A DNA stretch of 64,000 bases from a virus, in the IMG/VR virus record IMGVR_UViG_3300028197_000782, positions 33,101 to 97,100 of that record. One strand, written 5' to 3'. How positions within the stretch are numbered: position 1 is the stretch's first letter; each line of letters opens with the position of its first letter. Below are positions 1 to 64,000 of this stretch, one piece after another. The notes beneath the pieces were generated by a model. It saw only the letters and a list, made by a program, of their open reading frames with translations, was not told where the DNA came from and made no database searches. Made by a program: the position numbers and the translations under genes.

Positions 1-920
1 TTAGAGGTTTGAAGCTGGACGGGAACGGCTAGTCCAGAAGTAAACTCAAACATTCTATCGGCAGCAGCAGATCCATAAAAATCTTCTTCACCCCTGCCAG
101 AAGTATTAGATTCAGTTAAAGTAGCAGACTTAATATCAGCTCCATCTAAATCTTGCAGTAGAACAGCAATAAATGTACCTCCAGCATCCCAGCAATTTTC
201 AACTTTGTTCCAAGTTTTCTTTAATTGACCAGCCACGCTTGCAGAAGGGTCACTACTACTTACTGATGTTCCATCCGTGTAGTTTCCTAATTCGCTTTTT
301 TCTGAATCTTGAAAATGATAAGGTTTACCAGCTTTTGTTCTTGGTATACCTTGTATTTTAGTTGTAGACTTTGTTGCAGCTGTTCTATCTGTTCTGTTGG
401 CTTCTGCTGCGGGTAGGAATAATTTTATTCCAGTTTTATTACTAGAATAGCTTGTTTCTCCTTCTTCGTCAAAAGTAGTAGTTCCAAATGTACTTCCCTC
501 TAGATATCCTCTTCTGCTAGTTTGAATATCATATAACTTTCGTGCGCTGCTATTGCCACTATCTAAATCTGCTGCTATTTCAGCATATGTGTGTGATTCC
601 ACATACGTAATTAAGCTTTCAACTGCTGTGACGGTCAGAGAAGACGTTATATAATCACCAGCAGGGTTTACTTCTTGATATTCCCACGTTTGACAATTAT
701 ACATGCTCTGTAGCCACTTAAGAATATTTACTTTACTATCATGTATCTTAACCTCTCTGTGTCTAGTAATTCTATATGCTCTTTTTGCTACGTTGTTATC
801 TGGGTTTCTGAGTATGTTATAGCCATACGCATCAAGATAAGACAAACCAAACTTATTAAGCTGTGGTATGTTGAAGTAATGTTTAGTTTTGTTGTTACAA
901 AAATAATTTCCTCTTGACAT
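1..920 (-). CDS. Putative tail/virion protein, C-terminus runs off the window edge (>=306 aa; not in the ORF track)
   Basis: ATG at 918-920, 11 bp after the stop of 932..5296. Hand translation (MSRGNYFCNNKTKHYF...GLAVPVQLQTS) has no stop before position 1. Confidence 0.8.
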   Translation of the reverse strand, partial: MSRGNYFCNNKTKHYFNIPQLNKFGLSYLDAYGYNILRNPDNNVAKRAYRITRHREVKIHDSKVNILKWLQSMYNCQTWEYQEVNPAGDYITSSLTVTAVESLITYVESHTYAEIAADLDSGNSSARKLYDIQTSRRGYLEGSTFGTTTFDEEGETSYSSNKTGIKLFLPAAEANRTDRTAATKSTTKIQGIPRTKAGKPYHFQDSEKSELGNYTDGTSVSSSDPSASVAGQLKKTWNKVENCWDAGGTFIAVLLQDLDGADIKSATLTESNTSGRGEEDFYGSAAADRMFEFTSGLAVPVQLQTS

Positions 921-931
921 TTTATTTTCCT

Positions 932-3900
932 TTATTTATCTGCACTATGAGAAGACAGTTCTTTGTCGTTTAATCCGTCACCATAATCTCTACTTGTTGC
1001 AACTGGAGTGCTAGGTGGAGCAACGGTAAAAGCCTGATGCCAACCATGAGCAATAGGGGCAAACATTTCTGACATTTCTTGCTGTACTGAGTTTTGAAAT
1101 AATTTAGAAGCTTGAACTAGATTCGTTTGCACTAATCCTGTCATAAAATTTTGAGCCTCTTGACTTTGCATTGAAGATGTTTTTTGTAAGTCAGCTTTAG
1201 CAAAACTATCGGGATGAGAAATGTCAGTTTGCCCGCTACCAATTGGGTTAAACGAATCTTTATCATTTAAAACACTGGGCCTTGGATCAACAGACATATT
1301 TAAGTTAGTAGAAGAGTGTCCGCTAGTGGTTTTTTCTAGTTCTGAATAATTTCTACTTGTAAAATCTGGAGTTGTTAATCTATTTTCTAGTTTTCTAATA
1401 GCTGCACCATAGTTAAACCCTTTTTGTGATTTAGCTATTTGTTTTCTAATCAAACCATTATTGAGATCAGTCATCTTTTGGGATTCTCTAGTAAGTTTTC
1501 GTAACTGATCTTCTCGTTGTTTTTGTATTTTTCCAAAAGATTTTGTATATGTTTCCATAGTCACGGAAGTTTCAATGCCTTGAGCATCTACACGGATGTT
1601 CATATTACTTACAATAGGACCAAATCCTCCTAAAGCACTACCTAAAGTTAACCCAGAAGGAAACATTGGCAGACTGAAAGATCCCTTTTCAACCATTAGC
1701 TGTGCGCTTGTAGCAAGTTCTACTTTGATTCTTCCAGCTTGATCCATTAGCGTGTAGCTTCCGTAGTTCCAAGGAGTAATATTTTCATCATGTATATAAT
1801 CAACTTTACCACCTATCTGTGAATACGCCTCAGTATTTGATAACCAAGGGCCATAATTCCTTTCTTGAGACTCTAAAGGTATCGCAACTAAATCTGGAAC
1901 AACGGGAGAAGGAGACATAATATTAATTCTATTAGTTAAATCAAATGTCAATCCTTGATAAGCTTTTCTAATAGCGGCATCTGCATTAGATCTGTTGGCT
2001 AAGTCAAGAGGGTCATCTGGATCTGCTATGTCATGAATATTGTCTAGCAAAGAATTTGTTGGTCGCAAAGGCGCATTACCATTTATTCCCGGCATACCTC
2101 TAACAACATCTAACATCAAATAATGTTTAATATTAGCAGCATTAACTTGCATGTCCATGCCGTCTCTAAAAGTACTTGAAATCACTGAGACTGCTCTATC
2201 TGGCATGGTTATTAAAGCAAAGACTCCATTTTTAGAATCTCCTTTAGACATGTTAGCACTTAGTGCTTCTAGGTCCATCGACGGTATTTTTACACCACCT
2301 GTACTTACAGGTAGAGGACGGTGAACTTGAAAAGCTACAGCAAAAGTCTCTTCTTCTTTGCACGTTTCACTATTCCAAATCTTTCCGGGTTCAGTTGCAG
2401 TCCATTCAAATGTTCCCCTGTTTCCATAAGCGTTTGTATTATAATCTTTTTTAGGAGGAGCAATATAAAAATCTTCTTCAATATCACACTTAACAAATGC
2501 GACAGCTTGCGTAGGAAGAAAAGTCTTTCCATCAACTGTTATAGGGGTGAATGCATACTTTCCTTGATCTAATTTATCATTTGGATTATCAGAATTTTCC
2601 ATAGCCAAATTTAAATCAGGGACAAAAGTATTATTAGCAGGATTAATAAATTGTTGACTATAATCTGATTTGCTAAAGCCCGCAAAACTAATAGTATGAC
2701 TATTGCAAAATCTAGCGTAACATTGTATTCTTGCATTAGATCCTTTAAGAAATCCGTTGTCATGCGGCTCTAATGAATGTTTTCTTCTTTCATCAAGAAT
2801 AGTATCATACGTGTACCATCCACCATCTTTCGCTGGAGCATAGTTGTGAGAATAGCCCCCAATAGAAGTATGCCAATTTGTTTTTAATCCTCCATCTTGA
2901 ATTGATTCTACACCCGGAAACTGAAGGTCAGAGTTTAAACAAGTTAAATATGAAGCTGGAACCGATTTTCCAGTGTATGGAAAACCATAAGGACTAAGAC
3001 CTGTAAAGTTGTTTGTCGGCAATGCTGTTATTGGTCCTTCTGCCTTATACTGAGGGTTAGGACGGCTTGGAATTTTTACTAAATATTTTTTCCCTAAACA
3101 ATCGTCTGAAACTTTCTTCAAAAACTGATATATTAATTTTGCATTCTTAAGCCCACTGCGAGCTATCTTGTCAGATTGTGCAATCGTGGCAGTTGCATTC
3201 CTAGCTCTTGCTGTGGCTATAACCCCAGATGATGGCGCTGCCTCGTGTAGTTCATCTTGCATTACATTTGAGCCACTGCCAGCTCCTTGATCTGATCTTT
3301 TGGTTAATTCTGTGTCTGTCGGATCACCAGCCCCAGTTGGGTCATGTCCACCAGCGCCTTTCAGTTGAGGGTTAATAAAAGCTCCTGCTTTTTGATCTTC
3401 TTCATCTAAAATTTGTGCAGCGTTTGCGGAAACTCCAATCGCACCAGCTTGCGGTAAACCAATATTTCTGGCCCTGTGCCAATACAAAGGCCATCCATAA
3501 GGAGGATGGCAAGGGTTCGCTGGTTCACCATCAACAAATGTATCTTCCTTTTCATGAGCAGGCCAGACGCATCTTGGTACTGTTATCTGATAATTATTGC
3601 TTAAAGCAAAGACTTGCCCCTCTTTAACTCCAGCAGGAGTATTGTTTGCATACCAAAGGTCTTGTACATCATTATTCTCAATAGATTCTTTATACATACT
3701 ATTATACATTAACAAAAATTCAGACCACTTTTCAAAAGATACAGACGCTGCACGTAATTCTATTTCAGTTGCTATGTAAAATCTACCCACACCATCTGCC
3801 GTAAGACTACTAGCGTCTAAACATATTTGTTGATAAGATCCGTAGCCTCTAGGTATAGTCGGAACATTGTAAGCACCAACCGTTCCGTAAAATGGAATAA

Positions 3901-5296
3901 TAGCCTCTTGTGTAGAATAATTATGCATACCATGAGTTGCACCACCATAGGGGGTGGGAAAATAATACATTGCAGACTCTCTACCACCAGTTACAACTTT
4001 ATCAGTTGGTTCATTTGTCAGCTCATATCCAATCTGAGAATTAGTAACATCAATATCTTTTCCAAGATCCTTAATATACTTAGCAATTTGCCCCGGTTCA
4101 GACGGGTTGTTCTTGCCTATTGCATTAACTTTTATGACTCCTGCACAGTCTGAGCTAAACGTTCCGGTTGAGGAACCGTCTACAATAGGTAATAAGCTGA
4201 AAAATAATTCATGATTAGTAGCTTCGGCTATTTCTTGAAGAAAATCTAAAATACTGATTGCATCATAGTCTAACATATAAGCCTTTGGTAATATGGGCAT
4301 ATTGCCAAAATCTAAAGCGTATTTCAATCCTCTGAAAAATACAAATGAACCATACGGTTCATATTCTGGATGAACAGAATCGCCAAATTGAAGATAATTC
4401 AGAGCTTGCACTACTCGGTAGTAAGGTATACCAGTAGAAGTTCTTCTTGACATTCCAGTGCCTGTCATTGGCCTGCTTTCACTGTCTTTTAAAGCTTGAA
4501 CATAATAATTATAGTCTAAGTTGAAATTTCCATTTGCCAATTTTGATGCTATCAAACTGTTGGCTCTACTTTGTAATTGTGCTTTGCCGTCATTAATCCA
4601 AATATCCATACCTTGACCGGCAGCATTTAAAATATCTTTGTAAATACTAGGGTCATCTGGATCATTTTGAGCTTTAAGAGTAACGTTACTAGCATTGTGT
4701 TCTAAAAGTCCATATATGTTCCAGAGATTAGTTTTGCCACCAGTATCTCCCCCATAGCTATTTAAAATAAGCTGACAATTACCTAATATTTCTCTAGGAT
4801 CTGTAATAGTAATGCTATATCTTATTCCGTCATTAGAACCATCTGTCATGACAAAAGATTGTAATAAACCACCAAATGAAAAATTATAGTAACCTCTGTT
4901 TCCACTAACATATTCGCCATCCTTGTTAAGTATCATTACTCCACCATGCAGGCTCTTGGCAAGTTTAGTTCCATAATAATCATCAATCGTTTTGGAAAAA
5001 GCTTCTTGGGTGCTAGTTCTAAACTTTCCATATGAGAAAAACACAGGACTGCCAACCGCTGGCGCTCTCAATTCATCACCTTCACCGTCATGATAAGGGT
5101 CAGCGCCTTGGCCTAAAGCTGTTCCATCAGATTCAAAGTCCTTATCAGCAACTAAATTAACAGTGAGTTGGGATGATGAATCTCCAAATCCAGCAGAAAC
5201 GTTGAAGCCTTGTATAGTAGCACCTAAAAAAGATTGTTGCTCTGTTGAATTTCCTACTCCAGCAGATAATTCTCTATTTACACTATTAAATGACAT
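932..5296 (-). CDS. Putative tail tip / baseplate hub-like protein (1454 aa)
   Basis: Long ORF downstream of the TMP and distal tail genes. Beta-rich N-terminus and C-terminal coiled segment. Call rests mainly on synteny. Confidence 0.5.
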   Translation of the reverse strand: MSFNSVNRELSAGVGNSTEQQSFLGATIQGFNVSAGFGDSSSQLTVNLVADKDFESDGTALGQGADPYHDGEGDELRAPAVGSPVFFSYGKFRTSTQEAFSKTIDDYYGTKLAKSLHGGVMILNKDGEYVSGNRGYYNFSFGGLLQSFVMTDGSNDGIRYSITITDPREILGNCQLILNSYGGDTGGKTNLWNIYGLLEHNASNVTLKAQNDPDDPSIYKDILNAAGQGMDIWINDGKAQLQSRANSLIASKLANGNFNLDYNYYVQALKDSESRPMTGTGMSRRTSTGIPYYRVVQALNYLQFGDSVHPEYEPYGSFVFFRGLKYALDFGNMPILPKAYMLDYDAISILDFLQEIAEATNHELFFSLLPIVDGSSTGTFSSDCAGVIKVNAIGKNNPSEPGQIAKYIKDLGKDIDVTNSQIGYELTNEPTDKVVTGGRESAMYYFPTPYGGATHGMHNYSTQEAIIPFYGTVGAYNVPTIPRGYGSYQQICLDASSLTADGVGRFYIATEIELRAASVSFEKWSEFLLMYNSMYKESIENNDVQDLWYANNTPAGVKEGQVFALSNNYQITVPRCVWPAHEKEDTFVDGEPANPCHPPYGWPLYWHRARNIGLPQAGAIGVSANAAQILDEEDQKAGAFINPQLKGAGGHDPTGAGDPTDTELTKRSDQGAGSGSNVMQDELHEAAPSSGVIATARARNATATIAQSDKIARSGLKNAKLIYQFLKKVSDDCLGKKYLVKIPSRPNPQYKAEGPITALPTNNFTGLSPYGFPYTGKSVPASYLTCLNSDLQFPGVESIQDGGLKTNWHTSIGGYSHNYAPAKDGGWYTYDTILDERRKHSLEPHDNGFLKGSNARIQCYARFCNSHTISFAGFSKSDYSQQFINPANNTFVPDLNLAMENSDNPNDKLDQGKYAFTPITVDGKTFLPTQAVAFVKCDIEEDFYIAPPKKDYNTNAYGNRGTFEWTATEPGKIWNSETCKEEETFAVAFQVHRPLPVSTGGVKIPSMDLEALSANMSKGDSKNGVFALITMPDRAVSVISSTFRDGMDMQVNAANIKHYLMLDVVRGMPGINGNAPLRPTNSLLDNIHDIADPDDPLDLANRSNADAAIRKAYQGLTFDLTNRINIMSPSPVVPDLVAIPLESQERNYGPWLSNTEAYSQIGGKVDYIHDENITPWNYGSYTLMDQAGRIKVELATSAQLMVEKGSFSLPMFPSGLTLGSALGGFGPIVSNMNIRVDAQGIETSVTMETYTKSFGKIQKQREDQLRKLTRESQKMTDLNNGLIRKQIAKSQKGFNYGAAIRKLENRLTTPDFTSRNYSELEKTTSGHSSTNLNMSVDPRPSVLNDKDSFNPIGSGQTDISHPDSFAKADLQKTSSMQSQEAQNFMTGLVQTNLVQASKLFQNSVQQEMSEMFAPIAHGWHQAFTVAPPSTPVATSRDYGDGLNDKELSSHSADK

Positions 5297-5309
5297 CGTT
5301 TTCTAACTC

Positions 5310-6305
5310 CTACTTTGACCAAATACTAGAACTATGTAACAAGCTATCATACCTAAGCCCATTTAAAAAATCTAATTTAACGGCATCACCATATGGACTG
5401 TAAACTTCAATTATATCAAGCTGTGTTTTCCAGTTCCTCCTTGATATTGGCGATCCGGGGATTAATTCGTTATTACGATATTTGGCTTGCTTTACTATAT
5501 AATCATGCCCCCAGCCGCCCTGTGCGATGGCTAGTGGATTTGATGCCGGGGAAGATGGTATTGTTAATAAAACTATACCCTCTGATCTTATAGAAGAACT
5601 ACCATAATGCCTAAATACTGAGAAACTAAACCCAGAACGACTACCGTATGTGCTAGCTTTTGATAATGGATTTACTATTTTCCCCTTTACAAGAATTTTG
5701 AAATCAGACTCATTGTCATATAAAGCTCTGGGATAGTCGTGGCTTTTAGAAAATATATTATATTTAGCATGAAAAGGGGTACGCTCTGCTCTCAGATTTT
5801 TTGCTAATCCAGTATACGGTACACTTATGTAAGTTCCATCAGCAGCTTTCCCTCTAACGTCATATATTATCTCAACTTGTCCCGAAGTGTTACTTGCTCC
5901 CCTGCCGCTTCTATCAAATATTCCTCTAAAGAGAGTGCTACCGTTGGTATCTGGTCCCGTCTCTGCGAAATGATGAGCATAACCAAATGGCTTATTAGCT
6001 CCTCCATTAGTTCTTCCTGCCTTTCTCCAAAAATCAGGGAATGAGCCAAGATGATGTGATGCATCACTTGAAGAAGCTGACAACCTGCTAACAATAGGTG
6101 CTTCACCTACTTCACTGGGCATATCGAATTTTGAGAAAGTTGTAAAATGCCCAAAAAACCTATCTTTGTGAAAACTACCTAGAACAGATGTTTCCTCACC
6201 TTCAGTCGGTGGATGGTTTCTATAAAATATAGGAGCATTATAATTAGTCAAGTCTGCTAAAGGTATTCTATAACCACTGTAAGTAGCATCTGGTGGAAAT
6301 TTCAT
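5310..6305 (-). CDS. Hypothetical protein in tail module (331 aa)
   Basis: Tightly packed ORF in the late region; no recognisable motif. Confidence 0.7.
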   Translation of the reverse strand: MKFPPDATYSGYRIPLADLTNYNAPIFYRNHPPTEGEETSVLGSFHKDRFFGHFTTFSKFDMPSEVGEAPIVSRLSASSSDASHHLGSFPDFWRKAGRTNGGANKPFGYAHHFAETGPDTNGSTLFRGIFDRSGRGASNTSGQVEIIYDVRGKAADGTYISVPYTGLAKNLRAERTPFHAKYNIFSKSHDYPRALYDNESDFKILVKGKIVNPLSKASTYGSRSGFSFSVFRHYGSSSIRSEGIVLLTIPSSPASNPLAIAQGGWGHDYIVKQAKYRNNELIPGSPISRRNWKTQLDIIEVYSPYGDAVKLDFLNGLRYDSLLHSSSIWSK

Positions 6306-6311
6306 TATATA

Positions 6312-8105
6312 TTACTCACTTAATTCATAGGTCCAACTTACAGATAAATTATATCTACCTTCTGTGGGATTCCAACTTTCTGTTGGTGGATCAGCAAACC
6401 AATTTACAATCCCCGGCTCATTAGCTGGACTGTATAAACTAACCAGACCAGTAATTTTATCTTTAAATCCTGCTCTAATACTTGGTTTTTCAGCAATTAA
6501 ACTCGCCCTATTAGCAGTAGGAAATGACCTTGCATTTGAAGTACTGGCAGAATCTATGACGACTTCAACATTCAAGGTTCGTTTATATTCAGTTCTTCCA
6601 GCTAAATACTGCAATATTGGTCCAGTAGATCTACCCAAGATTGGGATAGTAGTGTAGACATCGCCGGGGTAAGTATCTTCTATAGTTATGTTTTCATATA
6701 CAGCGCCTGCAAAATACTTATAAGGACTTGCATTAAATTCTAAAGAATATGTAATTTCTCCCGCAACATCATTTGTGCTGTAAGAAATACTTGTAGGACT
6801 AGTGTTCAAATGTTGAGAAGTAACGTGTTGCGCTCTACTAAAAATTCTAGAAAAACCATGCTGTCCTTCATTGCTAATATCGTAATAAGTATTAACAGCA
6901 TTGCCTATTTGTCCAGATCCTGTTATATTATTATTATTAACAAGCGTATTACCTGTTAACTCAGTATACCCCTTTGAATTTTCGGAAACAGAATTCTCCG
7001 TCAAGCCCTTAATCGTTCCTGCTACAGTTACGGTGGGAGTATTGCTTGAGCTATCAGAACTGTAACTTACGTCATATGTTTCTAAAGCCTTCATCCCCGT
7101 TGGCGCATATATAAAATTATCAGTTAAAGTGTAAGTTCCTCCAGCTGTGTCTATCGACTCTGCTCTTATATAATTATACGTGATTAATTTATTCTTCTTG
7201 TTTATTGCTTCTGTGTCTGCGCCGACAAACTTAGAAGTTCCATCAAGCGAACTCCTAATCAAGTCTAAAGTGTGAAACTCGGATCTAGTGTCTTTCATAT
7301 ACGCATCAGCAAGATCTTTTGCTATTACCCAGCCCGGAGCTTTTTCTGCTGAGTAATCATCTTTTATATCAAGTATTTTTCTTCTATTTCCCCAAGACTT
7401 ACAAGAAATACTAAGAGAATATGTACCATTATAATAAATAGTACTAATTGCCTCTTGGTCCGTATTATTAACAGCACGGTGCATACCATACTCTCCCATA
7501 GAAGGATCAAGACTCCAAGTTTCGTTAAAAGCAGTCAGAACTCCAGATTCAAAAGCTATTTTATTGTACGGCGTGTTGGGGATGGATGACGAACCCATTG
7601 TGTTCATTTGACCACTGGGGGTTTGAAAAGAACCGGTATAAGACTTCAGCACAACATTATAACGCATGTAATTAGTATAATCGCCTTCTTCAAAGTTAAT
7701 ACTCTCTAGTTGGCAATCAAATCTTTTTTGAATATCTCCCTTTGCTCCTGCAAGTTTGATTTGAAGTTTGTCATCACCAAAAATATCTTCAATATAATTT
7801 TGCGCCTTCCAAGCAAACTTTGCACCAGTAACTTCACCAGAACTTTGTGGCATCGGGCCGCAGTCTAGCACAGTGTCATCACACTCGTCATTAGTCTTAA
7901 CAAATCCATTTAACGTCAATGTATATTCTGTATTGAGATAACCCGCTTCATTTCTATTGTTTACCGATGATACAGACAGAAATGGAAGAGGACGTAATTG
8001 TTTCCATACATCGTTATTATATATAGCAAGAGTAAGATTGCCACCCGTCGTAGAATCAGAAGAAGTTTCTGTCCCATACTTAGTGTCGTCAGCTAGAGTT
8101 GTCAT
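6312..8105 (-). CDS. Putative distal tail / baseplate structural protein (597 aa)
   Basis: Beta-strand-rich with repeated YTL/YSL strands. Start overlaps the upstream stop. Synteny after the TMP. Confidence 0.45.
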   Translation of the reverse strand: MTTLADDTKYGTETSSDSTTGGNLTLAIYNNDVWKQLRPLPFLSVSSVNNRNEAGYLNTEYTLTLNGFVKTNDECDDTVLDCGPMPQSSGEVTGAKFAWKAQNYIEDIFGDDKLQIKLAGAKGDIQKRFDCQLESINFEEGDYTNYMRYNVVLKSYTGSFQTPSGQMNTMGSSSIPNTPYNKIAFESGVLTAFNETWSLDPSMGEYGMHRAVNNTDQEAISTIYYNGTYSLSISCKSWGNRRKILDIKDDYSAEKAPGWVIAKDLADAYMKDTRSEFHTLDLIRSSLDGTSKFVGADTEAINKKNKLITYNYIRAESIDTAGGTYTLTDNFIYAPTGMKALETYDVSYSSDSSSNTPTVTVAGTIKGLTENSVSENSKGYTELTGNTLVNNNNITGSGQIGNAVNTYYDISNEGQHGFSRIFSRAQHVTSQHLNTSPTSISYSTNDVAGEITYSLEFNASPYKYFAGAVYENITIEDTYPGDVYTTIPILGRSTGPILQYLAGRTEYKRTLNVEVVIDSASTSNARSFPTANRASLIAEKPSIRAGFKDKITGLVSLYSPANEPGIVNWFADPPTESWNPTEGRYNLSVSWTYELSE

Positions 8106-11100
8106 TAGAATCCACCATATCCATATAAATTAAGTATACCCGTACCGCCACTAAGAGAGCCACTAACCGATAATGGTAGTATACCAGAAGATTCAAGATT
8201 CTGTATTCCACTGGCATACAATTGCAATATTCCAGAACTATCTAAAGCCGAAATGCCGTACAATCCTACATTATTATACACATTTCCAGTTTCTGGACCC
8301 CTGCTGAAAAGATTGATAATTCCAGATGTATTGAACGGAGCGCCCTCGTTAAATAGATTTAATCTAGCTCTTTCGCCAGAGCCAAATTCATAAACGCCTC
8401 TAATTTGCTTAATAAATGGCCTGTGAGTAACATATCCTCTTTCTACCTTGTCTTGTCCAGAGGCTTCTATAAAGATTTCACCTTGCTCGTTGGAGAATAC
8501 TAAACCTTCAAACCTATGCGTTGCGTTTGGAACTGTTCCGTTCGTGAAATCAAATTCTATATATTCATCCTTATCTCTATAAACACCAAACACTTTACCC
8601 TTTAGTGATGTGTCTGGATGAGAGAATCCGGGGCGAAGTTTTCTCAGCATCGCATCGTTCGTGTAGACAGCTCCAATATTTCCTGAAGTTGGAACGCTGT
8701 GGTTCTTTGACCCAATAGCTAATGTATAATCACTATCACTTCGTCTAGATCTATACAAGCTGAGTGACGTTCCAAAGTAATTATTTTCACTAGATCCTTG
8801 AGATAAATCTAAATCTTCTAAAGGATTAAGTTTTTGTATCTGAGTCCAAGCTTGCTGCTTAGAACCCCAATCATCAATCTTGTTTTCGTATGTAAATACT
8901 GCACCATTATTGAGTACAGTTAGGCCACTATTTGGATAAGCATCACGAACTGATTGTTTAGCGAAGTCGTGCTTAGTTCTAGTCTCTATTGCAAACTGTT
9001 CGTTAAATGCTTTGTTTACGAATTCGCCTGAGTTGATTTCAAAGAACGTATTGAAGTCGTGACCCGGAGCGGAGATCGCCATTAAGTCTCCATCCAATAC
9101 AATGTCAGCACCAAACATATCTGAAACGAAAGCATTATTCTCGATAAATGAATCTGTATAACTATGAGTTCCAATGATTCCAGACAATGCAGTTGCGTCA
9201 GTATTCATAAAACCAACGCCCAGCTCATCTGGTCTAAATTTACTTGTCGTCTTCCAAGGTATACCAGTAGTAACAGCCGATGATCCCTGTATAGAACCAA
9301 CACCGTCTCCAACATTACCAACTTTCTCAATTACATATACAGCTCCAGCTCCACCGTTATGACCAACTTCTACGCCAGTTAATGAACCGTTATCTAATAT
9401 TCCAGACCAAGGCGTAATTGTTTCATTATTATATGGAGTAAATGGAGATCCAACATACAGTTTATTTTTATGAATAGTTACTTTATATCCAAACAAATCA
9501 CCGGGATAACCAGAATTAAATACATCAAAGTCTAAGTGATCATGACCAGCTGCTCTGAGTAGCGGAGGTATTCTTTCTGACAATCCAGCGTCTACATAAG
9601 TTTGACCATTGTATACATCTTGAATCTTAGAAGTAGACGACCAATACGTTTGATATTGTAGGAATTCATCTACATACCATTTTTGTTCGTACTCTGCCCT
9701 TGTCAGTCCACCATAAGTATACGGGGGAATGCTGAAATAATGACTTGGTGGAAGTCTGGGTGCGTCAGGACGTTTTCTAAACTTGCCAGCGTCTTCGGCT
9801 TCCATCAGTGACAACATGCCGTCGAACGGCTGATAAGGTATCTCTCGACCCGGAGGCGTTTCTATATCTTTTTTACCCTCCGTGTCAGAGTATTTGTCTA
9901 CGCCAATACCAGCACTATCATATCCACCAAACCTTGCATTTAATCCAGAGTTATCTGGCAAAGCGTTCACTAGTCTACTCGGACTTGCTCTTTCTGGAGA
10001 GATAATTTTATAAGCATTTGGATAGAATTTTGTTTGAGAAAATTCATCAGAACCAAAGAAGTCATCTTGATAATACTGATAAGTTCTAGGATAAAGACTA
10101 GCTAAGAAATTAGCTAAATCATCGACGATAAATTCATCTTCATTTAGTATATTCCTGCCCTGTATAATACTAGCGTCACTAATAACAGTAACTCTAGACT
10201 TGTTATAACCTGAGAAAAATCCCCCTTGATCATAAACCTGTTGTGCAACAACTACTGGTCCATCTGCAATAACAGGAGCATCGCCATCAATTCCATAGCC
10301 AGCTGGGTCTGCTTCTGCGCAAACTTCTGAATTGTTTTCAGCACAGTATTTAGAACTATCAGTGCTAATCTGTCTAATCAAATCTTGTTCATATGAGAAA
10401 CCCGGAATGGAAGGAATAGAAACAGTTCGATGTTCAAAAATAGGAACAGATGTATTGTTTGTTTTAGTTTCCAACGGTAATCTGACACCAGAAACTCCAA
10501 GAAGTCTTGTAGTTCTTTTTTGATCTGGATTTTCTTCTAGCGTCCGGTAGAATTTAGTGCCAGTAAAGTACATATCAATCTGACCACCACTTGGAAGCTG
10601 TACGTCAACTTCATAGGTTTTAGGAGTAGAGCTAGCCTCTAAATACTTCCAAGCTGCTTGCTTGATTTGGGTGGAGGCAGATAAATTGTCATCAGAGTAA
10701 TCTAATATACTTGTTGAATTTCCAACCTTGTCTTCTATGCCTCCAATAATCCTTGTGGGTGTTCTGCCAGTTCCTTGACCAGAAAACGTAATTCCCCTTC
10801 TGCCATTTTCTACGTATACTTCAATAGGTTCTATTTCAGTCTCAGTAACAGATTGAACTGTAAAGAATAGTCTAAATAAGTATAAATCATCTTCAACTTC
10901 TCTACCAAGATCGTGAGAAAGAATTGAATTATGATCTGGAACATTAAATGTTGCTTTACTAATACCAGTATGTAATCTAGGCTTGCCCTTTGAAACAATT
11001 TCTATATCTGAAATACTATTACTTTTCCCACCTAGTAAAGAAGAATTATTTCTTTGTATAGGTATGATTTCATGGTTTAAAGTTGTGCCAATTCCAAGTC

Positions 11101-14100
11101 TATTGTATGGTGGCACGTTGGTGATAAAACTTGCTCCACCACTAGGAAATCTTGATCGAGCATTTCCGTAAAGAGTAAATGCAGAGAATAAATCTCTTGT
11201 ACTTGAGTTGGTAACTACATCTGACCTTTGGGCATATCTATTCTTACCATTTAAGAATTTAGGCTTCATGCTGATTCCTAGTTCTTTACAGATATAAGCA
11301 GCAACATTAGCAGCTCGTATCATAAACGGAGTCAGTCCATCGTTTTTGGTTTCTTTATTTGGTTCTTGACCATAAGTTATAATTAACCTCTTATTGCCCA
11401 AATCTAAGAAATTCTTAATATGTTGTATATCTTCGTCTGACGGCATCTTGTCTGTGTTTGCAATCCAAGCAATGTCATACTCTAAATATTCAGCAGTCAA
11501 TTTGTCTACATCTACATTTAAGTCTCTAGAATCTATTCCCATGCTATACATTTGGAATGCTATATCACTCTTAATATATCCATCTTTATACGATTTCCTG
11601 TCGGTAAATCCTCCAACTTGAGCGATTTTAGCATAAAATCCATTTTGGTTCATCTTACTGCCATAAGCTAGAATATTGTAATAAGCTAAAAGATTTCTAT
11701 CGCCATCAGAAGCCAATAAAACATCTTTACGCTCTGTATAAGTGGTAGCAATAAGTACTACCTGAGAATTCTCAACCGCTCCGGGTCTGTATCTCTCTTC
11801 GTTAACCATGTCAAACTTACCAACAGTAATACTTTCTTCAACATCTTTAAATGGAGTTGAAGCCTTAGCCATTAACAAGCCATCGCTAATACCGTTAGCA
11901 GAAGCTGTAGCTAAAGGATCAAAGAATAAACTATCACTGTTTATATCATTAATATTATGATCTACATTAACAAAATTAATTCCACTATAAGATCCTTCGT
12001 TGTCTAAATCAGCCTGCCACAAGAAAGAAATTCCAGAGTAAGGAGTGTTTCCATAGTCAAACGAAATATTAGTAGTTGTGTCATATCCAACCACATAGCG
12101 TTCTATTCTTTCTCTTTCTGGGACTGCTGAAACATTAATAGTTTTCTTAACTGATTCATATGCAGCTAATATAGGAACAGGTTCGTTCTTAGGTCTATCA
12201 TTGGGATTAGTGCTGATTTTTGGAATCTCAGGACGATTACAACCCCAATTGCTAGTATTGTGAGTTCCATAAGCATATCCAATATTGCGATGATATGTAA
12301 TAAACGATGTTTCGCCCTTTGGTGTGACATAAACGCATTGATCTTTATACTCTGCTCGTAAATCTCCCTCATGTTTAATAGGTAAATTACACTTGTCATG
12401 CATATCTCTGTAAAGTAATTTTCTACCAGCCCGACTAGAACTTACACCGTCAATTTGTTCAAGGATAGCAAATGGATCGCTTGATTTTTTCATCCCAAAT
12501 GGAAGACTACAGGAGTACAAATCTACAATATCTTCTCGATAGTGCTTGATGTCACCAACTCCATAGCCTTTAAGTCTACTACCTCTCCTTGCTATGACAG
12601 AGGTAGACTTGGCGGGATTAAACGACGACTGTACATTAAAGTAGGCGTTGGTTGATTCAATAAGAGCTTCTCGACTGTCTCTTGCTGGATGTACCTGAAG
12701 ATTAATATCGAGACGTTGTAGGATAGTGTTGATGATGTTTGTAGAATCAAAGAATATCCCATCGCCTTCATATCGAGGATCATCGGCTACTAATACTAGA
12801 TGTCTATCACCTTTAGATAGCCACTCTTTAATATTATTAATAATTTCATCACTATTAGAATCCACAGCTGGAGTTATGATGAATGCAAGGCCAGCATCTT
12901 CTGGTATTTTTTGATCTTCTGCGAAACTAGTTCTAGAATAATCAATACCCCTAGAAGAAAGCATTTGTTTAATATTTTCAAAATACAAATACTTATCATT
13001 TTCACTGGCTAAATCCTCATGCAAGTTTCCATACTTGTAAAACTCTACGGCTTTGTCTCTGTGAGGATAATAATCTCTACTTTCTATTAGTCTTACAGCT
13101 CCAGCATTAGTATAGTTTTGCCATTGCCAAGGTTGAGTATTCCCGTAAGCAGTATCATACCTAAACCAAGTTATTGTATTGTCGCGCTCTCCAAGACTAT
13201 CAGTTGGGCAACCGATTGCTATCATGCTGCCATCGTCGTTCGTGTCTACGCTATATCCAAGCCGTGGAGTAGGAATATACCTACTGTACAGCTGGCTCCA
13301 AGCTCCACCTCGATCTGGATAGACTTCAGAATAAGAAAGACTTTTGATCTTAGAGTATGGCTTTATGTTATACGTTCTATAGAACATGAACTTAAGACTC
13401 TCAGACATCTCATTAAATATAGAGAGTTTTAGGGCGTTATTTGTTCCAGTAGGAGCTTTTTCATTGTTGTATTTATTGTTAAGCGTGTACCCCTCGCCAA
13501 ACGTAGCATCAATAATTTCTTTGTTAGATTCTGCTGATAAAAATGAAGGTAAATTATTAAAGATCCTAGTTTGTAATCTACTTTCATAGTCAGACTGCCT
13601 TTGGAATACTTGAACAGCGCTTTCTGTGTACGGCGATCCAATAACGATTATATTTCCATCTTTACTGATAGCAACATCATGACCAAACCTGTCAGATACA
13701 TCATCTGAATATGTAACAGGAGATTGTATTTCTTGGCGTAACTCAAAAGAAGATGTGGCATTATCTTTTTCAAACACATAAACAGCGCCACCACTAGGAG
13801 GTGGATTATTAAATTCTGAAGCGCTTACATTAAAAGTTCCTAAGTTAGTAGCTATTAACGTGTGCTTATTGGCAGCTTTAAGTGTAGGAATATCAGTTAA
13901 ATCTCTTAAGCATCTAATTGACTGAGAAACCCAGTTAGATTCTGAGCTAGAAACTGTTACAGAAGCGTAACCTTCAGTAGCGTCACCCGTTCCAGCTCCT
14001 CCAGATCCAAAGTCTTTAACACCATTAGCCTTTGAGTAAGAATAGTAATAATCAATAAATTTATTTAAAGCACCTTTAAATCCATTTGTATAATAACCAA

Positions 14101-17100
14101 CCCTATCAGAACCAAGAGAAAATGAATCATCAACAAAGAATCCCATCAATGGAGGAACTCCGTTGTGCAAAGCAGAAGCGTTAGTTGAAAAAGTATCATG
14201 GAATATATTTTTCATTTCTTGAAGCATGGTGGCTTCAGCGTCTATCCAATCCTGACTAGTAGTACTAAGATTCCAATGCCTTGTAGTTAAGTGCTTAGTA
14301 ACAAAATCAGGCTGTGGAGTATTGAATTCTTCTGAGGATTCAAAAGGTATATCAGATCCAAGGTGTGGTTCTAATATCATAATTTTTATATCAAATTCTA
14401 CAGCTGGATCTGCAAAATATCTGTACAGTATGTCTCTGTCTTTTAGTGCTTTAAGAACATTTTGCCAAGGTGAAACATTGGGTTGTAACTCATTATTAAA
14501 TACCATCAACCCAATAGACACTGGCGTAGTAGTAACAGGAGAGAAAGTTCGTGTCCATTTGGAACCCGGACCACCAGCAACAATAACTTCTTTGTCTCCA
14601 ACCTTTGTTGCATCTACTGAGTGTCCCAGTTCTCGCCCTTCTCCAGAGTTGATCCAATTTCTAATGGTTCCTGTAAATGGTAGAGTTTGACCTGAATCGT
14701 CTGTAAATGTAGCAGTTGTGGTTGTGAAATAATCTCTTCTCCATCCAGTTGGTAACACAATTTCTTGCTCAACTGCCCATTGAGCTTGATCATCTTGCTC
14801 TGACCAATCATATCCAGAAGGAGCAAGGTTTCTTCTGTATACGTAAATCTTACCATGACTTTCTACTGGGCGAGAAGCAAGGTCTGAGTTTAAGGTGTCA
14901 TTTACACCAACAATATTATCTGCATACGGAACTCCCACAGCTAACATGTCTTGCACGATCTTGACGGATGAGCCGAATTTATTGTCAGAAAATCTGTTGC
15001 TTATTTTTTCTAATAACTGTATTCCAGAATAATTAACTTCTGGAGGAATAATACCACTACTCTCTGACTTACCATAATTCCACTCTTGTAGCTCTCTTGG
15101 AACATCAATTATTTCAGAACCAGCGCTTTGACCAGTAATAACCAAATTGTATGGAGCGTTAGGAATAAGATTGGTAAATTTACGAATGCCATAATATTCT
15201 TTATCATATCCAGCTTCTACGTTAGAATAAACTCTAACGGGCCTGATGACTCCACCTTCAGCGCATTCTGGTACATACCAAGTTGTATCATGGGTAACTA
15301 TAGCAGTTTCGGTGCATGAAACGCCAGCGTTGGTGTCGCAGTCTCCGTAACACATAGTATTCACGCCCCTGATCTCGTCATTAGCTGGAATGCTTGCGTA
15401 CTGATTATCATCTACATAAATTTCAAAACCGTAATTTTGACCATTCCAAGTAAATGCTTCTAATTGGCCTTCTTCTTTACCTACGGGTTGTACGTGATAT
15501 GTGTACAAGTTTATGTTGCTTGTAATAGTTTCTAGTATTGGCCTGCCTTGAACTTCAAGTGCTAAACTATCCGATATGCTAATTGGATTTTCATCTGGAC
15601 CAGAAACATAAAAATTAATAGAATTATTTACAGTGATTGGAAAATTAGTTGCGCCATGTCCACCTAATATAAATATACTAAACGAATCAGCATTTGTATT
15701 AAATGATTGATCACTAGCATTTATACCTCTAGTATAAAGATTAACACTGGATAGTGACTGAATAGCATCAGAAAATAATCCTTCTGAGTACAAAGTAAAT
15801 GGATCTCTAAGATTATTTGCTACTGAAAATCCACCTAAATTAGAAAGATTTAATATTCCACTTTCAGCTAAACCTCCACCATTGTGCAGATTCAAATTTG
15901 CATAGCCACCGGACCAGCCGGAAGCATAAATATTCATATCAGATGAATGTTGAGTATAAATATTACCACTAGTATATAAATTAACAGAAAGGTCTGGAAG
16001 GGTATATGTTTCATGGTTTCCAAACATGACGCTGCCAAACCCACCAGCCGCAATAACTTCTTTAACCGCGCCTTCAGCCCATGTCATATTAAGAGAACCA
16101 GCAGAATAAGCATCACCACTAGTATAAACGTTTAAATGTTCGTTAGATTTATCTTCAAATAATATTATATCATCCATCTTGATATCTAATGAATGAATTT
16201 TTATCTCAGAGTGTTCATATGAGCCAGATGGATATACTAGATCATACTGTACAAACATCTCATCAATGTCTCTACCAAAGTAATTCTCTGAAAATTCTTT
16301 CTTAGTGATCCGCTTGTCGAAGAACGCCCAAGGTTCACTGTCAGAATCAGTATATTGTTCTAGTGTGAATCTACTCTTAATCTTGATCCAGCAATCTTCA
16401 GGTGTTACATAATGAACATCTCTACTGACTAAGCCAAAGTTGGTGCTAGCAGAGTATGCACTTTCTTTAGTTGGCGCGTATAAGCTTGCAATAAGTTTTG
16501 CACCAACTTTACCGTCAGGCCACACAATGTTATCGTCGCAGCTGTGTTGAAGAATAGTATTTACTAGTAAAGAGTCTTCAGCAAACAAATAACTTCTAGG
16601 TAAATCTTTTACAATTCTAGGAGATACAGCATAAAATCTATCTTCTCTACCAGAAAGCTGAACTCTAATCATATCATTTTCAATTTGAGTATGATAAGCT
16701 AAACCAGAAGCGTTAACAGTAGGTGGTAGATCTATATTTGTTAAATCTGCATAAGTCTTTCCATGATTGTGGAAGCTATGATAAATATAATCAGTTCCAA
16801 TTCTTTTGGACATAACGTCAAAGTCTGGACCAAACTGACAATACTTAAATGAGCCTAACTTCCAATCATCTGTTTTCTCGTCTACAAAACGGAATAAATT
16901 GTCTGATCCATCCCAGAAATTAATTGAGTTTGATCTAAAGAAATCAAGGATTGTATGTTCTTGGACAGACGCATCGGGGACTTTAGTAGAGTCAATAATA
17001 TTTGCATGTCCGCTAGCATTAATATCAGATATGCCAATCTCACTTATAAAGGCGTTGAATCCTACGCCAGAGCCAGCAGAATAAGAAAATGTTAAATCAC

Positions 17101-20100
17101 TAGTACCACTATGCATAACAAAAGCATTTGACTCAGCACGAAGTATATCAACATCAGATACTATTTCATTCTTAGTATATAGCCTAAGTTTATTATCTCC
17201 CCTTTGATTGTAGGTCAAAACAACACCAAGAGGATATTGATAATTATCATAAGAGAGAGTGTCAGATATCTCAATAATATTAGAAGAATTTTTTTCTTTA
17301 GCGTAGGCTGTGAGATAACCATCTTTATAACCTAGAGCGTATTCTAAGTCACTACCGCTATCCCACTTACTAAAGATAGCTCCAGAATTCCAAAGGTTGT
17401 AATTAGGACTTGTTCCGCTAACAGTAACATCTGGAGAAAATTTAGTATATACAGTGAAGCCTTCAGACGTTGGTGTATCTCCAAAGTTTAAGTACCCATC
17501 TACACCAGAGCATCGAAGCACATTGTCATAAGCGTCAAGTATTTTACCTTCAAGCTCATGGCCCGTAGGACACCAATCAATTGTTTTATAAGATCTAATA
17601 TTAGAGTCAAACAAACTAGAGTTATTAAACCTTAATCCAATATTCCTAGTTAGACTATCACTTATATTTGAATTAAATAATCCAGAAATAGATACATCAC
17701 CAAAGTCGTCCATGAATGCATTATTAACAACTTTATTGAAATCAAAATATCCCAGCAGGAACGGTTGGTTTTTTGTGTTTCTTTCATATGAGAAATCGAA
17801 AGCTTCTGCATCAAACGGAGAGTCATCGACCTGACCAGTACAACCCCTCCAACGACGAGAATAATTTGTCTTTAACGTGTCTTCTATTTGAGTATATCCA
17901 TGAGGGACATTTTCTAGCAAGGACAATCCATGAGACATTGAGTTTGTTATAGAATCAGTATCTTTTTTAGTATCAGGGTATAATCTACCTGTTCGATCAG
18001 CAAATTTCTTGGATAAATATCCTGCTGTAGTCAATGGGAAAGCTCCAGCAGGAGCATACTTAATAATCAAATCGGCTCTTTGTATGGATGCACCGCTTGG
18101 AATTGGGTATATATCTAAGTACAAAGATTCAAAGTATGTACTCATACTATAATCTTTTGATCTGCCAAGTCTTACACTATCATTATATATCTTTAATGGT
18201 ACATCGTATGTCTCAAAATTTATTCCAGTTACGACAGGGTTTCCTATCTTATAATGATCGCCAGCTGCGTGTTCTATAATAGATTCTTGGAAGTACGCAT
18301 CTTTATCAGAAATAGGATGGTTAGAAATACCTAAATCATCAGTAGGTAAAAAGCCTGAGTGACTTGGAATTATGCCACTTCCAACTTCTGCATTTTGTAA
18401 AAACCCGCCTTGCTCAGAGGTGATAGCAAGAACACCATCATCACTGTAACCAACTACATCAATTGGAAAATCATCATGAAGTGTCGAACCTTTCTTAGCA
18501 CTGATACGCAATGTTATTTCTTCTACAATGAAAACAGAGTCGTCAGGCTCAACCATCGCCACTTTAGCGGTTCCAAAATCAGATCCACCGTAACGCTGAC
18601 CTATGAAGAAAGCGCCTCCGGTTTTTTCTTTTACTGATTGAGGTTTTGCATTTTTATATAATAGTTGTAATTTACCAGATTCACTAACTGGTGTAATGCT
18701 ATCTAAGGTTATCCAACCATCTACAAATCTATTAGCAAGTCTATCTTTAAATACTCCCTCCGCATTATCAGAGCTTGTGTAATATACGTTACCATCTGCA
18801 TCAGCAGAACTCTTCCAAACATTAACAATACCAGTAGGATATATATTATTATTATAAGATGATGTCAAAACTCTCGTAGGAGATAAAGCTCTTTCTAGTC
18901 TCTGACCAGTTGGCTGTGGCATCAATACAATATTCAGCTGACCGTCATGAAGTAATCCACTACTCAAGCCTTCATTAACTATTTCAATAGAGGATATTCT
19001 TAAAGCATTCGTTGGGTTTAGCTGATAACCCTGAGTTCTTGTCGATAAAGGCGCTCCATCTAAAGACAAATAATCATTAGGACTACTTGGTACAAACTTC
19101 CTTGTAAGGTCACAATTATCTTCAAAGCCTCCATCAAATTTTTTATCAAACGGTTCGTGAAAACATGTTGCATCTACATCAAACGCAAGAAGATATCCAC
19201 TGTTTTCATTAACAATAGGATAGTCAAATCTATCTAATCCAGTTCCTGCGTAGAACTCTTCAGGTTCTGTTACAAGTGTAAACCAATCTCTTTGTAAGTT
19301 AGGGTGTATTGTATAATCCTGTTCTCCAATAACAGATATATCTTTATACTTAGCAATCAAATCTCCTGAAGGATCTAAGAACTTAATATTTTTAATATCA
19401 TACTTAGGTGGATTATTACCATCATAATTAAATAAAGGAGCAGCGGCTCTAAAAACCAACACACTTTCCATAGGAGTCATGGTAGGATTGGTAACTTCAA
19501 ATTTATATTGAAAACTACCAGCAGTGTTAATAGATGAAGGGGTTATGTAAGAAGAGTTCTTATCAGATAGAAAGTATCCCGTACCACCATTTTGAAGTAC
19601 ATTGCCTACAAAAACCCCCTCATCTATGCTTCTATATATTCCGCTATTACCTAGCTTTTCATCTACTAAACTAATACCATCATGTTCTATATCTTCATCT
19701 TTAATAGGATATAATTTTTGTATAAATCCACTAGCAAAATCCATAAGAGAAAGTTTCTTAGCATGACCTTTCATCTTTTCAAAGAATTTGATTTTCATTG
19801 TACCTTTAGAATCAAACTTGGCAGCGAAGTTTGTAATCGGCACATTCATGGAAGCCCTTAGATTACTTCCAGATTGACATCTTGCAAATATACGATGTAT
19901 AGTTTGAGGAGAGCCAGTATATGTATAAATATGATTGTTACTTGTAGCTGGGTCATATACTGAGTCTGGAATACCATCTAAACCAGACTGTTTATATTCA
20001 ACAGAGTCAATATCAAAAAGTTGTTCAGGAAGAATTCTGGGTGGCTTCTTGGTAAACTCTCGTTGCGCATTGAAAGATACATCGCTATCTCCACGCATAA

Positions 20101-20347
20101 TTTTAGGCAAGGCGCTTGGGACACTGGAAAAAGAAGCAGCACCAAATCTTGGTTCAGAAAAAGTTTCAGATGTTTCCCCTAAGCCTCTACGAAAACTAAC
20201 AATAGTTAATGAAGCGAGAGATTTAAACCTAGTGGTTACTTGAGGTTTTGCCTTAAGCTTAACTTTTTTTACAAGATGACCTCGGACCCTACTGGTTCCT
20301 GTCATCCTGACTTTAAAAGAATCTTGATCCGCACATCTAACTGACAT
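8105..20347 (-). CDS. Giant tail-associated adhesin-like protein (4080 aa) with a LamG-like domain and seven FG-GAP-like repeats
   Basis: LamG-like segment ~17020-17530 (GFTVYTKF...IFSKW...LTYN...LRLY...ISEIGI). FG-GAP-like motifs KFGSSV..LAVGVPY, ELGHSV..VAGGPG, RFGHDV..IGSPY, RLGYSV..IGCP, LFGYKV..VGSPF, MFGADI..ISAPG, YFGTSL..AIGS. Confidence 0.7.
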   Translation of the reverse strand: MSVRCADQDSFKVRMTGTSRVRGHLVKKVKLKAKPQVTTRFKSLASLTIVSFRRGLGETSETFSEPRFGAASFSSVPSALPKIMRGDSDVSFNAQREFTKKPPRILPEQLFDIDSVEYKQSGLDGIPDSVYDPATSNNHIYTYTGSPQTIHRIFARCQSGSNLRASMNVPITNFAAKFDSKGTMKIKFFEKMKGHAKKLSLMDFASGFIQKLYPIKDEDIEHDGISLVDEKLGNSGIYRSIDEGVFVGNVLQNGGTGYFLSDKNSSYITPSSINTAGSFQYKFEVTNPTMTPMESVLVFRAAAPLFNYDGNNPPKYDIKNIKFLDPSGDLIAKYKDISVIGEQDYTIHPNLQRDWFTLVTEPEEFYAGTGLDRFDYPIVNENSGYLLAFDVDATCFHEPFDKKFDGGFEDNCDLTRKFVPSSPNDYLSLDGAPLSTRTQGYQLNPTNALRISSIEIVNEGLSSGLLHDGQLNIVLMPQPTGQRLERALSPTRVLTSSYNNNIYPTGIVNVWKSSADADGNVYYTSSDNAEGVFKDRLANRFVDGWITLDSITPVSESGKLQLLYKNAKPQSVKEKTGGAFFIGQRYGGSDFGTAKVAMVEPDDSVFIVEEITLRISAKKGSTLHDDFPIDVVGYSDDGVLAITSEQGGFLQNAEVGSGIIPSHSGFLPTDDLGISNHPISDKDAYFQESIIEHAAGDHYKIGNPVVTGINFETYDVPLKIYNDSVRLGRSKDYSMSTYFESLYLDIYPIPSGASIQRADLIIKYAPAGAFPLTTAGYLSKKFADRTGRLYPDTKKDTDSITNSMSHGLSLLENVPHGYTQIEDTLKTNYSRRWRGCTGQVDDSPFDAEAFDFSYERNTKNQPFLLGYFDFNKVVNNAFMDDFGDVSISGLFNSNISDSLTRNIGLRFNNSSLFDSNIRSYKTIDWCPTGHELEGKILDAYDNVLRCSGVDGYLNFGDTPTSEGFTVYTKFSPDVTVSGTSPNYNLWNSGAIFSKWDSGSDLEYALGYKDGYLTAYAKEKNSSNIIEISDTLSYDNYQYPLGVVLTYNQRGDNKLRLYTKNEIVSDVDILRAESNAFVMHSGTSDLTFSYSAGSGVGFNAFISEIGISDINASGHANIIDSTKVPDASVQEHTILDFFRSNSINFWDGSDNLFRFVDEKTDDWKLGSFKYCQFGPDFDVMSKRIGTDYIYHSFHNHGKTYADLTNIDLPPTVNASGLAYHTQIENDMIRVQLSGREDRFYAVSPRIVKDLPRSYLFAEDSLLVNTILQHSCDDNIVWPDGKVGAKLIASLYAPTKESAYSASTNFGLVSRDVHYVTPEDCWIKIKSRFTLEQYTDSDSEPWAFFDKRITKKEFSENYFGRDIDEMFVQYDLVYPSGSYEHSEIKIHSLDIKMDDIILFEDKSNEHLNVYTSGDAYSAGSLNMTWAEGAVKEVIAAGGFGSVMFGNHETYTLPDLSVNLYTSGNIYTQHSSDMNIYASGWSGGYANLNLHNGGGLAESGILNLSNLGGFSVANNLRDPFTLYSEGLFSDAIQSLSSVNLYTRGINASDQSFNTNADSFSIFILGGHGATNFPITVNNSINFYVSGPDENPISISDSLALEVQGRPILETITSNINLYTYHVQPVGKEEGQLEAFTWNGQNYGFEIYVDDNQYASIPANDEIRGVNTMCYGDCDTNAGVSCTETAIVTHDTTWYVPECAEGGVIRPVRVYSNVEAGYDKEYYGIRKFTNLIPNAPYNLVITGQSAGSEIIDVPRELQEWNYGKSESSGIIPPEVNYSGIQLLEKISNRFSDNKFGSSVKIVQDMLAVGVPYADNIVGVNDTLNSDLASRPVESHGKIYVYRRNLAPSGYDWSEQDDQAQWAVEQEIVLPTGWRRDYFTTTTATFTDDSGQTLPFTGTIRNWINSGEGRELGHSVDATKVGDKEVIVAGGPGSKWTRTFSPVTTTPVSIGLMVFNNELQPNVSPWQNVLKALKDRDILYRYFADPAVEFDIKIMILEPHLGSDIPFESSEEFNTPQPDFVTKHLTTRHWNLSTTSQDWIDAEATMLQEMKNIFHDTFSTNASALHNGVPPLMGFFVDDSFSLGSDRVGYYTNGFKGALNKFIDYYYSYSKANGVKDFGSGGAGTGDATEGYASVTVSSSESNWVSQSIRCLRDLTDIPTLKAANKHTLIATNLGTFNVSASEFNNPPPSGGAVYVFEKDNATSSFELRQEIQSPVTYSDDVSDRFGHDVAISKDGNIIVIGSPYTESAVQVFQRQSDYESRLQTRIFNNLPSFLSAESNKEIIDATFGEGYTLNNKYNNEKAPTGTNNALKLSIFNEMSESLKFMFYRTYNIKPYSKIKSLSYSEVYPDRGGAWSQLYSRYIPTPRLGYSVDTNDDGSMIAIGCPTDSLGERDNTITWFRYDTAYGNTQPWQWQNYTNAGAVRLIESRDYYPHRDKAVEFYKYGNLHEDLASENDKYLYFENIKQMLSSRGIDYSRTSFAEDQKIPEDAGLAFIITPAVDSNSDEIINNIKEWLSKGDRHLVLVADDPRYEGDGIFFDSTNIINTILQRLDINLQVHPARDSREALIESTNAYFNVQSSFNPAKSTSVIARRGSRLKGYGVGDIKHYREDIVDLYSCSLPFGMKKSSDPFAILEQIDGVSSSRAGRKLLYRDMHDKCNLPIKHEGDLRAEYKDQCVYVTPKGETSFITYHRNIGYAYGTHNTSNWGCNRPEIPKISTNPNDRPKNEPVPILAAYESVKKTINVSAVPERERIERYVVGYDTTTNISFDYGNTPYSGISFLWQADLDNEGSYSGINFVNVDHNINDINSDSLFFDPLATASANGISDGLLMAKASTPFKDVEESITVGKFDMVNEERYRPGAVENSQVVLIATTYTERKDVLLASDGDRNLLAYYNILAYGSKMNQNGFYAKIAQVGGFTDRKSYKDGYIKSDIAFQMYSMGIDSRDLNVDVDKLTAEYLEYDIAWIANTDKMPSDEDIQHIKNFLDLGNKRLIITYGQEPNKETKNDGLTPFMIRAANVAAYICKELGISMKPKFLNGKNRYAQRSDVVTNSSTRDLFSAFTLYGNARSRFPSGGASFITNVPPYNRLGIGTTLNHEIIPIQRNNSSLLGGKSNSISDIEIVSKGKPRLHTGISKATFNVPDHNSILSHDLGREVEDDLYLFRLFFTVQSVTETEIEPIEVYVENGRRGITFSGQGTGRTPTRIIGGIEDKVGNSTSILDYSDDNLSASTQIKQAAWKYLEASSTPKTYEVDVQLPSGGQIDMYFTGTKFYRTLEENPDQKRTTRLLGVSGVRLPLETKTNNTSVPIFEHRTVSIPSIPGFSYEQDLIRQISTDSSKYCAENNSEVCAEADPAGYGIDGDAPVIADGPVVVAQQVYDQGGFFSGYNKSRVTVISDASIIQGRNILNEDEFIVDDLANFLASLYPRTYQYYQDDFFGSDEFSQTKFYPNAYKIISPERASPSRLVNALPDNSGLNARFGGYDSAGIGVDKYSDTEGKKDIETPPGREIPYQPFDGMLSLMEAEDAGKFRKRPDAPRLPPSHYFSIPPYTYGGLTRAEYEQKWYVDEFLQYQTYWSSTSKIQDVYNGQTYVDAGLSERIPPLLRAAGHDHLDFDVFNSGYPGDLFGYKVTIHKNKLYVGSPFTPYNNETITPWSGILDNGSLTGVEVGHNGGAGAVYVIEKVGNVGDGVGSIQGSSAVTTGIPWKTTSKFRPDELGVGFMNTDATALSGIIGTHSYTDSFIENNAFVSDMFGADIVLDGDLMAISAPGHDFNTFFEINSGEFVNKAFNEQFAIETRTKHDFAKQSVRDAYPNSGLTVLNNGAVFTYENKIDDWGSKQQAWTQIQKLNPLEDLDLSQGSSENNYFGTSLSLYRSRRSDSDYTLAIGSKNHSVPTSGNIGAVYTNDAMLRKLRPGFSHPDTSLKGKVFGVYRDKDEYIEFDFTNGTVPNATHRFEGLVFSNEQGEIFIEASGQDKVERGYVTHRPFIKQIRGVYEFGSGERARLNLFNEGAPFNTSGIINLFSRGPETGNVYNNVGLYGISALDSSGILQLYASGIQNLESSGILPLSVSGSLSGGTGILNLYGYGGF

Positions 20348-20357
20348 ATATTATTCC

Positions 20358-23300
20358 TTATCCTACAGTGCCTTCTCTTTGTACTACTGGTTCATTGCCT
20401 ACAAAGAGATTTTTAAGTTTGGTAGAAACTTCAGCCATAATTTCTTGCTTTGCTTGTGCTGTGATACTTTTCAAAGCCTCACCTCCATTTATATTAACAT
20501 TCACATCTACGGGTGCGCCAAATGTAATGTTGATATTCATAGCTTCCAACCTATCCACCTGAGCTTTGAATGACTCATTAAATCCTGCCAAGTTCTCACC
20601 AAAACCATCTAGTCCAGATAAATCTAAACCACCTCCCAAAGCACTAGATAGGTTTTGAATGGAAGTATTTAAAGGACCAATGGCTCCCGTTAACGGACTA
20701 ATAGCTCCTGTCAACCCAGCTGTCAACGCATTAAACGGAGCAGTAATAGCAGAAGTAACAGAATCGCCAACATCACTTACCGCTCTTAATGGTGCGGTAA
20801 TGCCACTAATTAAGCTATCTAACACACCTTTTTGATCTGTAGCTGCTACGGATACTCCACCTGTATCGGGTGTTGCGTAGGCTGCTGTAATTATTTTCTT
20901 TAGCTCGTCTAAGCCCATTGAATTAATACTATCAACCTGTTCTGGACTAGTTGCTAGTGAAGCGGCTTGTTCTCTAAGTCTAGTAAGGTCCGAAGGTCCA
21001 GATGATGCCAAAGAACTCATTTCATTTAAATTAACAACAAATACTTTTTGTACATCCCCTTCAACCTGTTTTTGGATTCGTTCAAATTCTGACTGCATTT
21101 GACTAGGCTTAGATTCAGCTTGTTGGTCTGGTGGTGGAGTGGCTCCAGCAGCGGGAGATGAAACAGTAGGATCAAGACCCTGTTGTTCCATAGCAGCACC
21201 AACTGGATCAGTGAAAGGATTGACAATAGGCTTGCCAGTAGCAGGATCAAATTTCTCAGTAGGAGGAGGAGTAGTAGTAGTAGTAGGTGTGTTTGCTTCT
21301 ACTTCATCTACTGCTTTCTGGACTTGTTTGTTTGCTTCTCGTTCTTGTATTTTAGCAGCTTCCAACATGTTTGATGTTGCTGTTTTTAAGTTTCCAGTGG
21401 ACTGTGGCAATGTGCTAGCCAAATCTCTAGCTGCGGCTTTTGCTGCTTCAGCTTCTGGGCTTGTTCCAGTTGCAGCTTCTGCCATCCCCTGAGCTACACC
21501 GGGAGCTAATCCAGCACTAGAGAGTCCCATGCCAACAGCGTTCTGTCTAACCTGACCAATATCCTGACCCATAAAGGAAGTCACGCCAGCTTGCTGCATT
21601 TCTTCTAGTTGTTTATTAGCTGTACCAAATGCAGACATTCCAAACTGATTAGCTAAAGTTGGATCGCCAATCGCTGCTGCGGCGGCTGCACCTTTACCAG
21701 CCATAGTATCAAGAAAACCTTCGATATCATTACCAAGTAATTGTTCTGCTGCTTTTTTCTCAGCAGCATTTTTAGCATTGATAACTTTAATTTCATCTCT
21801 TTTTACATCTATCAACGCCTTGGTAAGTTGGTAATTTTCTTCAGCAGCTTTTTGAAGTCTTTCTTCATCGGCTTGGAATTGAGGAGAATTAATTGTAGCT
21901 TGAGCTTCTTTGTCACCTGCGGCTGCTTCATTTCTGGTTATTCGTTGTTCTTCCTGTTTTTTAGCAATTTCATCATTTCTATTTCTTATTTCATCGGCAC
22001 TTCCAGAAGTCATCTGAGACAAGCCAACATCTGCACCTGTAACATTCAACTTATCAACAATAGCTTGAGACTGTTGCTGTGGAGTTACTTGAGGTCCACC
22101 AAACTCTGCCATGATTTCAGCAGCTTCTAGAGTCACATCAATTTGCTTTTTTACTGCACTAGCCAACTCATCTTCTAAATCCAATCTCTTTCTTTGAACT
22201 TGTGCTAGTTTATCAGAAGCTTCTGCTAAAGCTTCTAAAGCTGGAAGAACTTGATCAAGAGTAGTATCTCCTAGATCTGCCAGCACTTTATCAAGAACTG
22301 CAAAATTACCAGCCATGATTTCGTCTAGATCTTCATTTTTAATATCAGCTCCCTTTAGAGCGTCTAAAATACGTTCTTTAACGTCTTCTCCAACTCCATC
22401 CATTTGTCCAACTACAGCATCAGCAAAAGCTCCTCTTCTGTCTCCAGCATTACCGGGACCGCCAGCTCCTCTTTTGAAATCTGCAACCAAAGAGTCTTTA
22501 GCCGATTTACTAGCACTAACGAAGAATTTCTGAGCTGTATTAATAGCCTTAATATTTTCTCTAAACTTAGTAGCATCTCCACCAAGCCTTTCAATTTGAG
22601 AAGAAGCATGATTAACAGCTTCCTCAAAAACACCAGCTTCCATTCCCTGAGCTGCGTTTGTCACACCGGCTTTCAAAGTATTAATGGTCTGGTCCATCCT
22701 GCTAATACTACCATCAAAACCATCAACTAAATTACTCATACCTAGATTAGCGGCAGAAGCTGCGGCATTAATTCCTTGAAATCCTAGATTCATAGCATCA
22801 AATGCTGCTTTTGTTCTTTCAGCTTCTTTTGTGATATTATCAAAAGCTTTCTGAAGTTCGTCTTGATCTGCCAACTCTGCAAGTGCTGGATTCGCTGCTT
22901 GAAGTTGAGCCATGAAGGTGTTGAAGTCACCACCTGTAGCAGCTACCTGTTTGCCTAAAGCGTTAATAGCTGGTTGACTTTGGGAGATTGCTTCTTGAGA
23001 TAATTTATCCTGTTCTTTATTGTTCTCATCAATCTGTGCTTGAGCCTTATCCTCATTTTGCTTAGTAGTGCCAAAGCCGAAACTAAAACCTGTAAGACCA
23101 ACCATGAAATCACCAACAGCACTAGCAGCCGTTCTGGTATTTTTCATTAACGCAGTATTAGCTTCGATATTTGCCTGTCGAGAAGCAAGCACCGCAGCTG
23201 TGCCAGCACTAGTAGCAGCTAAAGCTTCAGCAGCTGAGATGTTTCCAGCTTGAAAATCCTTCATGGCGGCAGTAGCTTCTTTGCTTGATTCTGCTAATGC

Positions 23301-26300
23301 CTTGTGAGCAGCTGATTGAAGTGCAGCCGCTTTTGCTGTTTTAGTTAATACTTCTTTAGTTTTATCAAATGGGATAAAAAAGTCTCCAGAAAAATAACCA
23401 ATAACAGCACCAACAGCTATGCCTAGAGGACCAAAAATAGCCCCAGCAGCAGCACCAACTGCCATGCCCGTAGCAGCAGCTTTTCCTGATTCTCCCTCCG
23501 CTTGCGTTCCAGCTTGTTTTACGGCTTCGTCAACATCACCCTTTTCTATCGCTTTTTCTTTTCTAGCTTTGGCAGCAGAAGCTACAGCGCCACTCCACAT
23601 ATACATAATAGCTATAGCAGCAGTTAAAGCTGCAACAAAAGCTATGACAGGAAGAGCAAGTAATGCCACTGGACCAGCAAGGGCCAAACTTGCAGTTCCT
23701 AATGCCATATTCCCTAGCATAGCAAAAAAGCTTCCACCAGCTTCTGCCACATCAGCTGTAGTAGCAACTGCACTACCTACAGCCTCTCCCAAATCAGTTG
23801 CGGTAGCAGCTGCACTTCCTCCAGCCTCTACTACATCAGCTGTAGTAGCAACTGCACTACCTCCAGCCTCTGCAACATCAGAAGTAGCAGCAGCAGCACT
23901 AGCAACAGCTTGAGCTTGCATCGAACTTGACGCTCCAAATATAGACGGAAGTAACTTTGAAGCAAAACTTCCAGCCACCTGTAAACCAGCAAGTCCTGCT
24001 TTTGCCATACTTTTTACAAAATCAGTTGATAAGAGCATTGCCACCATACTAAGCTGCATAGCCATATCGTTTACGCTATGTAAGAAATAATCCATAGGCC
24101 CAGAAGCTTCATCAATTACCGGAAGAAACATGGAGAAGGCAGCTTGTAGAGCAAAGACACTCATCATCATGCCTTCCATGCTCATTTTTGTTTTACCAGT
24201 TGATTCTTTTAAATTTTTTGATGCTTTAATAGATTCAGCTGCTTCTTTCTTATCTGCTTCAGCAGCTTCCAAACTTGCTTTAATTTCTTTATTAGTAGCA
24301 TCAAGTGCTTTTAGTTTAGCATCATTGTTTTGTAGCGTAGTCGTAGCTGCTGTAGCTTCAGCCTGAGTGATTTGACCAAGAGCTGCTAATTGAGTGACGT
24401 TAGCTTGAGTGAGTTGATTTTGAGTAGAAGCTGTATTGAGAATAGCAGTTACCAAACTGGTCATCGACTGAGTGGCGACCATTGAAATTTCACCTAGAAC
24501 ACTGATCCCAGCTGCACTGATCATTGAACTTTCACCTAGAGCATTGATCCCAGCTGTATTGAATCCTTCTACTCCACCTCCATTTTCAAATCTTTGTACA
24601 ATACTACCAACTGGACCGCCCTTATTAAACTTGGCGATTTTATTCATCTGACCAAGCTTACCATATCCAATATTTTGTGCTGACTTTTTATTAATTACAA
24701 ACTCACCCGGAGTCAACAAGGCAGGAACTGTATCTGGACCTTCTGGGCCAGTACTTCCCATAGCTCGTTTTTTTCTTCTTAATGAATCTTTGGAAGCGGC
24801 TTTGTCTCTATTCTGTGATAGCTTGCTATTTTTATCAAACTTGTTGTGTTCTTCTCCTTTGGCCTCTTTAGCTGCATCTTTAGCTTCAGCTTCAGCTATC
24901 AATTTATTTGCAACAGTAGACCTAAAGCCCTCTACTAATTTGTTAACACCTTTTTTAGCCAAACTTCCCAAAGCATCTTCGTTAAATGTTCTTTTGGCAT
25001 CTGCAATTCTTGTGCCATCCATACCAAATACAGGAGCAGCAGATCCTAAGCCTAGTGGATAATCAAAAGTTGCATTAGCAGCGTCACGCTGTTCATTAAA
25101 TGGTTGGTCTGATAAACCAGTAATAAATGCTTCAAATATATTGCCTTCAACCTGTGCTGGATTAGCTTGTTGATAACCTGTACTAAACTTACTTGGATTA
25201 AATTTAGGAGTACCGCCAAACGATTTAGTAGCAAATTCACTAGCAAATTGTGCTATACTGTTCTTAAGTCCTGCCTGAAAGCCTTCAGCAACCTGCGTGT
25301 TCAAGGAACCAGACTGTACATCAATTTTAAGCGCTCTGCTAAGTTTTCCTATTTCTGCCTTCTCTGAATCTCTAAGGCGAGGTGAGCCTGTTTTGTTACT
25401 TGTGAGGTTACTTAAACCCCTTGCAATTGGTTCCTCTAGTTTTGCAGTATCGCCAGCCTGAAGCGTTGCCATTAAATTTTTCACAACACCTTGAGGCTGT
25501 AGGAATGCACCTCCAATGTCTAAATCAGAGTCGCCAACATTCTTGTCTCCAGCAGCTTTCAGTGTTGCAGAAATGTCTTGCCCATCTATTTGGAATCTTG
25601 CCCCTACTCCTTCATCGCCTAATTTTTCTTGAACAGTCTGTTTTTTTCTTGCTTTTTTAGCCGTTTTACCATAAGTATGTCTACCTCTTGTAACAATGCC
25701 ACCAGCAGCATACTTATTCATAGCCTCCAAATTGCCAGCACCTAGCTTCGCAACACTATCTTTTTTAATGACAAACTCTCCCGGCATCAGCATAGCTGGA
25801 ACAGTATCTCTATTACCAGTTCCGGGGACAGATCCACCTCTGGCAAACTTCATTACTTTGCCACCCTTACTGAATGCGCCCAGCATGGCAGGAACGCCAT
25901 CACTATCACCAGTAACTGGAACTTGACCTCCTCTGGCAAGCTTCGTTGCTTTACTACCCTTATTCGTAGCCTTTAAATTGCCAGCGCCTAACTTCGCAAC
26001 GCTATCTGGACGAACTGTAGCAAATTGCTTATATGAATATTGCAGTGGTACTGCTGAACCTTTCCAGCTAGCAGGGTCTGGGCTTGGGAAATCTTCTTCC
26101 TTAGCGTATGAACCCGTATATAATTGTGCTTGTGGAACTATACTTTTGCTAACCGGCCTACCATCTTTGCTTCTACCCGAATTAAAGTAAGTACCCCAAA
26201 TTTTAGTTAGTGCAGATGCACTTACTCTGCTTCTGTCTGAAACTAAGCTTCCTCCTTGCTTCGTCGCTTGTTGCATAGCAGCGTCATATAAAGCTCTGCC

Positions 26301-27962
26301 TCCTCCACCTGTTGCTTGAGAACTAGTAACTGCAAAAAGTCCACCTCCTATGTCTCTTGCAGAAACCTCGCCGCTACTTGATTGTCCTTTTTTAAATCGG
26401 GCAGTAATTATTCTTCCACCAGTAGTTTCAACACTTAATCCTTTTTGATTAGTCTTCTTCGTTGCTTTACCACCCTTATTCATAGCCTCCAAATTGCTAG
26501 CGCCTAACTTCGCAACGCTATCTTTTTTAATAACAAACTCTCCGGGCATAAGCATGGCAGGAACGGTGTCGCTATTGCCACTACCCGGAACCTGACCTCC
26601 TTTGGCAAATTTCATTACTTTTCCACCCTTACTGAAACCGCCCAGCATACCGCCAACTCCCTTACCCATAGAGCCTAAAAGTTTAATACCGGCGAAAGCA
26701 GTTAGTAAAGGTATGATTGGAGCTAGAGCATCAGCTAGTTTTATCAACGCACTGGCTAGTTTTAAGACAGTATCAGCCATTATTTGGAACGTAGTACTAG
26801 AAGTAACACTTCTAATTAAAGCTAAAAACTCTTCTTTAACTTTAGTAATTTGAATGCCCAAAGCAAGTTGAGCTTTCGCTGCATCAGTAGCTAAACTTCC
26901 AGAACCAGCTTGAGCTACATTTAAAGCAGCCTGAGCTGTAGAAAACTGTTGTAGTAATGGAATGACTTTACCAATTTGTCTAAATCCACCCAACTGTTCA
27001 GCAATTTCAATGAACGTAATATCACCCTGCTCTAGACCTGCTAAGGCAGCACTAAGCTGACGTATAGCTTCAAAGGGTCCAACAAACTTACCTTCTAAGT
27101 CGAGAAGTTCAACTCCAAACTGTTTAAGATATTCAATAGTTTCAGGACGTTGAATACGTGTAAAGATAGTTCTTAAACCAGTAGAAATACTTTCAGCAGA
27201 TTCTCGCGTTGTAGCTCTAACGCTGGTAAATAATGCAATCAATTCATTTAGATCACCACCAGCTGCCTTAAACACACCACCCGTTCTACGAATGACAGCG
27301 ATCAAGTCGCCAGATTCTACAGCGAACTGACCAGCAACCGCATTCAAAGAACCAAGTTGTTCTTCCAGAGCAGCAGCGCCCTGACCAAACTGATTCAAGA
27401 TTGCTACAGCGCCTTCAGCCGTCTGCGTAATATTATCAAACGTAGGAGCTAATTCAGTTTTAGCTAAAGTAGACAACGCTGTTTGAGTGTCTCTGGCAGA
27501 TAAACCCGTCTGAGCTAAGATTCTAGATACACTTAATAACGAAGTAGAAGATACACCTAAAGTAGTAGATAATCGAGTAATAGTATTGGTAAGACCTTGA
27601 AGAGACTCCATGCTCTTACCAGTAACCTGAGAAACTTTAACTAATTCTCTTTCAAAAGCAATAGCTTCTCTAATAGCATTACCCAGCGTGTTAGTAAATA
27701 AACTAACCGCTCTGGTAGCAATAGCCAAGCCAGTAAATCTATTAATATTAGCTTTTAAAGATCCATTTAATTTATTAAACGAACCACTAGCTTGATTAGC
27801 AGATTTAGATACATTATTTAGTTGCTTAGTTGCAGTGCCAGCCTGTTGTACATTTACATTTACACTTACGCCCTTTAATTGTGATTGTATTTGTGATACA
27901 ACCTGACGAACGTTATTTGGTGCTTGTAATTGTAACTCAGCTGTTAGTACGAATTTTGACAT
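20358..27962 (-). CDS. Tail tape measure protein (2534 aa) with internal repeated modules and cargo domains
   Basis: N-terminal TMP core (AFERELVKVSQVTG...LAQTGLS...), Ala-rich helical body and hydrophobic segments. Lies after the tail tube and chaperone genes. Confidence 0.9.
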   Translation of the reverse strand: MSKFVLTAELQLQAPNNVRQVVSQIQSQLKGVSVNVNVQQAGTATKQLNNVSKSANQASGSFNKLNGSLKANINRFTGLAIATRAVSLFTNTLGNAIREAIAFERELVKVSQVTGKSMESLQGLTNTITRLSTTLGVSSTSLLSVSRILAQTGLSARDTQTALSTLAKTELAPTFDNITQTAEGAVAILNQFGQGAAALEEQLGSLNAVAGQFAVESGDLIAVIRRTGGVFKAAGGDLNELIALFTSVRATTRESAESISTGLRTIFTRIQRPETIEYLKQFGVELLDLEGKFVGPFEAIRQLSAALAGLEQGDITFIEIAEQLGGFRQIGKVIPLLQQFSTAQAALNVAQAGSGSLATDAAKAQLALGIQITKVKEEFLALIRSVTSSTTFQIMADTVLKLASALIKLADALAPIIPLLTAFAGIKLLGSMGKGVGGMLGGFSKGGKVMKFAKGGQVPGSGNSDTVPAMLMPGEFVIKKDSVAKLGASNLEAMNKGGKATKKTNQKGLSVETTGGRIITARFKKGQSSSGEVSARDIGGGLFAVTSSQATGGGGRALYDAAMQQATKQGGSLVSDRSRVSASALTKIWGTYFNSGRSKDGRPVSKSIVPQAQLYTGSYAKEEDFPSPDPASWKGSAVPLQYSYKQFATVRPDSVAKLGAGNLKATNKGSKATKLARGGQVPVTGDSDGVPAMLGAFSKGGKVMKFARGGSVPGTGNRDTVPAMLMPGEFVIKKDSVAKLGAGNLEAMNKYAAGGIVTRGRHTYGKTAKKARKKQTVQEKLGDEGVGARFQIDGQDISATLKAAGDKNVGDSDLDIGGAFLQPQGVVKNLMATLQAGDTAKLEEPIARGLSNLTSNKTGSPRLRDSEKAEIGKLSRALKIDVQSGSLNTQVAEGFQAGLKNSIAQFASEFATKSFGGTPKFNPSKFSTGYQQANPAQVEGNIFEAFITGLSDQPFNEQRDAANATFDYPLGLGSAAPVFGMDGTRIADAKRTFNEDALGSLAKKGVNKLVEGFRSTVANKLIAEAEAKDAAKEAKGEEHNKFDKNSKLSQNRDKAASKDSLRRKKRAMGSTGPEGPDTVPALLTPGEFVINKKSAQNIGYGKLGQMNKIAKFNKGGPVGSIVQRFENGGGVEGFNTAGINALGESSMISAAGISVLGEISMVATQSMTSLVTAILNTASTQNQLTQANVTQLAALGQITQAEATAATTTLQNNDAKLKALDATNKEIKASLEAAEADKKEAAESIKASKNLKESTGKTKMSMEGMMMSVFALQAAFSMFLPVIDEASGPMDYFLHSVNDMAMQLSMVAMLLSTDFVKSMAKAGLAGLQVAGSFASKLLPSIFGASSSMQAQAVASAAAATSDVAEAGGSAVATTADVVEAGGSAAATATDLGEAVGSAVATTADVAEAGGSFFAMLGNMALGTASLALAGPVALLALPVIAFVAALTAAIAIMYMWSGAVASAAKARKEKAIEKGDVDEAVKQAGTQAEGESGKAAATGMAVGAAAGAIFGPLGIAVGAVIGYFSGDFFIPFDKTKEVLTKTAKAAALQSAAHKALAESSKEATAAMKDFQAGNISAAEALAATSAGTAAVLASRQANIEANTALMKNTRTAASAVGDFMVGLTGFSFGFGTTKQNEDKAQAQIDENNKEQDKLSQEAISQSQPAINALGKQVAATGGDFNTFMAQLQAANPALAELADQDELQKAFDNITKEAERTKAAFDAMNLGFQGINAAASAANLGMSNLVDGFDGSISRMDQTINTLKAGVTNAAQGMEAGVFEEAVNHASSQIERLGGDATKFRENIKAINTAQKFFVSASKSAKDSLVADFKRGAGGPGNAGDRRGAFADAVVGQMDGVGEDVKERILDALKGADIKNEDLDEIMAGNFAVLDKVLADLGDTTLDQVLPALEALAEASDKLAQVQRKRLDLEDELASAVKKQIDVTLEAAEIMAEFGGPQVTPQQQSQAIVDKLNVTGADVGLSQMTSGSADEIRNRNDEIAKKQEEQRITRNEAAAGDKEAQATINSPQFQADEERLQKAAEENYQLTKALIDVKRDEIKVINAKNAAEKKAAEQLLGNDIEGFLDTMAGKGAAAAAAIGDPTLANQFGMSAFGTANKQLEEMQQAGVTSFMGQDIGQVRQNAVGMGLSSAGLAPGVAQGMAEAATGTSPEAEAAKAAARDLASTLPQSTGNLKTATSNMLEAAKIQEREANKQVQKAVDEVEANTPTTTTTPPPTEKFDPATGKPIVNPFTDPVGAAMEQQGLDPTVSSPAAGATPPPDQQAESKPSQMQSEFERIQKQVEGDVQKVFVVNLNEMSSLASSGPSDLTRLREQAASLATSPEQVDSINSMGLDELKKIITAAYATPDTGGVSVAATDQKGVLDSLISGITAPLRAVSDVGDSVTSAITAPFNALTAGLTGAISPLTGAIGPLNTSIQNLSSALGGGLDLSGLDGFGENLAGFNESFKAQVDRLEAMNINITFGAPVDVNVNINGGEALKSITAQAKQEIMAEVSTKLKNLFVGNEPVVQREGTVG
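23731..23896 (-). repeat. ~4 x 42-bp (14-aa) tandem repeat within the TMP (AVATTADVxEAGGS)
   Basis: Exact 30-bp duplication acatcagctgtagtagcaactgcactacct at 23749-23778 and 23833-23862, 84 bp apart. Confidence 0.85.
25713..26648 (-). repeat. Direct repeats within the TMP: two ~174-bp module copies (25713-25886, 26475-26648) and a 67-bp repeat pair (25941-26007, 26457-26523)
   Basis: Both long copies encode MLGxFSKGGKVMKFAxGGxVPGxGNxDTVPAMLMPGEFVIKKDSVAKLGAxNLEAMNK. The 67-bp pair aligns at 62/67 identity by hand and is 516 bp (172 codons) apart. Confidence 0.9.
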
Positions 27963-28003
27963 ATTTTCTTCCAGTTATGCTCGTACTATCCGACAACTAT
28001 CCA

Positions 28004-28855
28004 CTAATCTGTATTGTTTTTTGGACTACTTTTTTTGGTTATTTTTTTCTTAGGAGTAGCAGGGTGTACATCATCTTCATAGTCTGCCTGAAGAAGCATT
28101 TGCCCCGCTTCACTTAAGAGATTACCTTCTCTGTCTATTCTATCTCCACTATCATTAACCAACCAACCCTTATCATTAACTAAGGTTCCGTCTACATCAA
28201 TTCTATGTCCTTCTTGGTCTACCAAAGAAAGATCGTCATTGACTAAATTAAACTTCTTAAGAAATTGATTTTCAGGCAAGCTTTCCTCATAGGAATTGTC
28301 GAGATTATACATCATTTGACCTAAAGCAGAAGCCGCAGCGAATGCTATTTCGTCATCAGCATTTTCGTCATATTCCTCTAGATTCTTATACACTTTTTGA
28401 TCGTTATCGGTATAGGTACAATTTGCTACTAAAAAATTAAATTTAGCATTTTCAGCTAAACCTTCAGCTGTATTGGATTCAAGTGCAATTTTCTCAGCTA
28501 TTAAATCCCTTAATTGTATGCGTAGTTGACGTATTTCTATGGCTTTTCTTTTGCCTTCAGAAACCTTTAGCTTTCTACCATCCACACCTAGAGCAATCTG
28601 TCTTTCTAGTAATTTAATATTTTCAGTAATAGTATGTTGTTTTTCTTCTTTACTATCATCCCACATTCCGTTTTTCTTCATGAATTCATTCAAGGAAATC
28701 TTAGTAAACAATCCTTCTTTGACTGATTCCGTCCAAATCTTAGCTCCAATTTTTTGAGCTTTATTAATAAGGCTAGCATTAGGTCTTTTTACAACGATTT
28801 TAACTTTGCTACCGTCTACCTTTTCAACTAGAATTTCCTTTTGTTTTTTAGCCAT
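28004..28855 (-). CDS. Putative tail assembly chaperone (283 aa)
   Basis: Directly upstream of the TMP. Charged helical protein with 7-aa D/N-x-x-G repeats near the C-terminus. Confidence 0.5.
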   Translation of the reverse strand: MAKKQKEILVEKVDGSKVKIVVKRPNASLINKAQKIGAKIWTESVKEGLFTKISLNEFMKKNGMWDDSKEEKQHTITENIKLLERQIALGVDGRKLKVSEGKRKAIEIRQLRIQLRDLIAEKIALESNTAEGLAENAKFNFLVANCTYTDNDQKVYKNLEEYDENADDEIAFAAASALGQMMYNLDNSYEESLPENQFLKKFNLVNDDLSLVDQEGHRIDVDGTLVNDKGWLVNDSGDRIDREGNLLSEAGQMLLQADYEDDVHPATPKKKITKKSSPKNNTD

Positions 28856-29162
28856 GTTGTCCTCCGATTTTGTTAATTGGTAAAGTAACCGTGTTAGTTT
28901 TTAAATTTATATCATACAAATCTATTTCTGTATCTACATTTCTGATTTGATGATTTCCTTTGTCTAAAATTTCTGAACGCAGTGTATTGAATAATTCCTG
29001 CATTTTTTCTGCGTCTTCAGCACCTTCATCCCATAAAAAACTAAATAAATTCTCTACTGAAGAAATAGCTCCAATCATTGTAGTTTGGACTTTTTTCTTA
29101 ATAATTCTTTTTAGTCTTTCTTTAGACTTTATTCTGTGCGTAGGTTTATCTCTAAAACTCAT
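28848..29162 (-). CDS. Hypothetical protein (104 aa), tail assembly region
   Basis: Start and stop overlap the neighbouring genes. Confidence 0.75.
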   Translation of the reverse strand: MSFRDKPTHRIKSKERLKRIIKKKVQTTMIGAISSVENLFSFLWDEGAEDAEKMQELFNTLRSEILDKGNHQIRNVDTEIDLYDINLKTNTVTLPINKIGGQHG

Positions 29163-30181
29163 TTTTGTTTGTTTCCTTTCTTAAATCCTTCCATTATTTC
29201 TTTTCTATACTCCGCTTGCTTGTCTGAAAATTTATGATGTTCTAGCCTGCCTTCTTTATTAAGCTGTTCTGCTCTTCTTTGTTTAACTGCAAGAGATGAT
29301 TTATCGTTTGAATTAGAAATAGCAGCAGCTTCTTTTTTATTACTAGCCATTATAAATACATTTTCAGAAGATTTAATCTTTTCATTTTTAACAATATCTT
29401 CTGTAGCTTTCTTGTTAGCTTCGGCTTCTCTTTTTCTTCTTTGTGATACAAACCATCCGTCTAGAAAATCATCATCTTCTATTACTTCTTTTGGGGGTGT
29501 GTCCATAGACTCATGTACGCTATCGTAAGTCCTAGACCATAAAACTATATTCCTTTGATTTATTGTAGGTTCTTCGTTTATGAATAATCTAATACCAGAT
29601 TTTTCAGCCATAGACCAAAGAGATCTCCAAGGCTCAGTTCTACAAAGTTCTCTTATTTCTGTGTCAGATAAAATATTTTGTTGATAAGCAACTATCAAAT
29701 CATCTATATTATCATCAATGTCAAATGCGCTTTTAATACAACATTTCTTTACTATAAATAATAGTCTAGACATCTCTGCATATTGTTCAGCAGACTGCAT
29801 GTACATAATATTTTTCTTATGCATCAACGTACCAAGAAGTTTTTCTTGTCTTCTCAAACGTTTTCTGTGTTTTTTTACAAAATCATCATTCAAATATTTT
29901 TCATATAACTCAAGTTTATTATTGTCAATAGATTTTTCAACAGTTTTTACCGCCTCGTCGTCTATATCAGTCCAAGCTTCTGTAACTAGCATGAAAGCTT
30001 CCAATTCCTTACTGTCCATTAATCCGTCTGATCTTGCCTCTTCAAACGCTTCCATATAAGCATCGTAAGAGTCTATCACATCCTGCAACTCAGGAGGTCT
30101 TATCGAAATATTAAAATTTTTTATGTGTACTTTGCCAGATCTTATAGTAGCAACAAGAAACTCCCGCAAGCGTAGATCCAT
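29159..30181 (-). CDS. Putative tail assembly chaperone-like protein (340 aa)
   Basis: Lies between tail tube and TMP; helical and charged; motif PPKEVIEDDDFLDGW. Confidence 0.45.
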   Translation of the reverse strand: MDLRLREFLVATIRSGKVHIKNFNISIRPPELQDVIDSYDAYMEAFEEARSDGLMDSKELEAFMLVTEAWTDIDDEAVKTVEKSIDNNKLELYEKYLNDDFVKKHRKRLRRQEKLLGTLMHKKNIMYMQSAEQYAEMSRLLFIVKKCCIKSAFDIDDNIDDLIVAYQQNILSDTEIRELCRTEPWRSLWSMAEKSGIRLFINEEPTINQRNIVLWSRTYDSVHESMDTPPKEVIEDDDFLDGWFVSQRRKREAEANKKATEDIVKNEKIKSSENVFIMASNKKEAAAISNSNDKSSLAVKQRRAEQLNKEGRLEHHKFSDKQAEYRKEIMEGFKKGNKQK

Positions 30182-30241
30182 ATTATAAACCTCGATTACG
30201 GGAGTTCAATTGTTTCCTTTAAAATCCAAATACATTATTTA

Positions 30242-31300
30242 TTACTCAGCATTACAGGCATTGTCTATAGCAGTCCACTCCGTATTAATACCTACACTGT
30301 AACTGTTATATCCGACATAGGAATCGGTGATTGTTTGATTGCCACCACCAGCGTCTCCACCAGATTTAGATGTACCCGTCCAATTCATAGTACCAAACGT
30401 AAATGTTCTATTGCCAGCCTTAATGCTAGCATTCGTTAGTTTACCACCAATATCACATTTATTTTCACCAGTATTTGGGTCTAATCTTTCATTGAAGTTA
30501 AAACCCTTTGACTGTTTATCAGCAATTGACTCTAATTCTAGAGTAGTTTCTACAGGAAAACCAGCTGCTTTAAAGTATGGGAATTTATTACCAAGTTGCA
30601 ATAAATCTTCTCTATCAAAGCTAACTGAGAAGCTTAGACTTTGGAGACCACCCAAACCAAACGAAGCACTAGTGAGATGTTTTCTCTGAATAATTCCAGA
30701 AGCTGACGAATCTGGACCGACATCATTTGAAAGAATACCGCTCTCGTAAGTACCCTTCGATGGCAATTTGAGGAGGCCGCTTTGCCATTCGCAACTGTTT
30801 CCTACCAATGTAACACTTTCAGTTGCTGGACCTTCAACGCCAATATTTAGGCTGTAATTAGATAAATACATACCAGTAGCTGATACAGAACCATGAGAGT
30901 TCTTGGAGTCATCATCTGCCGTTACCATAGCTATATTAAAACGTCGTGAAGCTGCCGTGGTGAATGTATTAGTTCCACCCGCAGCATCGTTGGCGCAGAC
31001 ATTCCACAGAGTTCCATCCTTAGTGAATGCATCAATAGTAGCTGAATCTGCACCCGGATAAATACCGATTGCTCTTTCTAAAGTTACTTCGATACTTGGT
31101 AAACCTTCAACATTCTCAAAAATCTGTAATCTACCCAACTCAAAGAGTTGTTCATATTCTAAACTAGTTGTAATGCCAACGGATTGAACTAAACTGGAAA
31201 CATAACCAGCTGTTGTCTTTTGTGTGTCATTATTGCCATTAGCGGCGCAGGGACACAAAGTCGCACGTTGAACTGCATAATAAACTCTATTACTTGCCAT
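30242..31300 (-). CDS. Major tail tube protein (352 aa)
   Basis: Strong SD (AGGAGA) and its own late motif. Tube-like strands VQSVGITTSLEYEQLFELG...IEVTLER and a second copy LQSLSFSVSFDREDLLQLG. Sits before chaperones and TMP. Confidence 0.75.
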   Translation of the reverse strand: MASNRVYYAVQRATLCPCAANGNNDTQKTTAGYVSSLVQSVGITTSLEYEQLFELGRLQIFENVEGLPSIEVTLERAIGIYPGADSATIDAFTKDGTLWNVCANDAAGGTNTFTTAASRRFNIAMVTADDDSKNSHGSVSATGMYLSNYSLNIGVEGPATESVTLVGNSCEWQSGLLKLPSKGTYESGILSNDVGPDSSASGIIQRKHLTSASFGLGGLQSLSFSVSFDREDLLQLGNKFPYFKAAGFPVETTLELESIADKQSKGFNFNERLDPNTGENKCDIGGKLTNASIKAGNRTFTFGTMNWTGTSKSGGDAGGGNQTITDSYVGYNSYSVGINTEWTAIDNACNAE

Positions 31301-31361
31301 CTGTCTCTCCTATATATAGGTATATTGTTGTACGGGAGGTTTAAAGATCTAGATCTGTATA

Positions 31362-31370
31362 ATTATACAC
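31362..31370 (-). promoter_or_regulatory. Putative late promoter motif GTGTATAAT upstream of the tail tube gene
   Basis: The same motif recurs upstream of five other late genes. Confidence 0.65.
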
Positions 31371-31378
31371 AAAAAAAC

Positions 31379-32344
31379 CTATTTTATAACCTCTGTTGTT
31401 ATTCTTACTATTCCACCAAAAAGACTTGAATTTAACATTTCCATACCTTGAACTCTTGGGTCTAACAATCTCGCAGTACAGTCTTTATAGCCACTACGAA
31501 GCTCTGGATAACGAGGCGCTCCAGAAACTGGAAACCCTTGATAATCAAGAGGAAACGCACCGTTAGATGCTATTTTATTAGAATCTAAAATCGGGACATG
31601 GTTATCAGCCTGTAACGACACAATGTCTACAAGCTTATTTCTGGTCATTTCATCCTCTGCTAGACAGTGAAATAATACATCTGTCTTTATGAATTTTCTT
31701 GCGAAATTACCTAATTCTAGGGGTCTAGAGCTTCTGCTTGGAACTATTTCAATAGCAATAGCTGGAAGCTGAATTCTCATTTCATTAGGTATTTCATAAT
31801 CTCCTTTTGTATCGTCATTAAAAAATGAAGACTTATCTAAAGTCCTATATTGTATCTCTCTTATAAAAGGTAAATTAGAAGCATATAATACATTAATATA
31901 TTTATAACTATGTTCAGCTTGAACTTTACTGCCAGATGGAATGGCATCATCAAATACTACTCTTCCATTAAAATAATCGACATTGTGGGAATAATCTCCA
32001 GCAGTAGTAGATGGATAGAAAACATCATCAACATATACTCCTGATAATCCGGGTTTAGTGTCGTTAGTACCCACCAGAGGGGCGGTAACGCCATCAGGGT
32101 CAATACCGCTTTGCCAAACCCAATTGGCTCTAAAACCGTCCCAAGCCTTTCCTGTGGCAAAATGGGGGTGAGAGGTTAGTTTTAGTTTAGAATAATCAAA
32201 ACCTCTAGGGGAAGTTTCGCCCAAGCTGGAATTAAAATAATTACCTTTTTGTAGCAATTCCCAATCAAAATATTCAACCAGACTGTCTAACAGCTGATTG
32301 TTTAAAGTTGCGTCAAAAATATTATTAAAACCTATTAATCCCAT
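31379..32344 (-). CDS. Putative tail completion/terminator protein (321 aa)
   Basis: Upstream of the tail tube; LPAIAIE...DVLFHCLAE...RNKLVD resembles tail terminator folds. Confidence 0.55.
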   Translation of the reverse strand: MGLIGFNNIFDATLNNQLLDSLVEYFDWELLQKGNYFNSSLGETSPRGFDYSKLKLTSHPHFATGKAWDGFRANWVWQSGIDPDGVTAPLVGTNDTKPGLSGVYVDDVFYPSTTAGDYSHNVDYFNGRVVFDDAIPSGSKVQAEHSYKYINVLYASNLPFIREIQYRTLDKSSFFNDDTKGDYEIPNEMRIQLPAIAIEIVPSRSSRPLELGNFARKFIKTDVLFHCLAEDEMTRNKLVDIVSLQADNHVPILDSNKIASNGAFPLDYQGFPVSGAPRYPELRSGYKDCTARLLDPRVQGMEMLNSSLFGGIVRITTEVIK

Positions 32345-32979
32345 TATCTTAGCGCATCCTTTAATACTGTAGATATTTGATGTTCTTGAGTTTGACCTAT
32401 TAAAGCTCTAGTAATAAAATTATCATCTGAAGTTCCTGAAAATTGAGGTGGTACTCGAAACGCTCCTCCTTGAGACATATAGCCCAAGCCTGATCTTCCT
32501 AATCCACTTTTAGGGTCGTATGTGTAACCAGCTACAATAATCTCATCTCCTCTTTCCAATAACCACTGTAGCCAATGCAAATCACCGCTTTCGTATATGT
32601 TGTGGCCTTCGGGCAAGTTGAGTAAATTGCTAAAAGACGATGGCTGGAAGTATACATATACGCCACCATTTCTTAAATTTTTGTTGAAGTTTTTGAATTC
32701 TACATAAATACTATTTACAAACGCTTGACTAATAGCAGATATGGCTACAGAGCTTTGTCCAGAAGTTAAACCAAACGCTCCAGCTAGCTGACCTCCTGAA
32801 ATTGAAGTTATTTCCGGGGAGGACATTAAAAAAGACACTGCTATATTTTTACATTTATTCTGAATATCCCCTAATTTTGATTTAATTTTTTGATTAATTA
32901 ATTGAGCCGAAGCTTCGTTGACACGGTTCTGGATAACCTTTGTACTATCTAATAGTTTAATGCCTTTAAAATTACTCAT
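32344..32979 (-). CDS. Putative neck protein (likely start MSNFK at 32979)
   Basis: ATG at 32977-32979 overlaps the upstream stop. WLQWLLERG...RSG...GT..DNFITRAL motif; neck-region synteny. Confidence 0.5.
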   Translation of the reverse strand: MSNFKGIKLLDSTKVIQNRVNEASAQLINQKIKSKLGDIQNKCKNIAVSFLMSSPEITSISGGQLAGAFGLTSGQSSVAISAISQAFVNSIYVEFKNFNKNLRNGGVYVYFQPSSFSNLLNLPEGHNIYESGDLHWLQWLLERGDEIIVAGYTYDPKSGLGRSGLGYMSQGGAFRVPPQFSGTSDDNFITRALIGQTQEHQISTVLKDALR

Positions 32980-33461
32980 GCTCTTTTCCAAAAACAAGCG
33001 GCATATCTATCTTGTTTTAGTCCCATTGGGATAGGGTCTCCATGTCTAACAAATCTGTATTCTCTGTATCCTTTTATGTCTTTATGTACTATTAATGCAG
33101 CAGCTTTCATTAACGCCGGAACATCTGTAAACATAGATATTGTTTGTATAGATCCATCAGGTATCGCTATATCTCCACCAACCTTAACGAATTGTTTGAA
33201 ATCCCAGTAAACTTTTAATTTTATATCAGTAAGTACTTCGACCTCTTTTATGGTTTTAGTTCCTCTGTTTCTGTCTCCACCATTTCTTCTATGATCATTA
33301 ATAGTATTCACACTAGGTATATTATCATCTGGATCATATGGTGTGATAATTTCTTTTTTCTCTATAGAAACTAATTGACAAGTAACCCCAAACATATTAA
33401 ATGTGGAATCTATAACGTCATTATATGTATCAAATACACTGTCTGGAATATTTATGGGCAT
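32976..33461 (-). CDS. Putative head closure protein (161 aa)
   Basis: Small beta protein in the neck region; synteny only. Confidence 0.45.
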   Translation of the reverse strand: MPINIPDSVFDTYNDVIDSTFNMFGVTCQLVSIEKKEIITPYDPDDNIPSVNTINDHRRNGGDRNRGTKTIKEVEVLTDIKLKVYWDFKQFVKVGGDIAIPDGSIQTISMFTDVPALMKAAALIVHKDIKGYREYRFVRHGDPIPMGLKQDRYAACFWKRA

Positions 33462-34846
33462 GATGTATTAATCTTATGTACTGAGATAAAGAAGTGCATG
33501 TCCTGAGCGCTATGTGTTGATGGTGCGTAAAAAATACCAGATACAGTATTTACAGCAGCAACAAATCCATGAGTTACTAAAAGGTTGTCCGAAAGATTTC
33601 CAGATGGTGAAATATTAACTGTGTATTTTTGTGACCCTGTTGGAGCAGAAACTCCGTCTACAGTAAATTGAACCCCAAAAACAGTTCCAGCAGAACAGGC
33701 ATCAAGAGTTTTAAGAACACAAGATGTGTGTGGATATAAAACCCCAGAAGCATTATCTAAGTATGTATCTATGCGACCAGAGCTGGCTACTTCAAAAGAA
33801 TTGAAATCAGTATTAGAAGTATTGATATGATTCGTGAGATTAGTTTGAACATCAACTATACCGCTATTTAAAGCTCCAGATGCTTCTAAAATTCCTGAAT
33901 CTACATAAGTAATTATAGATCCAGATGTAGCTATTAAGTCTTCGTCTGAAGTAAATATAGTATGTAGATCATTTATTGGTAAATCGCCACTCGCTAGTGG
34001 TCTGAAAGTTGGATAGTCAGCAGCGCACGGTGGGCTACCACAAGAAGTATTAGGTCCAGCGAAAACTTGACCAGCGGACTGTTTTTTTAGTAATAAAAAT
34101 TGATTAACTACACCGCTAACATCAAATACTAAATGAGAGTTGGTAGTGGGAGTAACTCCAGCGTCAGTTCTGTTAGGCTTAAAGTGTACAAACTGTGTGC
34201 CTCCACTATAGGGTGATGCGTCTGAATTTAGACCAACACTAGAGCTATTCGCCCCAGTTGTGTTGTCTTCAAAATAAACTCCAGTTGGACCTACATAATA
34301 CCCAGAAGCTCTAACTCTGGATGAGTAATCTGATGCCGCCCCACCTAGATCTAAGCCATACATGGGATTGGATTGGTTTACGCCTATGCCACCAGCTTCC
34401 CTGAACACTAAATTAGAAAAGTAATTTAAGATATTTTCTGAGTCCCAAACAGCAATCCCGTGACGCTGTGGGGTGTTCAGGCTTGAATTTACACCAGATC
34501 CCATCATTACAGAATGAGTTGCTGGATAAGTAGAATATACTTCTTTTGTTCCATCTGGAAAGCTTACAAGGCTATCGTCAGAATTGCTACTTCGGAAGGG
34601 GCTTCTTAGTATAGTATCTACATGATAAGAATCTACAGTGCTTTCATCTTTGTTTTTAAATAAACCTGACCCAACTTCATATCTAGTACCATCAGTGATA
34701 GCATAAAATACTACATCGTCATGAGCATAGAACCTTCTAAACTCGCTAAATCCATTAGCAGCTCCTGCCAGCTGGATTTCATTTGTACCAAGTACATATG
34801 ATATTTCTTTTACACGATCATATAAATTAACGGCGTTTTGAGTCAC
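33452..34846 (-). CDS. Fibre-like virion protein (464 aa)
   Basis: N-terminal DRVKE...GT..I.LAGA..GF..F...YAI.DG..YEVG.G module typical of phage fibre proteins; SG-rich. Confidence 0.6.
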   Translation of the reverse strand: MTQNAVNLYDRVKEISYVLGTNEIQLAGAANGFSEFRRFYAHDDVVFYAITDGTRYEVGSGLFKNKDESTVDSYHVDTILRSPFRSSNSDDSLVSFPDGTKEVYSTYPATHSVMMGSGVNSSLNTPQRHGIAVWDSENILNYFSNLVFREAGGIGVNQSNPMYGLDLGGAASDYSSRVRASGYYVGPTGVYFEDNTTGANSSSVGLNSDASPYSGGTQFVHFKPNRTDAGVTPTTNSHLVFDVSGVVNQFLLLKKQSAGQVFAGPNTSCGSPPCAADYPTFRPLASGDLPINDLHTIFTSDEDLIATSGSIITYVDSGILEASGALNSGIVDVQTNLTNHINTSNTDFNSFEVASSGRIDTYLDNASGVLYPHTSCVLKTLDACSAGTVFGVQFTVDGVSAPTGSQKYTVNISPSGNLSDNLLVTHGFVAAVNTVSGIFYAPSTHSAQDMHFFISVHKINTSCP

Positions 34847-34857
34847 AGTAAAACTCC

Positions 34858-35865
34858 TTATGCGGGTACGTAGCTAACGGTTGGCCCAGCAGGAGGAATA
34901 ACTCCAGAAGGGTTTCCAAAAATCATAATATCATTTACTTCTGCATCCCTAAAAGCATTAGTATCGTCCATAACATAAAATGTAACATATTCAGCGGTAC
35001 GCTCTACGCATATGGCTGAGTTGCTATCAATTTCTCCACCGCTTGCGTTACTAGATTTAGCATTGCTAGTTCCAACAGCGCAAATGTCGGCAGCACTATC
35101 GAAAGTATTAGGAGTAAAATATATTCTGAACTTACCAGCTTGTGGAACTCCACCTTCAGTTACACGACGAACACTGCTAATATTGTAAGAACTCCTTACA
35201 TCTAAAGTGTCTGCTTCAGCAACACCAGAGACAGAATTGAAATTAACCCAAGCTTGAGCAGTTGATCTACCAGTTGTGATAGTACTTGTATCTGTATCAA
35301 ATTCAATATGGGTTTTACTACCAATATGTAGCACTTCTTCGTTTGCGTCTACATATTCAAAATTAATACCATGACCAATATCAGCAGTAGACTCATTATT
35401 AAATTTAATAAAGTTACTGCCCATGCCTAAGTCACCACTCATAGATCTAGTTCCAGCACCTAGTAGATACTGAGTATGATGATCATTACTAGTACCAGTT
35501 AGATCTTTTAGTTCGCTGTGGCTAATACCAGTAGGCCCAAGATACGGCCTTGTTTGCAGAGCTGTACCATCTGGATTGCCATTATCTTCAAAGACAATTC
35601 CAGACTGAACTAGTAAAGTACCACCACTAGTAATACTATCAACTGTGCTTCTACGTAATCTAATATCGCTGATAAATTCTTTATTAGCAACGTCCCAATC
35701 TCCACTAGCTATTACATACGGAATAGACTCACAAAGATTAAACATTGTCTCTCTAACATCTTTGGCACTAATTTGACCAGCGTTATTGTCTGGTAATTGA
35801 TTACTAATATCATAAAGTAATGTGCCAACTGTGGTTTCACTTCCAATAGGTTTGATTGCCATCAT
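34858..35865 (-). CDS. Fibre/collar-like virion protein (335 aa)
   Basis: LPDNNAGQISAKDVR N-terminal motif, HSEL..L...DHHTQY motif, C-terminal AQAWVNF...SYNISSVRR...G.FRIYF domain. Confidence 0.6.
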   Translation of the reverse strand: MMAIKPIGSETTVGTLLYDISNQLPDNNAGQISAKDVRETMFNLCESIPYVIASGDWDVANKEFISDIRLRRSTVDSITSGGTLLVQSGIVFEDNGNPDGTALQTRPYLGPTGISHSELKDLTGTSNDHHTQYLLGAGTRSMSGDLGMGSNFIKFNNESTADIGHGINFEYVDANEEVLHIGSKTHIEFDTDTSTITTGRSTAQAWVNFNSVSGVAEADTLDVRSSYNISSVRRVTEGGVPQAGKFRIYFTPNTFDSAADICAVGTSNAKSSNASGGEIDSNSAICVERTAEYVTFYVMDDTNAFRDAEVNDIMIFGNPSGVIPPAGPTVSYVPA

Positions 35866-35873
35866 TTTCTCCT

Positions 35874-36395
35874 TTAAGATCTAAAATAACCACCGCGATG
35901 GTTATGGTCTGAATTTGTTCGTCGTACAAAGTCGCTACCGGGACTGTACGGTCCCAAAACTGCGTGTCCTGCAATGCTCTTGCCAGCTGAATAATCAAGA
36001 ACAGCTGCGTCATATTTAGCACACAGGTCTTTATGTAATATGACTAAAACGGATGATACACCTCTCAAATCAATAGCTGAAGGACCATCTTTGATTGAGA
36101 TCGAGTTACCAGCCTCTAATCTGATTTCTCCTCCTATCATGATACATGCAGTTTTTAGACAAGCCAGCGTCACAAACTCTGTTTCCTCTGTAGCAGAATC
36201 TGTAGGATCTGGAGACAGGGTAGAAGCGCCCAAGTTAATAGTATACTCATTGCTAAAATCAATATCATTATTGACAAACGTAGCCGCCACCAATACACTA
36301 GTCTGTATTCTGGAATCTGTAAACTTATAATTAGAATCATCAACATCGCTAATTAAATAACGCACAATAGTCGTCATATCGGTTTGCCAAGACAT
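35874..36395 (-). CDS. Putative head-tail connector/adaptor (173 aa)
   Basis: VRYLISD...FTD.RI N-terminus resembles adaptor proteins; late motif 40 bp upstream. Confidence 0.55.
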   Translation of the reverse strand: MSWQTDMTTIVRYLISDVDDSNYKFTDSRIQTSVLVAATFVNNDIDFSNEYTINLGASTLSPDPTDSATEETEFVTLACLKTACIMIGGEIRLEAGNSISIKDGPSAIDLRGVSSVLVILHKDLCAKYDAAVLDYSAGKSIAGHAVLGPYSPGSDFVRRTNSDHNHRGGYFRS

Positions 36396-36434
36396 AATTC
36401 ACCTGTAGTACTGGAATGGACACCCTTGTAATAA

Positions 36435-36443
36435 ATTATACAC
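36435..36443 (-). promoter_or_regulatory. Putative late promoter motif GTGTATAAT
   Basis: In the gap 40 bp upstream of the 36395 start. Confidence 0.65.
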
Positions 36444-36880
36444 TATTTTACCTTATGCTTTGTTCTGTATATAGCTAAATGTAGCATTTTCTTAGCAGCA
36501 TACCTAAAAAACGGCAATTTGCGTTTAAGGGACTCCTCTTTTAACCAATCTAATATAATATTCTGATTATTCTCGCACCAATCTAAACCGTTATCGTTCA
36601 TAATCTTGGCTCGCTTTAAGCAAGAACAATTTGGACTAACCTGTATGTTGAACATAGATAATAAAGACTTTAGCTCTGTTCCTACTCCCTCTCCTAGATC
36701 CTCGACGGGTCTTGGAACAAACTCTCTTTTCTTTGCTGGATAGGTGGGGTGGTTGACATCTATTACCCACATGTCATCCTCTAGCTGTTCTATAACACAA
36801 GGCATAACTTCCTCTACAGAGTACCCTCTCTGTTCACATCTAGCTATCAAGAATCTTTTATGAGCTGTATATCTATCCAT
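36443..36880 (-). CDS. Cys-containing hypothetical protein (145 aa)
   Basis: GVGTELK..L...CSC..RA..MN..G.DWC...WL.EE..R.LPF motif, following the fibre genes. Confidence 0.7.
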   Translation of the reverse strand: MDRYTAHKRFLIARCEQRGYSVEEVMPCVIEQLEDDMWVIDVNHPTYPAKKREFVPRPVEDLGEGVGTELKSLLSMFNIQVSPNCSCLKRAKIMNDNGLDWCENNQNIILDWLKEESLKRKLPFFRYAAKKMLHLAIYRTKHKVK

Positions 36881-39668
36881 CGTATGGTTTAAATCTCTCT
36901 TTGTAGTTTGCCATCATCATAGTCTGAGAAGTAGCAGAAACACCATTATTTGTAGCTATACACCTAATCAAGAATCTACGATCAAAAAGATTTTTTGATC
37001 CATCATTAACAAGACCTTCTTGATAAGTAAGTAACCCATCATGATAAATATAATTCGTAACGTCTTTATATATCATATCATATGTATGTCTGACTATAAG
37101 TGTTGCCACATTAGTACCAAGAACAGGAATATTTTTTCTCCTTAGATTAAAGCTACTATTATCTAGAGCAGCTATTCCGTCCTTTTGATTTTGCGTGCCT
37201 GTGTCTGCGAACTTTACGTTTGAAGCTGACTGCCAGTTTAAACCATCCAACTCATTAACACCCGGAATGAATACTCCACCTTCCGCATCTAAGTCAACAT
37301 ATTGCCATTTATATGTTGTTCTTCCTACTGGATTGATAACACTAACATCAACATTTAGTTCATAATGATAATTCAATCTAGCATACTGATGAACTGTTAC
37401 CATGTCGCTCCGACTACTAGAACTCCTGTTGATAACCCTCCTGACATACTCTAAACCAATATGATCATATCTAGCTGAATAATAAACATCAGGAACATCT
37501 TCACCAAATGGTGTGCTTTGTTTATCTTCTAGCCAACTGTTGTTATATTTAGTAAGTAGCTCTTTCATATCCTTATGACCTAAGCTATGAGCTAAACCGT
37601 TTCCTTTTATAAGCAAATCAAAATCATGATAATCCCAATGTGTTGGATATGTTAAGGGAGATTGACTGTTCTTAATAATATTAAAAGATACTTGAGTAGA
37701 AGGATCGACAGTTGTAGTAGTAGTTGTAGACGTTGTAGTGGTAGTAGTCGTCGTACTTGTAGTTGTAGTCGGAATAGTAACTGAAACAGTATTGCTAAAT
37801 TTAATTTCGGGACTCATGACGCGAATTCTATAACTTGCAGATCCAGCTCTTGTGTCCGTGAAACTAATTTCTTCGTTGGATTTAGCTGTTTGCATAGTAG
37901 TCAGCTTTGTTAGACAATCTGTATTTGTAAGCTCCCACCAGTACTTGATATCAGAATTATAGTAAGATTTAATTTGTGCAGACAGAGTTGCTTCACTAGC
38001 ACCAGTTGTGACGCTCAAATCTTTTACAAACGTAACGCTATCGGGATGAGGAGTTGTGGTTGTTTGATAGTTAATTTCCTCGCCAGTGTAAAAACTATCC
38101 AAAGGAATGCAAATGCCAGAACCAACTTTACCATACAATGCATCTCCACTATTAGTTACTCTCATAATCTGAGGCAACCTATCACAGCAAGGTTTCCTAT
38201 CGTAATGGCAGTTGCTTTGTATTGTAATGATTAAAGAATTTTTATATAGATTAGTTGTACCAGTTAGATTAAGAACTAATGAAGGTTTATCTATTAGACT
38301 AGATCTAGCTATTTTCTGCCTAGATCCAAATGCTCCAAAAGATTTATGACCAAGAGTTTTCTTATTAACTTCATCTTGTACTGTAACTGTTATAACATTC
38401 TCTAGATTCATACGGTAAAAACCATCTAAGTCTATGTACAACCCTAACTTATCGGGTGTAATGTGATCTTCGATAATATTTGTGACGGTAACAAACTTGT
38501 CTTCGCTTTTTAAATATATTACATCTGAATGTATAAGCCCATAGTCTTTAGATGTGGAGCCTTCTTTGACTAAAACTCTCAAACCATATAGTGTATTCTG
38601 AGTTCCAAAAGCAGGGTCTGTTTCCACAAAGTCATTTGAAGTGTCGGGCATATTTTTATCTCTAGGATAATAATGTCCACCCTTCGGGAATTTTATTTCT
38701 CCACATGGGCATTCGATAGGGTCATTTGTTTCTATAACAACATCCAAGGGACTGTCTGTAGTAGTCGTTGTAGTTGTAGTTGTAGGTGTGCCGGGACTAG
38801 TCCATCTTAAAACCTTAGAAGCAGAGTCAGTACCATCAGAACTAGTAATAGTAAAAGTATATTCAGCAAACTCTACTGCAAATCTTGATAGTGGTATGGC
38901 ATATTTGTAACCAATAATCTGAAACCCCAAGAGATTAAAGATAGGAGTATAAGGACCGTCAGCACTTGATAAAACACTACCATTAGACAGGAACCAAGAT
39001 ATCTTAGTATTCCACTGAGAAGTAAAATTAATTGGATTAAAAGTAATTTCTAGATTATCCCCCACAACTTCTAGGCTAGCAGTTACACTAGGATCTGGCT
39101 TAGGGGTTGTGCTAACACTAGGATCAGGAGTCGTAGTTGTAGTCGTAGGAGCTGGCGTAGTGTTGGTAGTTGATGTTGTCGTAGTTGTAGTTGGAACAGC
39201 CGTAGTGGTTGTGGTTGTGGTTGTGGTTGTGGTTGTTGTCGTAGTAGGCGCTGGAGTAGTTGTTGTAGTAGTGGTTGTTGTCGTAGTCGTAGTCGTAGTC
39301 GGAGAAGGAGTGGTTGTGGTCGTTGTAGTTGTGGATACGCTTAAAGTCATCTCTCCATTCATGCCGGAATGAACGCCACATTGATAATACAAAGTGGTCG
39401 GAGTAGAATCAGATACAGTCACGACAACTGTTCCTGACTGAGTTCCGTTATTTGTTACACCTGTATTATAGGCATTGCTACTACCAGAACTTAAAGCTGT
39501 TTTTATATAAAAAGGATGACCCGTAGAGGATACATTAAAAGTTAAAGTATCTCCAGAAGAAACATTAGCAGATATATTGGGATTTAATCCTGAAGCATCT
39601 CCGCTAAATGAATAGTATAAACTACCATAAGAAGAATAAGAAGACACATTGTATGTATAATTAGCCAT
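36873..39668 (-). CDS. Virion protein with N-terminal cupredoxin-like domain and mucin-like Thr/Pro tracts (931 aa)
   Basis: GHPFYIK...LYYQCGVHSGMNG, then ~70 aa of T/P repeats and three further Thr runs. Confidence 0.7.
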   Translation of the reverse strand: MANYTYNVSSYSSYGSLYYSFSGDASGLNPNISANVSSGDTLTFNVSSTGHPFYIKTALSSGSSNAYNTGVTNNGTQSGTVVVTVSDSTPTTLYYQCGVHSGMNGEMTLSVSTTTTTTTTPSPTTTTTTTTTTTTTTTPAPTTTTTTTTTTTTTTTAVPTTTTTTSTTNTTPAPTTTTTTPDPSVSTTPKPDPSVTASLEVVGDNLEITFNPINFTSQWNTKISWFLSNGSVLSSADGPYTPIFNLLGFQIIGYKYAIPLSRFAVEFAEYTFTITSSDGTDSASKVLRWTSPGTPTTTTTTTTTDSPLDVVIETNDPIECPCGEIKFPKGGHYYPRDKNMPDTSNDFVETDPAFGTQNTLYGLRVLVKEGSTSKDYGLIHSDVIYLKSEDKFVTVTNIIEDHITPDKLGLYIDLDGFYRMNLENVITVTVQDEVNKKTLGHKSFGAFGSRQKIARSSLIDKPSLVLNLTGTTNLYKNSLIITIQSNCHYDRKPCCDRLPQIMRVTNSGDALYGKVGSGICIPLDSFYTGEEINYQTTTTPHPDSVTFVKDLSVTTGASEATLSAQIKSYYNSDIKYWWELTNTDCLTKLTTMQTAKSNEEISFTDTRAGSASYRIRVMSPEIKFSNTVSVTIPTTTTSTTTTTTTTSTTTTTTVDPSTQVSFNIIKNSQSPLTYPTHWDYHDFDLLIKGNGLAHSLGHKDMKELLTKYNNSWLEDKQSTPFGEDVPDVYYSARYDHIGLEYVRRVINRSSSSRSDMVTVHQYARLNYHYELNVDVSVINPVGRTTYKWQYVDLDAEGGVFIPGVNELDGLNWQSASNVKFADTGTQNQKDGIAALDNSSFNLRRKNIPVLGTNVATLIVRHTYDMIYKDVTNYIYHDGLLTYQEGLVNDGSKNLFDRRFLIRCIATNNGVSATSQTMMMANYKERFKPYDG
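39120..39335 (-). repeat. Poly-Thr coding low-complexity tract, including perfect (GTGGTT)5 at 39205-39234
   Basis: Directly visible GTN triplet runs on the + strand. Confidence 0.9.
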
Positions 39669-39675
39669 GTTTTAC

Positions 39676-42477
39676 CTATGGTAGTGGATTCTCTGTAGCG
39701 GGACAAGATACTTCATCTATAATAACAGCATGGATCGTTTCTTGGCAATCTCCATCTTGATCTTTTGGTTGACAAGGGTTTAGTAACGTACTAGTTGTGG
39801 CAGGACAGTTAGCAGCGTATATTTGTGCTAATGTATCAGTAGCGCCTGCGCCTTTAGCATCACGAATTCTAGCCATTACTGTAGCCTCATCTATATCGCA
39901 ACATGTAGCATACTTAACAGCTTGCGACACAGGTAAAGCAGCCTGACAGTTTCCATCTGCATCCTCTGAGCATATCAGCGTTTGTTCGCATATAATTTGT
40001 ATCAAATCATTACACGGTTCTGGGGTTGTAGAAGGAGGCGGTGGCGTAGTGACAGGAACTGGATCTGGAGCAGAAATAGTAAGATTAACCTCACCTCCAC
40101 CCTCTGGTATTAAAACAGTAACACCATAATAGCATGTAGTATTACTGCTGGTGCGACTAAGACTAGAACTCTGATAAGCTGATGTAGGATTGGCTGAAGT
40201 TAAAGTAATCGTAGGCTTATTACTATCTCTCCATTCATAGCCACTATCTGCTTGAACGTATCTATTATTCCAATTAGAAAAGCTACTACCACTACTATAA
40301 GTCTGACCAACAGCTCCACAAATAGTAAATGTAAATGTTTCTAAATAATCAGCTGTGTTTACCTGAGCGTTTTGTACATTGTTAAATACATTGACAACTA
40401 CACACTCCTGCGGTGGAGCAGGCGTTGTCGTCGTCGTTACTACTGAGCCGGTAAGAATGACAGTAGCTGATCCACCATTAACAGGCATGGAGTTCAAATT
40501 TACCGTAATGGTACGACTTTTAATAGGAGTAGTAATAGAACTGCCAACGCTAACAGTTACTTCTTCTGCGTTGTCTGTAGCAGATAATGAGGTAATGCCA
40601 TTTGGATTGTCAGCAACTATAGAAAATGTTTTAGAAGGAAAAACTGGAGATGTTTTAGCTGGGCTGATAAATAGTAAAGTATCTCTACTAATAGTTGTAT
40701 TAGGAACATTATTAATAATAAGTATATTGTAAGGAAAGTCAGGCGATGGAGTGGTAGAAGTAGTACCACAAAATGCACTTAAATAAATTTTATCATCACG
40801 AACATCGTCCCATATTTTTTTCTCAGTTAAATATGAATTTTTGCGTAAATACAATACAAGATAAGAGTTGCCACGGATTCTTTTACCTTCTCCGTCCAAG
40901 GCTTCTGGATCTTCTATGTTAAAAGAAAATACTGACTCTTGTTTTCCAGACACACCATAGTCTGACCACTGACTTCCAATAACCGAGACGTTCGGATAGC
41001 TTCTCCATTTACCTATCAAATCCTCTGTGTGTTGTTCAGGATGTACCTCTGGAACATCGTCGTCTTTATCAATAGTATTAGTTATATAAAACAAAGTTCC
41101 AAAATCTAATATATTTTGATTTGTAACTGAATTAACATATGGGAAGCTATTACCTAGACTTGCAATTAAACGACCACTGATAGTTCCACCAAGATTAACT
41201 TGAAACCAAACAGCATTCATATCGCTATGCCTACCGCCCAAGCTCACAAAGAGTGGGTCATCTATATCTCCAATCCCAGACATTTGCCATTCATCAAAAT
41301 TCTGTATTATCCCAGTAGGAGCATCTGCTCCCCAATATGTTTTATGTTGGTTCTCAGAAGGCCATCCTCTATAAGACCATGCTGGACCAGCTAAATTTTT
41401 TGGTAAAGTAAGGCATGATAGACAGTCTCTGATAACTACTTTAATAGGTTCAATTTTTTTATTCATTCTTTTTGGATTGAAATGATCTTCTGCAACCAAG
41501 TCAATAAACCAATCATCTTCTTTAACAGGTTTTTTAGTCATGAAGATAAACTTACCGTCAAACGAGAACTTATCTTTATCCAAACCATCTAAATACCAAT
41601 CCTGTGGACCACAGTAATTAATCATGTCCACATTAAATAATTTCATTTTTATATCTGCTGTTTCTTCGGGAGCAGCTGTAGTCGTAGTAGTTGTTGTAGT
41701 AGTAACATTAGATATAGCTGGCACATCTGTAATCCAAAAGCTTTCAGCGCCTTCTCTTAAATCAGCCAGTTGAGATAAATGTCCTTCAAAGTTTACATCT
41801 CTATTTATATTAGTAATAGCAAAGCGGGGAGGAAGAGTGTAGGCCAAGCTATCGTCTTCCTGAACTTTTATATACTCAAGCTGGTCAACAGCCGTGAAAA
41901 CAACTTGTTTGTCTAGATTTAATAAGAATGGGGATATTGTATATAAACCTTTTGTTTCGTCTTGAGTTTGAGTAGGAACCGTTCCGTCTCCGTGGTAAGA
42001 AAAAGATCTTCTCGTTGGCATGGACTGTAAAAGATGGAACCACTCTCCTAATAATAAACCTTCCCCAAACTCTCTTGTTCTGTACATAATATCTCGCTGC
42101 ACAACGTCCGGCATAGTCAAACCAATACTAGCATTATATGATGGCATAATAATTCTCAAGCCACACGTATTGCTGGTTCTAACTTGAGTAATATTTTGTT
42201 CCTCATACCAAGGCAAAGTCAAAGCTGGGGATAGCTGAATATCTTGTAAAAGTTCTATCAGTCTATTATTCAAGGATTCATTGTCTGTATCGTGTATCCA
42301 AACCCTAGTACTATTATGCCTAAGACAAGCGTAATTTACAGCATTTAAAAACAGTCTAGTAAAAAGATCTTGGTTTTGACCAGAGAATGTAAAGTCTTGA
42401 ATGCTGAAAGCTTTGGTAAAAGCTACAACACGACCTCGACCTTCTTGATATGAAGCTACACCTAATGCCCTACTCAT
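39676..42477 (-). CDS. Multidomain virion protein with Thr/Pro linkers and Cys-rich C-terminus (933 aa)
   Basis: TTTTTTTTTAAP, TTSTTPSP and TTTTTPAPP linkers separate beta domains; C-terminal DADGNCQ/DQDGDCQ repeats. Confidence 0.65.
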   Translation of the reverse strand: MSRALGVASYQEGRGRVVAFTKAFSIQDFTFSGQNQDLFTRLFLNAVNYACLRHNSTRVWIHDTDNESLNNRLIELLQDIQLSPALTLPWYEEQNITQVRTSNTCGLRIIMPSYNASIGLTMPDVVQRDIMYRTREFGEGLLLGEWFHLLQSMPTRRSFSYHGDGTVPTQTQDETKGLYTISPFLLNLDKQVVFTAVDQLEYIKVQEDDSLAYTLPPRFAITNINRDVNFEGHLSQLADLREGAESFWITDVPAISNVTTTTTTTTTAAPEETADIKMKLFNVDMINYCGPQDWYLDGLDKDKFSFDGKFIFMTKKPVKEDDWFIDLVAEDHFNPKRMNKKIEPIKVVIRDCLSCLTLPKNLAGPAWSYRGWPSENQHKTYWGADAPTGIIQNFDEWQMSGIGDIDDPLFVSLGGRHSDMNAVWFQVNLGGTISGRLIASLGNSFPYVNSVTNQNILDFGTLFYITNTIDKDDDVPEVHPEQHTEDLIGKWRSYPNVSVIGSQWSDYGVSGKQESVFSFNIEDPEALDGEGKRIRGNSYLVLYLRKNSYLTEKKIWDDVRDDKIYLSAFCGTTSTTPSPDFPYNILIINNVPNTTISRDTLLFISPAKTSPVFPSKTFSIVADNPNGITSLSATDNAEEVTVSVGSSITTPIKSRTITVNLNSMPVNGGSATVILTGSVVTTTTTPAPPQECVVVNVFNNVQNAQVNTADYLETFTFTICGAVGQTYSSGSSFSNWNNRYVQADSGYEWRDSNKPTITLTSANPTSAYQSSSLSRTSSNTTCYYGVTVLIPEGGGEVNLTISAPDPVPVTTPPPPSTTPEPCNDLIQIICEQTLICSEDADGNCQAALPVSQAVKYATCCDIDEATVMARIRDAKGAGATDTLAQIYAANCPATTSTLLNPCQPKDQDGDCQETIHAVIIDEVSCPATENPLP

Positions 42478-44597
42478 TACACACCCACTATCCTTTCCCT
42501 AGTACCAAAATCAATCATATAATAAAATACCATTGAACTTAATACCTCTGAAGTTGCAGTTCCATATATTCTATAATTAAACATACTTACGTTTTCGGTA
42601 CTTAAGTAATTAGTATTCCCGTCAAGTGTTTCGTAGAACGCAAAAGAAGAGAAACCACTAATTGTATCAGACCCTTTGCCACACTTGTCTGGATTTGCAA
42701 TATCACAAATATAGTCTAAATCGCAAGATACTCCAAAAGAATAATTGAAAGCACTTTCTCTGTATAAAACCAAATTAAAGTCTGCTGATAACTCAGTACC
42801 TCGCACTGCTGGATATTTAATGTCATAAAATATATTAGTGTGAACACCATTGCTATAGGGCAATACTAACTTGTGATTACTTGGTAAATCTTCTAAGAAA
42901 TCTTGAGCGTCGAATTTATTTTTAGCCGCTTCAAAATATATACCATTGTACCAAGGAGGTCCAACCAGTGGAGAGTTTGAGTCATCAATTGACGTACCAG
43001 TTATTTCAGTAGGAAATGCTTCTCTAGATACCATCATCTGCAATGGGAATAGAAGCCTACCGCTATCGGGAGTTTGAAAACAAACGCCTTCATCGTTTTC
43101 TGTTATTTCTGCTGTGTGGTACAAATCAGAACACAATGGAGATAAAGTAGTAGTGGTACTGCTTGTAGTAGTGGTGGTAGTTGTAACGGCTTCACCATTA
43201 AACAAAATAATTGCTCTGGTCTCAGGCTGGTTGGGCATCTCAAAAATGATTGGATATTCTACTTTTTTCTTATCTGGAGAAATTTGTGGTATGGCAAATT
43301 CTTGAGCAATAAACTCAGCGCCAGTTCCAGCAAAACTAATCAGTGGAGCTATTTCAAATTCTAGCTCACCAGAAGCTGTTATAGCTGCTCTTGTATTTCT
43401 TGTTTCACCTCCGGGTCCAGCTAATATCTCTGCATCTCTGTCAGAAAAACCACCCACCAAGCCAATATCATCATAATCTATACGGAATGATGAAAACTCA
43501 GGAGGGATAGTTGTTGTTGTTGTAGTAGTAGTTGTTGTTGTGGTTGTTGTAGTCGTGGTTGTCGTAGTCGTTGTAGTCGTAGTAGGGGGAGGAGTAGTAA
43601 CTGGAACATAGCTTAAAATGCAGTATCCACTACCGCCTTTTCCGCTTTTACCAGCGCCGCCACCTCCCGTTCCGCTGACGGCATTTTTAGAAGGTGTGCT
43701 ACCTCCACCTCCCAGACCTCCATCAATAGAAGTAGAATTTACTGGATCTCCAGCACCGCCTCCACCATAGTATTTATATTTATTACTGTGCGTAGTGATA
43801 GCTACTCCATCGCCACCGGGACCAGCGTTTTTAAATTGATTATTTATACGTATACCAGCAGATCTTCCGGTTTCACCAGCTCCACCACCGCCTCCTCCAC
43901 CGATGTTACCAAAAGAGGCTCCACCTTTATTACCTCTAATGCCTTCAGCACCAAAAGTATTACTGCGACCACCAGCTCCTCCTCCACTAGCACCTCTACG
44001 TGCATCATCTAGAAAAGCAGATCCACCAGCACCACCGCCTAAAGCTTTAATTTGCACAGGTGAAATTTCAGTATTAGTTCCATCAAGACCAACATCTCCA
44101 CCAGTACCTATGACAATCTGATAGCTACCTGTTGGAAACTTATAAGAAGCTTGGTATACTTCTCCAGCTCCACCGCCTCCACCACCATCAAACTGACCAC
44201 CTCCACCTCCTCCTCCAACCAATAATATGTTCACGTTAGCGAAAAAACCATCGCGTTGGTTAGCGTATGGAAAGATTGAAAAAGTATCATTGCTAGAAAA
44301 CTCATGTACTATCAAGTTTTTATTAATAACTTTTTTCTCTCCACCGTAAGCATTAAAGTAAAATGGAGCTTCAGTAGTGGCTATAGCAGGACAGATAGCA
44401 CCACTGTTTGGAATCTTGACGTAATCTTTCAAGAACTTCAATGGATGAGGAACGGGTGTCGTAGATGTAGTCGTACTTGTAGTTGGACCGGGAGTAGTAG
44501 TTTCAAATATAGCATAGGGGCGATCTTGCGCCCCCGGTCTTACACGACGATTTCTTTGATCTGGCCTAAAACAGCCTGACGGTTCACAACGAGCCAT
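42477..44597 (-). CDS. Glycine-rich-domain virion protein with poly-Thr linkers (706 aa)
   Basis: LLVGGGGGGG...GGGGGAGEV...YYGGGGAG...GGSGYCIL glycine-rich module common in phage fibres, followed by a run of >20 Thr. Confidence 0.75.
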   Translation of the reverse strand: MARCEPSGCFRPDQRNRRVRPGAQDRPYAIFETTTPGPTTSTTTSTTPVPHPLKFLKDYVKIPNSGAICPAIATTEAPFYFNAYGGEKKVINKNLIVHEFSSNDTFSIFPYANQRDGFFANVNILLVGGGGGGGQFDGGGGGGAGEVYQASYKFPTGSYQIVIGTGGDVGLDGTNTEISPVQIKALGGGAGGSAFLDDARRGASGGGAGGRSNTFGAEGIRGNKGGASFGNIGGGGGGGAGETGRSAGIRINNQFKNAGPGGDGVAITTHSNKYKYYGGGGAGDPVNSTSIDGGLGGGGSTPSKNAVSGTGGGGAGKSGKGGSGYCILSYVPVTTPPPTTTTTTTTTTTTTTTTTTTTTTTTTIPPEFSSFRIDYDDIGLVGGFSDRDAEILAGPGGETRNTRAAITASGELEFEIAPLISFAGTGAEFIAQEFAIPQISPDKKKVEYPIIFEMPNQPETRAIILFNGEAVTTTTTTTSSTTTTLSPLCSDLYHTAEITENDEGVCFQTPDSGRLLFPLQMMVSREAFPTEITGTSIDDSNSPLVGPPWYNGIYFEAAKNKFDAQDFLEDLPSNHKLVLPYSNGVHTNIFYDIKYPAVRGTELSADFNLVLYRESAFNYSFGVSCDLDYICDIANPDKCGKGSDTISGFSSFAFYETLDGNTNYLSTENVSMFNYRIYGTATSEVLSSMVFYYMIDFGTRERIVGV

Positions 44598-44610
44598 TTA
44601 TCAGTCCTCA

Positions 44611-47600
44611 TTAATTTTGTCCAGTTATTGATATTGGTCTATATTCATTACCAATCTTTATTGCTATAACATAGTCTCCTGTATAAATTGCTATATTAGG
44701 ATCTCGTAAAGTTACTTCTATCTCACTAGGAGGAACAGCAGCTGAATCAGCATCAACAAATTTACTACTGCTGTCTACAACCTTACGCTTTATATAAAAT
44801 CTTAATTTATCGTCAGAGTTTGAACCCGCAGAGATTCCATCACTAGGCCAATCACCACCCCTATTGTTTGGAGATGGTTGTATTATTGTAGTCACTACTC
44901 CCTCGATAAACAAAGCGTCTATCCTAGTATCAATGCCGTCTGATCTAGTGGACTGTGCGGATATGGCATTAGAGTTAGTAGTAATATTAACTTCAGCGTT
45001 ATCAAGCTCTGCTAAGAAATTAGCATTAGGAATCTTAGTTCCATTAGGGAATAATATCTCTCCACGAACTTTAAGGTCTGAGTTGAATTTAACGAACTGA
45101 TGATTGGTACTGGCATAATTTTCAGTTGCACTTGGCGGTTCATTAAGTGTATCTATGTCTATAATGTCAATCGAATATTCATTGTCAAGCATGTAGTATT
45201 TTCTTTGAAGCTTAAAGTTGCTATTAAATGTAATACCACCAACTTTATAATGTGTGCTGCTCTGTTGTATTAATATATTTGAACTACTAGCATTAGCATT
45301 GGGGAATACTGCAAGAGCGTTATTTGCACCAAAGAATTTATCAATACCATCTGTCTTGGCTCTAACCGTTGGAGTGCCATGACCCATAACTATACTATTA
45401 GAGTATGAAGTTGTAATACCTGTGCCAAGTACAATGTTATTACTATCATCAGTACCAGCTGTTAAATTAGAACCAATAAAGATATTACCATCACCTGATG
45501 AAATTCCTTTACCAGCACGATAGCCAAACGCAGTGTTATCTGTTGCATTAGCTCCAATGTTAGTAAGAGATTCATACCCAAAGAATGTATTACGCTCTGT
45601 AGTACTGACAATGTTAGATCTTTTATCTGGCGCTCTAATACCAACAAACGTATTGCCTTGACCGTCTAGGGCTACGGCTCTATCTGAAAAACCATCAAGA
45701 GAAGAGGCTACCAGATTAGCATTAAATAAATTACCACTACTATCAACAAAGGATAGATTAGTAGACTGAACATCTTCATCAATAAATCTTGTAAATAATT
45801 GACCATATCCAGCTACAGCTGTTGGTATGCCTGAAGCTTCACGTATTGCAATAAAAGCATTAGAGTTGTCTTCATCTCCAAGAGACAGCATTGCTTCTGG
45901 ACAGCCCATAGCTCTGTCAAGTATAGCAAGATGTCCTGAATGTCCTACTGTTAATGCTTGATGTGTTGTGCCATTGTCATAATGATCAAAATCAATTGTT
46001 CCACTATTCTTAATGTAGTGAATTCCCATTCCATGTTTTAAGCAATTTTCATCAGCAAGTATTTCTAAACCAGCGGTATGATTACTGTCGTTTTCTGCGG
46101 TAGTTCTAATAATAGCATTGCCAGTACTTCGCACATTGAATATAGTGTCAGGAAGCATGGATTCAGAATGGTCGAAATTACTTACACCAACATATCCCTC
46201 GCTACCGTCTTGCAATAGCATGAAGCATCTCTTGGCATATGCGCTTTGGTTGTACGAAGAAATAATAAATCTTTTAGGATTTTGACCTTCTTGTTCATTA
46301 AAGAAAGCAGGCTGTGGGAGTTCAGAGTTAGAGATGTAACCCATTTGAAATCCATCCCACTGCTCAACACCATTATCAAAAGTGTAAGCATCTGTATCAT
46401 TTAAGAATCTTTGGAATAAATTAACTCCAGACTGAGGAGATGATACCGTAATGGCAAACTCGCCAGTGTTGGCAGCTAGAAGTCCAGAGTTGGCTATGAA
46501 GTTCCAATCACCATCACCTACTCTATTAGTTGCGATATTATGCTCAGGGCTGAAATATCCAACACCATTTTGCATGTACAATCCAAAACCATCATGACTA
46601 TATGTTGATAAGTTTAACTCATCTTTGCTAAGTATTCTTTGTGTTTGTACGTGTCGTCCATTGTCAACTGATAAACTAATATTACTATTCCAAGACGAAC
46701 GACTAAAAGCATTATCTTGTTGTAGATTAGCTAGCTCTGTGTTCTGTGATTTAAATCCAAATGAATATGTTCTTTTGTAATCTACTCCCTTGGCTTTTAT
46801 TTTTATTCCAGCTTCATTCAGATCTTCGTCTAGCATCTGTGGTTCTGGATATGGTTCTTCATTTGAAGGATCATAATAATCGTATAATCCAGTTTCACCA
46901 CCACCATCAATGGATGTAATATCTCCAGTGGAAGCTAGATATAATGTTTTGTTTTTAAAGTGTGTCTGTTCTACGGCTTCAAATCTATTAAACTTACCAA
47001 CACCATCTACATAAAGATTGTATATGTGAGCAGATAACCATCTCTTCTGCGCATCGCCAACAACTTGTACAATATCATTCTGTGGCCTAAAGTGACCGCC
47101 AACATAAACGTCAGTTCCTAAGCTAGTTTCTCCATTAGCAGTCAAGTTGCCAGCTATGGTTGTGTTACCAGTTACACTTAAAGTGTTTTCCAGAGATGTC
47201 TGTTTTGTAACTTTTAACGTACCAGTTATATCTAAATCATTACTTAATGTAAACTTAGTTAAACTAGCATCATAGGTAAGACTGTCGCTTTTAAAATAAA
47301 TACCATCGGAAATGTGCATATTTCTAAAACGATAATTTATAGTGCCTATGTCATATGCGTCACTGTCGCTAGGAGATATACCACCGGCTAACTGTAATGC
47401 AGATTGCGTATCAACAAAATCACGAATACCAATACCTAAACGTAATGTAGTATTAGAGGGGTCCATGTCACCCATTAAAAATGGAACTAAACCAGTTCCA
47501 GCAGGGTTATCGCAAACATAGTCAGAGTCAACAGGGTGTGGGCCAAGGTAAAATCTATGAGTGTCATTCTCTGAAATATAATATCCAGCACCATGACCAA

Positions 47601-48057
47601 TGGCTATATTAAAATTACCATCTTTATTATTAGCTAAAGAGAAAGCTCCTAAACCAATGTTTGCATATCCAGCAATATTATTACCAACGGAGTGATAACC
47701 AACAGCAACATTGTCTTCACCGTACATGTTGCAAGTTAAAGCAAATGAACCAACCGCAACATTTCGAGCAGCTTCTATTTGTGACTTAGAAGCAGCGAAA
47801 CCTACAGCTACATCGTCAGAAGTTCCAAAAGCTGAGATTGCTCTTTTAGAATGAGTCTCTAGACCAAACCTAGTAGACCTAACATCAAGAGTTTCTAAGT
47901 TGTTTGCGTGTAGATTTTCTACTACTGTTAGACGACTAACAGAATCTATGATGTTGATTAAGTTTCGTCTAATATCAAGCGGAGATATCTCACCAGTTGT
48001 ATTATCTGGCATATCTACCTTGATAGTAGAGATGAGTTCCTCTTTTGATAATTTCAT
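44611..48057 (-). CDS. Fibre/spike-like protein with 14-aa N-x-A-x-G beta-roll repeats (1148 aa)
   Basis: DVAVG, NVAVG, NVAVG, NIGLG, NIAIG and a second block NTFFG/NTAFG/NIFIG/NIVLG; short coiled coil before the C-terminal domain. Confidence 0.7.
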   Translation of the reverse strand: MKLSKEELISTIKVDMPDNTTGEISPLDIRRNLINIIDSVSRLTVVENLHANNLETLDVRSTRFGLETHSKRAISAFGTSDDVAVGFAASKSQIEAARNVAVGSFALTCNMYGEDNVAVGYHSVGNNIAGYANIGLGAFSLANNKDGNFNIAIGHGAGYYISENDTHRFYLGPHPVDSDYVCDNPAGTGLVPFLMGDMDPSNTTLRLGIGIRDFVDTQSALQLAGGISPSDSDAYDIGTINYRFRNMHISDGIYFKSDSLTYDASLTKFTLSNDLDITGTLKVTKQTSLENTLSVTGNTTIAGNLTANGETSLGTDVYVGGHFRPQNDIVQVVGDAQKRWLSAHIYNLYVDGVGKFNRFEAVEQTHFKNKTLYLASTGDITSIDGGGETGLYDYYDPSNEEPYPEPQMLDEDLNEAGIKIKAKGVDYKRTYSFGFKSQNTELANLQQDNAFSRSSWNSNISLSVDNGRHVQTQRILSKDELNLSTYSHDGFGLYMQNGVGYFSPEHNIATNRVGDGDWNFIANSGLLAANTGEFAITVSSPQSGVNLFQRFLNDTDAYTFDNGVEQWDGFQMGYISNSELPQPAFFNEQEGQNPKRFIISSYNQSAYAKRCFMLLQDGSEGYVGVSNFDHSESMLPDTIFNVRSTGNAIIRTTAENDSNHTAGLEILADENCLKHGMGIHYIKNSGTIDFDHYDNGTTHQALTVGHSGHLAILDRAMGCPEAMLSLGDEDNSNAFIAIREASGIPTAVAGYGQLFTRFIDEDVQSTNLSFVDSSGNLFNANLVASSLDGFSDRAVALDGQGNTFVGIRAPDKRSNIVSTTERNTFFGYESLTNIGANATDNTAFGYRAGKGISSGDGNIFIGSNLTAGTDDSNNIVLGTGITTSYSNSIVMGHGTPTVRAKTDGIDKFFGANNALAVFPNANASSSNILIQQSSTHYKVGGITFNSNFKLQRKYYMLDNEYSIDIIDIDTLNEPPSATENYASTNHQFVKFNSDLKVRGEILFPNGTKIPNANFLAELDNAEVNITTNSNAISAQSTRSDGIDTRIDALFIEGVVTTIIQPSPNNRGGDWPSDGISAGSNSDDKLRFYIKRKVVDSSSKFVDADSAAVPPSEIEVTLRDPNIAIYTGDYVIAIKIGNEYRPISITGQN

Positions 48058-48059
48058 AC

Positions 48060-48812
48060 TTATTTAACGCTAATCTCTAGAGATGATGGAATAAATTGAA
48101 CTATATCGCCTCTGCCAACTGTCTTAGCTGTTTCTAGTGCAGAATAAAATAAAATATTCCCCTCTCCTACTGTCGAACTATCCATGATAGCGATTGCGTT
48201 AATTGTTCCCCATCCTCCCTGTCCCGCTTGGGGGAAGGAAATGGTTGTGTTATTTTGAATAAATCCATTACCATCATATTTCTTATAAAGAATTTCTTGA
48301 GGATCAGGATTATCAGTTTGTCTTTTTTTCACATCATTAGCTGGTGCATAAAAGCTTACGCCGGGAAAGTCTTCAGCAAAAACAATTGGTCCTTCTGCGG
48401 TTCCATTAACTGAGCTTGAATTGAGATACAGTGGATACCAAAATCCAGAATCTGCAACTACTTCTGTGTGGACATAATACGCCGAGGCCGTATCAATTCC
48501 AACATCAGACCATTTAGAATTACCCTGACTAGCAGGACTACCTAAACTCACTCTATCATATAAAGTATCTATTGTAGCACCACCCGCATTTGTGTTTGAA
48601 GTGACCACTTCGTCCATTGTGGCTCCAGTTAGATCATCCCCCGGTACTGTATTTAATAATGCAATTGATATATTACTAGGTTTACCGTATGGTATATTAG
48701 CATCACCAAAAGCAGGATTATTAGGTATGTTGGAATGACCAAGGAAAGAACTTGATCCTCTGAAAATAAACTCCAACAGTTGTTTTTCAAGATAGTCAGA
48801 AATTGCAGCCAT
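48060..48812 (-). CDS. Conserved phage structural protein (likely start MAAISDYLE at 48812)
   Basis: SD AGGAGA upstream of the ATG at 48810-48812. SDYLE..LL...IAL...YDRV...ISFPQA...WGTI...IMDS...GNILF family motif. Confidence 0.65.
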   Translation of the reverse strand: MAAISDYLEKQLLEFIFRGSSSFLGHSNIPNNPAFGDANIPYGKPSNISIALLNTVPGDDLTGATMDEVVTSNTNAGGATIDTLYDRVSLGSPASQGNSKWSDVGIDTASAYYVHTEVVADSGFWYPLYLNSSSVNGTAEGPIVFAEDFPGVSFYAPANDVKKRQTDNPDPQEILYKKYDGNGFIQNNTTISFPQAGQGGWGTINAIAIMDSSTVGEGNILFYSALETAKTVGRGDIVQFIPSSLEISVK

Positions 48813-48851
48813 ATTTTTTCTCCTAGAAATCCAATCATCGACAACTAAAGG

Positions 48852-48860
48852 TATATACAC
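48852..48860 (-). promoter_or_regulatory. Putative late promoter variant GTGTATATA right after the capsid terminator
   Basis: Motif variant 40 bp upstream of the 48812 start. Confidence 0.55.
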
Positions 48861-48895
48861 AAAAAAAGCCACCCCCAGAATCCCAAGGGTGGCTT
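48861..48895 (-). terminator. Rho-independent terminator after the major capsid gene
   Basis: Stem AAGCCACCC/GGGTGGCTT (48866-48874, 48887-48895) running into a T-tract on the minus strand. Confidence 0.85.
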
Positions 48896-48918
48896 AAATT
48901 GTGGCTTAGAACAAAATA

Positions 48919-49926
48919 TTAGAATGAGCCAAGGATCACTCTGCGATTGTCTAAAACGCCAAAACCAAGCTCTGCAAAGCCGTAATAGCCAGCTCTTTGC
49001 TGTCTATGGAGAGTTGGGTCTTCAAAGACTGACAACTGCTCCTTCACGGGCATTACGAAGCTATCGTTGGTGGACTGATCAAGACCTACGACTAGCTCAG
49101 TGTCGCTGGTCTGGACGGCCCCGGAAAGCTCGCTGGTAAAGAAGGATTGATATTCCTGACCTTCACCAAGTTCATCAAGATCATGAAGATTTACACCGAA
49201 GATGCGAGTGATAGGTGCGCCACCTTCAGAAGCTGTGTAAATCTCACGACGAGTAACTTCATCAACTTGATCAAGTCCCCAGTTGCGAACGTCCTCAAGA
49301 GCTTCAGGGGATACATAAAGATCGGTCAATCTTCCACGACCAACTGAAGCGCTATTGCCACCAGAGTTACGGCGCATGACCGTCTGCATAAGAGAAACGA
49401 GTCTCTTACTGAAAAGGCCAGCCGTAGCATCGCCATCATAAACGAGGATGTTACGATCAACACCAGCTGCGAGCAGCGTGTGCCATCCATCATCATTCAT
49501 TTTCTTTACGAAGCCAGCTTCCATGACTTGCATGGCGCGACCAACGATGTCCCAACGTGCTTCACGAGCATATCGTAGAAGGTAATCTACAGATGATGCA
49601 ATGCTATACGTTGGAATCATGACGTAATCGCCTTCAACCGAACGCTCTGGTATTCTACCATGACCGGGATTAGTATAAGCTACATGCTCACCTTCAAGTC
49701 CGGGGCTGATAAGATCAAGAGGAAATTCAGTTGTAGAACCGGCTTCGACATTAATAGTCTCGAAAATAGTACCAAGGATGTTGCCGACAAGCACACCCTT
49801 ACGAAGTGGTAACTCAAGAGCTTTAGCGAATTCACGCTGTGCAGCTTGGGCTACTTGGATATCGCTATCCCCCGATTTTCGGAGGAGACCGATGAATTCA
49901 TCACTAGGTCTTTCATTAGTAGGCAT
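48919..49926 (-). CDS. Major capsid protein (335 aa)
   Basis: Follows protease-scaffold and decoration genes; strong SD; downstream terminator; HK97-like size and C-terminal GYYGFAELGFGVLD motif. Confidence 0.85.
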   Translation of the reverse strand: MPTNERPSDEFIGLLRKSGDSDIQVAQAAQREFAKALELPLRKGVLVGNILGTIFETINVEAGSTTEFPLDLISPGLEGEHVAYTNPGHGRIPERSVEGDYVMIPTYSIASSVDYLLRYAREARWDIVGRAMQVMEAGFVKKMNDDGWHTLLAAGVDRNILVYDGDATAGLFSKRLVSLMQTVMRRNSGGNSASVGRGRLTDLYVSPEALEDVRNWGLDQVDEVTRREIYTASEGGAPITRIFGVNLHDLDELGEGQEYQSFFTSELSGAVQTSDTELVVGLDQSTNDSFVMPVKEQLSVFEDPTLHRQQRAGYYGFAELGFGVLDNRRVILGSF

Positions 49927-49957
49927 AATTATTGTTCTCCTTTGTTATGTTGTTTGA

Positions 49958-50401
49958 TTAGGGAAGGTTTACTTCCACCTTGGCGTAACCGTCTTCGTCT
50001 TTTGTCGAAACAAAACGACCAACGGTATATGTACCCGAAGTAGCAACGTTTCCGGCAACTACTTCACTAGCGTATGCTGCGTCTCCAGCACTTGGAGTGC
50101 CAGTAATAGCATTAGTTACAACATAACCCTTACGAAGAACAGTGACCTTGCCACCCTTTTGTACTTCGTCTTTATGCTGATTGAGGTGAGTACGAGTTAA
50201 GTCCTTGTTAACGACATCATTTAAGAGTACGCCAACAGGAACACCTGATGTGTGCTTCTTCACAAGGTTAACACCTTGATCCATAGCAGCCCCAGAACCG
50301 GCTGTATCATGTACAACTACGCAACCGCGAGTAGCAGTGCCTTCGTTGTAGAAGAAACTAATGTCCGTCTGGAGTTCATATCTATCTGATTTAAGAGCCA
50401 T
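49958..50401 (-). CDS. Head decoration/cement protein (147 aa)
   Basis: Between scaffold and MCP; GVLLNDV...VTVLRKGYV.T...GD.AY beta-tulip-like pattern. Confidence 0.65.
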   Translation of the reverse strand: MALKSDRYELQTDISFFYNEGTATRGCVVVHDTAGSGAAMDQGVNLVKKHTSGVPVGVLLNDVVNKDLTRTHLNQHKDEVQKGGKVTVLRKGYVVTNAITGTPSAGDAAYASEVVAGNVATSGTYTVGRFVSTKDEDGYAKVEVNLP

Positions 50402-50419
50402 AATTAATATCTCCTTTAA

Positions 50420-51889
50420 TTACTTACTAAGTACGTTGTTTTCAAGCCACTCTGCGACACTCGCTCTGGTAGCTTCTAGTTCGTCGGATTCGTCAGAAGC
50501 GTCTACAAGAGTAGCTTCAGTTGTTTCTACTTCTTCAAGAGCTTCTTCAGCAGCTACTTCAGCTTCAGCTTCTTCAGCTTCAGCTTCTACTTCTTCGCTC
50601 ATTGATTTCTTAGGAACTCCAGCTTCTTCTTTTTCTTCTTCTTTAACGGTTGCTTTCTTTTTGTCATCCATCTTCTTCATTGCTGAGATGATAGCGTCGA
50701 AAGTAGAATCGTCAAAATCTGCATAAGATGCAAGGGATTCGTCAGCTTCTTCAGCTTCCAAACCAAGATCGAGGAGAGCAGCCTTGCGAGCCTCTGTCTT
50801 TTTCTCGTCTTTCATCTTCTTGAGTTCTTTCATCTTCTCTACAAACTCGTTGTTCTTTGCTTCAAGAGTTTCTTGAAGTTCTGTTAGAGAAGATTCTTTT
50901 TCAGCTACAGAAACTTCTAAAGCCTTAATAGCTTCATCTTTTTCTGCAACAGTTTCTTCTAATTTAGCAGCAGCTTCAGCAGCTTCTTTTTCCGAAGCGG
51001 TTGAAATCTGTTCACGCAAAGTTGCGTTTTCTTCTTTAGCAGATGCTAACTCACTTTTCATTTCAGCAAGCTGCTTCTCTAAGAGATTAGTATCTGACAT
51101 GTCATTATCTCCTTCAGGGAAACTAGTTAAAATTGTTGAATTAGAATTTAGAGAGAAAGCCCTGCTAGCATCTAAGATAACACTTCTGGGATTTGCTGGT
51201 TTAGATACAAGACCCTTACCAGAAAAAGAAATCTGTCTTAAACATCTACCAATTTGATAGCCTTCGTATTCTCCATTACCACCATAAGCTCTTAGGTGTT
51301 TAGTTAAAAAAGCGGAACTTTCATTCCTCTCTAATAACTTTGAACCACCATTATCATCTAACAGTGCGTAATCAAAACCAGCGAACAAACACTCCATTGA
51401 AACAAACCATTTGCCTTCTTCGATTTCGGCAATGATCTGACTCATTCTTTCCCGATTCTCAGGTTTTGTCCAACTGTTATATAAAACAGCCTCAGTGATA
51501 ATATCAAAATCATCTGGCTGAGTATCGTCTGCGATAGCTGCGCCGTTGCGATCAACAACGTAGCTACCAGTAATATGCCCAATGATATTATTTTCATCGT
51601 GCATAAGATTAAATTGCTTGTCTTCTGGGGTTGTCCGTGCAGACCACGTAGCTTCTGGATCAAAGACATCATCGTTTTTGTTCCAGCCAGTAGAGACAAG
51701 GATTGACTTGATATAATACAAATCAATTTGTTTTGGATTGGCGCTTTCTGCTTTGACTTTTTCCGCAAAGCTAACTGCGTCTGAATGATTATTTACAGAC
51801 AGAGATGCAGGCATACAATAAGCCAAGCTTGCACTGGACCGTACAAGTTCAGCTACGCCGTCTTGAATTTCTTTAGAATAAATTTGCAT
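50420..51889 (-). CDS. Prohead protease fused to an acidic coiled-coil scaffold (likely start ATG 51889)
   Basis: N-terminal NKNDDVF...NLMHD...IIGH...VSMEC...FSG.GLV..PAN motifs (His/Ser protease-like) and E/K/A-rich C-terminal coil; lies between portal and capsid. Confidence 0.75.
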   Translation of the reverse strand: MQIYSKEIQDGVAELVRSSASLAYCMPASLSVNNHSDAVSFAEKVKAESANPKQIDLYYIKSILVSTGWNKNDDVFDPEATWSARTTPEDKQFNLMHDENNIIGHITGSYVVDRNGAAIADDTQPDDFDIITEAVLYNSWTKPENRERMSQIIAEIEEGKWFVSMECLFAGFDYALLDDNGGSKLLERNESSAFLTKHLRAYGGNGEYEGYQIGRCLRQISFSGKGLVSKPANPRSVILDASRAFSLNSNSTILTSFPEGDNDMSDTNLLEKQLAEMKSELASAKEENATLREQISTASEKEAAEAAAKLEETVAEKDEAIKALEVSVAEKESSLTELQETLEAKNNEFVEKMKELKKMKDEKKTEARKAALLDLGLEAEEADESLASYADFDDSTFDAIISAMKKMDDKKKATVKEEEKEEAGVPKKSMSEEVEAEAEEAEAEVAAEEALEEVETTEATLVDASDESDELEATRASVAEWLENNVLSK

Positions 51890-51906
51890 TTGCACCTCTC
51901 TCCAGA

Positions 51907-51915
51907 ATTATACAC
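51907..51915 (-). promoter_or_regulatory. Putative late promoter motif GTGTATAAT
   Basis: Intergenic, just upstream of the protease SD. Confidence 0.65.
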
Positions 51916-51937
51916 GAAAAAATACAAAAAATGAAAC

Positions 51938-53947
51938 CTATGATTTAAGCTCAATGTATATTCCAACGATATGTTTTCTGTATTCTTCAATATTCATTTC
52001 GTTGAGATTGATGTTGTACTCTACAATCTTATTCATGAACTCTGAAGAAGCTCTTGTTTTGTTAGATAATAATTGATAGATTATATTATCTGTAATACTA
52101 TCATTTACACCTATATTGCTAAAAACGTCTAGTTTTAGCTGCTCTAAGCTCTTGAACTCAGCCTTAGTAAGTTGTCTGAGATTTTTCTTACCAGCAGAAC
52201 TTAAATAACAATTTGTAATGGTGTCTGAGATATGAGACCAAGTTTTTTCAGCATTAACTACGATGGTGGCAAGTCCGGGTTTTGACTTGGGTTTTTCCAC
52301 TCTCTTCTTTCTAGGCTTTTCATCTTGCTTGAATAAGGGTCTGCCCTCCTGTAAAACCGTTGGGGTATCTTTTGTATTAGGAGGTGGACCAAGTTCTTGA
52401 TCTGGTTCTTGCTCTGGTTCTTCTTTGACATCTGGAGCAGAAGGAGCATGGAATGGACCAGCTTTTTCTGGACCAACAGTGTCTCTCTTATTAAGCTCTC
52501 TTTTTAGTCTAATGTTTTCAACCTGTGGAATTTCTTTGAATCTCTCTAATAAAGTTTCGTGACTAATAATATCTCTATCAGCAAGTTGAATAAGAAGGTT
52601 CTTCTCAGCAGCCTCGTCTGACAAGGAAGTTCTATCAAACTGGACATGAGCCTTGTATCGGAAACCCATAGACTTTCTAATAATCTCAAGTTCTTTTTCC
52701 CAGAACCTAGTCAATTGATCACGACCGTATTGTAATCTTTCTACTAAAGTTTTTAGAGATATAAAATTATTGGTAAATCCACCACCATTACCAGCCATGC
52801 CAGTAAGAGTCGGAGGTACACCCAATCCAGCATAAATACTGTTAAGAACAGCGGTATATTTTTCTGAACCTAAGAATTTATAAACTTCACTACTAGATTC
52901 TTGAAAGCTTAACTCTGGACCCCAGACTAATTCCATTGTGCCGCCGCCAACGTTACTAGCTAGAATATCTCTAAGTTTATTAATAGCTGCTTTATTAGGT
53001 AGTATCTTATGATCTAAATTACCAAGGGTCCATAATCTAATATTAGATATAGCTCCATCTAGTGCAGACATGTCAGCTAGTCTCATCTTTTCTAGCATAA
53101 CAATATCATCTAGAATAGCGTAAATCATAGGGTGCGCCCACTGTCTCCAATCATCCTTCTTATAATAGAACATAGAAAGTCTATCAGGATCGAGAGGAAT
53201 GTCTTTTTCTCCACGTAACAAGCTTTGCTTGATATTTGGCGGCAATGTGTCTAAGACATGATTTGGGATATCGCCTGTTGTAAACTTATCAAAGAATGAA
53301 TTACTGCTAACACTATAATTCTTAAGTCCCATAAATAAAGATAAATTGCCATCCTTATTTTTAACTGTAAGTGGATTGAAGAAGTTATATCTCCAAGGTA
53401 TTTCGTTTTTCTTGAGATCAGGAACCTCTACCCTAATGTCGCTAGACATGGCCTTCATGTAGCTACTAAGCTGCGGAGTTACTTTAGCATAGCTTCTGTA
53501 TAATATAACATTGCCAGTTTTATATAAGTTATTAAGAAATCTTTCAGAACGTTCTTTTCCGTGTACGCTTCTAAACCATTGTTGATAAAATTTTTCTACA
53601 GACTTATCCCTATGTACAATCTGAATACCTTGACTACCAAAATCCCCCATTAAATCAATGATATTACGTATAATGCCAACCTTGTCGTAAGCATCCATAC
53701 ACATCTTGATAATTCTGCGATGTTGATTTGGAACTGCTTCGTCTGGACGAAACGCATAATAATCTTGTGATGTAAATCCGGGCCTGACTGATCTGTTTGG
53801 CTCGATGTCAATAAAATGTCTGTAATGACTACCTTGAGATTTTGATAAACCAGTATAAGCATCTATATTATCAGCAGCCTTGGTAAAAGCATTGGCTTTA
53901 CCAGCAACATCGCCCTCTGACCATGTAAACATTTCTTCATTGCTCAT
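51938..53947 (-). CDS. Portal protein (669 aa)
   Basis: Directly follows terL; YDKVGIIRNIIDLM...GNV.LY...IYAGLGVPP.L.G portal-like motifs. Confidence 0.85.
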   Translation of the reverse strand: MSNEEMFTWSEGDVAGKANAFTKAADNIDAYTGLSKSQGSHYRHFIDIEPNRSVRPGFTSQDYYAFRPDEAVPNQHRRIIKMCMDAYDKVGIIRNIIDLMGDFGSQGIQIVHRDKSVEKFYQQWFRSVHGKERSERFLNNLYKTGNVILYRSYAKVTPQLSSYMKAMSSDIRVEVPDLKKNEIPWRYNFFNPLTVKNKDGNLSLFMGLKNYSVSSNSFFDKFTTGDIPNHVLDTLPPNIKQSLLRGEKDIPLDPDRLSMFYYKKDDWRQWAHPMIYAILDDIVMLEKMRLADMSALDGAISNIRLWTLGNLDHKILPNKAAINKLRDILASNVGGGTMELVWGPELSFQESSSEVYKFLGSEKYTAVLNSIYAGLGVPPTLTGMAGNGGGFTNNFISLKTLVERLQYGRDQLTRFWEKELEIIRKSMGFRYKAHVQFDRTSLSDEAAEKNLLIQLADRDIISHETLLERFKEIPQVENIRLKRELNKRDTVGPEKAGPFHAPSAPDVKEEPEQEPDQELGPPPNTKDTPTVLQEGRPLFKQDEKPRKKRVEKPKSKPGLATIVVNAEKTWSHISDTITNCYLSSAGKKNLRQLTKAEFKSLEQLKLDVFSNIGVNDSITDNIIYQLLSNKTRASSEFMNKIVEYNINLNEMNIEEYRKHIVGIYIELKS

Positions 53948-53976
53948 TGAAAAACCTCAATTGGATTGGTAATTGG

Positions 53977-53985
53977 ATTGTACAC
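53977..53985 (-). promoter_or_regulatory. Putative late promoter variant GTGTACAAT upstream of the portal gene
   Basis: One mismatch to GTGTATAAT, in the terL-portal gap. Confidence 0.5.
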
Positions 53986-53988
53986 CTA

Positions 53989-55965
53989 TCAATACACATC
54001 TTTCATATTTTCAGAAAACCAGCTTGGACCTGTATATAACTTATCTGTGCTTTTAGGCTTATGACCACCAGTAGCAAAGCCTCCATAAAAGTTGTAAGCT
54101 GCTTGTTCTGGAGTACGCTGTATCACTCTAGCTGCCATGTTTGCCATTAGTAATGCAGAATATCTGTCTTTTCTAATTTTACTTTTTCTACCTGTACCTA
54201 TGACAACCTGCGGAGTATCCCAGCGATCTCTACCAGCAGTTGTCTGAGTCATCTGTATCATTGCTAATTCATCTTTCAATTCTTCTATATCTAACACGCA
54301 TTCTTCTAAGGTGTCAAACATCCTTCCCTTTTCTGTATCTTGATGTTCTGAGATAGTTAGACTCAATGAATCAAAGTCAGGGAATAATAATGTCTTATCT
54401 TCAAAGTCTTTTCTAAGTCCATGATTAGCTTCAGCAAGCCAATCATACTTTGCGAATTGGCACATCTCTAATATATGCAGTCCTTGTTCGTCATCTGTAT
54501 CCTTAGCTTTGTTATCATCTATAGTAGGCCATATAGCTACTTCTCCCTCTTTAATTTTATCTTTGTCATGCATAGACTCCATAACGGCTACGCCGCCACC
54601 TTGAGCATCCATAGCAATATGAAGGCATGGGAACAATAACATGAGGTCTCTAATTTTTCGAGCGCAGTAAGCATAGAAGTCTGTCTCTGAGACATAACCT
54701 CTCTTAACCTTTTCTTTATGTTCTGATCTAGTTGTAGTCCAACAATGAACAATACGCCTGCTTGATGGATACACCTCTAGTACAACAATGCTAAAATTAT
54801 CTACTTCAGAAGCAGGGTCAACGCCAATTATATATTTACGATCTTTATCACCCATCAACGCTGCTTCAAAGTGTATAAGTTCGCCGTTTGTATCTTTAAT
54901 TTTATTTTTTTCGTTAGCAACGCAAGACTCAATTAAAGATCTTTTGAAAAAACCTTGGCTATCCCTAGTAAAACAAGCACCATATTCCATTTGGTATATG
55001 CCAGCATGTACCGTGGCTTTAGATCTAGCTACTTGGTCTGCATCCATAAAACCTTTAGGTAATAATTCATAAGGCATACGTACAATAGAATATTGAGTCC
55101 AATCGAAACTTTCTGGAGGATCTTCTCCAAAAATTTCTCTAAGTTTATTATATTGACCTCTACTTTGTATGATGGACTTCCATTTTTTCCAGTATGTAGC
55201 AAAGTGGTTAAAATCATAGTAAGCAGTACCAGACAATACAATTTGATTATCTTTTTGGACTTCTCTTTGTTCTTCTTCTAGTACTACTCCTAATTCATCT
55301 GCTTTTTTCTGAGCAGCCACCCTCTTCACATTTTCTACTGGGTCAGCACTAACAGCTGCAAAACCAGCTACAACATTTTCAAATATCTCTCTAGGTATAG
55401 ATGCAAATTCGTCAGCAATAATATCGTTAGCTCTTTGGCCTCTAATTTTTTGACCATCACCAAGAGGTAGACATGTTACAGTGCTGTCGTTTAGTCTTAA
55501 CGTACACCTATCTGTATCTCTACGTGGACCACTATCTCCATCGCAAATATCTCTAAGCATAGGTGAATTACGCCATATTGTTTCCATGTACTCAAAAAGC
55601 ACCTTAGACTGCCTGAATGCAGCACCTACTACAACAACCTTCCTCTTGGGTAATATTAACGCTCTAAGGACACAGTATAGAGATAGCATAAATGATTTAC
55701 CAAAACCTCGACTAGCAATAAGCATTGGAAACTTCCTTGTCCATATCTCTCTAAGAAACAGAGCCTGAGATGGAAGTAATTGTACATTCAATATTTCTTT
55801 ACATATAAATGATAAATACTCTGGTCTTGTCATAAGCCAAGCCAGCTTTATATTGAAGTCATCATCTGCTACGCTAAGTATCGACATGGGGTTAAACAAA
55901 TCAGTTTCTACTGTGTCTAGTCCAAGCCAAGCTTCGTCGATTTTTTTTAATTTATTTTTTGCCAA
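53989..55965 (-). CDS. terL: Terminase large subunit (658 aa)
   Basis: Walker A ASRGFGKS, Walker B IIADEF, motif III LSGTA, nuclease IGVDPAS and KDRYSAL. Confidence 0.93.
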   Translation of the reverse strand: MAKNKLKKIDEAWLGLDTVETDLFNPMSILSVADDDFNIKLAWLMTRPEYLSFICKEILNVQLLPSQALFLREIWTRKFPMLIASRGFGKSFMLSLYCVLRALILPKRKVVVVGAAFRQSKVLFEYMETIWRNSPMLRDICDGDSGPRRDTDRCTLRLNDSTVTCLPLGDGQKIRGQRANDIIADEFASIPREIFENVVAGFAAVSADPVENVKRVAAQKKADELGVVLEEEQREVQKDNQIVLSGTAYYDFNHFATYWKKWKSIIQSRGQYNKLREIFGEDPPESFDWTQYSIVRMPYELLPKGFMDADQVARSKATVHAGIYQMEYGACFTRDSQGFFKRSLIESCVANEKNKIKDTNGELIHFEAALMGDKDRKYIIGVDPASEVDNFSIVVLEVYPSSRRIVHCWTTTRSEHKEKVKRGYVSETDFYAYCARKIRDLMLLFPCLHIAMDAQGGGVAVMESMHDKDKIKEGEVAIWPTIDDNKAKDTDDEQGLHILEMCQFAKYDWLAEANHGLRKDFEDKTLLFPDFDSLSLTISEHQDTEKGRMFDTLEECVLDIEELKDELAMIQMTQTTAGRDRWDTPQVVIGTGRKSKIRKDRYSALLMANMAARVIQRTPEQAAYNFYGGFATGGHKPKSTDKLYTGPSWFSENMKDVY

Positions 55966-56594
55966 TCTTCTAGCACCCTGTCTGCAAAACCGTAATGAAC
56001 GGCTTCTTGTGAATTAATGTACCAATCGCCTGATTTTAATTTTCTTGTTAAGTATGTTTTAACTTTTTCTATGTCTGGATTCTTACCATACTTTTCTTGG
56101 AAGTACGGTCCTTGACTGCAACTCTTTGCATAAATATCAATCATAACATCACAAATATGTTTTTCATATTTAGCTAAATTCTGAACAGTTAGGTATTCGC
56201 CAATAGCTGCACTAGATCCATAATGAGACATAAAATAAGTATTGGGTGTAATCAATCTTAAATCCGCAGCTTGAAATATTATACTACTCATAGACTCCGC
56301 TTGACCATAAGCAATAATAGTAACAAAAGATCTAGACATTGATATAGCGTCATAAATAGCCATACCATCTGACCATTCTCCCCCAACGCTTTGCATATGT
56401 ATAGTAATAGGTTTATCTGATTTAATATCTAATGCTCTCATGTTTTTTAAGAACGTATTAGACATCTTATACTCTACGCCGGGATTGTCTTCATCATTAG
56501 CTCCATAATGATTATGCAGAAATATTTCTCTAGTATCTATGTTAGCGCAATAATTATGAAGATCGTAAAGTAGATCTTTATCGTAATTATTCAT
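55947..56594 (-). CDS. clpP: ClpP-family serine protease (215 aa)
   Basis: ITIHMQSVGGE..DGMAIYD, GQAESM (Ser), FMSHYG (His), DWYINSQEAVHYGFAD.V. Confidence 0.85.
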   Translation of the reverse strand: MNNYDKDLLYDLHNYCANIDTREIFLHNHYGANDEDNPGVEYKMSNTFLKNMRALDIKSDKPITIHMQSVGGEWSDGMAIYDAISMSRSFVTIIAYGQAESMSSIIFQAADLRLITPNTYFMSHYGSSAAIGEYLTVQNLAKYEKHICDVMIDIYAKSCSQGPYFQEKYGKNPDIEKVKTYLTRKLKSGDWYINSQEAVHYGFADRVLEDWQKIN

Positions 56595-57094
56595 TTCTTT
56601 CTCCCTATAGTATACATTTCGTTAATCCTTTTAAATATACTACTAACCGCTAAGAATGCTGTATGTTTGTCTCCACAGAAAAGTATATGAACATTATTGT
56701 ATAGTTCAAACTCAATTAAACATTTTAACATATATCTTCCTGTTATTTTTACAGAAGCCTTGTTTTTAATTGGTATCCTCGTCTCTTTAGGAAACTTTAA
56801 TAATTCTGACAGGGAAAACTCTAGCACCATGTACTTATGAGGAAAACTTTCCATTCTTTCTATCTCTTTAAGAAATGTAGTTTTTTTAGAGCCTAAGTTC
56901 TGAGCAAGTTCTTCAACACAGCCTTTTCTTTCTATGCACACCTTGTCCTCTAGTCCTTGTATAGAATAGTCTCCAGTATCTAGCTTGTGTTCAATCATTC
57001 CGGAACATGTGTTAAACTTGCTAAAAAAATAGCCATCTTGCTCTCTAGTATCCTTTATTACTGTAAAGTCAGGAGCTTGTTTATATTTACTCAT
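56591..57094 (-). CDS. ERCC4-domain nuclease (167 aa)
   Basis: DTREQ...LDTGDYS...IERKG..EL signature. Confidence 0.85.
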   Translation of the reverse strand: MSKYKQAPDFTVIKDTREQDGYFFSKFNTCSGMIEHKLDTGDYSIQGLEDKVCIERKGCVEELAQNLGSKKTTFLKEIERMESFPHKYMVLEFSLSELLKFPKETRIPIKNKASVKITGRYMLKCLIEFELYNNVHILFCGDKHTAFLAVSSIFKRINEMYTIGRKK

Positions 57095-57342
57095 TTAATT
57101 ATTTCTCTAAATAAAACTTCGTAGTGGGATTCTTGACCTGTAATTGATTTATGACAGTATCTGCATAATGTTATTCCATTTGATATTTCATACCTAAGAG
57201 CAGAAGCCCCGGACCATTTTGATATATGATGAACTTGTAAATTTTTTTTATTTTTACATCCCGGCATTTGGCATTTAAACTTGTCTCGTTTAAGAACCCT
57301 TATTCTGAAGTCTTTATATATAGGGTCGTCGTAGTTTCTCAC
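57091..57342 (-). CDS. HNH endonuclease (83 aa)
   Basis: RD...CQMPGC...LQVHHI...NGITLCRYCH. Confidence 0.9.
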   Translation of the reverse strand: MRNYDDPIYKDFRIRVLKRDKFKCQMPGCKNKKNLQVHHISKWSGASALRYEISNGITLCRYCHKSITGQESHYEVLFREIIK

Positions 57343-57587
57343 AGTGCTTCTATTCTCTCTATTCTAAGAAATGTTCTAATCTTACGGCATAGTATTCTAG
57401 ACTTCATTGATGTTTCTGTTTCTAATATTTCTTGCATTATTCTTTTCATAACAACATAACAAGCGTCGTCTGGATTATCGGCTTCTACGAATTTTAACAT
57501 AAAAGGCTGGTTATAATCCTTTAAGTCTAACTCTTTAATTTGTATATATAGATCTGCTAAATCTATGGATATTTTATAATTTCGCAT
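57339..57587 (-). CDS. Hypothetical protein (82 aa)
   Basis: Overlaps both neighbours in operon fashion. Confidence 0.7.
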   Translation of the reverse strand: MRNYKISIDLADLYIQIKELDLKDYNQPFMLKFVEADNPDDACYVVMKRIMQEILETETSMKSRILCRKIRTFLRIERIEAL

Positions 57588-58563
57588 CGACCATAAGTTT
57601 TACTAACCCCTCGAAGTCACATTTAGGTTTCCATCCCAACACTTCTTTTGCTTTAGAGCAATCTCCTCTAAGATATTCTACTTCGCACGGTCTATAAAAT
57701 TCTGGATCAATCACGACATAATCTTCCCAATTGTTAATATCTATATAAGAAAAGGCGCAATCTAGAAAATCTCGTATCGTGTGAGTCTTTCCAGTACAAA
57801 TTACATAATCGTCTGGAATATCCTGCTGTGTCATCGACCACATAGCTTCGACATAATCTCCTGCGAAGCCCCAATCTCTGTAAGCATCTAGATTTCCCAA
57901 TCTTAATTTAGGGAATTTATCGGATTTAAATTGTTTTACGAATTCAGTAATCCAATGCACTATTTTCTGTGTGACAAAATTCTCACCCCTTCTCGGTCCT
58001 TCATGATTAAAAAGAATGCCAGCACTAGCATGTAAGTCGTAAGCATCCCGATATATACGAACAGCGTGATGGGCAGCAGTTTTAGCGATAGCGTATGGTG
58101 AGTTGGGCATGAGTTTAGTTTGTTCATTTTGATATTTAACTCCATTTTTATCTATATCATAATTACTACCAAACATTTCAGATGAAGACGCTTGGTAAAA
58201 TTTTACATCTCGCATTTCTAAGTCTACTAGACACTGTAAGAGATTTAAGCATCCTTTGCCAGTAATATCCCAAGTCAGTGCGGGTTGTTTAAAAGAAGTT
58301 CCTACATGCGACTGTGCCGCTAGATTATAGATTTCATCTACATTATCGTTATTTTTAAATATATTGTACACACTACTGACATCTGTTATATCCCCTTCGA
58401 TCAATTTAAAATTATTATTATAGGATAGATGCTTAACTCTCTCTGTTGTATCGACACTGCATCTCCTCGCTACTCCGATAACTTCATAATTCTTTTCAAG
58501 GAGTAAGTCCGCTAGATGGCTTCCATCCTGTCCCGTAATGCCTGTAATTATTGCTTTCTTCAT
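57574..58563 (-). CDS. gmd: GDP-mannose 4,6-dehydratase
   Basis: ITGITGQDGSHLA, YNLAAQSHV, YQASSSEMFG, SPYAIAK, GILFNHEGPRRGENFVT.KI, LGNLDAYRDWG. Confidence 0.93.
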   Translation of the reverse strand: MKKAIITGITGQDGSHLADLLLEKNYEVIGVARRCSVDTTERVKHLSYNNNFKLIEGDITDVSSVYNIFKNNDNVDEIYNLAAQSHVGTSFKQPALTWDITGKGCLNLLQCLVDLEMRDVKFYQASSSEMFGSNYDIDKNGVKYQNEQTKLMPNSPYAIAKTAAHHAVRIYRDAYDLHASAGILFNHEGPRRGENFVTQKIVHWITEFVKQFKSDKFPKLRLGNLDAYRDWGFAGDYVEAMWSMTQQDIPDDYVICTGKTHTIRDFLDCAFSYIDINNWEDYVVIDPEFYRPCEVEYLRGDCSKAKEVLGWKPKCDFEGLVKLMVDAKL

Positions 58564-58667
58564 TTTTTATCCTTTACCATATTAACAAGAAACCAAGCCA
58601 CTGATAATTCTAAACTAATTGCAATAGCCCAACATGGTAAAATTACAAACAGTGATTCTGGGTTCAT
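58560..58667 (-). CDS. Small single-pass membrane protein (35 aa; not in the ORF track)
   Basis: MNPESLFVILPCWAIAISLELSVAWFLVNMVKDKK; fills the gap, SD AAGGA, stop overlaps the gmd start (ATGA). Confidence 0.6.
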   Translation of the reverse strand: MNPESLFVILPCWAIAISLELSVAWFLVNMVKDKK

Positions 58668-58669
58668 TG

Positions 58670-59455
58670 TTAATCCTTTACTGTGTCTGGTGTTAAAAAG
58701 GGTTGGTCTACGGTTCCATCCTCATATTTATGAAAATTAGCCAATCTCTCTTCTTCCTTCTTCATCGCCACCCTCATCTTCTCCATCTCCATTCCATAAG
58801 CCTTCATCCTCTCGGGGTCTTGCATCATTGCCGCAACCCAACTGGTAAAGCTCTGCTTACTCTCTTCAAGCCGTTTAATACGCTGCTCACGGGTTCCTTT
58901 CATTTCTTTGAGCATCGACCCCTTCTTGGCCTGCAATTCCCTGTAATCACGATTTAAGCTTTCCTGTGATGCCCTAAGCGAAGCCATCTGTCTTTCTAAG
59001 TTAATAATATAATCATAGTCTTGTTGATCCTTGTCTCTACTTCTTTCATCTCGTACCATCTGATCGTATATATTGATTTGTTCAATGTTTTCTTTGTTGC
59101 CTTTTAAGCATCTATTCATTAAAATTTCAAGTTTAATTACATCTACTACTTGTAGTTCTTCAGTTGGGAATACATCATCTTTAAACTGGGATATAATCCT
59201 AGCCCAGTGATATTTAAATAATGTTAATTCATCCTCAGTAAACTGTTGTCTAAGCTCTGTGAAGTAGGGGCGTTGTCCTAGTTCATACCCGGCAGCTTCA
59301 GAGGGAGTTAATCCTAGATGTAGGTTTTCTTTTACGTACTTTTCAATAGCTGATACAGAACGGTCTAGTTTTTGAGCTATATCTTCCACTGTGGTAGAAT
59401 GGGCGATTCTATCTATGATGCGTTGTTCGTCTTTTGATAATCTACCCGTTTTCAT
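58670..59455 (-). CDS. HTH + coiled-coil protein, terminase small subunit candidate (261 aa)
   Basis: N-terminal TVEDIAQKLDRSVSAIEKY HTH, central coiled coil, upstream of terL. Confidence 0.45.
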   Translation of the reverse strand: MKTGRLSKDEQRIIDRIAHSTTVEDIAQKLDRSVSAIEKYVKENLHLGLTPSEAAGYELGQRPYFTELRQQFTEDELTLFKYHWARIISQFKDDVFPTEELQVVDVIKLEILMNRCLKGNKENIEQINIYDQMVRDERSRDKDQQDYDYIINLERQMASLRASQESLNRDYRELQAKKGSMLKEMKGTREQRIKRLEESKQSFTSWVAAMMQDPERMKAYGMEMEKMRVAMKKEEERLANFHKYEDGTVDQPFLTPDTVKD

Positions 59456-59936
59456 GATTAACTATCTCTTTTAGTCTTTCTATAAGTTGATCTCTACGTA
59501 TTTTAGGTATAGTAATACCATTAATAAATTTAAGGTAGTCTGCACGGTATTCGGAGTCTAGTTGTTCATCTACAATTCGTGAAAGTTCTTTTTGGTAGAT
59601 TTTATCTATTATATGTTCTTCAGATACTAGACATATATTGGACTCATGAGTAATAGAAGCAGGTGACGTAATCTTTTTTTTGTCTACGTCCTTGGCGTTG
59701 CCAAAATTATCTCTAACAAAGTTTTTAAGACGGTTGGATAAATTAACGGACAAGAAGTTTTCTAAGGGGCGTTTTTCGTCATATCTATCTAGGGCTTCTA
59801 CACATATAATAAAAGATTCTTGTTTTATATCATCTACGTCGTAACAGTGAAAAGTATATTTTGGGGCGATCCTATTAATGACAAGCTCTATCTTCTCTAG
59901 AGTCTCTTCAGGTGTCATATTTTTAGGTATCTTCAT
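59442..59936 (-). CDS. Phage-encoded sigma70-family (region 2) sigma factor, likely start MKIPK at 59936
   Basis: IAPKY...DVDDIKQESFIICVEALDRYD..RPLENFLSVNLSNRLKNFVRD matches sigma region 2; C-terminal part is short. Confidence 0.75.
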   Translation of the reverse strand: MKIPKNMTPEETLEKIELVINRIAPKYTFHCYDVDDIKQESFIICVEALDRYDEKRPLENFLSVNLSNRLKNFVRDNFGNAKDVDKKKITSPASITHESNICLVSEEHIIDKIYQKELSRIVDEQLDSEYRADYLKFINGITIPKIRRDQLIERLKEIVNHENG

Positions 59937-60618
59937 ATAATAGCACTTTCCAATCCTTTCCATTATATAACTTAAGCTTTCCATCCTTGGAATCTATAAT
60001 GAGTGCGCCTTTAGCTGGTTTTTTAGGTGCAGCCTTCGTAGGTACAACTACCGCTTTGTTGGGCTGTTTAAGAAGATCTTGTATTTTAATAGCTTGAATA
60101 TCTTTATCTCTACGACCTAACACGGTATCTTGTTCCAGTAATAATGAAGTGGGGCCGTTTGATCCAGAGAATGGGACGCTATTTTCATTTAAGAATAATT
60201 GTAAAGCATTAGAGATGGGATAGTGGGATACTTGGTAGTATTCATATTCTCCATTAAGCACCCCTCTATAGAAAGCTGGTTGAGGGGTTATGTCGTCAGT
60301 TGCAGTTTGGTTGTACATGCAATACTTTCTTTCAATAACCCATCTATCTTCTTTCTTGAATAGCTCTCCCACGCCAACTTCGACAAGCAAAGTCTTAGAT
60401 CCATCTAAGTGCATTAGTTGATAATAGAAACAACAAGGATCACTGAAGTAAGTGTGAAACGTGTTATTATCATCTAGTTTCAAATTTTGAGAATTATAAC
60501 GTAAATAACTTTCATTAGCTTTTTCAAAACCCTCTAGTATTAAATCTGGGGTTTCTGGATCAATTAAACAATTTTCAAGTACCTGTGCCTGTGTCGTCTT
60601 CAGGGGTTTTGTTTTCAT
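59923..60618 (-). CDS. Hypothetical protein (231 aa)
   Basis: Packed ORF; C-terminal GALIID...LKLYNG.DW fibre-like motif. Confidence 0.7.
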   Translation of the reverse strand: MKTKPLKTTQAQVLENCLIDPETPDLILEGFEKANESYLRYNSQNLKLDDNNTFHTYFSDPCCFYYQLMHLDGSKTLLVEVGVGELFKKEDRWVIERKYCMYNQTATDDITPQPAFYRGVLNGEYEYYQVSHYPISNALQLFLNENSVPFSGSNGPTSLLLEQDTVLGRRDKDIQAIKIQDLLKQPNKAVVVPTKAAPKKPAKGALIIDSKDGKLKLYNGKDWKVLLYEDT

Positions 60619-60757
60619 CTTCTTCCTCTTTTAATAGTTCCGCGAGAGATTTGTCTTCGCACTCAAGATCTTTAATTATTTCTTCCTGTAGCTGTAAAGC
60701 AGCCTTGGCTCTAAGCTGGCATTCTAATTCATATGCCTCATTTGGATTGTTGTTCAT
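60575..60757 (-). CDS. Small acidic protein (60 aa), first gene of the late strand (likely start ATG 60757)
   Basis: SD AGGAGA upstream of MNNNPNE. Confidence 0.6.
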   Translation of the reverse strand: MNNNPNEAYELECQLRAKAALQLQEEIIKDLECEDKSLAELLKEEEDENKTPEDDTGTGT

Positions 60758-60775
60758 GGTGTTTCTCCTACAGTA

Positions 60776-60804
60776 GTTATACACTTTTAAGAGTCTTTTT
60801 GCAA
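60776..60804 (-). promoter_or_regulatory. Leftward promoter TTGCAA-N17-TATAAC containing the GTGTATAA late motif
   Basis: Minus strand reads TTGCAA aaagactcttaaaagtg TATAAC. Confidence 0.65.
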
Positions 60805-60973
60805 CATTTAGGCGCTATCAAAGAGGATTGGGTAATACTTATGTTTGTAGATTTCTAATTGTGTCTGAACCACCCAGCAATTTTCGTGCCAAACTCACAT
60901 AAAGTTATTTGAAGATAAAACTACCTACCTTATGTATATAACCTATATTATAACTAGGGTTGCCGGATCGTTC

Positions 60974-61000
60974 GTAAGTCTATACTGGCAAAGGACTTAC
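60974..61000. repeat. Palindromic element GTAAGTC-N13-GACTTAC, copy 1
   Basis: gtaagtc tatactggcaaag gacttac. Confidence 0.85.
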
Positions 61001-61040
61001 AGCCGATAATAAAAATAATAAAAAAATATCTAATAATAGT

Positions 61041-61080
61041 TAATTTAGTACTTGACAAATGCCGATACTATGTATATACT
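61041..61080 (+). promoter_or_regulatory. Early promoter: TTGACA-N17-TATACT with overlapping TAAT-N16-GCCGATA
   Basis: TTGACA 61052-57, TATACT 61075-80, GCCGATA 61061-67. Confidence 0.8.
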
Positions 61081-61120
61081 TAGGATATAAGAAACAAACA
61101 ATACTTAGAAAGAATTTAAA

Positions 61121-61234
61121 ATGTTAAACTTAATTATTACTTCCGATTGCTGTGGTTCCGATGTTGTTCTTGAAGATATTTGCACTGCTTGCGGAGAGCA
61201 TTGCGAAGTTATTAAAGAAGAAATTACCGCTTGA
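61121..61234 (+). CDS. Small Cys-rich (zinc-ribbon-like) protein, 37 aa (not in the ORF track)
   Basis: MLNLIITSDCCGSDVVLEDICTACGEHCEVIKEEITA; paralogue of 62515..62697. Confidence 0.75.
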   Translation: MLNLIITSDCCGSDVVLEDICTACGEHCEVIKEEITA

Positions 61235-61267
61235 CAGATTAAAGTTTATAGTGTAGAATGTCGATAT
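61231..61267 (+). promoter_or_regulatory. Early promoter: TTGACA-N17-TAGAAT plus TAAAGTTT..GTCGATAT
   Basis: TTGACA 61231-36, TAGAAT 61254-59, TAAA 61240-43, GTCGATA 61260-66. Confidence 0.8.
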
Positions 61268-61286
61268 ACTAATAAGGAGAAAAGTT

Positions 61287-61382
61287 ATGAGAGAATCAGA
61301 TCAAGAATTACTATTGATTGTTGTTGTGTTGTGTGTTATAGTTGTATCAGTGTTCAGTAGTTACACCCCTTGCACTCTTTAA
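61287..61382 (+). CDS. Small membrane peptide (31 aa)
   Basis: SD AAGGAG; MRESDQELLLIVVVLCVIVVSVFSSYTPCTL. Confidence 0.6.
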   Translation: MRESDQELLLIVVVLCVIVVSVFSSYTPCTL

Positions 61383-61392
61383 GGAAAATACA

Positions 61393-61530
61393 ATGCCTTA
61401 CAATTTTGAATACTTCCAAGAATTAGAATCATACGAAGCCCAAGAAGAATACAATATTTGGCTTGACGAACAGGATGATATTATGGTAAGATTGCATGAA
61501 TCAGAGATGTCCCCAGAGGTAGTAGAATAA
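61393..61530 (+). CDS. Small acidic protein (45 aa; start MPYNF)
   Basis: SD AAGGA upstream of ATG 61393. Confidence 0.65.
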   Translation: MPYNFEYFQELESYEAQEEYNIWLDEQDDIMVRLHESEMSPEVVE

Positions 61531-61688
61531 TGAATGAATACATGGTAACAAGTTTGTATGATGTGCTTGACAGATTCGATACACCTAAGTTACAGGTCTA
61601 TCTTCTATGTTGTCAAGAAGAAAAAGAGTTTGACGGTGTACGTGTAGCGGCTAACATATTACGAGTACGATTTATCAACGGAGAATAA
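61530..61688 (+). CDS. Hypothetical protein (52 aa; not in the ORF track)
   Basis: MNEYMVTSLYDVLDRFDTPKLQVYLLCCQEEKEFDGVRVAANILRVRFINGE; TAATG coupling with the upstream gene. Confidence 0.65.
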   Translation: MNEYMVTSLYDVLDRFDTPKLQVYLLCCQEEKEFDGVRVAANILRVRFINGE

Positions 61689-61689
61689 G

Positions 61690-61881
61690 ATGAGCATATT
61701 TAATAATCCAGAATTTGATAGTATTCTAGCTGGTATAGTGTATGATAGCCGTGTACAATCGCCTGATGGTGATGTATTAGAGCAGTGCGACGATGGACAG
61801 CCAACGCACTACGAAGAATGTCAAGACTTGTATGGTGGTGATGATTACATAGAACAATGGGAGGATGATTCATGGGAATAA
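61690..61881 (+). CDS. Small acidic protein (63 aa)
   Basis: SD GGAG; DDGQPTHYEE.QDLYGGDD motif. Confidence 0.7.
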   Translation: MSIFNNPEFDSILAGIVYDSRVQSPDGDVLEQCDDGQPTHYEECQDLYGGDDYIEQWEDDSWE

Positions 61882-62060
61882 TTGATTTAGATTTTATGTC
61901 TATCATAGTAGGATACGTGGTAGGCGTTGCGTTGATGTGGTCAATAAGTGAAACGTTGTATGGAGACAACAATGAAACAAGAGCAGAAAAGGAATCTGAA
62001 AATATTCGCCCTCGCTATGATCGCAGGTATCATATGCTGTACGGTGATTCACCTGAATGA
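61872..62060 (+). CDS. Small membrane protein (62 aa, start uncertain)
   Basis: Hydrophobic N-terminal segment IIVGYVVGVALMWSI. Confidence 0.5.
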   Translation: MGIIDLDFMSIIVGYVVGVALMWSISETLYGDNNETRAEKESENIRPRYDRRYHMLYGDSPE

Positions 62061-62103
62061 ATGTACAGTAGTGCAGCCATGCTTTGATCTGCCCAAGGAA
62101 TAG
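61972..62103 (+). CDS. Small membrane/secreted peptide (43 aa) overlapping the previous ORF
   Basis: SD GGAG; MKQEQKRNLKIFALAMIAGIICCTVIHLNECTVVQPCFDLPKE. Confidence 0.5.
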   Translation: MKQEQKRNLKIFALAMIAGIICCTVIHLNECTVVQPCFDLPKE

Positions 62104-62107
62104 CATG

Positions 62108-62190
62108 AGCCGTAAGTCGTTACCCAGTAAGGGTTTACGGCTTGCGGGGCAGCCGGGTCGGCTGTAAGTCTATAGCTGGTAAGGACTTAG
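62108..62190. repeat. Paired palindromic elements (copies 2 and 3 of GTAAGTC-N13-GACTTA) with a GC-rich linker hairpin
   Basis: gtaagtc gttacccagtaag ggtttac (62112-62138); gtaagtc tatagctggtaag gacttag (62164-62190); agccg-ggt-cggct between them. Confidence 0.85.
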
Positions 62191-62217
62191 CTCTCTTAAT
62201 AATTATATAGTATTACC

Positions 62218-62245
62218 TAAAGTAATAGGGTAGGGATGCCGATAT
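62218..62245 (+). promoter_or_regulatory. Sigma28-like promoter TAAAG-N15-GCCGATAT (no TTGACA)
   Basis: TAAAG 62218-22 and GCCGATA 62238-44, upstream of the SD and ORF at 62282. Confidence 0.6.
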
Positions 62246-62281
62246 ATATAGTAGAGAGATTAACTACTAAGGAAAAAAGAC

Positions 62282-62458
62282 ATGTTTACAGCTGTTACAT
62301 TATTGAGTATGTTTGTGGGTTTCGAGGGTTATCTAAATGGTAAACTGTACATAGGTACATATACTCCTACGTGTGAATATGGGTGGGTTATAACAAATGG
62401 GGAAATTTATCTCGACACAATTTATGAGAAAAATAATATTTTACCCCTTGACAATTAA
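62282..62458 (+). CDS. Hypothetical protein (58 aa; not in the ORF track)
   Basis: SD AAGGA; MFTAVTLLSMFVGFEGYLNGKLYIGTYTPTCEYGWVITNGEIYLDTIYEKNNILPLDN. Confidence 0.65.
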   Translation: MFTAVTLLSMFVGFEGYLNGKLYIGTYTPTCEYGWVITNGEIYLDTIYEKNNILPLDN

Positions 62459-62484
62459 AGAATAACTGTATATAATGTCGATAT
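62448..62484 (+). promoter_or_regulatory. Early promoter: perfect TTGACA-N17-TATAAT plus TAAAG..GTCGATAT
   Basis: TTGACA 62448-53, TATAAT 62471-76, TAAAG 62456-60, GTCGATA 62477-83. Confidence 0.85.
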
Positions 62485-62514
62485 AACAAGTAACACTAAT
62501 AGAAAGAATTTAAA

Positions 62515-62697
62515 ATGTCAAATAACAACTTTGAAATCGTTTACTCTTCCGATTGCTGTGGCGCTTCGGTTCACTCCGACGCAGACATCTGCCCTTCATG
62601 CTACGAACATTGTGAGGTTATCGAAGATCGCACAGACTTTGATTGTTCAGAAGCTGTACATTTTGAATCTAGCCTTGACTTTCACGGGGCTGGCTGA
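62515..62697 (+). CDS. Small Cys-rich (zinc-ribbon-like) protein (60 aa)
   Basis: SDCCG.....DICPSCYEHCEVI; paralogue of 61121..61234. Confidence 0.75.
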   Translation: MSNNNFEIVYSSDCCGASVHSDADICPSCYEHCEVIEDRTDFDCSEAVHFESSLDFHGAG

Positions 62698-62725
62698 TAA
62701 ACTTTATAAATAAGGAGAAATTAAA

Positions 62726-62893
62726 ATGAGTAATAATAACTGTGTTGTATATCCTAGAAAAAACGTATGGGTTGTAATTGACATGCAAGGAAATAAGATT
62801 GGCGAAGTTGGGGCCATGACAGAAATTGAGGCTAGGCAAAAGGTAGCCGATCATGTTATAATCCCTTTCACACTATCACACATTGAGGAGTAA
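62726..62893 (+). CDS. Hypothetical protein (55 aa; not in the ORF track)
   Basis: SD AAGGAG; MSNNNCVVYPRKNVWVVIDMQGNKIGEVGAMTEIEARQKVADHVIIPFTLSHIEE. Confidence 0.7.
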   Translation: MSNNNCVVYPRKNVWVVIDMQGNKIGEVGAMTEIEARQKVADHVIIPFTLSHIEE

Positions 62894-62896
62894 AAG

Positions 62897-63289
62897 ATGT
62901 CAAACGCACTATGTTTTGAAATGGAAGTAGGAAACAATTTTGATCCAGCAGAATTTGTTCCTTTTACTATAACAAATAAAAACCCTAATCATTGGAGGAT
63001 AGCACGACAGCAAACGTGGCGATCTAAAATGAATGGAAAACAAAAAGTGAAAGCTGTATTAGCCGTTTTGGATGATGCTATACAACAGGGAAAAAATTCA
63101 GTTACATTGAAAGACATAGCTGTTTTCTTAGGCTTCAGAATTGCCCACACTAGATGGTTTCGATGTCAAATAGAAAAAGAAAATGTTACAATATATCCTG
63201 ATTCTGTATACCATACACCGGGGGCGCCAGTAGAAGCATATTTTGATGTTAAAGAATGGAAAAGTTTTTTAATAAATAATTATAGTTGA
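62897..63289 (+). CDS. Hypothetical, possibly DNA-binding protein (130 aa)
   Basis: SD GAGGAG; VTLKDIAVFLG is HTH-like. Confidence 0.65.
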   Translation: MSNALCFEMEVGNNFDPAEFVPFTITNKNPNHWRIARQQTWRSKMNGKQKVKAVLAVLDDAIQQGKNSVTLKDIAVFLGFRIAHTRWFRCQIEKENVTIYPDSVYHTPGAPVEAYFDVKEWKSFLINNYS

Positions 63290-63313
63290 CAAGCTAAAAT
63301 GTCGATATATAAT
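63281..63313 (+). promoter_or_regulatory. Early promoter: TTGACA-N16-TATAAT plus TATAGTT..GTCGATAT
   Basis: TTGACA 63286-91, TATAAT 63308-13, GTCGATA 63301-07. Confidence 0.75.
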
Positions 63314-63332
63314 GTAGGCATAAGGAGTAAAC

Positions 63333-63677
63333 ATGAAAACTAAAGTAAATCCACTGAAATTAATTGAAACACGATTTGAACTAGAAAATATGAATAGGGG
63401 TCGATATGTTAAGCGTTATTTTTTCTCTAATGGTCTTGGTGCTTCTGTCGCATGTCACAGTGGTACTTATGGCGGTGATGCTGGATGCTTTGAGGTCGGT
63501 ATTCTCAAATACCCTCTAGGAACAACTCCAGAAAATACTTGTGAACTTATTTATGACACACAAATTAATCATGACTTAGGTTGTGTGGATGTTCACGGAT
63601 GGCTTGACTTTTTCGAGGTTGCTGATATACTACAGAGAATAAGAAACTATAACACAGGAGAATATTGCTATGAATAA
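63333..63677 (+). CDS. Phage hypothetical protein (114 aa)
   Basis: SD AAGGAG; F.NG.GASV...TYGG..G.FEV..L...YDT.I..DV.GWL motif. Confidence 0.75.
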   Translation: MKTKVNPLKLIETRFELENMNRGRYVKRYFFSNGLGASVACHSGTYGGDAGCFEVGILKYPLGTTPENTCELIYDTQINHDLGCVDVHGWLDFFEVADILQRIRNYNTGEYCYE

Positions 63678-63987
63678 AAATGAATACAATGGTTGGTATA
63701 ACTATGAAACTTGGTTAGTTAATCTGTGGATGGACAATGACCAAGGGTCACAGGAGATGTGGCGCGAACATGCCAGAGATTCCATCGACGCAGACGAGGG
63801 GACTAATTGGTTTTATTTTGAGGAAAGACTAAAAGAATACCTTGACATGCTCATAGAAGATATGGATAATGGCATAGCGTCTGGATTGGCTCATGATCTT
63901 ATTGGTGCTGCTATTTCAGAAGTAAACACTAGAGAAATATCAATGTCGTGGATTGAAAACGAATTAGAAAACGCAGAGGTAGAATAA
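63670..63987 (+). CDS. Phage hypothetical protein (105 aa)
   Basis: SD AGGAG; YNGWYNYETW.VNLW.DND motif. Confidence 0.75.
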   Translation: MNKNEYNGWYNYETWLVNLWMDNDQGSQEMWREHARDSIDADEGTNWFYFEERLKEYLDMLIEDMDNGIASGLAHDLIGAAISEVNTREISMSWIENELENAEVE

Positions 63988-64000
63988 TGAACGGATACGA

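Follow-up and report, generated by a model that had tools for sequence, protein, structure and literature searches.

The window (64,000 nucleotides of the IMG/VR virus record IMGVR_UViG_3300028197_000782, positions 33,101 to 97,100) contains a giant open reading frame, P0001 (Table 1), whose sequence marks it as a tape measure protein (TMP) of the TP901 type, from a tailed marine phage that is uncultured. P0001 matches the PHROG tape measure families, has the PF10145 core, the length, and the hydrophobic stretches (aa ~1270 to 1530 in the translation) of this type, and its first 500 residues retrieved 2420 relatives at E ≤ 1e-20. The neighboring ORFs are all on the same strand, and no flanking tail genes could be identified among them. 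PF10145 was the only Pfam domain found at E ≤ 0.001, with neither a processing metallopeptidase (MPTase) nor a MuF packaging domain. Further downstream, aa ~841 to 1020 form a nuclease-like segment with an E..D..(D/E)xK pattern, a block that had no sequence match in the PDB and no lead in the Atlas.

Table 1. Features of the tape measure gene and of the repeats, modules, and blocks within it (coordinates of the window)
Feature	Coordinates	Strand	Description	Basis
TMP ORF P0001	20358..27962	-	2534 aa	ORF list and translation, Pfam, PHROG
PF10145 (PhageMin_Tail) core	27027..27587	-	aa 126-312	Pfam, E 7.8e-24
254-aa (762-nt) block	25875..26636	-	aa 443-696	absent from P0107 as a single clean gap
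Linker module 1	26460..26633	-	aa 444-501, complete: GG-rich head, DTVPAMLMPGEFV core, helical tail	module HMM, E 1.3e-24
223-aa (669-nt) block	25944..26612	-	aa 451-673	absent from P0106 as a single clean gap
Direct repeat, right copy	26457..26523	.	encodes tail of module 1	repeat search (D3) and self-comparison
Predicted GNAT-fold cargo domain	26010..26453	-	aa 504-651, 148 aa	translation, family alignment, AF2, fold searches
Direct repeat, left copy	25941..26007	.	encodes module tail after the domain	repeat search (D3) and self-comparison
Degenerate module remnants	25875..26009	-	aa 652-696	partial module aa 668-694, E 1.8e-4
Linker module 3	25683..25871	-	aa 698-760, complete	module HMM
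Linker module 4	24603..24767	-	aa 1066-1120	module HMM

Linker modules and direct repeats

After the conserved N-terminal core, the first ~1100 residues of P0001 would alternate between linker modules and folded cargo segments. The linker module, of about 60 aa, consists of a GG-rich head, a DTVPAMLxPGEFV core, and a short helix, and it recurs throughout a very large TMP family of marine phages, from which 429 distinct copies were used to build a module HMM. A tblastn search of phage genomes with the module matched no Escherichia phage. The degenerate remnants start with a module tail devoid of the PGEFV core, followed by a tail-less module head that ends in VPAML, while the protein sequence of module 3 is identical to that of the single module of P0107, a relative with an empty site (see below). 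In related TMPs, an ADP-ribosyltransferase (ART), absent from P0001, immediately precedes a linker module, i.e., relatives do carry alternative cargo, as the first-pass annotation had anticipated.

The direct repeats are coding copies of this module. The original observation that two stretches agree at 62 of 67 nt with a spacing of 516 nt was reproduced by a repeat search (93% identity), which also located a third copy, less similar (70%), at 25695-25761. This pair (D3) is the innermost of three nested in-frame pairs (516, 669, and 762 nt), and the other two, D2 (25882-25962 and 26551-26631, 79%, 669 nt) and D1 (25713-25903 and 26475-26665, 82%, 762 nt), enclose the same insert. When the whole gene was compared with itself, no offset other than 516 and 762 reached 62/67; behind them came 59 at offset 84 and 56 at offset 42, both from unrelated tandem repeats. 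The insert had been described as removable in frame, and the spacings are indeed multiples of three, but the repeat copies encode one peptide motif in one frame, so that this property is automatic and no independent sign of design.

It should be noted that the record is a metagenome-assembled contig and that repeats of 67 to 191 nt at 82 to 93% identity can mislead assemblers, which might have joined strain variants via the repeated modules. Such a chimera is, however, very improbable, since the reading frame is open throughout the 2534 aa, the unique insert is joined to module remnants that are also found in P0106, which comes from another assembly, and relatives show the same domain-plus-linker layout.

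The insert, its family, and its predicted fold

The domain between module 1 and the remnants belongs to a conserved, phage-only family with the pattern G.G..YD...SDR..VS..A..W, in which G54, G56, D61, R78, A85, and W90 are invariant. A phmmer search of 1.84 billion representatives gave 103 matches at E ≤ 1e-3, about 60 of them within proteins 1000 to 7122 aa long; the remainder include many small proteins of roughly 130 to 260 aa. In IMG/VR, 73 loci carry the family as a solo gene, and such solo genes form paralog arrays in large phage genomes. In one member, P0069, the domain is fused to an ART (PF03496, E 4.3e-8). Within the subfamily of the window's copy, good conservation extends over ~140 aa, suggesting that the fold has been maintained. 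The peptide from which a GNAT-like acetyltransferase was originally read is present at aa 552-593 of the ORF, although on the minus strand.

Sequence profiles did not place the insert among the GNATs. Pfam (E ≤ 1) and PHROGs (E ≤ 0.1) returned nothing for it, and a profile made from the family alignment had no match in the PDB at E ≤ 10. Only 1 of 38 family members was recognized by a profile of the GNAT clan, weakly (PF14542, E 0.027), and the hhalign comparison of the solo-family alignment with the sole canonical GNAT detected in five large phage genomes had a probability of 1.5%, limited to an N-terminal helix. No match to PF00583 appeared in six frames over the whole 97-kb record. When 50,697 phage genomes were searched by tblastn, neither the insert nor P0069, a fragment comprising ART plus the domain, had a match, and scanning IMG/VR for a pattern back-translated from the insert found nothing either. 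The family appears to be outside every domain library, and its GNAT fold comes from structure prediction.

Structure searches, which the first-pass annotation had proposed as a check on the insert, retrieved almost exclusively GNAT folds with the predicted models of the insert and of a solo homolog. The AF2 model of the insert had a pLDDT of 80.8 and a pTM of 0.78, and that of a solo homolog, which is independent of it, a pLDDT of 89.8. Among 48,161 chains searched with VIA, GNAT folds made up nearly all of the best 50 matches of the insert model (Z 5.5 to 6.8), and the best 50 of the solo model were GNAT-superfamily folds (Z 5.8 to 7.7), all of these scores being below 8 and graded as middling by the tool itself. 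With Foldseek, the best match of the solo model was the KKT23 GNAT domain (E 1.2e-3, prob 1.00), and the BFVD matches include phage proteins annotated as NAT_SF. The elements predicted for the insert follow the order E43-52, H56-69, E73-75, H83-96, E104-109, E143-147, and the models contain the mixed alpha/beta core of GNATs (beta4-alpha3-beta5-alpha4-beta6). The invariant G-x-G (G54 and G56) falls in the predicted beta4-alpha3 loop, between strand 43-52 and helix 56-69, where GNATs bind the pyrophosphate of CoA. From motif A (Q/R-x-x-G-x-G/A), the G-x-G is kept throughout the family and the Q/R position is not conserved. The models therefore support the view that aa 504-651 fold as a separate domain resembling a GNAT, a part of the earlier reading that holds.

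A GNAT fold could also serve without enzymatic activity, as a binding, scaffolding, or pseudo-enzyme module, e.g., one that docks to a host molecule, a chaperone, or a virion protein. The domain is not recognized by GNAT profiles, and the insert model has no counterpart of the alpha1-alpha2 arm found at the N terminus of classical GNATs. The context of the G-x-G is GGGGR in the window's copy, with R in place of the Pro of the G[WF]GP found in the family, and this Pro is replaced in its subfamily. A near-invariant Glu (at least 90% of the family) is Q in the window's copy and E, K, or Q in its subfamily. Moreover, the matches with the same fold include non-catalytic proteins such as the ornithine decarboxylase antizyme (Z 6.5). 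However, the G-x-G loop and the S..A...W pattern lie at the places of GNAT motifs A and B, the strict conservation of D61, D77-R78, and S82 suggests an active or ligand site, and the fusion to ART in P0069 is typical of effector enzymes. We consider a noncatalytic role unlikely, and an enzyme the better candidate.

Empty sites and exchange of the domain

The closest TMPs, P0107 and P0106, have 422 and 419 of 440 N-terminal residues in common with P0001 (95 to 96% identity), and neither carries the domain (Table 1). In both, the ends of the gap, with breakpoints mapped at the protein level, fall within the repeated modules. Empty-site alleles, for which the first-pass annotation had suggested looking, thus exist in the nearest relatives, but they are joined at the 762- and 669-nt pairs and not at the 516-nt pair. 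A metagenome scan with P0107 as the query returned only more distant TMPs.

The domain and the rest of the protein appear to have different histories. The domain of P0001 is 60 to 68% identical to those of P0256-P0259, P0003, and P0004, TMPs with N-termini that are only 40 to 56% identical, whereas P0023, with an N-terminus 76% identical, has at the same site a domain just 36% identical. Accordingly, P0001 groups with P0003 and P0004 in the domain tree (support 100/100) and with P0106 and P0107 in the backbone tree (0.999). The nearest relatives of the domain reside in distant TMPs, as expected for a shuffled module, and its absence from the two nearest relatives exactly at the repeats indicates a real exchangeable module. 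Together, the predicted fold, the family, the bracketing by modules, the clean absences, and the conflict between trees indicate that homologous recombination between modules transfers the domain from one TMP to another and also removes it. The block contains no recombinase and does not classify as an integron- or transposon-type cassette; the mechanism of exchange fits homologous recombination between linker modules.

The direction of the last events is a different matter. The cassette might be ancestral to P0001, P0106, and P0107, with unequal recombination between linker modules having removed it from the latter two. This is a serious possibility, if somewhat short of an even one. From the arrangement in P0001, P0107 can be derived in one recombination step as head 1 x head 3 and P0106, also in one step, as head 1 x head 2; the latter still has the VPAML-GAFSKGG junction, which would otherwise be odd, together with a hybrid head (KGGKV + TKLARGG). 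The GC content (0.423) and GC3 (0.209) of the insert are those of the gene, so that there is no compositional sign of a foreign origin, and no copy more than 68% identical was found elsewhere among 5.8 billion clusters. On the other hand, the next relatives, P0108, P0110, and P0113, also lack the domain, and a gain is therefore still required on the stem of this small clade. In addition, the module tails that flank the domain differ by only 1 synonymous codon in 18 shared residues (for modules 1 and 3 the figure is 19 of 54), which argues for a fairly recent duplication or conversion. The recent acquisition put forward in the first-pass annotation may be correct, and it cannot be told apart from an older gain after which the relatives lost the cassette via the repeats.

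Putative delivery and comparison with known systems

Overall, the earlier interpretation of the locus was partly supported. We think that the TMP P0001 probably has a module-shuffled GNAT-fold cargo, which would be delivered by the virion and acylate a host target. The domain would ride in the virion within the TMP and would be expelled together with it at infection. Once in the cytoplasm, where acyl-CoA is available, it may acylate a host protein or another amine, and this could aid early infection or counter defense. The use of acetyl-CoA, injection, and host or defense targets, all included in the injected acetyltransferase of the first-pass annotation, are conjectural. Going further, the giant TMPs of this abundant marine phage group could be effector-delivery platforms, a phage-tail counterpart of polymorphic toxin systems, with the module as a recombination joint for the swapping, gain, and loss of GNAT-fold, ART, and nuclease-like domains within populations (possibly also a site of processing or release) and the GNAT-fold family as new host- or defense-modifying acyltransferases, an extension that we find rather doubtful.

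If the domain is active and delivered, this abundant marine phage group (>2400 TMP relatives in public data) injects ready-made modifying enzymes through the tail ruler, and simple recombination at a conserved linker would keep reshuffling the enzyme set. What is so far one experimental precedent, the RNA polymerase-TMP fusion of P23-45, would become a general and evolvable cargo system, the GNAT-fold family would be new and without a library model, and the linker modules would suggest natural sites for engineering cargo into phage tails. The presence and absence alleles are a natural experiment on the contribution of the domain to infection.

Among characterized structures, AcrVA5 (6iuf), YjdJ (5i0c), and At1g77540 (1xmt) matched the models with Z of 6.1 to 6.6 over 83 to 89 aligned residues (rmsd ~2.8 to 3.2 Å). 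Like the insert, they comprise a small GNAT core and lack the long N-terminal arm; they have no detectable sequence relationship with it. AcrVA5 inactivates a defense protein by acetylation; it is a free enzyme of mobile elements and not part of a virion protein.

Other TMPs and TMP-like proteins also bear functional domains. T5 pb2 is a TMP with a muralytic metallopeptidase domain, which a cut after R1127 during maturation separates from the remainder of the protein (Linares et al. 2023, PMC10038345); like P0001, it has an embedded domain, but its enzyme is located C-terminally and targets the cell wall. The reconfigurable Sle1-type TMP-related effectors of actinobacterial contractile injection systems (Nagakubo et al. 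2026, PMC13277306) are, as P0001 appears to be, TMP-like modular carriers of diverse exchangeable domains. They differ in being cargo of contractile injection, with a C-terminal functional domain and no linker-module repeats described (PMC13277306).

The closest published cases are the polyvalent proteins and P23-45 gp96. Polyvalent proteins, which occur in phages and conjugative elements, have multiple domains and presumably enter the cell together with the DNA (Iyer et al. 2017, PMC5512222). Both GNAT and ART domains are known in these injected proteins, where the GNATs often adjoin an ART, also exist as solo versions, and include one from an uncultured Mediterranean phage (PMC5512222). The insert family resembles them in its fusion to ART in P0069 and in the ART of related TMPs. 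However, polyvalent GNATs are RimI-like and recognizable by sequence, whereas the insert family has no Pfam match, and the carrier is here the TMP itself, without MPTase or MuF. Polyvalent proteins also combine multiple effector-type domains; P0001 has one GNAT-fold domain supported by the predicted models. In the Thermus phage P23-45, gp96 is a TMP of 5002 aa with a virion RNA polymerase as its N-terminal part (Chaban et al. 2024, PMC10770324). It is an RNA polymerase and not a GNAT fold, and neither repeated linkers nor presence/absence polymorphism was reported for it (PMC10770324). In both gp96 and P0001, the enzyme or GNAT-fold domain is in the N-terminal part of a giant TMP. The enzyme of gp96 is present in virions within the full-length TMP, and its activity was shown (PMC10770324), an experimental precedent for a TMP able to bring a working enzyme into infection.

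Repeats and linker modules of the tape measure gene

The source record (IMG/VR, 97.1 kb), only part of which is covered by the window, has an estimated completeness of ~61% (CheckV). The repeats lie in its tape measure protein (TMP), P0001, in which Pfam places a PF10145 ("phage minor tail") core between aa 126 and 312 (E 7.8e-24) and which matches several tape measure families in PHROG. Its N-terminal 500 aa have 2420 relatives at E<=1e-20, many of them marine (e.g., TARA) and several named TP901-family tape measure proteins. The ORF directly downstream has FG-GAP repeats (PF14312, E 2.2e-10) as its sole recognised domain and presumably encodes a very large protein of the distal tail or fibre. 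Ten upstream ORFs had almost no PHROG matches, which marks the phage as poorly charted.

Features of the tape measure region (nucleotide positions in the window; aa positions in P0001)
Feature	Position	Strand	aa	Remarks
TMP ORF (P0001)	20358-27962	-	2534 aa	contains repeats and insert
4080-aa ORF	8105-20347	-	4080 aa	directly downstream of TMP
Inner repeat copies	25941-26007; 26457-26523			67 nt each
Insert	26010-26453	-	504-651	148 residues, between inner repeats
Module copy 1			444-501	complete
Module tail			653-666	without core; immediately after insert
Module copy 2			668-694	head only
Module copy 3			698-760	complete
Module copy 4			1066-1120	complete
Second conserved segment	24903-25442	-	~841-1020	between linker modules
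Tandem duplication (D5)	24477-24560			42 nt, 86% identical
Imperfect 84-nt repeats	~23750-23900	-	~1355-1410	59/67 at offset 84

The two 67-nt copies described in the first-pass annotation (62/67 identical, 516 nt apart) are present as reported, and a self-comparison of the TMP gene reached this identity only at offsets 516 and 762. The 516-nt pair (D3) is the innermost of three nested direct-repeat pairs, the others being spaced by 669 (D2) and 762 nt (D1), all of them whole or partial copies of one protein module with a GG-rich head, a DTVPAMLxPGEFV core and a short helix ending in L..MN. A model built from 429 distinct copies in relatives detected this linker module four times in P0001. The in-frame spacing, from which a removable insert had been proposed, is real but automatic, since all copies are read in one frame and give the same peptide. 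The two module tails flanking the insert show one synonymous codon difference among 18 shared residues, plus five replacements, whereas modules 1 and 3 show 19 among 54; these counts point to the inner pair as a fairly recent duplicate or conversion tract, with a downstream copy that is decaying.

Other parts of the gene are also repetitive or conserved. The second conserved segment (...EGNIFEAF...FDYPLGLG...ADAKRTF) matches the E..D..(D/E)xK order, which is that of restriction-endonuclease-fold nucleases, and gave nothing in the PDB sequence search or the Atlas; in relatives, a similar block often directly precedes the GNAT-fold domain described below. The tandem duplication encodes two 14-aa units; 14 aa are missing at this site from the close relative P0107, which makes it a further case in this gene of an in-frame length change mediated by repeats. 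The 84-nt repeats encode AEAGGSAVATTADV-like units just ahead of a hydrophobic segment, and P0107 is without 42 aa at this place.

A predicted GNAT-fold domain between the modules

Neither Pfam nor PHROGs nor the PDB sequences gave a match to the insert. When 1.84 billion representative proteins were searched exhaustively with phmmer, 103 relatives were recovered at E<=1e-3, ~60 of which lie within larger proteins (1000 aa or more, the longest 7122 aa); those of the large proteins that were scanned with Pfam were TMPs. The remainder include many small proteins of ~130-260 aa. Six residues are invariant in the family alignment (G54, G56, D61, R78, A85 and W90), within the consensus S.A..G[WF]GP.LYD.AME.AT..G.GL.SDR..VS..A..VW.YY.

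AlphaFold2 models were obtained for the insert with its family alignment (pLDDT 80.8, pTM 0.78) and for the solo homolog P0080 (pLDDT 89.8, pTM 0.85), and both were compared with 48,161 PDB chains. Among the best 50 matches, nearly all for the insert (Z 5.5-6.8) and those for P0080 (Z 5.8-7.7) were GNAT-superfamily folds, including the minimal GNATs YjdJ, At1g77540 and AcrVA5 and the toxins AtaT and TacT3. The first Foldseek match was the KKT23 GNAT domain (E 1.2e-3, prob 1.00), and BFVD returned uncharacterised phage proteins together with others annotated as NAT_SF. The Z values are individually middling, and the case for the fold rests on the uniform hit lists and the two independent models. 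In the predicted fold, the invariant G-x-G falls in the loop between beta4 and alpha3, which in GNATs holds the CoA pyrophosphate, and the S..A...W pattern sits at the place of motif B. P0001 itself has R instead of the family's Pro after G-x-G, and Q where at least 90% of the family has Glu (E, K or Q in its own subfamily). The acetyltransferase assignment made from sequence alone is thus upheld by the models at the level of fold, but no sequence profile places the family in GNAT (Pfam on the insert and family members, PF00583, hhalign), and we regard the insert as a predicted GNAT-fold domain rather than a demonstrated GNAT enzyme. Taken with the conservation seen in the subfamily alignment, the models show a conserved folded domain of GNAT-like fold inside a TMP.

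Presence, absence and exchange among relatives

Only 6 (P0001 included) of the 121 TMPs closest by N-terminus, and 1 of 31 IMG/VR relatives, carry the domain. The nearest TMPs, P0107 and P0106 (422/440 and 419/440 identical at the N-terminus), are identical to P0001 throughout the downstream complete module, and each has a single clean gap: P0107 is without aa 443-696 (254 aa, 762 nt), corresponding to the D1 pair, and P0106 without aa 451-673 (223 aa, 669 nt), corresponding to the D2 pair. Empty sites do exist in relatives, but with joints at the outer pairs, not at the 516-nt pair first proposed. In P0106 the remaining head is a hybrid (KGGKV + TKLARGG), and the odd junction VPAML-GAFSKGG, found in P0001 too, is retained. 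Either the block was present in the ancestor of the three proteins and disappeared from two lineages, or it was gained stepwise; in both cases the events took place at the modules.

The closest relatives of the domain (P0256-P0259, P0003 and P0004, 60-68% identical) have it at other TMP positions, in proteins whose N-termini are merely 40-56% identical to that of P0001. P0023, with a 76% identical N-terminus, has at the very same site a domain only 36% identical and belonging to another clade. The maximum-likelihood tree of the domain joins P0001 to P0003 and P0004 (support 100/100) and separates it from the clade that holds its backbone relatives (98/96), whereas the backbone tree places it with P0106 and P0107 (0.999), an incongruence that shows module exchange between TMPs. 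Donor-type proteins have the domain nested in a module (FA.GGKV before, FA.GG...D.VPAMLTPGEFV after); in P0001 the core of the module following it is deleted, reading FATVRP-DSVAKLG. The GC and GC3 of the insert equal those of the TMP gene, and no copy >68% identical was found elsewhere among 5.8 billion clusters of the lengths covered by the search. The domain is a cassette in the sense of an exchangeable protein module.

Solo genes, fusions and known systems

Solo genes of the family are common in phage contigs (73 loci by a single peptide pattern), often with as many as five paralogs arrayed in a stretch of 6-7 kb. Two large phage contigs have five each (L044:1741-7388 and L052:218-6999), and recurrent neighbours of the arrays are DNA primase, RuvC-like resolvase, ATPase/kinase and large terminase genes. 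A 284-kb phage contains a canonical PF00583 GNAT ORF (L116:1384-2004, -) that has in common with the solo family only an N-terminal helix motif (R.LIRELLAE). Its C-terminal part resembles, by eye, that of P0099, which has the family domain N-terminally and may join these two kinds of GNAT-fold domain in one protein.

The family domain is joined to an ADP-ribosyltransferase in P0069 (PF03496, E 4.3e-8); a cupin is the fusion partner in one member. Two related TMPs with 68% identical N-termini, P0138 and P0156, have an ADP-ribosyltransferase exoenzyme domain (PF03496, aa 966-1177, E ~4e-6), with its end exactly at the start of a linker module (aa 1178). Polyvalent proteins, which are believed to be injected along with the DNA, can combine GNAT and ADP-ribosyltransferase domains (PMC5512222), and in T5 pb2 a maturation cut sets an enzyme domain apart (PMC10038345). 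From the fusions, the solo genes and these precedents, we infer that the domain could be carried in the tail and serve, early in infection, as an acyltransferase that modifies a host target. We found no description in the literature of this GNAT-fold family without a library model, of its location between linker modules that are conserved in a very large family of marine TMPs, or of presence/absence alleles at these modules. As kinds of arrangement, a TMP with an enzyme domain and an injected phage protein with a GNAT domain are both known.
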